DNA of 63,922 nucleotides, filler included, from Octopus bimaculoides (Eukaryota), in NCBI RefSeq assembly GCF_001194135.2. It is 4 parts of 4 records of this genome, joined end to end, with 100 filler letters (N's around TTAATTAATTAA, not from the genome) between each part and the next. Parts side by side here need not be neighbours in the genome. Positions count along the whole stretch, not along the records: positions 25,805 to 49,886 come from NC_068986.1; 3 more parts are not named here. One strand, 5' to 3'. Shown piece by piece: positions 1 to 63,922 of the stretch. Positions within the stretch are counted from its first letter, which is position 1; every line of letters begins with the position of its first letter. The translations under genes were made by a program, and so were the position numbers. The notes under the pieces are model-generated. The model did not search any database and was not told the origin of the DNA. It saw only the letters and a program-made list of their open reading frames with translations.

Positions 1-12414: not shown

Positions 12415-13469
12415 GCACAGAAAAAAACATATCTGACGAGAAAGATGAAGTGGTCAAACTCTGAACAGGAACAGACTACCTCTATGCATGCAAGTACATG
12501 TGCATATATGTACAGTTGATCATAACCCCAACCAATTTCTAATTGGCTGTAGAGCACTGTCAATGGATCGATGAATACCTTCTTCAGACATATTAAGAAG
12601 TTCCATATGAGGTTCCTGCATTTCTAGTGACCATATCTAAATGTGAGTGGATCTATATCTATGTGTGTGTGTGTATGTGCATGCATATGAAGTGTGAAGG
12701 CTCATGCTCTAATGATTTGGGTGTTAGGTTCACAATCATAAGGTCATGGGTTCAATTCCTTGACAAGGTACTATGCTGTGTCTTTCAGAAAGGCACTTTA
12801 TTTAGCATCGCTCCAATACACCTCACTGAAATGAGTACCAGCTGAGTATGAAATACTGGTGCAGTGCTCCCTCCGTCCAGCCATTATATCCTCAATGTTC
12901 CATTGGGTCTAGGGTGAAAGGGCTGAGGGAGTGTCTATTTCAGCAACCAAAAATATAAGAATTTAAAACAATTTGTGAATGCAGGGCATGTCACCAAGTC
13001 ATAGTTGATTGCAAGTGATGGCTGTAGTTAGTTATATAGTGTGTGCATCCAACTTCAACACCGACTCCAAAAATGAAAGAATGGATAGAGCAGACACAGG
13101 CTACTTGTCTGGGAAGGAAGGAATTCTAAACAGGAGCTGATACACAGTAGAAAGAACACTTTGATATAATTAAAGACACTCTCTTTAGTGCATAATTCTA
13201 GGTGACATTATTAGCATTTTTCATATAAATCTGCCCAAGCCTACAGTTGGTTCTATGTTGCAAACTTCATCTTTTACATTAAAAATCCTCTCATTAAAAT
13301 TTCATGTTGAATTATGTTCAAAACACCAACTTAATAAAGGCTATTTTACCACATTCTTTATAATTTTCAGAGTTAACTGGAACAATGGCTGTGAATTACA
13401 CACAAAACACACACACACACACGTGGCTGGTGTTTTTAGCTTCGATCTACCAAAGTCACTAATCCATTC

Positions 13470-13720
13470 TGTGGAGGCATGAGGCATAGTGGTTACGATG
13501 TTGAGCTTATGCTTGCAAGATTGTGGTTTCGATTCCTGGACCAGGCAACACATTGTGTTCTTGAGCAAAACACTTCATTTCATGTTGCTCCAGTCTACTT
13601 AGCTGGCAAAGATGAGTAACCCTGTGATGGACCAGAGACCCGTCCAGGTAGGGAATTTATATGCCAAGAAAACTAGGAAACTGGCCCTTATGAGTTAGTA
13701 TGACATGAGAAGGTAACTTT
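13470..13720 (+). mobile_element. tRNA-head SINE family D
   Basis: tagtggtta..gtggtttcgattcctggacc head and gtgttcttgagcaaaacacttcatttc body, repeated at 27365, 35995, 55100 and 62548. Confidence 0.7.
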
Positions 13721-15584
13721 ACTTTACCTTTTACTAATCAATTCACAAGGCCTTGGTTGGTCTGGAACTATAGAATACATTTGCTTAGCAGTGGGACTGA
13801 ACTTGAAACCATGTGGTTAGGGGGCAAATGCTGTAACAACACAGCCACAACTGCACTTAACTTCTTAATCACATCAACATAAGAACATGGTTTTTAATTA
13901 TTTGATTGAGACATGGCCAGATTTGATCTTGGAATGTAAAGAGTTACAACTAAATGCTGAAAGTTATCAACATCACTGATAAAGAATTCTGTGGGTGGTG
14001 GGGGCACATCAGTGAAAGGGAAGAAACGTATGACACCTGATGTGACATCTGCTTGATGGACGTATTGCTTAGAGATTCAGACCATGTAAATCAAGGTGTC
14101 TTCTGAACTACACACTGTTACACTACAGCACATCTGGCCATACAACACTACACCATACAACATCACAAACACTGCACAGCACACTACACCATACAACAAC
14201 ATACAACATGTTGTATCTCACATCAACACAGCACATAATGCTGCATGGCAACACAAACACCATACAACGCACAATAACACAAACATCATACAACAACACA
14301 GAACAACACATAGAACACTATAGCACACAACAACAACAACACAAACACTATACAATGCACAATGACATAAACACCAAGCAAAAGCACATTAATAGTTAAA
14401 AACCTAAAAGTGGTACCTCCTAAATGATCCCAGAACTTTCTAGGAATGGAAATAAATGTCTATGAGCATAGGTGTGCTTGATCAGGGTTGGCCAGGGGCT
14501 AAACACAAACAACACCTATTACAGCAACAGCAACACCTAAAGCATGAGCCAGACAAAGAGCCTCTATGATGTCACAAGAATTGTCAGAGATAGCAGCTAA
14601 ATCTGTCTCCAATCACACTGACTGTCATCTTATCATGAAAAGGAATTACATATTGGACATATTGCTCTTTGATGAATAGGTCTGATGGATTAACACTAGC
14701 CTGGGGCTAAAAGAAACAACAACTGCTGCTGATGCTGCTGCTGCTGCTGGTGGTTCTGTATGGTGGTGGGAGGAGGAGAAGAAGAAGAAGAAGACTGTCA
14801 AGTATTTTTAAATATGAGGAGCTACGTCATGCAAAAGAAAATAGATAACAGAAAATAATAATAATAATAATAATAATAACGACAATAATAATAACGACAA
14901 TAATAACAACAACAAGATAAAAAAATATACAAAGAAATAAACAAAATAATCTTTTAATTTAATCTCTGCCGCATACTCTATACCCCATTTTTCTTTTTAC
15001 AAAACAAAAAAGAAGTGGGTGATAAAATAACTAACAACCTCTAAACAATAATAATTCGGTCTTTCTAATAGTTAATCCCTCCTTTAGAGCACGAAGAAGC
15101 CAGATTGGCTACATTTTTGGGGTTCTTTATTTTTTTGGTATCATGTACTCAGTAATTATCCTTATATCCTATACATAAGATAGTGAGTTTGCTGCAGCAA
15201 CTAATAGAGGCCTGCAGGCAAATATCCCACCTTCACCCACAACGTAAACCACACACACACACACACACAGTGCAATTGCTGCCGCCACCACTACCACCAC
15301 CATTGCTACTGCATTTGTTGCCACCACTAACCACTGCCACCATTTTGCCACTATGATTCCTCACCTCACCTTTTATCAAGGCAAGAAAATGAAAGAATGA
15401 GGACTGACCTTTTTGACCGATATAAACAGTTTATTTACAAATGCTTTCATGTTTTTTTTTTAATTTCTTTTACTTTTGTTTATGCTGAGTTCAAATGCAA
15501 AACATGCTGTCTGTCAGCTCCAAATATTTTTCCATAAACAATGAATTGTTTGTTACAATATCATAACAACATAAGCATAATATT

Positions 15585-15795
15585 GGTCTCAAATTCTGTC
15601 ACAAGGCCAGTAAGTTTGGGTGGGGGAGGTAACTCAATTACATTGAACCCCAGTGTTTCACTGGCACTCAATTTATCAACTCTGAAAGGATGAAGGGCAA
15701 AGTCGACCGAGGCAGAATTTGAACTTAGAACGTCAAGTTGGACAAAATACTGCAAACCCAAATGGTCTGGCATGCTAATCATTCTGCCAGCTCAC
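15585..15795 (-). mobile_element. SINE family A
   Basis: Same body as the other family A copies. Confidence 0.8.
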
Positions 15796-15913
15796 ATAAC
15801 ATTGATGGTATCATACAGCAGGTAATACTATAATGATGCCACACAATAGAAAACTGCAACAGTAATAGCAATTTATTAGAGTTTACCAATGCTACACACA
15901 AAAGAGTGAGATA

Positions 15914-15950
<37 letters not shown>

Positions 15951-16089
15951 CAGAATGGGACTAGAACACAAAACATCCAGACGGTTAGGTGATACAAAAA
16001 AGGGACAAAACATCCAGACAGACGATACGAAGAAAACAAGGACGGGTCATTTGGAATTTTGTTTCTTCAGTCAAGATCAAGATTATCTT

Positions 16090-16285
16090 TGCAATTTTGG
16101 CTGCTTATTCTCGATATTGCTCCAATCTGGCCAGCTCCAAGGAAAAACTAAGCTAAGGGCATTAGATTCCTTGGAAGAAAGCAGTAAATGTATACAAAAA
16201 CAAGGACGGAAAAAAAACGAACAATGTTACACAAATAGAATAAAAATAATAACAGGACATAACAACAGATGTCTTTCGACTAAGG
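16090..16285. repeat. Interspersed repeat (possibly Penelope-associated); inverted homologue at 33200-33415
   Basis: ctccaatctg..ccaaggaaaaac..agctaag.gcattagattcctt..aatgtatacaaaaacaaggacgg..gaacaatgttacacaaata occurs in opposite orientation at ~33200-33415. Confidence 0.75.
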
Positions 16286-16305
16286 ACGAATTAAATTAAG
16301 CCAGC

Positions 16306-16346
<41 letters not shown>

Positions 16347-16734
16347 CCATCATCATCATCATCATGCTTTTAACACCTGCTTTTCTACGGCCACATGCCC
16401 TTCCTGTCACCAACCTACACCTGTTTCCAAGCAAAGTAATATTTCCCCTCATGAGTGGACATGTTTCTGTGGAAATTTAGAAATGAAGGACATCACTTAT
16501 ATGATAGTGACATCTGCTTACAACAGTCACCCATACCCCACCCACAGTCTTCTTTCATTTTCTGTCGACCAAATCCATTCAGAAATTTATGTATTTGTGA
16601 TATGCTAAGAAGCAGTGCACGGTACCAGGATTTACAACTCAAGTCAAATGTAACAGACTATTCCAAATCATTCTTAGAGTATCTGCAAAAGTGGGGTTTA
16701 AACTGTATGTATGTATGCAAGTACGTATGTAGCC

Positions 16735-16739
<5 letters not shown>

Positions 16740-16772
<33 letters not shown>

Positions 16773-17000
16773 GTAAATCAGTGTGTATGTCTTTGTGCCT
16801 GTGTTTGTCCCCCCATTACCACTTGACAACTGGTGTTGGTGTGTTTATATCTGTGTAACTTAGCAATTCAGCAAAAGGGACCAATAGAATAAGTACTAGA
16901 CTTTAAAAAAAAACAGTCCTAGGATTGATTTGTTTAACTAAAACCCTTCAAGGTAGTGCTCCTGCATGGCTGTAGTCAAATGCCTGAAACAAGTAAAGGA
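16740..17000 (+). mobile_element. SINE family B, 3' half with (TA)n
   Basis: Homologous to 11525-11775; ends just before the IFT88 exon at 17033. Confidence 0.75.
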
Positions 17001-17032
17001 ATAAAAAAAAAATACAAAAACAAATATGTTAC

Positions 17033-17164
17033 CTATTTCTCTTGATTTTGAGGAACCATCTTCTATCACATCACCTGTTCGCTGACCACTGCCCAATCGG
17101 TCAGCCATCCTCTGTGTGACCTTACCACTGGATTTCCTGCTGCTGCTACCACTACCTGTCCTTT
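17033..17164 (-). CDS. IFT88: IFT88 coding exon (phase 1 to 1): (E)RTGSGSSSRKSSGKVTQRMADRLGSGQRTGDVIEDGSSKSREI
   Basis: Acceptor catttaaatttcag, donor TAG|gtaaca; 132 nt, open only in the phase-1 frame. Ends in ..SREI like vertebrate ..SNKEI immediately before the DASY exon. Confidence 0.85.
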
Positions 17165-17344
17165 CTGAAATTTAAATGTGGAAAATGCAATTAAATGATA
17201 ACACACACACACACACACACACACACAAATACATATGCTTGGCGAATGTATAAAGAAGTGCCGATCTCTAACTGTAGAGGAAATCTGTGGAAGAGGTAGA
17301 GCCAGGAAGACATAGGACGAGGTGGTGAAGCATGATCCTCAAAT

Positions 17345-17668
17345 GTTAGGCCTCATGGAGGCAATGAGAAGTGACCAACACCTTTGGCAATATGCTGTGC
17401 TTGAGAAGACTCGTCAAGCCAGGTGAAATTGCAGTTGTAGCTGATGCCAGCGGCACATAACCTGTTTCAGTGGCACATAAAAGCACCCATGCTAGTGGCA
17501 TGTAAAATGCACCCAGTACACTCTTGGAGTAGTTGGCGTTAAGAAGGGTATCCAGCTGTAGAAATTCTGTCAAATCAGACTGGAACCTGGAGCAGCTCTC
17601 CAGGTTAGCAGCTCCATTTAAACTGTCTAACCCATGCCAGCAGACACTAAATGATGATGATGATGATG
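17345..17668 (+). mobile_element. SINE family C with (GAT)n RTE-type tail
   Basis: gttggcgttaagaagggtatccagctgtagaa..aacccatgccagc..taaatgatgatgat; related copies at ~10030-10345, 22482-22722, 24895-25152 and 25462-25704(-). Confidence 0.75.
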
Positions 17669-17926
17669 TTGGTGACGATACATACATTCACATATGTATA
17701 ACAGAATAAAGTACAGACAGGCAAATAACTAGAATCAGGTCAGGTCAGATTATGACTTTGATATCTTTCTACAATACACAGGAAGAGAAGAATGCTTCAA
17801 GGAATTTAAATCACAAGAGATCAATAAACAATCGATTCAGCCTCAGCACTAATTGACTAATTGTAGTTACCTATCAGCCACATCATCAGACGTAGTATTA
17901 CCTGCAATTTACATACATATGTGTGT

Positions 17927-17957
<31 letters not shown>

Positions 17958-18859
17958 AATGTGTGTGTGTGTGTGTGAATGTGTGTCTAAGCATCTATGT
18001 ATATATATATATGGATACATATTCCAACTGTCTATGTGGGAGCATCACTATGTACTTAATGTTGGCACCATCGTTGGTTAAATGTAGCATGACCAACTGA
18101 GCATGTTTAATTCATATCTAATCTTCTATTCTCCCTTGATCAAGAAATTTAATTCTACCATTCTGTGAAGCTATAAACTATGTTATTGAGACTTGGCACT
18201 CTAGATGTCTGTCAAAACTGTTCCTACTATAACGATAAATTTAAGTAGACAGGGGTTAACAAATGTACCACTATATATGCATGTACGCATACATGCATCT
18301 ATATATGTATGTACATATGTATGTATGTATGTATGAATCTATCTATCTATCTATTTATTTGTATATCTCTCTCTCTTTTATATATGTAGTCCTTCTCTTT
18401 TAGTGCCTTATAACTTAACACACTCACCGGTAAAATTTCCACTTATTTCTTTTGTAATTTTTCTAAAACTTTTGTTGCGTTTTGCAACCTTTTCAATAGT
18501 TTTGACTCTGTCTGTAATTCACACTGCATTCCTTTTTGTTTGTTTGTGTGCATGTGTGTGGGTTAGTGCGTGTGGCTGTGCATATACATGCATGTATGCA
18601 TGTATGCATGCATGCATGTATGCATGTATTTATGTATGTATGTATTCTGCATATTCATGTGCCTGCGTGTCCATGTTTGTGTGTTTTTACGTAAGTGTGC
18701 GTGTGTTGGTATATGTGTGTATGTACCTCTATCTCTTTGTCTGTGCATGTCTGAGTGTGTGTGTATGTGTGTGAGTGTGTGTTTACCTCTATCTCCTTGT
18801 GTGTGCATGTCTGAATGTGTGTGTATGTGTGTGTTTTGCAACTATGTACTGTGTCAATG

Positions 18860-19760
18860 TAATCAACTTAACCTCTCCCCAGAATTTGCTGGCCTTTGAA
18901 ACCAATAATGGATTTACATTTTGGCACAAGGCCATCAATTTCAGGGAAGGAGCTAGTTGATTGCATCAACCCCAGTACTTGACTGGTACTTTATCAACCC
19001 TGGAAGGAAGAAAGGGGTCAAAGTTGGCCTCAGAAGAATTTGAACTCAGAATGTAAAACTAAAAGAAATGCTGCTAAGTATTTTGCCTGGCACAGTAACA
19101 ATTCTGCCAGCTTGTCACCATAATAATAATAATAATAATAATCCTTTCTACTATAGGCACAAAGCCTGAAATTTTCAGTGGGTGGACTAGCCAATTACAT
19201 TGACCCTAGTGTTTCACTGGTACTTAANNNNNNNNNNNNNNNNNNNNNNNNNNNNNNNNNNNNNNNNNNNNNNNNNNNNNNNNNNNNNNNNNNNNNNNNN
19301 NNNNNNNNNNNNNNNNNNNNNNNNNNNNNNNNNNNNNNNNNNNNNNNNNNNNNNNNNNNNNNNNNNNNNNNNNNNNNNNNNNNNNNNNNNNNNNNNNNNN
19401 NNNNNNNNNNNNNNNNNNNNNNNNNNNNNNNNNNNNNNNNNNNNNNNNNNNNNNNNNNNNNNNNNNNNNNNNNNNNNNNNNNNNNNNNNNNNNNNNNNNN
19501 NNNNNNNNNNNNNNNNNNNNNNNNNNNNNNNNNNNNNNNNNNNNNNNNNNNNNNNNNNNNNNNNNNNNNNNNNNNNNNNNNNNNNNNNNNNNNNNATGAG
19601 AAATGTTTGTATATTATGACCGTCTGCCTTGACATTCTGAGTTCAAATTCTGCCAAGGTCGACTTTACCTTTCATCCTTTTGGGGTCAATAAATTAAGTA
19701 CCAGTTGTGTACTGGAGTTGATCTAATCAACTTGCCCATCCTCACAAAAATTTCAGGCCT
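18860..19760. mobile_element. Cluster of family A SINE pieces around a gap
   Basis: Plus-strand tail, two minus copies, and a plus copy after the N run. Confidence 0.75.
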
Positions 19761-20188
19761 AGAAAAATATATTGTGACAGTTACAGAATATAGAAAGTAA
19801 TGTAACACCAATGACTATATAATCCGACCAAAATATCTCAGTTACACAAACGTAAACAGAATTACTATTTAACCTTAGAATACATCGGACATATTCAAAG
19901 AACCATCTTGGTTTAGTGGTACGGAACGTTCTTCTGGTATTCTTTGATTCTCTTACTCGTTTCAGTCGTTTGTGGGACAAACACACACACACACATATCT
20001 ATATATATGATGGGCTTGAAGGCAGCGGTGATGCTGTCTGGTGCCATTTTGTGGTTTGCGGGTTCTGCCGAGAGAGATCCAGCACACAATCATAGACATA
20101 CAAACATACACATACATGCACACGCATACACAAACACATAGCTAGAGAGAGAGAGACAGTCAGATATAGTCCACAACGAAGTCTTCAC

Positions 20189-20219
<31 letters not shown>

Positions 20220-20819
20220 TACCTGTTGCTTTGCCACAGACTGGAATTGTTTCTGTTGTCTTCAAAAGTGAAATTGACATCCAATATTTGCTGTGTGTAA
20301 GTATCTACTGATTTAAGTATCTACCGTCTCTTTCACTCTCTCTTTCTCTTTCACTTCTTGTCTGTCCTTCTTCTCTCCTGTTTTTCATTTAACAATGTGT
20401 ATATGTATCTATGTATCTACTTCTCTAGCGATGAACGCAGTCACCACTCACTGTTTCTTTCACTTTCTCTCTTTCTCACACGCTTTCTCTCTCTCTCAGT
20501 CTCTTAGGTCCTCTCTGAAAAGGCAAAACGAACGCCGTCACCACTCACTGTCTCTTTCACTCTCTCTCTCTCTTTCACTCTTACTTCCTCTCTGAAACAT
20601 TTAAAAACACAAAACGAACGCCGTCACCACTCTCTCTCTGTTTCCCTCTCTCTCTTTCTCTCTTACTTCCTCTCTCGCTTTGCCACTTCTTTGAAGTGTG
20701 ACACACACTACAAGTATGTACAAAAACATAGAGCGTATTAATATTATTGATGATAATATAATAATAATAATATTGATGATAATATAATAATAATAATAAT
20801 AATAATAAGGAATTCTCCA

Positions 20820-21200
20820 TTAAGACTTACCATACTATTAAGACAAGAAGACCAGACATGGTTATAGAAGACATAATAAACAGCAAGAACAGATTTTGCA
20901 ATACCCTATGATAGCTGAGTCAATACCAAAGATCTAACCAAAGAGCTGAGGAGACTGCAGAAGATCAAGGCAACAATTATTCCTGTAGTAGTAGTAGTAG
21001 GTGCACTTGGCACAACACCCAAAATGCTACCTAAAAGACTGAAAGAAATTGAAATTGAAACTCGCATTGTTGACCTGCAGAATTCTGGAAGAATCCTAAG
21101 AAAGATTCTTGAGATTTGAGGAGACTTACTGTCGTCAAACCACAAGATAGAATATCTGCTAAATAAACTAGTGTGCATTAGTGAAATAATAGTAACGATA
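20820..21200 (+). mobile_element. 3' fragment of an RLE-type (R4/Dong-like) LINE
   Basis: IKTRRPDMVIED..DFAIPYD..DLTKELRRL..IIPVVVVVGALG..GRILRKILEI* (restriction-like endonuclease PD..D region); preceded by (TAA)n. Confidence 0.75.
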
Positions 21201-21384
21201 ATAAATGTGATCAAATTCCAGCAACTGGTAATAGGTCAAGCTGGAGCACTGCCATAAAAAAAAAATTACCAAACTTTTTTTTATATATTAAATAAAAATA
21301 TAAAAGAGAATGAAACTTTGAAAACCAAAGATAAGAGAGAAGAAGATACATTAAAGGAGTATTATTCAGAGATATATCACCTAC

Positions 21385-21451
21385 CACTGCCAGCGCTTCC
21401 TTCTCGAGCATCTCGGTGCCGACCACTGCCTCGTCTGCCACTGTTGATTCT
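21385..21451 (-). CDS. IFT88: IFT88 coding exon (phase 0 to 1): RINSGRRGSGRHRDAREGSAGS
   Basis: Acceptor ttctttgtggcattcag, donor GTG|gtaggt; 67 nt; CpG-rich relative to flanks. Corresponds to vertebrate RIKSGRDGSGGSRGKREGSAS; phases fit both neighbouring exons. Confidence 0.88.
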
Positions 21452-21667
21452 CTGAATGCCACAAAGAACAGAGGAAATTTAATGCAATGAAGCAGTGTTG
21501 AATATATATATATTACCACATATGTTTTGGAACAGTTTAGATTCTCTGTCTATATGATATAAATTGATATATTGGTCTATGTTCATATGTGTTTCCATCA
21601 ACAAAGAGGGGTTTATATTTTATCTTCTTTGTCAACAGGAATACACACACACACACACATGTATATA

Positions 21668-21712
<45 letters not shown>

Positions 21713-22418
21713 NNNNNNNNNNNNNNNNNNNNNNNNNNNNNNNNNNNNNNNNNNNNNNNNNNNNNNNNNNNNNNNNNNNNNNNNNNNNNNNNNNNNNNNN
21801 NNNNNNNNNNNNNNNNNNNNNNNNNNNNNNNNNNNNNNNNNNNNNNNNNNNNNNNNNNNNNNNNNNNNNNNNNNNNNNNNNNNNNNNNNNNNNNNNNNNN
21901 NNNNNNNNNNNNNNNNNNNNNNNNNNNNNNNNNNNNNNNNNNNNNNNNNNNNNNNNNNNNNNNNNNNNNNNNNNNNNNNNNNNNNNNNNNNNNNNNNNNN
22001 NNNNNNNNNNNNNNNNNNNNNNNNNNNNNNNNNNNNNNNNNNNNNNNNNNNNNNNNNNNNNNNNNNNNNNNNNNNNNNNNNNNNNNNNNNNNNNNNNNNN
22101 NNNNNNNNNNNNNNNNNNNNNNNNNNNNNNNNNNNNNNNNNNNNNNNNNNNNNNNNNNNNNNNNNNNNNNNNNNNNNNNNNNNNNNNNNNNNNNNNNNNN
22201 NNNNNNNNNNNNNNNNNNNNNNNNNNNNNNNNNNNNNNNNNNNNNNNNNNNNNNNNNNNNNNNNNNNNNNNNNNNNNNNNNNNNNNNNNNNNNNNNNNNN
22301 NNNNNNNNNNNNNNNNNNNNNNNNNNNNNNNNNNNNNNNNNNNNNNNNNNNNNNNNNNNNNNNNNNNNNNNNNNNNNNNNNNNNNNNNNNNNNNNNNNNN
22401 NNNNNNNNNNNNNNNNNN

Positions 22419-22483
<65 letters not shown>

Positions 22484-23091
22484 GAAGTGGTTGGCATTTT
22501 GAAGGGCATCCAGCAGTAAAAACCATACCAAAACCGATCTTGCCTGTGCTTGTGCCATGTAAAATGCACACAGTTCACTCTGCAGGGTGGTTGGGGTTAA
22601 GAAGGGCATCCAGCCATAAGAACCATGCCAAACCAGACACAGTAGCCTGGTGTAGTCTTCTATCTGGCCAGCTCCTGTCAAACCATCCAATCCATGGATG
22701 ACTGACATTAAATGATGATGATGATATATATAGAGTTTCATTCAAACTCACTAATGTGAAGATGTGTATGGTCAACTGATTGGTTCAGGAATGCAATGCC
22801 TGTTTGTCTCACATGAATTGATGCAAGTGATGCTAAATGCTGCCTTATTAACAGTGCCCATCTCAACACATAAATACCATCTATTTCTTCTTTCTTTTTG
22901 TTAAAGGGCAGATTTTTCAGTTGTGTACAAACTGGTTTTAAATACACATGACCAGATAAAACTACGACAAGGAATAAACACACGAGAAAAAAGAAAGAAA
23001 GAAAAAAGGAAAGAAAGAAAGAAGAAAAGAAAGAAAGAAAAAAGGAAAGAAAGAAAGAAGAAAAGAAAGAAAGAAAGAATGCAGATATTAC

Positions 23092-23198
23092 CTGGTCACG
23101 TATTTCCTTAGCCTTTTCTGCTTTCTTTAGCTTTGTTGCATATTCTTGCGCATCTGGTAGACCCAGGTCAGCACTGATTTTTGTCAGAAACTTTAAAC
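23092..23198 (-). CDS. IFT88: IFT88 internal coding exon (phase 1 to 0): (C)LKFLTKISADLGLPDAQEYATKLKKAEKAKEIRDQ
   Basis: Strong acceptor (ttttttgttacag) and donor (CAG|gtaata); 107 nt = 2+35 codons. Peptide resembles the vertebrate IFT88 segment LRFLVRLCTDLGLKDAQEYARKLKRLEKMKEIREQ (recalled, not searched). Confidence 0.92.
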
Positions 23199-23379
23199 CT
23201 GTAACAAAAAAGACGAAGAGAAAATATGACACATATTCTTTTATAGGTTTCAGCCTCTAAAACACACACACACATGTATATAGTTCATAAATGAGATCAA
23301 GCTATTCTCTGTATAGAATACACTTAGTAGTACTCAAGAGATTTAAACTTGAGCGGATATAGAAGCAAATGTAGCGATA

Positions 23380-23773
23380 AACAAATTAGACATCAATATA
23401 TACAGTATATTAAATTCATGAAATACAAAATATGTGTATTTATGTATTACATATAAAAAGGTCTGACTTACACAGAATACAAATGAAATACAAAATTAAA
23501 GGGGTGGATGAAAAGTGTTACAAATCCAACAGCTGTTTCTGAGGGCTCGGTGGTCCATAATAATGCTTGTAGATTGATTCCATCATAAGATGACATGAGC
23601 CTCTGTCTTCTGGGAAGAGATTTGAGATGTTATAGGAGAGAAGTCCAAAGGCAGAATGCATACTATTTATTCCTCCACTCCTTTAATTCTCTATTTCATT
23701 TGTATTCATACACATTTTTTTGTATTTCATGTATTTAATATACTGTATATATTGAACTGTCTAATTTGCTTAT
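23380..23773. repeat. Foldback/MITE-like element with ~100 bp inverted arms
   Basis: caatatatacagtatattaaa..gaatacaaatgaaata..aattaaagg.gtgga is inverted at ~23665-23773. Confidence 0.75.
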
Positions 23774-23779
23774 GCCCAT

Positions 23780-24260
23780 ATATATGGTCTGACAGCCATG
23801 ACTGAGTTCTGCTGCTTGTGTGACAAGGTGCTGAGTCCTGTTGCCAGACACAGGGTCTTCCAGCAGCCACCCTCTCCAGGCATTTGATGTAGGCCTCCAT
23901 GTTGAGTCTGAGGCTGTGTAGAAAGATGAATGGAGGCTTAACATTGCCATTACTAATGATCACTCCAAACACCATGATGTTGACTGGATGTTTGATTTTT
24001 ATCACTCTTGGTACACGTTTTGGGGACACGGCAAGCCAATGGTTGTTCTGTATGTTCACCATCTGTTTGTATTGGAACTTCCGACATGAATGCCAAGCAG
24101 TACAGCATGTCGTCCAAATTTCTGGCAGAGTGAATTGCATCATGATGCTGTTTTTCTCACAGATGGTACCCAACTGACCCTACTATACTGAGTAACCAAC
24201 AAAATCAAAAACAATGTGCATACATGAAATTAAAAACAATTTACTCATTGCACCCTGTAT
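23780..24260 (-). mobile_element. Truncated Tc1/mariner (maT/DD37D-like) transposase fragment with 5' TIR
   Basis: HPVNIMVFGVIISNGNVKPPFIF..RVAAGRPCVWQQDSAPCHTS.RTQSWLS; TIR tacagggtgc.atg.gtaa at ~24240-24260. Confidence 0.8.
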
Positions 24261-24344
24261 ACAGATATTTTGATGTATACAGGGTGTGTACAGGGTGCGA
24301 TGGGTAAACTGTCGCTGTTTTATATTCTTAATTTCACACATACT

Positions 24345-24745
24345 CTTTACTCTTTAACTTGTTTCAGTCATTTGACTGTGGCCATGCTGGAGCACCACCT
24401 TTAGTTGAGCAAATCGACCCCAGGACTTATTCTTTGTAAGCCTAGTACTTATTTTATCAGTTCTCTTTTGCCGAACCGCTAACTTACAGGGACGTAAACA
24501 CACCAGCATCAGTTGTCAAGTGATGTTGTGGGGACAAACACAGACACAAAAAAATATACACATATATACATACATATACATATACATATATACGACAGGC
24601 TTTTTTCAGTTTCCATCTACCAAATCCACTTACAAGGCTTTGGTTGGCCGGAGGCTATAGTGGAAGACACTTGCCCAAGGTGCCACGCAGTGGGACTGAA
24701 CCCGGAACCATGTGGTTGGGAAGCAAGCTACTTACCACACATGCA
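24345..24745 (-). mobile_element. Full-length SINE family B with internal microsatellite
   Basis: tRNA-like head (gtggtaagtagcttgc..ccgggttcagtcccact), accttgggcaagtgtctt domain, central (TA/CA)n and conserved 3' part. Confidence 0.88.
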
Positions 24746-25171
24746 CAAAAAAAGAAAAATTAGGTTTTGAACCAGTATTTCCTTGGATGACACCATCACT
24801 TCATGAGCCTAACATAAACTCTAATCCAATTTTATACATATATATATATATCATGGAGGTAGTGACAGGTGACTGAGACCTTTGATGATATACTGTGCTT
24901 GTGTAGACTGCTCAACCCAAGTGCGACTGTAGTCAAGGCCGATGGCAGTGTCACATCAATGGCACCTATGCTGGTGGCACATAAAATGCATCCACTACAC
25001 TCTTGGAATGGTTGGTGCTAGGAAGGGCATCCAGCTGTAGAAACCATGTCAAATCAGATTGGAACTTGGTGCAGCTCGGCTTACCAGTATTTAGTCAAAC
25101 CATCCAACCCAGGCCAGTATGGAAAGCAGACGGAAAATGATGATGATCATGATGAATACGTATACATACGT

Positions 25172-25249
<78 letters not shown>

Positions 25250-25704
25250 GTATTCCTCATGATCATCATCATGTGCTTCTTAAATGGCTTATAAACACCT
25301 TTCACACTGCAACTGTTTTCGTTCCAGCACACGATCTCAGATCAGGTCACTTGCTATGCAAGTACATCTCCATAATATATATATAGTATATATACATACA
25401 TATATATGCACATATATATATATATGTATATGAACATATACATATATACCTATACATATATCATCATCATCATCATCATTATCGTTTAACGTCCGCTTTC
25501 CATGCTAGCATGGGTTGGACGATTTGACTGAGGACTGGTGCAACCGGATGGCTACACCAGGCTCCAATCTAATTTGGCAGAGTTTCTACAGCTGGATGCC
25601 CTTCCTAACGCCAACCACTCAGAGAGTGTAGTGGGTGCTTTTACGTGTCACCCGCACGAAAACGGCCACGCTCGAAATGGTGTCTTTTATGTGCCACCTG
25701 CACA

Positions 25705-25804
25705 NNNNNNNNNNNNNNNNNNNNNNNNNNNNNNNNNNNNNNNNNNNNTTAATTAATTAANNNNNNNNNNNNNNNNNNNNNNNNNNNNNNNNNNNNNNNN
25801 NNNN
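25705..25804. other. Artificial scaffold join: N44-TTAATTAATTAA-N44 (also 49887-49986 and 62382-62481)
   Basis: Three identical 100-nt spacers containing a six-frame stop linker; an assembly convention, not biology. Confidence 0.95.
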
Positions 25805-25835
<31 letters not shown>

Positions 25836-25900
25836 TTACACACACACGCACACACACACACGCGCACACACACACACATACACACATACATATTCATGTA

Positions 25901-27167
25901 CAAGGGTTGGCTGAGAAGTTCATAGGCTGACTATAGAGTGATACTTTGATACCTGAGCTGTGAAATTTCGCATGCTTTAATTTCAGCCCTTCCTTTTTTT
26001 TTATATTAAAAACTGCATTGTTTTCTTCCAGTTAAGCTGACATATGACTGTTCAAAGACGACTTCTAAAGTCAGCATTAGCAACTTCTCTGGAAAATGGT
26101 CAAATTTTAGCATCGTGGTGTTATCAAGTACCTGCAGAAAAAGGGTTTAGCCCCCAAAGACATTCATGCCGAAATGTTTGTTATATTAGGGGATGATACT
26201 CCAGTTTTATCAACAGTGTATAAATGGACAGCTGATTTTTGGAGGAGAATGGGGAGTCTTGAAGATGCCCCATAGTCTGGACGTCCTGCAGCTGCCACCA
26301 CCGAGGAAAACACTCATCGTGTTTAACATATGGTGATGGATGACAGGCGATTAACTATAAATCAAATAGCCAATGCTGTTAGCATATCCCAGAACTTGGC
26401 ATGACGAAAGTGTTTGTTCGGTGGGTTCATCTGACACCTGATCAAAAGCGCACCTGGCTGATCACATCACGGGAAAATCTGACATTATTTGAGACAGACT
26501 CAGCTGATTTCTTTGAACGTTTCCTAACCATGGATGATCGTTGTCTTCATCACTTTGAGCGAGAGACAAAGAGACAATCAATGCAATGGAAACACTCCTA
26601 CTTACCTGCTCCAAAGAAAGTCAAGACCGTTTTATCTGCAAGAAAGGTGGTGGCCTCAATTTTGTGATGCAAAAGGCATTGTGCTCATTAAATGTTTTCA
26701 AAAGGTCCACGCCATCAATGGAGAATATTAGGCCAACTTGTTAAGATAGTTATGAAAGGCAGGCAAGGCCAAACGCCTAGGAAATCTGACGAAAGGAGTT
26801 TTGTTTCGTCAGGACAATGCTCCAGCACACAAGTCCTTAGTTTCAGTGGCTGCTGTGCATGACTGCAGTTTTCAACTGGTTCATCACCCTCCTATTCTCC
26901 TGATTTGGTTCCATCTGACTATCATCTCTTCCCCAACATTAAAAAGCACTTGACTGGGATCCAGTGTCGCAGTGACGATGACATCAAATTTGCTGTTGAC
27001 GTTTTTTGACCAACAGGATGGAGGCTTCTTCACCAATGAAATACAAGTACAGCAATACCGATGGGAGAAGTGTGTGGGACACAAAGGAGAGTATGTAAAA
27101 TAAACCTCATTTGGTCACATTCCATGAGAGTATCTTGGTTAGCTATGAACTTTTCACCCGATCATCG
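25901..27167 (+). mobile_element. Full-length degenerate mariner (1267 bp)
   Basis: ~30 bp TIRs; transposase remnants HRGVIKYLQKKG, WVHLTPDQK (WVPxxLT), FLTMDD.., RQDNAPAH, YSPDLVPSDYHLFP, with stops and frameshifts. Confidence 0.92.
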
Positions 27168-27364
27168 CATATACATACATACATATATAAATATATATAT
27201 ATATTTATATATTTATGTATGTACGCACACACATAGTTATGACTTTATATACGTATACACATATTTGTGCATATGTATATTCAATGTATATTCAAGCGTA
27301 TATACATATACACAAAAGCACACAAACACACACATGTATGTATGTATTTATGTATGTATATAGT

Positions 27365-27660
27365 AAGGGCACATGGCCCAGTGGTTAAGGTATTGCCCTC
27401 ACGGTAGCGAGATCGTGATTTCGTTTCCCAGACCTAGTGTTGCGTTGTGTTCTTGAGCAAAACTTCATTTCATGTTATTCTGCGATCATTTCAACATCTG
27501 ACGTGTAGCACAGTTGTGCACCTGCACAAACAATGTAGACAATGATAGATGGAGTGAGCCTATGTCAACGCAAACATTTGATCACTATAAGCAAATCATT
27601 TGTGTGGTTGTTGGGCAAAAGATTGCCGAACCCACATCTGTCGTCTAGAATCGGGAGAAT
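27365..27660 (+). mobile_element. SINE family D
   Basis: ggcccagtggttaagg head; body shared with 35995 and 55100. Confidence 0.75.
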
Positions 27661-28274
27661 CCCTTACAAATACGAGTGTGTGTGTGTGTGTGTGTATGTG
27701 TGTGTGCGTGTGTGTGTGTGCATACGTGTGTGCGCGTGTGTGTGTGTGCGTAGTGTGTGTGTGGGTGGGTGGGTGTACTCTAGTACACAAATTACCAGTT
27801 TATCTGATGAATTTATGCCTGAATATTTGTGCTATATCTTGCACCTAACTTTAAGGAGACAGGCAATGAATTTTGATGTATTTCACTAACAGTAATTTTT
27901 TTTTTTACCAACATGACATAAAGACTCTAGTTTTGAGAGGATTGAGTAGCCGATAGAAATAGATAGCAATAAACGACCGAGCTATGTTGAATGAAAGNNN
28001 NNNNNNNNNNNNNNNNNNNNNNNNNNNNNNNNNNNNNNNNNNNNNNNNNNNNNNNNNNNNNNNNNNNNNNNNNNNNNNNNNNNNNNNNNNNNNNNNNNNN
28101 NNNNNNNNNNNNNNNNNNNNNNNNNNNNNNNNNNNNNNNNNNNNNNNNNNNNNNNNNNNNNNNNNNNNNNNNNNNNNNNNNNNNNNNNNNNNNNNNNNNN
28201 NNNNNNNNNNNNNNNNNNNNNNNNNNNNNNNNNNNNNNNNNNNNNNNNNNNNNNNNNNNNNNNNNNNNNNNNNG

Positions 28275-29230
28275 AAAAGTAAAGTTGACCTCGGCGGGAC
28301 TTCAACCCAGAAGGGAAAGAGCCGGAAGAATTGCTCTGCCCCAGCATGGCTGCAGCCTCAAGGCTGAAGCGTATAAAAGAATGAAGTATTTTGTCCGATG
28401 TGCTCGTTGTCTTAAATGATAATAATAATACTTTCTACTATAAGCACACGACTCCGAATGTAAGGACAGACGAAATACTGCTAAGCATATTCTTTTCTAC
28501 TCTAAGCACAAGGCCTGAAATTTTTTGGGGAGGGGGCCAGTCGATTAGATCGACCCCAGTACCCAACTGGTACTTAATTTATCGGTCCCGAAAGGATGAA
28601 AAGCAAAGTGGACCTCGGCGGAATTTGAACTCAGAACGTAAAACTGCCAAGCATTTCGCCTGGCGTGTTAACGATTCTGCCAGCTTGCTGCTTTAATACT
28701 AATGGCTTTTGATTGAGGCAAAGGGCTCAACATTTTGAGGGTAAGGCATTAGTCAATGCCATCGACCACAGTACTTGAGTGGTACTTTATTTTATCGCTC
28801 CCGAAAGCATGAAATCGGCAAAAATCGAATATAAAGGTAAAGGGCCGAAACAAGTAGCGACTCTCTTTTTCCGGCTCTGGGACGACTCTGTTAGTTCACC
28901 GTCCTTTATATATATTTTTTATATTAATACAAAAGACAAACAATTACGAAAAACGGCGGAAAGTTGAGAAAACTAATTACAGTAGGTGGCTGGTAATTTA
29001 TTTCGTCGACACCCAAAGAATGAAAGTAAAGTTGAACTCAGCTGGATTTGAAACCAGAGCTTTGAAAGTTTAAAGAAATAACCTAATGCCTTTTGACTGA
29101 AGCTCTAACGATTCTACCAGCCAACCGTCCATTAATTAAAGGTTTCTAAATTAGGCACAAAATCAACAGTTTTGATCGTAAGGGGTAACGTAAGTTGTAA
29201 CTTTGTTTTATCGACCTCGGTGGGATGAAA
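28275..29230 (-). mobile_element. Cluster of decayed family A SINEs
   Basis: Repeated atcgacccc..ggtactt..tcccgaaaggatgaaa..gacctcggcggaatttgaactcag segments. Confidence 0.75.
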
Positions 29231-30181
29231 AACAAAGCTCACCCCAGAGGTGTGGAGCAAAATGTGTGGTCAGAGCATTCCCCAATACCAAATACCTTTT
29301 CCTCTTGGTATCAGTGCCGAGACTGCCGAAAGTAAGTGAGAACATTGGACTTTGTTCCAATCTCTCTATGTCCTCTGGGTAGCTGCTTTCTAGTGAAGTG
29401 TTTTACAAATAGTTTATCATCTAATTGGCTCACAAATTTGGAGCAGATTTACTCTTTAATGATCACCTCATTTTCTTTTTTCAAGCTCGTTGTAGTCAGA
29501 TACTGTATTCCACAGTCAAGGAAACACCATCTTTCGCAATATAACCTTTGCCGTGTTGTTTTATTTATTATTATTTCATTTTTTCGGGAGCTGATTTATA
29601 TCGAATGACTCCCTTGGATTAGAAGCGCCAGCAAATTTCTTCTCTTACAATATTACCAAAAATGTGTTTATGTTGCTTGAAGTGTCTTAGTGTCTGTTTA
29701 AATGTAATCATTTTCTCTCTTTTTGTTCAACGTTTCTTTTTTTCAAACACTTATTATTTTCAACATTTATATCAGTTGACTAGAACTTCCCGACCAGTGA
29801 AGAAATAGTTCCCTCCTTGTGTTTTTTAAATAAATAAGTTCTGTCAAAAGAATGAGGTGTACATATTGTGTTTTTCAATTTGTTAAGAATTTCAACGAAA
29901 GGAATTTTTATTTTATTCAAGTTAGTAAACTATGTTAATAGTTAAAGCCAAGAAACTGTGTAAGCATAAAGGTCAGTAAAAGGAAATGAAGAAAGAAAGG
30001 TTATGAAGTGGGGAAAGAAACGATGAGAAAGTTTACTGGATATAGGTTATTACAAGATCAAAGTGAAAACAATAGCTAAGCATTGTTCTTGGAAATGGAC
30101 TGACTGCTGCAATGTTTCATGTTAAAAAATGTCATTTGGCATTTATTTTACATTTTAAAGAAATGTGAGACTGGCATGTAT

Positions 30182-30217
<36 letters not shown>

Positions 30218-30882
30218 GCCAGTTTCGAAAATTAATTGTGCATATGTATGCCTGTAAAAGAAAGGAATTATCATAAGCTTATACTTTTAGATTCTCCACG
30301 AGTCTCCTTTACGGTTATTACATATTACAATCCCAAGTCAATCTATGATACTTAAATGAAAACAATAGGTGATTTATAAATCTGTTTACTAAGAACTACT
30401 GAGTTATTCAGTAGCATTACAAATCGCTTGAATCGGTGCTCCAGTGTGGCTGCAGTCAGATAACTGAAACAAAAAAGAAAAAAGGTAAAAGATAAAACAT
30501 ATAATGCAAATTTTAATGAAGAAATAAATAAACTTACTTTAGTTAGTTTAAATGAACAAAGTTATCATCTATAATAAATTTCATTCTTGCTGATACTAAA
30601 AAGGTAACTTAACTGCTAAAACACATACGAGAAGTAGAAAGTGTGTAGGAAGTGTACAATAACGCTTTTATGGAAACCTTACAACTTAAAAATAACCCAG
30701 TAAACACTACTTGTCAAAATCTTGTTGTGTTCGGGGAGGGTCATGCTGCCTTCATGTGCAAACAACATGAAATAAGTAAACACAAAGAAAGGACCCTAAA
30801 TCAGTTGTCGGCTGTCTATCTACTCCTCATTTCGAACATTCAACGACGACTCTTTTATGAGTCTTCAAAGACAGTTGCTCCC

Positions 30883-30936
<54 letters not shown>

Positions 30937-31346
30937 CAGAAAATTGAGTTAGAGTGCATGAGTATGTACGATGTGGCGAAAGTTGATCAATTGAGTACAA
31001 GTTAAGGTAAGTTAAAAAAGAAACCAAAAGAATAAAAGAAAAAAAACATCAGATAAAAAATTAAGAAACAAAAACAAAATCCAATCTGTTGCGTCAACAG
31101 CAACTTAGAGCAAAGTACGTATTTGTGGTGATGTAGGAGTGTAATATAACCACACAGCATCCATCTGAGATATTAACAGTGAATCAATAATGAAGTGATT
31201 TATCAGTAGCATGTGGTCAGTGTTCCATAAAAACCAACCGGTTACTTGACGCCGTAGTTCTTGTAGAGACTTGCTACCGAATAAAACTGGATTCTGTAGC
31301 TGTTTCTCTTAGCATTTGTGACTTCTTGTTCTAAGGATTTAATACC

Positions 31347-31410
31347 ATGTTCGTTAGTAATTCCTGCTCAGTGCCGATACAGTTAATCATCTTAGTGGCC
31401 ATTTCCGCAG
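31347..31410 (+). CDS. Ly6/uPAR (three-finger) gene coding exon 1: signal peptide MFVSNSCSVPIQLIILVAISA
   Basis: aataccATG context, 21 codons + 1 nt, phase-1 donor GCAG|gtaaac. Hydrophobic core QLIILVAISA; phase matches the acceptor at 38641. A phase-1 intron after the signal peptide is typical of Ly6 genes. Confidence 0.78.
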
Positions 31411-31614
31411 GTAAACAATATTTAAATATTCTTATTGACACAAGTTCTGTGTAAATGCACGCGTACCTTCCAAATATACGAACCTACATATATGTGCGCA
31501 CGCACACACACACGCACACTCACACACACGCATACACCACACATATATACATGTATGCATGTGTGTGTGTGCGTATGTATATAATACATATACTATAAAC
31601 TATACGTATATCTA

Positions 31615-31617
31615 TAG

Positions 31618-31708
<91 letters not shown>

Positions 31709-31740
31709 ATATATATATAATATACATATACTCTATATAT
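31615..31740. repeat. Long (TA)n microsatellite
   Basis: Directly visible. Confidence 0.95.
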
Positions 31741-31770
31741 ACTTTATGTATAAATATATCCTTACACACC

Positions 31771-32068
31771 CAGTGGTGCACTGGGTCTAAAAATATTGGT
31801 TGCCAGGGGACTAAGGTGGCCCACCCGCAACTACAAAGCTATCATCTAATCTTTTTTTGTTGTTGTTGTTAAAAATATTCTTTATAACTGTCTACAAACC
31901 CAGTCAGGCTGAAATAATTAATGCATTCTTCCAGGAGTGAATAAAAAAAAGTCTCAAACTTGAGGGGATGGGCCCCTAGATACTAACATAGACCCCTTTA
32001 TATAGATTCTAATGGCGCAGGGGCCACTTGCTATCGGGCAAGCTGGCAACCTGGCCAGTCCGCCATTG
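31771..32068. mobile_element. hAT-like MITE inserted in a CA microsatellite
   Basis: Termini cagtggtgcactgg / ccagtccgccattg are imperfect inverted repeats with CAGT(G)-type ends; TSD ambiguous. Confidence 0.5.
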
Positions 32069-33775
32069 CACACACACACACACGTATATGTATGCATCAT
32101 GTTTGTGTGTGTGTTTGTGTGTGTGTGTGTGCGCATGTGTGTGTGTGTGTGTGTGTGTGTATAGTCATACACAATCATGCGCATACATATAAAATACAAA
32201 CGCATACGCAGATACGCGAACGCCTATAAAGGTATGGCTAGATACGCTTTTCGTCTTTCACCTACTTTCTGTGCGTGTGTGTGTGTGTGTGTGTGTGTTT
32301 AAATATTGTTTTTATGTTGTTTAATATACCCGTATTCCTCTTTGTTACATACCACTGATCACGATCATGTTACATACCACTACCCTATTTTCATTCCACC
32401 TATGCAAATTACACTGTAAATGTGTTCTTCTCCCCCTTTTTTTGTATATATCTAAGTGTCTAGTTTGCCGAAAAGAAGTATGATGATTACTGATGATGCT
32501 TGTTGATATAGTGATACGTGTTCATAGTTCTCTTCTTTCCTTCAGGAAATCAGCCTTTTCTCTAAGGGCATGTCAGTTTTAGAGAAATAATTCTTGAGAT
32601 GGGTTCCCCTCCTTGTTTGAAATTAATCCTAATCGCTTCCAATTGATTGGTCTGCACTGCACCTTAATTTCAATAAAATTTACCTGGAATGTTATGTAAT
32701 GTAGCCATATTCGAAATCTGTTAGTTAAATACATGCCAGAAGAAAATCTTTCTTATTCCTCCTATCGCATTTCCATTTTGCGCGCAGGCACATAAGCACG
32801 TACGCAAATACACACACACGCACGCACGCACTGTTTTAACAAACAAAAAGTTGGTAGTTCGAAGAAGGCAACTGAATCGAATCTTTGTGCCATATTACAA
32901 CAAATTTCTAAATGGGCTTTCAATTTATGCTTGACACATACTTACACACACACACACACATATATATATACATACATACATACATACATAAGTTTGGCGT
33001 GATTAGAACTCTGAATATAAACTCTCATATCTTAAAGCACAAAATATATTTCTGTCGTTGTTCTACTGATTCTGGTCTAGATTGAGCATGATAATAAGCA
33101 TGAGCAGAACTAAATGAACTTACTATGGTGCATTTGAATGAAAATATTTTTACATTGTTACGGAAGCAAACGTTAGAACTTATTATATATATATATATAT
33201 ATAGAATCGAAAGACATCTATGGTTTTGTCCTATTATTATTCTTACTGTATTTGTACTACTGTATTTGTGTAACATTGTTCGTTTGTTTTTTCTTCCGTC
33301 CTTGTTTTTGTATACATTCGCTGATTTCTTCTAAGGAATCTAATGCTCTTAGCTTTGTTTTTCCTTGGGGCTGGACAGATTGGAGCAATATCGAAAATAA
33401 CCAGCTTAATGACTGACAAGCTCTTTGTCAGTCATTAAGAAAGTGCTTTGTGGGTTTTGAGTTGTATTGACTTTTATTTCTAGCAATACTGGTACTAATT
33501 CGCACCCTCTGACACTTTTGTGAACTCAATATATATATATATATANNNNNNNNNNNNNNNNNNNNNNNNNNNNNNNNNNNNNNNNNNNNNNNNNNNNNNN
33601 NNNNNNNNNNNNNNNNNNNNNNNNNNNNNNNNNNNNNNNNNNNNNNNNNNNNNNNNNNNNNNNNNNNNNNNNNNNNNNNNNNNNNNNNNNNNNNNNNNNN
33701 NNNNCTGTCCTTATTTGTTCCCTCTGTGTGTAGTCCCTTGTGGGCTGTAAAGAAATAAGAAATTGGAAGAAATGA

Positions 33776-34012
33776 AGGCGGCGAGCTGGCAGAAACGTTA
33801 GCAACGCCGGGCGAAATGCTTAACGGTATTTCGTCTGCCGCTACGTTCTGAGTTCAAATTCCGCCGAGGTCGAATTTGCCTTTCATCCTTTCGGGGTCGA
33901 TTAAATAAGTACCAGTTACGCACTGGGGTCGATATAATCGACTTAATCCGTTTGTCTGTCCTTATTTGTTCCCTCTGTGTGTAGTCCCTTGTGGGCTGTA
34001 AAGAAATAAGAA
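33776..34012 (+). mobile_element. Young full-length SINE family A
   Basis: aaggcggcgagctggcagaaacg A-box head, gttcaaattc B-box, 3' tail ..aaagaaataagaa; flanked by an attggaagaaatg direct repeat. Confidence 0.9.
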
Positions 34013-34508
34013 ATTGGAAGAAATGAAGGCTGGTTCTGCAAAATAGTTATTGTTATTGTATTAAGTCGTGGATGATTGTCGGGTGGTGCTGGACTATGAC
34101 AGCACCCCAGCCTCACTATCATGCTGATAATATTGTGAATGATTTAGGTTATCTCAAAACTGCAGAGGGAAAACACCAGTACAATTGGAACAATGTGCAT
34201 GCTTCTGCTTTGTTTATTTATTGATTTCTATTAATAATTTACTCCTTTTCCATCCATTTTCTTTTTACTGTTTGCTTACATAAATTTTCTATATGTGCTT
34301 TTTTTATTGAGTTATTATTATCCGCTATTTTTATTGTATTATTCTCAAATTTATACTTGATATACCTTGAAATATAGAAATATTACTTCGTACTATTCAG
34401 AGTATAATTTAAATATACAGGACACACCTTTGGCGTATTTCACGTCAAGCTTTATGGTTAAAAGGCGTGGATGTCAGGGACGTTAGTGAGGATTTGCGCA
34501 AATAAATA

Positions 34509-35780
34509 TTGGGTTGGCAACTAAGTTCCCGCCGCTTTTTAAAATTTTGGAATTTATTGCGTTTTAAATTTTGGATTCGAGAATTCTATTTTTGAATCAT
34601 TTTGGAATCTATTTTTTTCTCTTTAATTTTATTTAATTTTTGTTTATTTTCAGATCATTAAACCGGAATGTCAAGTTAAGAAAAACGAGCATTTTCGACA
34701 CCTCCTTCTTTTTGTTTTTAATCAAGGTTCTAAGGCTGCAAAAGCTGTTCACGACATTTGTGCTGTGTATGGAGAGGCTGCTATAGCTGAAAGAACCGCT
34801 TGTGATTGGTATGCCAAGTTCAAAAATGGAAATTTTGACCTCAAAGATGCACCTCGTTCTGGTCGTCCAGTTGAGATCGATGAAGAGAGATTAACCCAAA
34901 TTTTGCACGAAAATTCTCGTCAGACGACAAGGGAGCTGGCAGAGAAAATGGCATACTCCCACACTGCTATAGAGAAGCATCTTCACTCGATGGGAAAGGT
35001 TCAGAAGTATGGAGCTTGGGTTCCGCATGATTTAAGTGACTACAACAAAAATCAATGAGCCACAATCTCCGCTGGTTTGCTTACTCGTCACCGCTCAACT
35101 CATGGACATAAGCAACGATTTCTTTACCGATTCGTTACTGGCGACGAAAACTGGTGTCTGTACATCAATATGAAGCAGCATGTGGAATAGCTTAGCTCCG
35201 GTAAACAAGCGACACCGCGCGGGAAACAAGATCTTCATCCGCGTAAAACGATGTTGTGCGTATGGTGGGACTGGGAAGGGATTATCCATTACGAATTGCT
35301 TGAATGAAACTAAATTGTCAACGCGGAACTCTATGTTCAACAGATGGAACGACTCAACACGGCTATTCAAGAGAAAAGACCTAATCGGCAGCATGGAGTT
35401 CTGCTGCACTACAACGGCCGCTTTCCTATCGCCAATATGTCCAAGGAAGCCATTCAAACGCATGGCTGGGAAGTGTTGCCATACCCACCGTACTCTCCTG
35501 ATTTGGCACGAACGGATTTCCACCTCTTTCAATCTCTTTCAAATGCTATACGTAGAGTTTCGTTCAATACTGATGCAGAGTTGAGAGCTTGGTTGGATCA
35601 ATTTTTCCAGTCGAAACGGGTGATTTCTACCAACGAGGTATTGAAAATCTTGTTGAACGTTGGGAAGAAGTTGTAAACAAGGGTGAATACATTATTGATT
35701 AATTAGGTGTTATTTTTTATTAAACCTTTTAAAAAACTCAAATTTTAAAAAAAATGGTGGGAACTTAGTTGCCAACCCAT
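34509..35780 (+). mobile_element. Full-length mariner (1272 bp, mellifera-like TIR) with pseudogenised transposase
   Basis: TA-ttgggttggcaactaagttcc..ggaacttagttgccaaccca-TA; WVPHDL, VTGDENW, HPRKTMLCVWWD and YSPDLART motifs; start codon mutated (CCG at 34663) and several stops. Confidence 0.95.
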
Positions 35781-35994
35781 TAGTAATCTAAAAACTTCAA
35801 ACAATAGAACACTTGATACTGCGAGCTAGAAGAGAAATATAAGTAATGTAAGCTTGTGTGACTAAGTGGGAGGATCTGCAGAAGAGTGTTGTGTCATGTT
35901 TGTAACACTAGCTGATAGAAATCTGCATTAATATGACGCAATTTCAAGTTTAGAAAATGACATTTGTTGGTTTTTCTGTATACCATATGTTATT

Positions 35995-36184
35995 TGTAAA
36001 GGTGCATGGTCTCCTAATCAGGGTGTTTCACTCACGATCACGAGATCCTGGTTTCAACTCTTGGACTGGGTGGTGCTTTGTGTTCTTGAGCAAAATACCT
36101 TATCTTACGCTACTCTGAGTTCACTTCGACATCTGACACGTGGTACACTGTGCGCCTGTATAATCAATGTCGATTTGATTGATT

Positions 36185-36245
<61 letters not shown>

Positions 36246-36330
36246 AATGTACAGCATAAACATTTCATGACTATAAACAAATCCTTTATGTAGATTGTTC
36301 AGCAAAAAAATTGTAGGATCGTCTTTCACG
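35995..36330 (+). mobile_element. SINE family D with internal (GA)n
   Basis: Homologous to 27365-27660. Confidence 0.65.
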
Positions 36331-38640
36331 GACTACAAGTAACTACTACCATATGCTATTGTTGCCACCACTGATGTTGCCGTTGTTTTTGTTGTTGCTG
36401 TTGTTTTTGTCGATGTCATTGATGGTTGTGGGTTTGTTGCTGTCGTTGTCTGTTGTTACTGTTGATGTTTTTTGTTGTCAAGTTCAGAATCAGCCTCAAT
36501 CGAGTAGACCCGTGTTTAAAGGAACTCCACCCTTGACCATGTTGCTCGTCTTGTATATGCTGCGCTATATTACTCAACATGTTCTTTTTCTGTTACTTAC
36601 AGACGTTGTGACTGAGGGTGATTGTTGATTGCAATTACTAGCAAGTCGAACGACCATGAGTTTTCTCTCATTCACTCATCTTCATATTATATATTTAAGT
36701 ATATATAATTGATTGTGTATATACGTATCTGTTGTTTGGCCGTTGTTCAGTTCCTCATTCCAGTAAAGCAACGATTAAAAACATCTTAACTGGGAACACC
36801 TCCTTTTTATTCCTGATATGACGTATCTAGCTGGGTATTATCTTATTTGATCTGCCAGATTTTTAAAGAAAAAGGTAATGTATAGTTTTGGGGTGATATG
36901 GAGGCTGCTTGTGAGTGAATTTGGTAGGCAGGAACTGGGTGAAAGCTCATTTGATATATNNNNNNNNNNNNNNNNNNNNNNNNNNNNNNNNNNNNNNNNN
37001 NNNNNNNNNNNNNNNNNNNNNNNNNNNNNNNNNNNNNNNNNNNNNNNNNNNNNNNNNNNNNNNNNNNNNNTATATATATATATATATATATATATGCATA
37101 TAAATATTTTCAAAGAAAAGGTTCGCAGTTACTTTTGAGTTTTGGTTGTAGAGCTTTAATCGGACTGTAAATTACTTTGGTTTTCCAAATCTTATATACC
37201 TTTATTTGACTTCAGCTCGTAAGGTGAGCGATCTAGCTGCAAGGTAGGTGTGCTATAATAGTATATTTTGTGGTATATAAAAAAACCGTCTTTATGGATG
37301 TTTTGATTAGTTGTGCGGAAAATATGAGTTTTAAATAGAACAACGAGGAAGAGAAAGCGCTAATGATAAGAGCAAGATAACAAACACTTAAAGCGTGGGA
37401 GATAAAAGGAAGGACTAGTATGGAAACTATTTTTATTACGAAAGGGATTATTGATTCTTTATATGTTAATGTATATATAGATATACCGTAGTTACTTGAT
37501 ATTTGATTTTTATAGGAGTGCCTGTTACAGACGGGCAACAGACAAGCTTCATTCAGTGATTTATGTTAAAGAGCTTTGTTTAGTCTCACAATGTGGTTAA
37601 ATTTAATAATAACATCTAAACAATCAGTAATCCCTTTTTTGCCAGCCAGATAGTTTCTATATAGGTTTAACTGTAATACCAGGAAAAGTGTTTCTACTAT
37701 CCTTTCCTTTTTATGCGCACACTTTAAATGTTTGATTTCTTCCTTTCTTTCCTCTTTCCTTCCTCTACCACTCTTTATTGCAAAAGTTCTCTGAAACTCT
37801 TATTCCCCACTACACTATTGTATTATTCATTAAGACTTATTTATATACCACAAAAATATACTGTGGTACTTTACAGCGAAATTGTTTCAGACCCATAAAT
37901 GGCATTCCAACCCATATAAAAAAAAAAAAAAATTAAAAAAAAACTTACCCGTCAACGCAAGCGAGTGTTGTGGTACCGTGTTCTTGGTTACTATTTTAGG
38001 TGCCTGTGTGGTCACGAGCAGACATAGGCACTCTCTCGGCCCTCTCATCCCTGACCCAGCAGAGCATCGAATATGTGACAGCTGGAGGGTGGCACTAGTA
38101 CTAGGCTGGTACTCACCTGCTTCTCATTTTCAACCAAAGAACTGAAGCAAAGTGAAATGATGTACCCTACTCAAGGATTTTAACTAAGAATGTAAAAAGT
38201 AGTAACTAGATTGCACAATGCACTTTATCCGATGATCCGATTAATAGTATGTGTACGTATCTCTATGTGTGAGTGTGCGATTGCGTTTATGTGTGTGTTG
38301 GCACCGATCTTTTATTCTTTTTCCTTTAACTCCTGGGTTAATCTGTTATTAACACTAATTGATAGAATTATTTTTGATCACTGGATGTCAGGTATGTTCT
38401 TATCTTCATTTCATATGTACACTTTGGTACCGAGGTTGTGGGCTATTATACCTTTGACACATTTACATCTTTCATTCCTTCATTTCTTAAAACGTTCTAA
38501 ATCACATTATTAAACCACATTTCCAACAGCATATATCTTTTCATTGCTTCTTTAATCAATCATTTCAACCCATTTTCCCTTTTACAAAGTTTTGGAGAAA
38601 ATGTTCAGTTAATTTATCGACAGCAATTTCTAATTTACAG

Positions 38641-38792
38641 CGAACTCTCAAAGTCTAACGCCTAACAAGACGATTAGCTGTTATGCTTGTTCAACAGCTT
38701 TCAAGAAGTACTGGCAAACAAGCGACCCTTGTCTAAAAGGTTCTAAAACACTTCCGATTCAACAATGCACGGTTCAACAATATTACTGCCAG
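38641..38792 (+). CDS. Ly6/uPAR gene coding exon 2: (A)NSQSLTPNKTISCYACSTAFKKYWQTSDPCLKGSKTLPIQQCTVQQYYCQ
   Basis: Acceptor ttctaatttacag, donor CAG|gtaagg; 152 nt = 2+50 codons. Carries the xCYxC LU-domain start and five cysteines. Confidence 0.9.
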
Positions 38793-39160
38793 GTAAGGGA
38801 AGCATTTTTTAAAATCCGATCTTAGAGTAATTGCATTCTTTTTGAGATTTTTCCTGAAATTAAATAAATACCAGACATGTTTTGTTCGAGACAGAAATTG
38901 CAGCCGGTACTTTAAGTTATTGCAAGCTCTGTCTTTTTCTGATACCTCATACAATCGAATTGTTAGGAATTCTTCTGTATCTTCAGGATTATAAGCATTT
39001 CTTCCGTTAGCTTGTGTGTATAATCCGTGTGTGACAGCGACGACCGAAGCAATCTTCGCCTGCAGAATGTTTTCTCGTTGTTTCTTATGCTCCCTTCTCT
39101 ATACTCTATCTATATATATACACTTTTTTCTAAGCTCTCTTTACTTTTGGACATTACTTT

Positions 39161-39319
39161 CTAAGTGAATTAGAATTGTATCTTACCTCTGCAAGATTGC
39201 AAAAAAAATAGCAACTAATCGAGTGCTTCTTTGGCGCTAAGTTCGAAATCATGATACCAGGTTAACTGCCATTCCTTTTGCAATCTTGCAGAGGTAAGAG
39301 ACAATTCTTATTCACTTAG
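39161..39319. mobile_element. MITE with 44-bp TIRs
   Basis: ctaagtgaattagaattgtatcttacctctgcaagattgcaaaa and ttttgcaatcttgcagaggtaagagacaattcttattcacttag. Confidence 0.85.
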
Positions 39320-40146
39320 CTTTTTTTTTCACCATGCCTGTAAAAATTGAGTGATAATTCCTCTGGCTTCGGAGTTTCTATGACTCCTATTTTTAGCGAA
39401 GCTGGTGCTTCTTAGTGCCCAAATTATATATATTTTCATATATATTTATTAATTTTCTTATATGGTTTTTATGCTTGCGGCTTACTAATACACTAATATT
39501 ATTATTTCTTATGAATAATAATAATAGTAATAATAATAATAATAATGATGATGATGATGATAATGATAATGATANNNNNNNNNNNNNNNNNNNNNNNNNN
39601 NNNNNNNNNNNNNNNNNNNNNNNNNNNNNNNNNNNNNNNNNNNNNNNNNNNNNNNNNNNNNNNNNNNNNNNNNNNNNNNNNNNNNNNNNNNNNNNNNNNN
39701 NNNNNNNNNNNNNNNNNNNNNNNNNNNNNNNNNNNNNNNNNNNNNNNNNNNNNNNNNNNNNNNNNNATATATATATATATACAGCAAACTTTCTCAGATT
39801 ACATAGATTCAAAGAATTAGAGGGTAGAAGGCGTTACAAGCCCGACAGCTGTTTCTGAGTGCTCGAAGTTACTTCATAATGTTGGCAGATTTAGTGTATT
39901 AAAAATTTTCAGCCAGTAATGGAATCAAATAAACATTGGTAAAGTTGAATTTTTGGTTCTCCTTTACTATAATTATATTGGCCACCCTCTTCCTTAAATA
40001 TAACATACCTTGATACAGTAAACGCGTGTGCATAAAATAGCTACCTTGTGCAGTCTGAGCAATTCGCACACCCTACTCTACAGCAATAATAATCTTTTCA
40101 GGTAATGTGTGTTCACAACACATTCGATTCATTGTTGCAAGGGACA

Positions 40147-40745
40147 TTTGAGACACCGGTGTTTTGACTTTGTTGTGTCTCTTCAATCAAAAGACACGAT
40201 AACTATTCATTTATGGGATAATGAAGCAATAGTTTTTTATAATTTAATAAATTATCATGTGGACAGAGAACAGCAAGAATCAAAACGATGACTTACACTT
40301 TCATTCTTAATACGTTCCGGCAGATTTGAATGTGAATGTTAATCGCTGATGTATTTAGTCTTCGGTAAACATCTCCTTTTAGACAATGCGTGTTGACAAC
40401 ACACTTAATTCATTCGTATAAGGGATATTAGTGTTTCGACCTGGTTCTGTCACTTCAGTCAATGCCACCCTCAACAAAGAAACTAAACAAGAATGGTGGC
40501 TCTTGTTTATAGAGTTCAGCAAACAAATTATTTTTGATGCGTACTGATGTCTGTCAAACCAATAATAAATTACCATGTGCACAGAAAGCAGCGAGATTCA
40601 AAAGGCTGTCATATATATTCATTCTTAATACATTAATACAAATTTGAACGTGAATATAATTAACCACTGTTGTTTTGACTTAGTCGTGTCTCTTCAGTGA
40701 AAGCTACCGTCAGATCAATGAAACGAAACAAGAATGATGGTACTT
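40147..40745 (-). ncRNA. Three decayed minimal type I hammerhead ribozymes in a degenerate tandem repeat
   Basis: Copies at 40147-40191, 40423-40464 and 40659-40703; consensus CUGAAGA-GAC(N8)GUC-GAAA-CAC(N2)GUG-UC; each copy has different core mutations. Confidence 0.7.
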
Positions 40746-40910
40746 TTATATTAAAACGTTATTCAAATATTTGAAATGTTAGTCAACACGAATATTATAA
40801 TAAATTCTATTCTGTTCCCAATATTGAGTCATCCTATGAATAAATGTTCCGTTCTTTGTCTCAAAGTAACTTTAAAATAATAGCATCAGTTTAATATATA
40901 ACTATATATA

Positions 40911-41125
40911 AGGCGTCGATTTGTCAGAATCGTTAACACGCCGGGCGAAATGCTTAGCGGTATTTCGTCCGTCTTTAAGTTCTGAGTTGAAATTCCACTG
41001 TGGTCGACTTTGCCTTGCATCCATTCGGAGTCAATAAAATAAGTACCAGTTGAGCACTGGGGTCGATGTAATCGACCCACCCGCTCCTCCGAAATTGTTG
41101 GCCATGTGCCAAAATGTCAAGTCAA
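40911..41125 (+). mobile_element. SINE family A
   Basis: Full head and body. Confidence 0.85.
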
Positions 41126-41703
41126 TATATAACTATATATTACATAGTAGTAGATAAACTCTATAATATTCCCTAGATACTCTCTATAATATGCCCTAGA
41201 TACTCTCTATGTTATAAAGAGGTTATATATACGATTGTGTACACATATGCGTGCGTAAGTCATTTGTCACCAAGTAGTCGTTAATTGTCTTTGGAAGTGG
41301 AGATAATGTCAATAAATACCAAATTTATCATATACGGTGTTTATTATACTTGTACTTGTCTTTTTGTTCAACTGTACATGTCAATGGTCATTCTGAGTAG
41401 TTTCTTTCAGCTCATTTTCTTTTAAATTACAACAATAGAAACATAAACAGTACGTGATTGTAGGAACAGCGTGATATTGAAGCTAAATCTCTCCTACATC
41501 ACAACCCACCGTTTTAAAAGATAAGAGATGTTAGATAATGTATCTTAGCTACTCAAGTCTGAAAAATGATTAAAAATACAACAGATGGAATATTGTTTAT
41601 CTAACATTTACTGTAAAAGGGTATAAGATCTGCTTTGGAGCTAATACAACACACCACTACCACCACCATCACCACCACCACCACCACCACCACCGCCACC
41701 ACC

Positions 41704-41745
<42 letters not shown>

Positions 41746-41761
41746 GCTGCTNNNNNNNNNN

Positions 41762-41789
<28 letters not shown>

Positions 41790-41800
<11 letters not shown>

Positions 41801-41966
41801 TATGACGGGCTTCTTTCAGTTTCCGTCTACCAAATCCACTCACAAGGCTTTGGTCGGCCCAAGGCTATAGTAGAAGACACTTGCCCAAGGTGCCACGCAA
41901 TGGGAATGAAACCAGAACCGTGTGGGTGGTAAGCAAGCTACTTACCACACAGCCACTCCTGCGTCT
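41790..41966 (-). mobile_element. SINE family B, 5' half
   Basis: Reverse complement of the 42401-42574 copy. Confidence 0.85.
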
Positions 41967-42087
41967 AAATAATGATATTTTGTTAAAGTTATTTCTATAG
42001 ATCTTCTATAGAACTTATAGTCAGCACTTTTCGTATCCACACATCAGATGTAAACAGGCAATGTTATCGCAGATAAAACTGGGTAAT

Positions 42088-42134
42088 GAGTGTGTATGCC
42101 ATATTTCGGGGGTTGTCGCCCCTTCTTCAGCACT
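42088..42134 (-). ncRNA. Degenerate minimal hammerhead ribozyme
   Basis: GAGUG-CUGAAGA-AGGG(cgacaac)CCCC-GAAA-UAUG(g)CAUA-CA-CACUC; 5-bp stem I; cleavage-site U replaced by C. Confidence 0.6.
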
Positions 42135-42400
42135 CCTCTAACCCACTGTTGCCTACTACAAATCTTGAATGTTTACATACCAGCCCCAGGAATGCGTCTA
42201 ATATGTAAATTGGTATATCCAATAACTTAACACCGCTGTATGCGGTGGCTATATAAGCAATGTGTTTGGAGGCAATAGCGTGTTAGATGAGGGCTTGAAG
42301 CCCTCGATTTTTTCTAGTTTTTTTACCCAATATTTAGACGTTAATTTTGTAGCTTCAACTGCTTCAAAATTCGCCGTTACCATAAACAATCATATATATA

Positions 42401-42574
42401 TAGGCGTAGGAGCGGCTGTGCGGTAAGTAGCTTGCTTACCAACCACATGGTTCTGGGTTCAGTCCCACTGCGTGGCACCTTGGGCAAGTGTCTTCTACTA
42501 TAGCCTCGGACCGACCAAAGCCTTGTGAGTGAATTTGGTAGGCAGAAACTGAAAAGAACCCCGTCGTATATATA
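42401..42574 (+). mobile_element. SINE family B, 5' half
   Basis: taggcgtaggagcggctgtgcggtaagtagcttgc head through gtcgtatata, followed by a gap. Confidence 0.85.
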
Positions 42575-43594
42575 NNNNNNNNNNNNNNNNNNNNNNNNNN
42601 NNNNNNNNNNNNNNNNNNNNNNNNNNNNNNNNNNNNNNNNNNNNNNNNNNNNNNNNNNNNNNNNNNNNNNNNNNNNNNNNNNNNNNNNNNNNNNNNNNNN
42701 NNNNNNNNNNNNNNNNNNNNNNNNNNNNNNNNNNNNNNNNNNNNNNNNNNNNNNNNNNNNNNNNNNNNNNNNNNNNNNNNNNNNNNNNNNNNNNNNNNNN
42801 NNNNNNNNNNNNNNNNNNNNNNNNNNNNNNNNNNNNNNNNNNNNNNNNNNNNNNNNNNNNNNNNNNNNNNNNNNNNNNNNNNNNNNNNNNNNNNNNNNNN
42901 NNNNNNNNNNNNNNNNNNNNNNNNNNNNNNNNNNNNNNNNNNNNNNNNNNNNNNNNNNNNNNNNNNNNNNNNNNNNNNNNNNNNNNNNNNNNNNNNNNNN
43001 NNNNNNNNNNNNNNNNNNNNNNNNNNNNNNNNNNNNNNNNNNNNNNNNNNNNNNNNNNNNNNNNNNNNNNNNNNNNNNNNNNNNNNNNNNNNNNNNNNNN
43101 NNNNNNNNNNNNNNNNNNNNNNNNNNNNNNNNNNNNNNNNNNNNNNNNNNNNNNNNNNNNNNNNNNNNNNNNNNNNNNNNNNNNNNNNNNNNNNNTATAT
43201 ATATGAGTATATGCATATATATGTACATGTATGTACATACCTTCATCTACATGTATATATATAGATGCATATCTGGGTGCATGATGTTGCAAAGAAACAT
43301 GGACAAAATCATAAACAGGGTACAGAAAACACACAGGCCACATAGAGAACATTTCCTTCATCAGCTGATACCATTATAACACTGGCGTTTCGATGAGTTA
43401 GGGCAGGACGCATCGTTACAATGGCTCTTCCCACGGACACAAATTAAATTTGTTCCATGGAGGAATGTAGTGGCGGACAGAAAACAAGACAGGAAAACGA
43501 AATGGTGAAATAAACAAACAAAGAAGGCTATACAGCCAGACGTGAAAAAGTATGTGTATATTGAACGTTGTGAAGCACGAACTGGAATGAAACG

Positions 43595-44204
43595 GGACGA
43601 GAAAATGTGTCGATTCGCTGGGACTTCCCCGTTCATACCGAGAAAACTACAAAAGCTAATAAACCGGATATTATAATAAAAGATCAGACAATAAAGATGT
43701 GTTTATTAATTGACATGAGTATTCCTTGCGATCACAATAGAGCAGCGAAAGAATTTGACAAGATCAGTAAATTTAAAGACTTGCTAATAGAAATTGAAAA
43801 AATGTAGCATCTCAAGGCAAAAAATGCTTTCTAATTGATGTATCAATACCAGCAGATGACAACGTTTCCCTAAAAGAAATGGAGAAACTTTCAAAATACA
43901 AAGACCTGGAAATAGAGGTAACTCGAATGTGGAATCTAAAAACAGAAACAATTCCTATCATAGTAGGTGCTTTAGGTTTAATAAAAAAATATTCAGACAT
44001 ATACATAGAAAAAACACCAAGACTTACAAATATATATAACATACAGAAAATTGCACTACTGGGCACTGCACACATCCTACGCAAAACACTTTCAATACAG
44101 TAACCATAAGAGCATCACAGCAAACCACAGCACATACCCAAGGCACACAGAGCTGCGCTCGGTAGTGAAGTGAAAACATGTTATAAAAATAAAACTACTT
44201 AACA

Positions 44205-44210
<6 letters not shown>
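43595..44210 (+). mobile_element. RLE-type (R4/Dong-like) LINE 3' end made of two overlapping subfamily fragments, ending in (TAA)n
   Basis: ENVSIRWDFPVHTEKTTKANKPDIII..CLLIDMSIP.. then KCFLIDVSIPADDNVSLKEMEKLSKYKDLEIE..IIVGALG..LLGTAHILRKTLSIQ*; 3' UTR then (TAA)n. Confidence 0.88.
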
Positions 44211-44268
<58 letters not shown>

Positions 44269-44289
44269 AGAAGAAGAAGAAGAAGAAGG

Positions 44290-44710
44290 GCGTAATGATC
44301 TGACTTAGGTACAAGGCCAGTAATTTTAACGGGAAGAAGCCAGTCGATACCATCAACATAGCATTTGACTAGCACATGTTATATCAACCACGGAAGGATG
44401 AACGGCAAAGCGGCGCTCGATAGTACTTGAATAGAATATAAAGAACCTGGACAAATATCCCAAGGCGTTTTTCCGACGCTCTAATAATTCTGACAGCTCG
44501 TCACCTTTAATGGCTTCTGATTTGGGCACATGGTCAGCAATTTTAATGGGAAGGTGTTAGTCGATATCATCGACCCTAGCACTGATCTGGAACTTTATTT
44601 TATCGACCTGAAAAGAAGGAAACGCAAAGTTGATCCTAATGGGATTTGAACTAAATACTGCAGAGCATATTTTCCCTGACATTCAACCAATTTGACCAAC
44701 TGGTTGCCTT
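44290..44710 (-). mobile_element. Two decayed family A SINEs
   Basis: Family A body motifs in reverse. Confidence 0.65.
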
Positions 44711-45559
44711 TGTTAATAATCATAATAACATATAAAATGTTTAACCAATCAATTTCATGCGGAATACTTTGTACTGAATCTTACCTTTGCTGAAGTGAAA
44801 TCAAAAATAGTAAATAATTAATCATAATTTGATCCATATTGCTTAGAACGTTTAACACCGGCTAATAACTATTGAATACTATCGATTAGACTATTAGAAA
44901 TTAAACAAATCAATAACAACCAGTGGTTATAAACCCATGTGAGAGTTGCCACTGGTTGATCTATTACGGTCGATAATGCTTTTGTTACTGTTACCTGTGT
45001 TGTTGTACCAAATTACTGATTGAATCAACTCTTACTGACTCACCTAACCTAGATGTTGGTAGGTACCATGAAGAGGTTTACCAGCAAAAAGAGCGGAGAC
45101 AATACAAAAGTAATAAGTGCTAATTCGAACGACTATACTCCATCTCACATATCTGTGGCCTTGTGTCATTTTAATATATCATTTTATGTATATATGTGTA
45201 TCGGTAACCATCTTCTCTTTGCAGTTCAATTCTTCTGGGGTTAACTTGTGGTCGATTCAATCAAGTATACCTGCTCCTTTTTAAATATTAAATTCTGATT
45301 CAGTAATAATGGCCTGTAATAATTGGTGTATTGAAAACTGTAAGCAAAGGTATAGAGAAATGGTTGAAAGAGATTGAATAGAATGTTCTGTAGAGCTACT
45401 ATAGAAAGTTAACCTCTAAAGGACAGGAAAGATCATCGGGTAGGGAGGGGTCTAAGTGCTTAAAAGACTGTTGAAAGCAAGTAGATACCTAAATGTTACA
45501 GGTAGTAACCCGCTTCCTACATAAATGTTGTCAGGAACAAGACCGAATCTGCGTCAAAT

Positions 45560-45624
<65 letters not shown>

Positions 45625-45973
45625 ATAATAATAATAAATAATAATAATAATAATAACAATAATGAAAAAAATAATTTCTAACTTAGGCATAATGCTAGAA
45701 ATTTTAAGGGGAGGGGAGGTTAATTGGTGCAATCGACTCTAGTACGTGTTTAATTTTATCCACCACTGAGCAATGGAAAGCATGGTGAACGCAGAGCGTA
45801 AAAATCCGAAACAACCAACGTATGGCATTTTCCCCGATGCACTTATGGTTTTGAATAAATAACTTAATGGTTACTTATTCAGTGAATAAAAGTTTCGTGG
45901 TCATTGCTCTTATTTTTATTTAACGTTTTTTGATAAACATTTAAAAAATTAAATTGCATAAACTATATTTCAG

Positions 45974-46213
45974 GTGAAGACGAGCAGTATGTTTAAGAGG
46001 ATTACGAAAATAACTCGCGAATGTGTCGACAGCTGTATACCTGGATGTAAAAGGTATCTCTTTGGTGTATTAAAAGTGGACTGTACCATGTGCTGTAACA
46101 CGACTAACTGTAATTATGGAAACAATGGGGAGAGACTCAGAATTCCTGTGACACACATTATATGTGTCGTTATAGTTTCAATGATAACAAACTATCGAAT
46201 GTTGAGGACTTAA
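45974..46213 (+). CDS. Ly6/uPAR gene terminal exon: VKTSSMFKRITKITRECVDSCIPGCKRYLFGVLKVDCTMCCNTTNCNYGNNGERLRIPVTHIICVVIVSMITNYRMLRT*
   Basis: Acceptor tatatttcag, phase 0 matching exon 2. Contains the CCxxxxCN LU-domain signature, a small-residue omega-like region (NYGNNG) and a hydrophobic tail suggesting a GPI signal. Confidence 0.92.
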   Translation: MKTSSMFKRITKITRECVDSCIPGCKRYLFGVLKVDCTMCCNTTNCNYGNNGERLRIPVTHIICVVIVSMITNYRMLRT

Positions 46214-46273
46214 AATTAATATATATATAGATAATATAAAATTAATGTAATTGCAGATATTGATTTGATGATG

Positions 46274-46344
46274 AATAAATTGTTTTCTAACTTAATATAA
46301 TGATTGGAATTAATAATTGTGGAATACCAGAAGTGCCAAATAAA
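46274..46344 (+). promoter_or_regulatory. Candidate polyadenylation signals of the Ly6 gene (AATAAA at 46274 and 46339)
   Basis: Two AATAAA hexamers 60-130 nt after the stop codon; AT-rich context makes chance occurrence plausible. Confidence 0.4.
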
Positions 46345-46536
46345 TACCACATGATATTTAGATGGCGCTCTGAATTTGATATTCAAATGTGGTCATTTTT
46401 TTTTACCTGTCATCGTGCAGTTATAGACTGAAATAACACCTAGTCATCCATATTTATAGGGTGTGGCTTTTTAGCAAGCTGGTCCGTCCATTTCTGTAAG
46501 CGTCATTGCACTGAAAAATGAAACTAAACACACATG

Positions 46537-46596
<60 letters not shown>

Positions 46597-46622
46597 NNNN
46601 NNNNNNATATATATATATGTAG

Positions 46623-46661
<39 letters not shown>

Positions 46662-46772
46662 AACAAGTTGAAAATAATGGTCATTACATTTGATTCCATT
46701 GTATAAGCAAATTTGGCTTACAGCTGTATCCAGTAGTCATTATAGGCACATTGCTGATAGGTTTATGCAACT

Positions 46773-46952
46773 GGTCGATAAATCAACTGAGGCAAATTGA
46801 ACGACCTAGGAAGATTAAAGCTACTTTCGTCAGAGCTATTTCTGGCTATAGCAAGCAGAGTACTTTCTGCAATGCTCTGCCAGAAATGGTTCTGATGAAA
46901 GTAGCCTTAATTTTCTTAGGCGGTTCAATTTGTCTCAATTGATCAATAAACC
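46773..46952. repeat. Foldback hairpin (~80 bp arms, 6 nt loop)
   Basis: atcaactgaggcaaattgaacgacctaggaagattaaagctactttcgtcagagctatttctggc.. pairs with ..gccagaaatggttctgatgaaagtagccttaattttcttaggcggttcaatttgtctcaattgat. Confidence 0.88.
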
Positions 46953-47339
46953 GATTAAGTAAAGCTATCAATAATGTACTTATAATGACTACTGGAAACA
47001 TCCAAATTTGCTCAAATTAAGGAATTATAGGTAATGACCATTATTTTTAACTTGTCTCTTAAATATCATTCTGTTAAAAAAACAGTTTCTCTGGAACCCA
47101 TCCACGGATTTACAATATAGAATTGTGATGAACCATAACCTGGGATCTTATCAAAGATTACTTGGCTTATTAGCAATCTAACAACATAAAGGCAAATTTA
47201 CAGATGTCCCTATAATGATAGAGGGTACAAAGTGGTCCCAGCATTGCTACAAATAAGAGTCAAAACAACTCATTAGCTACAAGAGCAGTATCTTAATAAG
47301 GTGATAAGGGAGACAAAGCTTCATACGGTCGCAGCGATA

Positions 47340-47400
47340 GTCATATCACGTGATTTAGAATTTGGTGCATTTAGAATTTTAATGAATTCTCGTCAGTGAC
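47340..47400 (-). ncRNA. Degenerate minimal hammerhead ribozyme inside a ~350 bp unit with a direct terminal repeat
   Basis: GUCA-CUGACGA-GAAUU(cauuaa)AAUUC-UAAA-[16 nt duplication]-UCACGUGA-UA-UGAC; GAAA changed to UAAA. Confidence 0.6.
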
Positions 47401-47571
47401 GCTCACTGCGCCTAGGGTAAGCGCAACTCACCTCGTCAAATTATAAGAAAAACTGTTGAAAACGTGCTGATTTCAAAAACGGTAGAAGTGAAATCTATAA
47501 ATAACATGGATGGCTTATTAGCAATTTAACCAGCTAAAGGCAAATTTATAAACGTCGTTAAAGTGACAGAG

Positions 47572-47608
<37 letters not shown>

Positions 47609-47886
47609 NNNNNNNNNNNNNNNNNNNNNNNNNNNNNNNNNNNNNNNNNNNNNNNNNNNNNNNNNNNNNNNNNNNNNNNNNNNNNNNNNNNNNNNNNNNN
47701 NNNNNNNNNNNNNNNNNNNNNNNNNNNNNNNNNNNNNNNNNNNNNNNNNNNNNNNNNNNNNNNNNNNNNNNNNNNNNNNNNNNNNNNNNNNNNNNNNNNN
47801 NNNNNNNNNNNNNNNNNNNNNNNNNNNNNNNNNNNNNNNNNNNNNNNNNNNNNNNNNNNNNNNNNNNNNNNNNNNNNNNNNNNNNN

Positions 47887-47940
<54 letters not shown>

Positions 47941-48248
47941 TGCATACACATATACACATATAAACTCATGCCCTTCATGCTATCCACACGAAATCAGACA
48001 CTATCTGTATCATACGATACGACATGAACCAACCATCACCACAAAAGGCATGACTTGCTCACCAAATGAAACTCATGCATTATACGACTAATAAATGAAC
48101 TGCACGCTCTTAGTCACTTGCACAGCATTTCCCATGATAATGGCTACACTCCCACTGTCACCTTGGGCAAGTATCGTTTTCTATAGCCTCTGGCCGACCA
48201 AAGTCTTGTGAGTGGATTTGTTAGGCAGAAACTGAAAGAAACTCGTAG

Positions 48249-48286
<38 letters not shown>

Positions 48287-48660
48287 NNNNNNNNNNNNNN
48301 NNNNNNNNNNNNNNNNNNNNNNNNNNNNNNNNNNNNNNNNNNNNNNNNNNNNNNNNNNNNNNNNNNNNNNNNNNNNNNNNNNNNNNNNNNNNNNNNNNNN
48401 NNNNNNNNNNNNNNNNNNNNNNNNNNNNNNNNNNNNNNNNNNNNNNNNNNNNNNNNNNNNNNNNNNNNNNNNNNNNNNNNNNNNNNNNNNNNNNNNNNNN
48501 NNNNNNNNNNNNNNNNNNNNNNNNNNNNNNNNNNNNNNNNNNNNNNNNNNNNNNNNNNNNNNNNNNNNNNNNNNNNNNNNNNNNNNNNNNNNNNNNNNNN
48601 NNNNNNNNNNNNNNNNNNNNNNNNNNNNNNNNNNNNNNNNNNNNNNNNNNNNNNNNNTAT

Positions 48661-49434
48661 GTAAAAAGTTCGTTATAGGTATGTATAAGATAAAATCTTA
48701 AATAAAACGCTATAAACAATTATAAAAATGGAGAAGAGATGTTAAAAGTTCAAAATATAATTTAATATCCACATACGAACGTTTCAAAGGGTAATACAAC
48801 TATGTAAGAAAAACAATTATAATAATAATTAAAGTTATGTATTGCCATTCTCGTCAGTGTAAAGAATTTAAGGAAAAACATCAAAAAAAAATATTAGCAA
48901 AAAAATCTTGAAGGAAAAAAAACAAATAAGGTAATACGAACAATCTGACCGAATATTTACAAATAACTTGTAAAAGGGAAAAAGAGAAATGAAAACACGG
49001 ACATGTCACTGTATGTTCGAGTCTATCTGTGCAAAAAATGTTTATATATTTTTTTTCACAGATGGACTCGAATATACATTGATATGTCTCTGTTTTCATT
49101 TCTCTCCCTTTTTTCCTTTTACAAGTTATTTGTAAATATCCGGTCAGATTGTCCGTATTACCCTATTTGTTTTTTCCTTCTGGATTTTTTTTGTGAATAT
49201 TTTTTTTAATGTTTTCCTTTAAATTCTTTACACTGACAAGAATGGCAATACATAACTTTAATTATTATTATTACAATTGCTTTTTCTTACATATTTGTAT
49301 TGCCATTTGAAACGTTCGTATATAGGTATTAAATTATATTTTGAACTTTTAACATCTCTTCTCCAGTTTTATAATTGTTTATAGTGTTTTATATAAGATT
49401 TTAACTTATACATACCTATAACGAACTTTTTTAC
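48661..49434. repeat. Long near-perfect palindrome (~380 bp arms, ~10 nt loop at 49039-49048)
   Basis: gtaaaaagttcgttataggtatgtataag..atctgtg.aaaaaa | tttttt.cacagat..cttatacatacctataacgaactttttac; arms visibly diverged by roughly 10%. Confidence 0.95.
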
Positions 49435-49589
49435 TTGTTATTTTCATATTTTAATTGCTTGCTCTAGCAGGCTATTTTTTGGATATGATGAATATTTATT
49501 AGAAATATTTTCTATTTTTGGACTCCTCAACAAGTTTCAATTGTTCTACTTGAACTTATTCTCTGTTTGTCTGTCTGTCTGTCTATCTT

Positions 49590-49670
<81 letters not shown>

Positions 49671-49986
49671 TCTATAAAAGTAAGAGAGGGAGAAGAAACA
49701 TACTTCATCCACATTCAAACACGCTTTCTAATCTGTCGCAGGGCCGATAGCGGCAAATTATACATATATAATTTTTTCATTCAAAATTTTCCATTCATAA
49801 TTTTTTCATTCATATTTTTTATTATTACGTTTGTAGAAATAAATAATCTTGTATTTTTCTATTATTCAATTGATCTTTAATTATAANNNNNNNNNNNNNN
49901 NNNNNNNNNNNNNNNNNNNNNNNNNNNNNNTTAATTAATTAANNNNNNNNNNNNNNNNNNNNNNNNNNNNNNNNNNNNNNNNNNNN

Positions 49987-50026
<40 letters not shown>

Positions 50027-50420
50027 TACATATATATTCTTTATATCGTTATATATATATATATATGTATGTATGTATATGTTTGTATATATACATGTGT
50101 GTGTGTATGTATGTAGGCAAATAGACGCACGCGCGCAGACACATACATACATACATACGCAAGAATAACTTATATATACGCAGTTTGCGTCTTTCAAATT
50201 CCCTCTCATGGCATTGATCGACCTGCAGCTATAGTAGAATATTTTTACACGCGATGGGACTGAACACGAACAACATTTTTGCCTCAGTTGTAGAGCGAGC
50301 GTCTTAACCTCACACCAATGGTTGCATCTATTTTCCAAAATACTATATTCACGTAAAATAACGGCAAAGTGTTCGTTTGAAGACATTCACTCTTGTTACA
50401 TCATGTATCACGCGTCAATA

Positions 50421-50657
50421 CAGTAATCATCACCATATCGCGGTTCACCTATCGCGGTTTACCTATCGTGGTTTATTATTTAAGCTTACGTTGATTCCTC
50501 TGTGCTATTGTTTTGCATTTATGATAAATTGAATATATACAACTTATAAAGATAATGAAAAGAAATATACAGTACTGTACTGTTCCTACATCGCGGATTT
50601 TCACTTATCACGAGGGGATTTTGGATCGTAATGCCCGCGATAGTCGAAGAATTACTG
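50421..50657. mobile_element. Tigger/pogo-type MITE (237 bp)
   Basis: TA-cagtaat..tatcgcgg / ccgcgata..attactg-TA termini. Confidence 0.8.
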
Positions 50658-51138
50658 TACTTTTGTTGTGAATAGCCAATGTGGAATCTTTTCTGTCATC
50701 GGTCTAATTATAAGAATGAGAAGCTATTTCTGCCTCATATGACATCCTAATGTCTAGAATAATGGTCTAGAATAACGTTCTCCAAGTTAAAAACAGGAAG
50801 AACAAAAGTAAAAATGTCACAAGCGGATGTTATTAGATCATATTCTAATGTAAACGAGGCTGACTTGTGTCTGCACAACTACAATGACAACAACTATAAC
50901 AACAGCAGTTCCTGTACTCGATGCAGCCCGCAATGATTGCTGCGGCTCTTGGTAATTTTCCATCAATCAACTCCAGATATTATGTTTCTGTATTGGTCTT
51001 CATCCTCACAAATGTATTCAAACCTCTCACATTACCTTTCTTCCACACTCTTTTATCTCTTTCTCTCTGGGAAGGTAACCCAGCTAACGAATAGCAAGCG
51101 ATGGAGTAGCTCATCAATCAATAGAACACTAATTCTGA

Positions 51139-51438
51139 TAAGGCGGCCAGCTGGTAGAAATGTTAGCACGCCGGGCGAAATGCTTAGCGGTATTTCGTCT
51201 GCAGAGGCGGCGAGCTGGCAGAATCGTTAGCACGCCGGGCGAAATGCTTAGCGGCATTTCGTCTGCAGCTACGATCTGGGTTCAAATTCTGCCGAGGTCG
51301 ACTTTGCCTTTCATCCATTCGGAGTCGATTAAATAAGTACCATTTACGCACTGGGGTCGATATAATCGAATTAATCCGTTTGTCGGTCCTTGTTTGTCCC
51401 TTCTGTGTGTAGCCCCTTGTGGGCAGTAAAGAAATAAG
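51139..51438 (+). mobile_element. SINE family A with duplicated 5' head
   Basis: The ~63 nt head aggcgg..gcacgccgggcgaaatgcttagcgg.atttcgtctgcag occurs twice in tandem before the body. Confidence 0.88.
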
Positions 51439-52861
51439 AACAGTAACTCTGACTACGATAACTGCTGACTTTTCGCCATCACCTCCGACTTGACACACGT
51501 GACAGCGACATTCTAATACAAGCAATATTTTAAGTATATTACCCGTCTCTGTACATTCAGTTCAACTTTTATAGTATTGAAATCAACTGTATGTTGCTAA
51601 AAGTACGTCACATGTCATTGTTGCCTGTGAAACCCCGGCGAAAATTATAATATTGGCCATAACATCAAGGAAGACTTTGACCCTGCTTAGAACAATCTAG
51701 CACCAAAATGAAATGTATGTGGATCAACGTCATTGATAACTGCCTTGACAAAGTAAATAAATAAACTTCATCGGCTGACTTTCCCGAAGTAGTAGCCATA
51801 ATACCCCTCTAATGATACTCTACTGTCTAAAAACGGAACACTGTGGATTGTGCAGAACATACTGAATTACGTCTGAAAAAAACGTGATATGATTTAGGTT
51901 AGAAATCCTCTTATCTTTCATTATTAATTTTATTGAAATAAAACTGAGGTGGAGAAATAATAAAATTTCATTTACTTGAGTCGTACGTTGTCTGACATCG
52001 ATTCATAACACTGTATGATAAGCGGTATTTTCTTCTGTTCACACTCTATTAATGCTAATAATACACATAAATACTCTCTCTCCGCAATACTATTCCTGTT
52101 GTATTTCATCCTCTTCAGTGTTCCTTTAAGGTAAAAACTCTCATTTGCTGATAATGTCATATATTACCTCCCGATTAATATTCCACTCAAAAGGTATTCT
52201 CCCATCCCAGATACTTTAATATTCAACATTTCGTCATATAAAAATGCTTAAAATCAATATCCATCGTGGATACGATGGCCTAGTTTCCTTCAGCATTCCA
52301 AATGCATACTCTACGTATCGAAAATTCGACAAATATATATTCCCTTTGCCGCTCGCAAATACAATCTTCAAAGTTTCTACAAATGTTGGGTTTTGCCATC
52401 TCATCTCATTTCACATGGGAAATACAGCTTTATAACAAATCTAAAGGTGAATTTTAAAAGATTAAGCCACGTATTCAGAGCTAAAACGTATTTCAACCTC
52501 GATTAACTGAGAGACTAAGCAAATTATAAATGTATCCAGCTCTACAGTATAGTTCATAAATATTGAACAACGTAATAATCGCAGTCTCAGACAAACGATC
52601 TGCAAGGAAGAGAAATAACCTTCCTCATATTAAAACCTGCATATAATATATGCCAAAGTCGCCCCGAAGGTAAATATCCCATTATAACAAGAGCAAAAGA
52701 TCTCTAGTCTTTGTTTATTCTAGACGGTTACAAATTTGTTTTCTTTCTCTAGCAGACGAAGAGATTGTATGAAGTCGGTGCACATCAGCCCACTTCGACA
52801 TTCTCTCTCTTGTGCAGCACAAAGAAATTCATCTTTCTGTCTTGCAAATTCGCCAGTTTCA

Positions 52862-53348
52862 CCTTTACTCTTTTACTTGTTTCAGTCATTTGACTGCGGC
52901 CATGCTGGAGTGCCGCCTTTAGTCGAGCAAATCGACCCCAGGACTTATTCTTTGTAAGCCTAGTACTTATTCTATCGGTCTCTTTTGCCGAACCCCTAAG
53001 TTATGGGGACGTAAACACACCAGCATCGGTTGTCAAGCGATGTTGGGGGGACAAACACAGACACACAAACACAAACACACACACACACACACACACANNN
53101 NNNNNNNNNNNNNNNNNNNNNNNNNNNNNNNNNNNNNNNNNNNNNNNNNNNNNNNNNNNNNNNNNTATATATACATACATACGACGGGTTTCTTCCAGTT
53201 TCCGTCCACCAAATCCACTCACAAGGCTTTGGTCGGTCCGAGGGTATAGTAGAAGACACTTGCCCAAGGTGCTACGCAGTGGGACTGAACCCGGAGCCAT
53301 GTGGTTGGTAAGCAAGCTACTTACAATACAACCACTCCTACGCCTACA
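52862..53348 (-). mobile_element. Full-length SINE family B with a gap in its internal microsatellite
   Basis: Collinear with 24345-24745. Confidence 0.88.
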
Positions 53349-54964
53349 TTTATCATGAATTTCAGTTTCTCATTTAAGTGTAAACCTGAAAAAGAGATGA
53401 TGTTTACGAGACTGAATTACATCAAATATACTGCATTACAAATGTTTTCAGCATATCCCAAGAACCTACTGGAAATGTACGAACCACCGCCGTATAAGGA
53501 TATAGATATAATTATTTCAGTAATTACTTTGTTTTTCGTACAAACTTGTAGCTATATACTGGAAAGAATGTTAGGAGGTCAAGTCTGAAGGTCAAAATTA
53601 AAATTCAGTAAGCGGTTCCTTGTTTAAACATGTGATGCAAATAATTTTTGGTTTGATTGAATTACTACAAATGAGAACTATTTAGTTGAAGGAAATAATT
53701 TGACATCTGTCGGTTAATTGAAATTAATTGCTAATTAATATCTTTCCGAGATAATCACCTAATTTGGCAATTAGATGCCGGAGTTAATTAAATGGTGTGT
53801 GTTTGTTACATTGTCTACGTGCTCGTTTCTAGCATATTCGAAGCATTGGCTATGTGATCAAATTTAATGCATCAATGTTGGCCTATGAGAAGACATAGCA
53901 AAGAATCAACAGCTTCTAGTTACTTGGTGTGCATTGGTGCAATAATATTCTCACAATGAATTGAGCTGCTGTGCTTAAAGGGCAGATACAATAAAAATGA
54001 AGAGAAAGAAACGTACCAGTTTTATTATGTATAACTTTCCAATATTCTTACTGCTTATTATCATTGTTTTTATAATTCGACAACCTACTGAATTGAAATG
54101 GAGTAATAGTCTCACTACATTATGAGAGATTTAATTCAAAGTCACTCTTCAGTGGAGAAAGTAAATAAAACAGAGATGTGTTGGGCTACAATAATTGCAT
54201 TTATATATTTGAAATCAATAAATTTGAGCTGATGCAGCAAAAGTAAATAAATTGATAAATAATTGACTTGAGATATAAAAGATTTTCAAATAAATAACAC
54301 GAACATTTGGTCCAATTTTTTTTCTCTCTCTCTTTCACTCTGATTATATTGAATGTAAATCAAGTATAGTAAATTGGTTCTATGCGAGACAACACTTGGT
54401 TTAGATGCAACCAAGAACCCATATTGGAAAACTTGTTGAAATAAGAAGTAAATTTAGTAGCACATGCATTGACATTTTTATCATTTTCTCTCAGATGTGG
54501 CATAAGTAATTGTTTTAGATTCTACGAAACTGAAGGATAGAAATAGCACAGTGAGCTTATTACAGTGAATGTTAAGGTGTTGCTGTTGTTTTTTGCTGTT
54601 TAGCTTCTTGCTTCAGACGACTCTAGCCAGTGATTCTAAGGCATTTAGTTACAATTTCGAGCTGATGGAGTGACTACAAGGGAATTCTCACCGAGAATCA
54701 CTTCAAAGTTCGTGATTAAGATAAAAAGAAAGTTTTAGGGAGGAGATAATTCCAGAATATTCGAATAAGCGAATGTTAAACGTTTGTTCTATAGTGGGAG
54801 GGAATGAGAAAAGACAAATGATTGTACATTGATTCTCTCTCTCCCTCTCCCTCTCTGTATAGTTTAGGACAATCAGTAAGTTGTTATAATAGTACACTGA
54901 GTTTATACATATATGAATAATCTTCTATTTACCTAATATCGAGGTCTCATTCCTTTGTTGTCAC

Positions 54965-55035
<71 letters not shown>

Positions 55036-55099
55036 NNNNNNNNNNNNNNNNNNNNNNNNNNNNNNNNNNNNNNNNNNNNNNNNNTATATATATATATAT

Positions 55100-55420
55100 G
55101 AGGGCGCATGCCCTAGTTGTTGGGATGTTGCACTCATGATCACGAGGTCGTGGTATCAATTTCTAGACCAGGTGGTGCGTTATTTTTCTTGAGCAAAACG
55201 CTTCATTTTTATTGCTCAGCGTTCAATTCGACACCTGACTGTACTACACCGTGCACCTGCTCAGAAAATATCAATTTGCTGGAGAGAGTGAACTAATGAA
55301 CAGCACATAAGTACATACATTTGATCACTATAAACGAATCATTTGTGCAGGTCGTTCAGCAGAAGCTGAACGCTCATTCATCGTCTTCCACAGCAGATTC
55401 CATCATATACATACACTCAG
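55100..55420 (+). mobile_element. SINE family D
   Basis: Homologous to 27365-27660. Confidence 0.65.
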
Positions 55421-55429
55421 CCAAGCTTT

Positions 55430-55745
55430 CATTTCTAGTCCATCCTTTGATGTCATCAGTGCACAAACGTCTTTTATGTGTTATTATCGTCCTGTCTAGA
55501 ATTCTCAGGATGATCTTGGATAATAGCTCGTAATGCATCGTATGTTCTAGATATGTGGACGTATTCCTCAAATCAGTGCAAGATCCACATCTCAAAGTTT
55601 TCTGTTTGTCTCTTCAAATTGAATACATCGTCCAAGTTGTTCACGTTTCTGTCTCATAACTAACACCTGACAAAATATAGCAGTTTATGAGCCTCAATTT
55701 TAGATGTAGAGTTGTCCTTTGAAGTGAATATCTTTTTCATATTGC
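55430..55745 (-). mobile_element. Decayed RTE LINE C-terminal fragment
   Basis: Frameshifted KLRLINCYILSGVSYETET*, NFEMWIL and CTDDIKGWTR resemble RTE KLRLLxxxVxSxLLYGxETW..AFEMW..W.DDIK.W. Confidence 0.6.
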
Positions 55746-57796
55746 AGTCAATAAAGATAAAAAAAGAAAGACAGCATCCTCGTAGAAGACCACGCAAGAA
55801 ATTCAATTGATATACAACTTACTAAAAGGCCATGTTGTTATTGCAAAGTACAGAATAGTTATTGTTTTCTTTTCATGGGATAAAATTCAGGAAGTGCCAA
55901 TTAATTGATTAGCAAAAAGAGAATACTCCAATGTATCATATCAATTACTTGATCTCAATCAATATACGCCCTTCTCTAAACTTTGAAAATTGCTATGAGA
56001 CAAAGAAGAAATAAAACATCTCAAGTCTTGCAGGTCTATGAATTTAGAAGTTTATCTCTCAAATGCCTAGATATTCATTAATGTGTGCAACAAAACAAGA
56101 GACCCTTTGATAATTATTAACATATCCTTAATTAGAATCACAATGAAGGACAATCATACAATATCAATATAGGACACAATACAAATGAGAAAAGCACCCA
56201 ACGTAAGAAACTAAGAAACTAAGAACAAATTAGAACGTAGGATTAAAAAGACTACAATCTTGGTAATAATTCTTCAAGTTTTAACAAGACAATTTCTTTT
56301 GAATATTAAGTATAAATTTTACTGCGTTTTTATTGGCGGTTATATTAAAGGTTGTGACAAGAATTAAACAATTTTTTTTTAATGTTTCGATGTCAGAACA
56401 AAATTTTCATTGTGTCAAGGGAAAATCATTTTCTCATAAATCAAAATTTACTGTTTTACTGTTTAGAAAGGAAGGATCTGAATATAAAATATTTTAGTTA
56501 ACCGAGATCATAAAATATTATCTGTTGAAGAAGATTTAAAGTCATGGGCTTACGATGTCTCAAAATTGTTGAGTAAACATCTATATCGTTACGAAACCTA
56601 ATACAATTCTAGGCAACTGATTATTATTCTGCTTCAGCGAGTACTCTAAAGAGATTATTGAAAACTTATTAAAGAATTTAGAGAATGAATTAAAGATTTT
56701 AGCATATAATCATTATGTAATATTTGATGTTTAATAAAACTTGACATGGGCAAATAGTGAAAAGGGAAGACCGCATGTCTTGGGAGCTTGTTGTGAAAAT
56801 TCATTTTGTTATGTAGAAATTCACTGTAGCATTTCACCAAAAGCATATTAATCGTACTACAAAAACATATAGAAAGAATTCATACAAGGTTTTCTTTGAA
56901 TCTCAAAATTTGTTTTATAATTTTACAAAATAGAAATATTAAAACATTTATACGAATCAAAAATAATATAAACGTTTTATATATGATATTTTGCGAGAAA
57001 GCAATTATGAATAAATATCATCTTTTACGTTAGACTATAAAGTAAAAAGAAAATATACTCTTTTGTCTTATATTAACGTTTCTCTGAAAAAAAGATTATA
57101 ATGAAATAGATTGTTCTTGTTTCTGTTATAATCTTTTATACATTATCTTTCCATCATGCCTAAATAATGAGCATTATAGGATGCTCAGAATATGATAACA
57201 GCTAAATGTTATGCCATTCAAATTTTAGAGCATCCAATTAATGACTGTTTCAGAGAATCACATTAACAGCTATTTCGGAATGGTCTAAGAATATCAACTC
57301 GCCAAAATATCCCGATGAATAAAGTAGATGTAGATAGGAATGGATCTTGCTTTTAAAATTGACTAATGAAATAATGGCCGTATTTCGGTCCTATTTTACT
57401 TCGTCAGTGATGTATATTTTATTAAGTAAATGATAAGAATTTTATAAAGAATTTCAGAATAGTTCAAAAGGGACAGAAAAATCTCTGGTCGATAATGAAT
57501 TATCATCAGCAAATTGTATAAACGAAATTCTATAAACAAGAAACACCAGCTTTGTTTAGAATCAGTGACCCTAAAATAGTTTTGACTAATGGACTAATGA
57601 GGTACATTGATGTCGAAATATCAGGGCCTGAACGTCCCCGTGCTTTCAATAAATACTGTGTGTTATTCCATACACCAAGCGAAGGGAGGCGTTGTTCTCC
57701 GAACGCGAAATACAACAGCAATTAGCATATACACATTCAAATCTAGCAGAACATGTTCAGGACAAATATGCACAAAATTACAATATAATATAATAT

Positions 57797-58090
57797 AATG
57801 GCCCAGTGGTTAGGGCAGCGGATTCGTGGTCATAGGATCGCAGTTCCGACTCCCAAACCGGGCGTTGTGTGTGTTTATTGAGTGAAAACACCTCAAGCTC
57901 CACGAGGCTCCGGCAAGGGATGGTGGCGACCCTTGTTGTACTCTTTTACCCCAACTTTCTCTCACTCTTTCTTCCTGTTTCTTGAGTAACGCTGCGATGG
58001 ACTGGCGCCCCGTCCAGCTAGCGGGGAACACATACGTCATAGAAACCGGGAAACCGGGCCAACGAGACTGGCTAGGCTTTAAAAGGGCAC
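57797..58090 (+). mobile_element. tRNA-derived SINE (family D-related)
   Basis: tggcccagtggttagggcagcgg A-box and B-box-like gttccgactccc; 3' part (gatggactggc..ccgtccag..agaaaccgggaaaccggcc-like) similar to 13620-13700. Confidence 0.8.
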
Positions 58091-58439
58091 GAAGTATTTA
58101 TATCTATAATATTTTCGATCTGTGCTATCATTCAGTTAATTACAGGAATAAATAGAAGAAATGTCGAAATGCATTGCGCTTTGTAATCGGAATTCAAAAT
58201 GCACTGGAGTTTGCTCTAATTTTCATCATTTTAGTTCCACAGAATATATAAAAATTGAGTACTAGACCCGATATAATCAATTCTATTCTGTCTCCTTTCA
58301 ATAGCTACAGTTATACATGTGTCAGCCATCAATATTGTTATCCTTAGCATATTGATTCCGTGCGAGTTTCGTTCAAAAATTAATCATCGATGAATTATCA
58401 TTCTCAACGACACTAATATCATACATTCGGTTCCTTTTG

Positions 58440-58953
<514 letters not shown>

Positions 58954-59668
58954 TGTGAAGCGATTTCTTGCTGAACACACCACATATATTTCGATCTTCT
59001 AGAGTGAAATGATTCTCCAATTTTTTTTTATTCGCATTTCAGATTCTTCGAAGTCTTATTTATCTGTTTCTTCTTCTCTCCTTCTCTCACTCACTCTCTC
59101 GACTTCACTCTTTCACTCCTTTTTGCTCCCCTCCTCTCTGTCTCTCTTTATTTCTCTCTCTCCTTCCCTCCTCTTTCTCCCTCCATCTCTTTCTCTCTCT
59201 GCTTATTTTTGCTTTTCATTTTGCAGCGCTTCCCAAATTTACCAATTCTCTATTCTCCTCTCCTCTTCGTTTCGTTTGGTTTTCTATTTTATTTCTTTTT
59301 CCCATGTAGCCACCCACGTGTTTATTGTATATATTTACCAATGACAGTATATTTGATATTCATCATGTATTCACTGTTAACACTAAATTACCAATAATAG
59401 CATCTAGGTTTTCCTTTCATTCGCTTTTCGCACTGCGCTGGCTCAGACACTACATTACCATTTCTGGCATTACACGATCAAACACACCAAACATATCTAT
59501 CGTTGCTTTATATCTATTTTTCCTCTGCTCATTTATATCTATTTTATATTTACACATCTTTTTATTTATTATACTTATTTTTTCATCTGATCGCTCTGTC
59601 ATTTACCTTTCCATGTTTATATATATATATTTTGTCATCATTTCTTTTTGCTGTGTGTACAGATGTAT

Positions 59669-59669
<1 letters not shown>

Positions 59670-59742
<73 letters not shown>

Positions 59743-59990
59743 GAGGGTGGGAGAATATATTAGGTTTGCGTTTTATTTGTGTTTGTTTCCGATGATATGT
59801 CAGTTAACATATGCAATTTTCCTGTTCTGTCATTTGCCGTTTAGCCATTCCGGATTTAGTTATTTTCTCCTCAAAATGCGTGGACGATGTCTATGAGTAT
59901 GCGCAATATCTGTGTAAACCACTGGAATCTGTCTATGTGCGTATTTACATGTGTATGCACATATGTATATAAGTATGCTTATATGTATGC

Positions 59991-60023
<33 letters not shown>

Positions 60024-60039
60024 CGTGTATACACACACA

Positions 60040-60080
<41 letters not shown>

Positions 60081-60246
60081 NNNNNNNNNNACACACACAC
60101 ACACACATATATATATATAGAGAGAGCGAGAGAGAGAGAGGCATAGATAGATATATAGATAGATAGATAAACAGACAGACAGACAGACAGACAGGCAGAC
60201 AGATAAATAGATAGAAAGAGAGATAGATAGATGGATAGATAGAGAA

Positions 60247-60299
<53 letters not shown>

Positions 60300-60325
60300 C
60301 AGATTAGCAGGTAGGTAGGTAGATA
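59670..60325. repeat. Compound (GA)n, (TG)n/(CA)n, (GACA)n and (GATA)n microsatellites
   Basis: Directly visible. Confidence 0.92.
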
Positions 60326-61032
60326 CATGCATACATACTTCCATATATAAATATATACATACATGTATGCTTATATTTATACATACATGTGTGTACGTGC
60401 GTGTGTGCGTGTGTGTGTTTGTATCTGTGTGCGTGCATGTTGACGTGTGTATCTTTCTGGTAATAGTCTGTGTGTTTCTGTGATGCGTGTGCGAGCGTCT
60501 TTACTTGCGTGTCGTCTCTGATTTCTCTCATCATCTAAATTGTTTCTTCCTTCACATCTAAAATGGCGTCATCTATCCCCATATGCCATATATCTGTGAC
60601 ATTTTATATATCTACACGCAACCTCTTACTACAGCTAATGATGCCGACATAACGATTATGACTACCTGTGCTAACGCTAAGGCTTATCTTGATGCTTCAA
60701 CTAAACCAACATGGCTGTTACAATCATCCNNNNNNNNNNNNNNNNNNNNNNNNNNNNNNNNNNNNNNNNNNNNNNNNNNNNNNNNNNNNNNNNNNNNNNN
60801 NNNNNNNNNNNNNNNNNNNNNNNNNNNNNNNNNNNNNNNNNNNNNNNNNNNNNNNNNNNNNNNNNNNNNNNNNNNNNNNNNNNNNNNNNNNNNNNNNNNN
60901 NNNNNNNNNNNNNNNNNNNNNNNNNNNNNNNNNNNNNNNNNNNNNNNNNNNNNNNNNNNNNNNNNNNNNNNNNNNNNNNNNNNNNNNNNNNNNNNNNNNN
61001 NNNNNTAATAATAATAATAATAATAATAATAA

Positions 61033-61092
<60 letters not shown>

Positions 61093-61094
<2 letters not shown>

Positions 61095-61560
61095 GATGGG
61101 CTACAGCAAATATTCTGCTGAATACCAGAGATTTGTTTGTCAGTTGTTTCACCTTAACCAGTTGATCATGTCCCTTGGTGGCTGACAATATATGCATCTC
61201 AGATCACGAGTAGAATTAGTGGTGGGGCATAAATAGCCATGCGTTGAAAGGGATTTTTGAAGCTTGAATGATTCACCTTTGAAAACATGGGTGTTTCGTT
61301 CAACATCCTCAAATGACCCTTATTCAAGGACTTTCTGAGCGGGGTGTGCTACTCGACCTGAAGAAAATTCTAACTGGGCCCCACCTGCAAGGTCATACAC
61401 TGTTTATCCTGATATGAGATCACCATGTCGCGCACAAATGATTGTGATGCATGTGCCTGGTGTACCCTTATCAGACGGATAGTCATGATGGGTATATTGG
61501 GCTTCGTATAATTGTACTCCAGTGTCACTTTGATGGCATGCCCTGCTCTCTCACTGAATA
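61093..61560 (+). repeat. GC-richer interspersed repeat, probably a non-LTR retroelement 3' region, adjoining (TAA)n
   Basis: Abrupt compositional change after a long (TAA)n; recognised only from memory as a common octopus repeat, with no second copy in this window. Confidence 0.35.
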
Positions 61561-61629
61561 ACACAACGAGTTTCTCTGCCCTAGGTGTACGGAAAACACT
61601 CGGCGAGAAATGTAAGAAAATTTGAAGAA

Positions 61630-61647
61630 AGAAGAAAAAAAAACAAC

Positions 61648-61707
<60 letters not shown>

Positions 61708-61775
61708 GATGATGATGATGACCATAACAACGACGACGATGTTGATGATGATGATGATGATGATGATGATAATGA
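61630..61775. repeat. (TAA)n/(GAT)n trinucleotide repeats
   Basis: Directly visible. Confidence 0.95.
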
Positions 61776-62547
61776 TGGTGGTGTGGGTGATTTCTTACTA
61801 TGTTAGTCGCAGAAAGTCGATATATTGATCCTCATACTTGACTGGTATTTAATAAAAGCCGAACTCTTCCACTGAACTTGACGTCGAGTTTGAATTGGTG
61901 TTGGATAAGGAATGTGAAATAAATAAATGGCGAGAACCAATTCCATAGATGTAATTGTAGTGGCTACATTGCTTAGCACAACGTCCGGGGGATGTGTGAA
62001 AAGACAGATGGATGGATGGGTAGATGAATAGAGAGAGAGAGAAATAGAGATAAAGAAAGAGAGAGACAAGGAGAGGGACAGAGAGACAGACAAAAAAGCA
62101 GGCAGACAGACAGATATATATATATAGATAGATAACTTTCTTTTATTAGCCACACAGGGCTGCACACAGAGGGGACAAATACAACTGTAGAGTTTTTCTT
62201 TAAGAAAAAAAAAAAATCCGATCAAAAGGGATCGGTACGGGGGAAAAAAAAAGGGGTATCGTATATCACCGAAAATGTCAATTGTGTAAAATGGGGTAAC
62301 ATTAGGTTTATCCATGGAGAGAAAAGCCAACGGAAAAGACCATGGTAACCTCAGCAGGGAATAGACACATGAGAGCAAAGTNNNNNNNNNNNNNNNNNNN
62401 NNNNNNNNNNNNNNNNNNNNNNNNNTTAATTAATTAANNNNNNNNNNNNNNNNNNNNNNNNNNNNNNNNNNNNNNNNNNNNATATATATATATATATATA
62501 CTTACACCCCATACACACACATGTATGTGTATAAATATATTTAAAAG

Positions 62548-62765
62548 CCTGTGGCCGAGTGGTTAGGGTATCGTTAGATCACGGTGTTTCGGTTCCAAGA
62601 CCTGATGGAACGTTGCGTTTTTGAACAAAACTTTTCATTTCACGCTCATCAGGTCCACTCAGTTGTACATGGTTAACTCTGTGAAGTTAATAGCCTTCCG
62701 ACGGGGGGGAATGTTGGCCTGCTCACCTTGCCTGCAGGGTGACGTCTTTCGAAAGCTAAAACTGT
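62548..62765 (+). mobile_element. Decayed SINE family D
   Basis: ggccgagtggttaggg head and ttgaacaaaacttttcatttcac body. Confidence 0.6.
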
Positions 62766-63922
62766 GCGATGTATAACAACACAGTATAGTCTGGTCTATA
62801 CCGCGATACCGTCATACACATAAGCACATATACTCAGACGCACATACAGACAGAGACACGCACAAAAACACACACACACACACACACACACCTATTGTAT
62901 GCAGGCAAAAAAAGGACTAAAGAATATGTTAATGGTGATCAGTGTCATCTAGGGACATATGATAATCATTCAGGAGACGATTATAATTAGACAGAGAAAG
63001 TGAAAGTAGAAAACGAACGGGAGACAAATATGTGAATGGGAAGCGAAAGAAAATAGTAGTGTGATCGTGTATGTGTTTGTGTTTGTGTGTGTTTGTGTGT
63101 GTGTGTGTGTGCGTGCGTGTGTGTGCGTGTTTGTGTGTGTGCGTGTTTGTGTGTGTTCGTGTTTGTGTGTGTGCGTGTTTGTGTATGTACGTATTTATAT
63201 ATGTATATATAAAGATATATATACTGACGTAATATATATAGAGTGAGATAGCGATGATAGATAGATATTTAGATAGAGGGAATGAATGACAGACACAGAC
63301 AGCGCCGTCCGGCAAGGTAACATGGAAGGTGTTGAGATAATTATNNNNNNNNNNNNNNNNNNNNNNNNNNNNNNNNNNNNNNNNNNNNNNNNNNNNNNNN
63401 NNNNNNNNNNNNNNNNNNNNNNNNNNNNNNNNNNNNNNNNNNNNNNNNNNNNNNNNNNNNNNNNNNNNNNNNNNNNNNNNNNNNNNNNNNNNNNNNNNNN
63501 NNNNNNNNNNNNNNNNNNNNNNNNNNNNNNNNNNNNNNNNNNNNNNNNNNNNNNNNNNNNNNNNNNNNNNNNNNNNNNNNNNNNNNNNNNNNNNNNNNNN
63601 NNNNNNNNNNNNNNNNNNNNNNNNNNNNNNNNNNNNNNNNNNNNNNNNNNNNNNNNNNNNNNNNNNNNNNNNNNNNNNNNNNNNNNNNNNNNNNNNNNNN
63701 NNNNNNNNNNNNNNNNATATATATTTGTAAGTACTACACACACACGCACAAACATACTACATACATACACACACACACACACTTACCGACACATTAAATA
63801 TTGTTCGTTTGATGATTTTCTTACGTATTTACTTCTGAGACATTATTCATTAGATGTTGTTGTGCAATGAATAAGAGTAATATAAGAAGTAATTGGTATA
63901 TATATATAAATTTATATATATA

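Follow-up and report, generated by a model that had tools for sequence, protein, structure and literature searches.

What protein do the three exons lying between positions 31347 and 46213 of the window (the whole stretch of Octopus bimaculoides DNA analysed here, 63,922 nucleotides) encode, how new is it, and what may it do? The preliminary description took it for a novel Ly6/uPAR (LU) protein, reconstructed from the sequence and marked by 12 cysteines, two more than the canonical 10. As regards the protein itself, this novelty did not survive database comparison: the spliced product matches RefSeq XP_014776566.1 (isoform X1 of O. bimaculoides LOC106873633) with 100% identity over its full length, which puts the match far beyond chance, and the same protein stands in UniProt as A0A0L8H0I8 under the label "Snake toxin/toxin-like domain-containing protein". 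It is carried by genome-derived gene calls only, and the window sequence at this locus is identical to CM046606.1. Judged by sequence, then, the locus is an already annotated, ordinary, uncharacterised member of the known Ly6/uPAR family.

A three-exon gene conserved between two octopuses

The exon join proposed earlier (31347-31410, 38641-38792 and 45974-46213, all on the + strand) holds, giving one open frame of 151 codons. Coding exon 1 (31347-31410, 64 nt) contains the ATG and the signal peptide up to residue 21, together with the first base of codon 22, and ends with a phase-1 GT donor at 31411; an in-frame TAA (31332-31334) precedes the ATG by 15 nt, and the ATG itself has A at -3. Across intron 1 (31411-38640, +, 7230 nt, phase 1), coding exon 2 (38641-38792, 152 nt) supplies the end of the signal peptide, a 12-residue N-terminal stretch with an NKT sequon, finger I (C35, C38 and C52), C64 and C71, and stops after Q72 in phase 0. 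Intron 2 (38793-45973, +, 7181 nt, phase 0) leads to exon 3 (45974-46213, 240 nt including the TAA), which comprises an LU-domain part (45974-46114, residues 73-119: finger II, C89, C93 and finger III) and a C-terminal tail with the stop codon (46115-46213, residues 120-151), a putative GPI-attachment signal. The codons of C97 (46046-46048) and C109 (46082-46084) fall within finger III, and the domain closes with CC-x4-CN (C112, C113, C118 and N119), a segment that includes an NTT sequon. Both introns have GT..AG ends, the junctions reading CAG/gtaaac, ttacag/CG, CAG/gtaagg and ttcag/GTG. The list of open reading frames, as had been remarked, holds exon 3 alone, as a GTG-started frame at 45974-46213. 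Two AATAAA hexamers in the 3' flank (46274-46279 and 46339-46344, +) are candidate polyadenylation signals and sit in sequence conserved with O. sinensis, while intron 1 harbours a decayed mariner element (34765-35058, HTH_48 match).

This layout fits the published plan of LU genes, in which a signal-peptide exon is followed by two exons for the domain, flanked by phase-1 introns and separated by an internal intron at finger II (PMC6600238): LOC106873633 has three coding exons and a phase-1 intron 1. The internal intron is a minor departure from that plan, being of phase 0 and placed after Q72 at the finger II base rather than at the tip (F79-K80). The boundary that it marks, one residue after the fifth cysteine, recurs in the octopus paralogue and in Patella.

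Five runs of N interrupt the locus, all of them intronic (33546-33704 and 36960-37070 in intron 1; 39575-39766, 41752-41761 and 42575-43195 in intron 2), and the nearest comes to 783 nt from an exon, namely exon 2. The blocks flanking each gap have the same order and orientation as in the gap-free O. sinensis locus, whose introns are collinear with these (intron 1, 9571 nt; intron 2, 11841 nt). The O. sinensis orthologue is 92% identical in protein sequence and shares the three exons and all four splice sites, with exon 1 and its donor as well as the C-terminal tail conserved; its locus carries an in-frame 6-nt insertion, and coding indels are multiples of 3. Identity between the two species is about 95% in the coding sequence and 88-92% in the introns, with a dN/dS of 0.42 at a dS of 0.089. 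A tblastn search with 87 family proteins matched both octopus loci at the three exons only and found no further LU-like exon.

A three-finger fold with twelve cysteines

The reading of the product as a signal-peptide-bearing protein with a single LU domain is borne out by structure prediction and Foldseek. The signal peptide lacks a basic n-region; its hydrophobic core spans residues 9-21 (Kyte-Doolittle 2.8), the AF2 model places a helix at 11-22, and cleavage would fall at about A22/N23. AF2 returned a confident three-finger fold (mean pLDDT 84, and 88-96 over residues 31-120) with strands at 34-41, 61-63, 70-78, 81-90, 96-100 and 106-113, and the top 50 Foldseek matches in the PDB are all LU, three-finger-toxin or TGF-beta-receptor-type ectodomains. 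Pfam proved less forthcoming, as none of the LU models (UPAR_LY6, Toxin_TOLIP, QVR, CD59) reached its gathering score: Toxin_TOLIP gave 14.3 bits against a cut-off of 21.2 and QVR 11.7 bits against 27.3. Among 37 relatives, 12 match Toxin_TOLIP at E<0.01 and three match QVR, weakly.

All twelve cysteines listed earlier for the domain are present (35, 38, 52, 64, 71, 89, 93, 97, 109, 112, 113 and 118), with two more outside it, C7 belonging to the signal peptide and C136 to the tail. The signature ISCYAC...CCNTTNCN is present, as are all ten plesiotypic cysteines (35, 38, 52, 64, 71, 89, 93, 112, 113 and 118) and N119. An exhaustive HMMER search recovered 83 relatives at E<1e-3; the family occurs in molluscs, crustaceans, bryozoans, a nemertean, an annelid, a priapulid and a sea cucumber. 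Across 37 aligned family sequences the 12 cysteines, R87 and N119 do not vary, and 74 of 87 family sequences keep all 12. Some of the snail relatives are annotated as 'prostate stem cell antigen'. The pattern was therefore not new either: it is family-wide, and belongs to the published LYPD6/LYPD6B/Lynx2 type, whose additional bonds lie in loops I and III.

A C97-C109 disulfide in finger III, as the preliminary description proposed, is the best reading of the additional pair. The two residues align with Cys61-Cys72 of human LYPD6, and in two relatives (P0044 and P0081) exactly these two cysteines are missing, a joint loss that supports their pairing; by homology and co-loss, we thus infer the bond. 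Other smaller features also held, with sequons at NKT (30) and NTT (114), and finger II (72-88) indeed basic, having five K/R residues against one E. In the octopus protein, K-R replaces a glycine conserved in the family finger.

Some of these observations bear on a non-neuronal, epithelial or housekeeping role of the kind played by the Drosophila Ly6 proteins boudin, crooked and coiled, which are needed for septate junction assembly through the trafficking or organisation of junction proteins and not through receptor modulation (PMC6600238). Junction proteins are a main functional class among reviewed protostome LU proteins, beside quiver/sleepless (PMC6600238), and our family occurs in crustaceans and many other protostomes. 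We nevertheless find this role rather improbable, as the Drosophila proteins have 10 cysteines, QVR reaches only the score given above, and no insect member was found among those relatives that were checked by name. Quiver/sleepless likewise are GPI-anchored single-LU proteins of protostomes with a 10-cysteine framework, and Sleepless modulates nAChR and Shaker (PMC6600238).

Likeness to LYPD6 and to other LU proteins

The closest framework is that of vertebrate LYPD6 and LYPD6B (PDB 6GBI, 6IB6 and 6ZSO; Pfam PF16975). Human LYPD6 is the best PDB match of the 37-sequence family profile, with all 12 cysteines aligned one-to-one, and vertebrate LYPD6 aligns with the family at an hhalign probability of 91% (E 1e-6). 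LYPD6 likewise has a signal peptide and a C-terminal hydrophobic, GPI-type tail, and its disulfides have been solved: four core bonds, Cys6-15 in loop I and Cys61-72 in loop III (PMC7582953; PMC6600238). LYPD6 and LYPD6B rank among the Foldseek matches with the lowest rmsd (2.8 A and 3.2 A, respectively) as well as the highest query-normalised TM scores (0.42 and 0.43).

The differences are nonetheless substantial. Identity to LYPD6 is only about 20%, and cysteine spacing differs (C-x3-C-x3-C-x11-C in octopus against C-x5-C-x4-C-x10-C). Every vertebrate LYPD6 carries PF16975, whereas the octopus protein has no match to it at E<=10 and only one of 37 relatives does (E 0.0049). The octopus protein also lacks the conserved N-terminal extension of about 25 residues with STTPxPGGFKC found in vertebrate LYPD6, the linker of about 19 residues to the GPI site (PMC8494132) and, in its AF2 model, the finger III helix. 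Domain introns differ in position and phase, lying at PKG/TRYC and HQV/CSSCC in fish LYPD6, while in octopus (this gene and its paralogue) and in Patella the domain is split only once, at YC(Q/K)/V. With an 87-sequence profile, moreover, PSCA (10 cysteines; best PDB match, E 2.8e-5) outscores LYPD6, and Lynx1 comes first in Foldseek by E-value (3e-4), which means that the likeness to LYPD6 lies mainly in the cysteine framework. PSCA and Lynx1 are GPI-anchored LU proteins of 10 cysteines that share the pattern LxCYxC...CCxxxxCN with the octopus protein and lack the C97/C109 pair. Orthology to LYPD6 was considered and is unsupported, with Pfam thresholds unmet, intron positions different and PSCA scoring similarly.

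These differences weigh on the idea of a LYPD6-like part in Wnt signalling, in which a raft-anchored protein would bind the ectodomain of LRP5/6 (arrow) and promote LRP5/6 phosphorylation. In fish, frog and mammalian cells, LYPD6 works through LRP6 to enhance Wnt/beta-catenin signalling (PMC8494132; PMC6600238). The shared cysteine framework and profile similarity speak for such a counterpart, and a part in developmental signalling would fit a family so widely conserved among bilaterian phyla. Against this stand the missing PF16975 match and the intron positions, the missing N-terminal extension and linker, and the presence of two octopus paralogues with diverged fingers. The mature octopus protein is also devoid of an N-x-I/V tripeptide, the motif that, reportedly from the 2018 work of Zhao et al., mediates LRP6 binding. 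Taken together, we regard a Wnt role as doubtful.

Closer comparison with nicotinic modulators leads to a similarly guarded view. Lynx2 (LYPD1) is a six-disulfide LU protein whose additional bonds, as predicted here, lie in both loop I and loop III; its first additional loop III cysteine comes 10 residues after Cys7, against three in octopus and four in LYPD6 (PMC7582953), and it is absent among the PDB profile matches up to E=10. Lynx2 and the starfish Lynx2-like Lystar5, an invertebrate six-disulfide LU protein characterised as an nAChR modulator, inhibit alpha4beta2 nAChR (PMC9410279), and LYPD6, with the same 12-cysteine framework, is reported to modulate alpha3beta4 and alpha7 nAChRs as a negative allosteric modulator (PMC8494132). 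Together with the rank of Lynx1 in Foldseek and the basic finger II, this would favour a Lynx1- or sleepless-like prototoxin acting on nicotinic receptors, possibly on the nAChR-derived chemotactile receptors of octopus suckers. The residues assigned to LYPD6 function by modelling are, however, not conserved, and the targets of LU proteins vary widely (PMC6600238); on balance, we hold such a role to be unlikely. The family is also far older and wider than the cephalopod chemotactile receptors, so a role specific to them could only be a late add-on, and assigning the protein to them as a modulator is pure conjecture. Bolder still, and in our view highly improbable, is the proposal that the 12-cysteine family is the counterpart, in protostomes, of LYPD6/Lynx2-type prototoxins, and that the octopus copy, with its lineage-specific basic finger II, would have been recruited as an accessory subunit tuning cephalopod chemotactile receptors or neuronal nAChRs.

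The C-terminal tail and a proposed mode of action

The protein ends, as described earlier, with the hydrophobic stretch IICVVIVSMIT followed by NYRMLRT. This ending is less unusual than it might seem, since in several relatives, too, the hydrophobic tail gives way to a few residues that are polar or basic. The tail as a whole is laid out as YGNNG (small residues, with a candidate omega site), the nine-residue spacer ERLRIPVTH, the hydrophobic stretch (Kyte-Doolittle 3.05 for 134-144) and the final seven residues, and a similar plan is found in 34 of 35 complete relatives. At 11-14 residues, the hydrophobic run is short, and the seven mixed residues after it include two Arg. The candidate omega site would lie about 3-6 residues past N119, and 12 residues precede C35. 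In its sequence, the tail resembles a GPI signal, and from this layout the mature domain is predicted to be tethered to the membrane.

Such a tail sits poorly with a secreted, toxin-like protein, for instance a venom component of the salivary gland that is not membrane-tethered. The three-finger fold is common to snake toxins and the UniProt label points the same way, yet the GPI-typical tail is conserved, and the relatives that share it come from non-venomous animals. The gene is single, with one distant paralogue and without tandem expansion, and the dN/dS given above does not point to the diversifying selection that venom genes typically undergo. We consider this explanation extremely unlikely.

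The explanation that we prefer, and consider probable, is that LOC106873633 encodes a six-disulfide LU surface protein, likely GPI-tethered, that would tune a receptor or channel in cis. Removal of the signal peptide from the 151-residue precursor would leave a single three-finger domain held by four core bonds (C35-C71, C64-C89, C93-C112 and C113-C118), the common finger I bond C38-C52 and a finger III bond, C97-C109, arranged as in vertebrate LYPD6 and LYPD6B. The mature product would most likely be a basic, N-glycosylated domain of about 100 residues on the outer leaflet of the plasma membrane. Of this picture, the gene model, its conservation, the cysteine framework and the fold are shown by the present analysis, whereas the disulfide pairing, the GPI anchor and the mode of action are inferred. 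LYPD6, the closest relative with a solved structure, is reported to act on both LRP6 (Wnt) and nAChRs (PMC8494132). By analogy with other GPI-anchored LU proteins, the octopus domain may use its fingers to contact, in cis, the ectodomain of some membrane receptor or channel and thereby tune the activity of that partner.

Gene model and protein of LOC106873633

Splicing the three segments of the preliminary description (31347-31410, 38641-38792 and 45974-46213) gives, by direct reading, an open frame of 453 nt followed by a stop, which confirms the 151-aa protein reported there as an observation: MFVSNSCSVPIQLIILVAISAANSQSLTPNKTISCYACSTAFKKYWQTSDPCLKGSKTLPIQQCTVQQYYCQVKTSSMFKRITKITRECVDSCIPGCKRYLFGVLKVDCTMCCNTTNCNYGNNGERLRIPVTHIICVVIVSMITNYRMLRT. 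Both introns of this gene, LOC106873633, have GT..AG ends; an in-frame TAA precedes the ATG by 15 nt, and position -3 is an A. The twelve cysteine positions listed earlier agree exactly with the spliced protein, and the same holds for the presence of the sequons NKT and NTT, for the basic finger II (five K/R versus one E), for the tail IICVVIVSMIT followed by NYRMLRT, and for the remark that a mechanical ORF list gives exon 3 only. Two further cysteines, C7 and C136, fall within the signal peptide and the tail. The claim of novelty, on the other hand, is not supported: the product matches RefSeq XP_014776566.1 ('uncharacterized protein LOC106873633 isoform X1') from end to end at 100% identity, and UniProt A0A0L8H0I8 ('Snake toxin/toxin-like domain-containing protein') and one EukProt entry are further matches, so that both the gene model and a toxin-like-domain label were already public. 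RefSeq additionally holds an isoform X2 of 131 aa (P0003), in which exon 1 is replaced, the protein starts MS↓NSQSL and the signal peptide is missing; its alternative first exon was not located in the window. Lacking a signal peptide, X2 would stay outside the secretory pathway, and its transcript is probably either minor or non-productive.

The predicted signal peptide of the 151-aa form is borne out by the hydrophobic core that residues 9-21 form and by ISAA↓NS as a small-residue site, although a basic n-region is lacking. Past N119 the tail runs through YGNNG (small residues, candidate omega sites), an ERLRIPVTH spacer and the hydrophobic IICVVIVSMIT (KD 3.05) to NYRMLRT, a plan common to 34 of the 35 relatives with complete tails, several of which terminate in polar or basic residues. 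The hydrophobic run falls below the length of a standard transmembrane helix. From this layout, which is that of a GPI-attachment signal, we infer a putative anchor.

The gene can be compared with its O. sinensis orthologue (XP_036359704.1; 153 aa, 92% identity), which retains the same three exons, four of four splice sites, every cysteine and both sequons. Its coding sequence carries an in-frame 6-nt insertion, and the lengths of neighbouring intron indels are not divisible by 3. The two species differ by a dS of 0.089 and a dN of 0.037 (dN/dS 0.42), with about 95% identity in the coding sequence and 88-92% in aligned intron blocks. Because O. sinensis conserves the frame, the splice sites and all cysteines, we reject the reading of LOC106873633 as an artefact or pseudogene. 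The next called gene downstream (33300-34867, minus strand, in locus L001) lies about 8.4 kb past the stop codon, outside the part of the window at 25,805-49,886, and codes for a homeodomain protein of 273 aa (PF00046). Rfam and tRNA scans of that part gave no matches.

Assembly gaps and repeats around the gene

The part at 25,805-49,886 is identical to O. bimaculoides chromosome CM046606.1 (GCA_001194135.2), gaps included. All five N runs within the span of LOC106873633 are intronic, the nearest exon being 783 nt away. The orthologous O. sinensis locus (L002, from CM016864.1) contains zero N, and BLASTN blocks flanking every gap keep the same order and orientation there. The gaps at 36960-37070, 39575-39766 and 41752-41761 correspond to O. 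sinensis 17655-18104, 22702-23289 and 25243-25680, and those at 33546-33704 and 42575-43195 sit inside longer unaligned stretches (33203-34160 versus 12969-14745, and 42403-44184 versus 26106-29274). A tblastn search of both loci with 87 family proteins recovered the three exons only; neither gaps nor introns contain a concealed or additional LU exon or a tandem paralogue. The gaps conceal no coding sequence, and the frame is independent of them.

Microsatellites of the (TA)n, (CA)n, (AAT)n or (ACT)n type adjoin five gaps (36960-37070, 39575-39766, 41752-41761, 46597-46606 and 47609-47886); none is listed beside the remaining ones. Microsatellites are the usual reason for assembly breaks of this kind, and the breaks they adjoin thus look like simple-repeat assembly failures, not lost unique sequence. 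The O. sinensis introns exceed those of O. bimaculoides by 2.3 and 4.7 kb (stretches concerned: L002 20160-22326 and 26106-29274); the extra length includes a stretch of about 2.2 kb right after exon 2 that is absent from the window. Either it was inserted in O. sinensis or the bimaculoides assembly could have collapsed it.

Intron 1 carries a decayed mariner/Mos1-type transposase remnant on the plus strand (34765-35676), composed of an HTH_48/HTH_32 match (34765-35058) and a DDE-like ORF (35344-35676), and upstream of the gene there is a second such fragment (26401-26667, plus strand), which matches Transposase_1 weakly. Dispersed repeats of about 150-165 nt form two inverted pairs, 41807-41971 with 42397-42561 (89% complementary, arms 425 nt apart) and 48663-48813 with 49281-49431 (93%, 467 nt apart), and occur again at 48156-48299. 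Related copies turn up elsewhere in this part and at several sites of the O. sinensis locus. The paired repeats are probably SINE- or MITE-like elements. A separate short family, 86% identical between two copies, is found in both introns and upstream (33804-33942, 40938-41076 and 28495-28703), and the O. sinensis locus has multiple copies of it. Most long 'repeats' flagged in this part were discarded as N-run artefacts.

Three-finger fold, cysteine framework and family

Searched with the single sequence, Pfam returned sub-threshold scores only (Toxin_TOLIP 14.3 bits versus 21.2, QVR 11.7 versus 27.3) and no match to PF16975, and a word-indexed protein search retrieved nothing beyond the query. 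The sole match among PDB sequences, CagM, was spurious, so that a family profile was needed. The profile version of the word-indexed search added crustacean and snail relatives only, all uncharacterised and with uninformative names. An exhaustive HMMER search of 1.84 billion representatives (E<1e-3) yielded 83 relatives, the best at 30-39% identity. Among the names looked up, these include land, freshwater and marine gastropods, bivalves and a second octopus gene, LOC106883984, as well as bryozoans, a nemertean, the annelid Capitella, Priapulus, krill, amphipods, decapods and a sea cucumber; nearly all are labelled 'uncharacterized', a few PSCA-like and one LYPD6.

The three-finger LU fold proposed earlier is supported by structure prediction. 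AlphaFold2 with an 87-sequence alignment gave a mean pLDDT of 84 (88-96 for residues 31-120), with the expected strands and with helices confined to the signal peptide and tail. All 50 Foldseek matches listed against the PDB are LU proteins, three-finger toxins or TGF-beta-receptor-type ectodomains; among them, Lynx1 has the best E-value (3e-4), LYPD6 one of the lowest rmsd values (2.8 A over 94 columns) and LYPD6B the highest query-normalised TM (0.43).

C35, C38, C52, C64, C71, R87, C89, C93, C97, C109, C112, C113, C118 and N119 are invariant in a 37-sequence alignment, and all twelve cysteines are kept in 74 of 87 sequences. With the 37-sequence profile, the best PDB match is human LYPD6 (6GBI, 6IB6; E 0.0045, 12/12 cysteines aligned), and hhalign of the family against a vertebrate LYPD6 alignment covers the whole domain at a probability of 91% (E 1e-6). 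LYPD6 and LYPD6B have six solved disulfides, namely four invariant ones, Cys6-Cys15 in loop I and Cys61-Cys72 in loop III (PMC7582953), and Lynx2 has a similar set (PMC7582953); the loop-3 bond of LYPD6 has been termed 'apotypic' (PMC6600238). Mapped from LYPD6, the octopus bonds would be C35-C71, C38-C52, C64-C89, C93-C112, C97-C109 and C113-C118. The extra finger-III disulfide suggested in the preliminary description, C97-C109, is therefore the one predicted by this mapping, and two relatives (P0044 and P0081, n=87) lack exactly C97 and C109 while keeping the other ten cysteines, as expected if these two residues pair. Given the precedent of LYPD6, LYPD6B and Lynx2, a count of twelve cysteines represents a known framework and no novelty.

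Similarity to LYPD6 is not exclusive: PSCA, with 10 cysteines, outscores it when the 87-sequence profile is used (PSCA 2.8e-5, LYPD6 2.4e-4, LYPD6B 5.5e-3). Vertebrate LYPD6 has an N-terminal extension and a long linker, both absent from the octopus protein, and whereas the domain intron of the octopus gene, its paralogue and Patella lies at YC(Q/K)↓V in phase 0, those of fish LYPD6 lie at PKG↓TRYC and HQV↓CSSCC. In this orthology test, based on one fish LYPD6, no intron position was shared. Because of the better PSCA score, the missing extension and linker and the different domain introns, we place the octopus protein among LU proteins whose cysteine framework is of the LYPD6 type and do not call it an LYPD6 orthologue.

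Its main departure from the family consensus, C-x-V-E-R-x-x-V-x-G-x4-I-x-R-x-C-x3-C-x-Y-G-C-R-x2-G-F-G-x-T-x3-C-T-S-C-C-x4-C-N, is the finger II tip, where F-K-R replaces x-G-x and creates the basic finger. The paralogue LOC106883984 (145 aa, 39% identity, 12/12 Cys) lies on another O. bimaculoides chromosome, CM046610.1 (L003 1001-26599), and follows the same exon plan with a first intron of about 24 kb; both O. sinensis and O. vulgaris have an orthologue of it.

Possible function and significance

In the ER, the signal peptide would be cut, six disulfides formed and N-glycosylation added, and the tail would most likely be swapped for a GPI anchor, so displaying a basic three-finger domain of about 100 residues at the cell surface. 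By analogy with other GPI-anchored LU proteins, the fingers may bind a nearby receptor or channel at its ectodomain. An N-x-I/V-type motif is reportedly the LYPD6 element for LRP6 binding; no N-x-I/V tripeptide occurs in the mature octopus protein. LYPD6 is reported to act on LRP6/Wnt and nicotinic receptors alike (PMC8494132), a starfish Lynx2-like protein modulates a nicotinic receptor (PMC9410279), and among insect Ly6 proteins there are factors of junction assembly besides sleepless (PMC6600238). A link to chemotactile receptors would be a conjecture; the 12-Cys family is much older than these receptors. Our searches found no literature on LOC106873633, its family, or LU/LYPD6 proteins in cephalopods and molluscs.

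LOC106873633 is thus an uncharacterised LU protein of known type, present in public annotation, and its discovery value is small given the public model and label and the six-disulfide framework known from LYPD6, LYPD6B and Lynx2. A modest value lies in classification, which places the octopus gene in a conserved, uncharacterised family with an invariant 12-Cys framework. It is mildly useful to know that the six-disulfide framework of the LYPD6 type is kept across many protostome phyla and one echinoderm; since the family spans molluscs, bryozoans, a nemertean, an annelid, a priapulid, crustaceans and a sea cucumber, this suggests that LU proteins of the loop-III disulfide type are ancient among bilaterians and not a vertebrate speciality. 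Studies of proteins accessory to the nicotinic or chemotactile receptors of cephalopods, or of Wnt co-receptor modulation in lophotrochozoans, could reasonably count LOC106873633 and LOC106883984 among their candidates.
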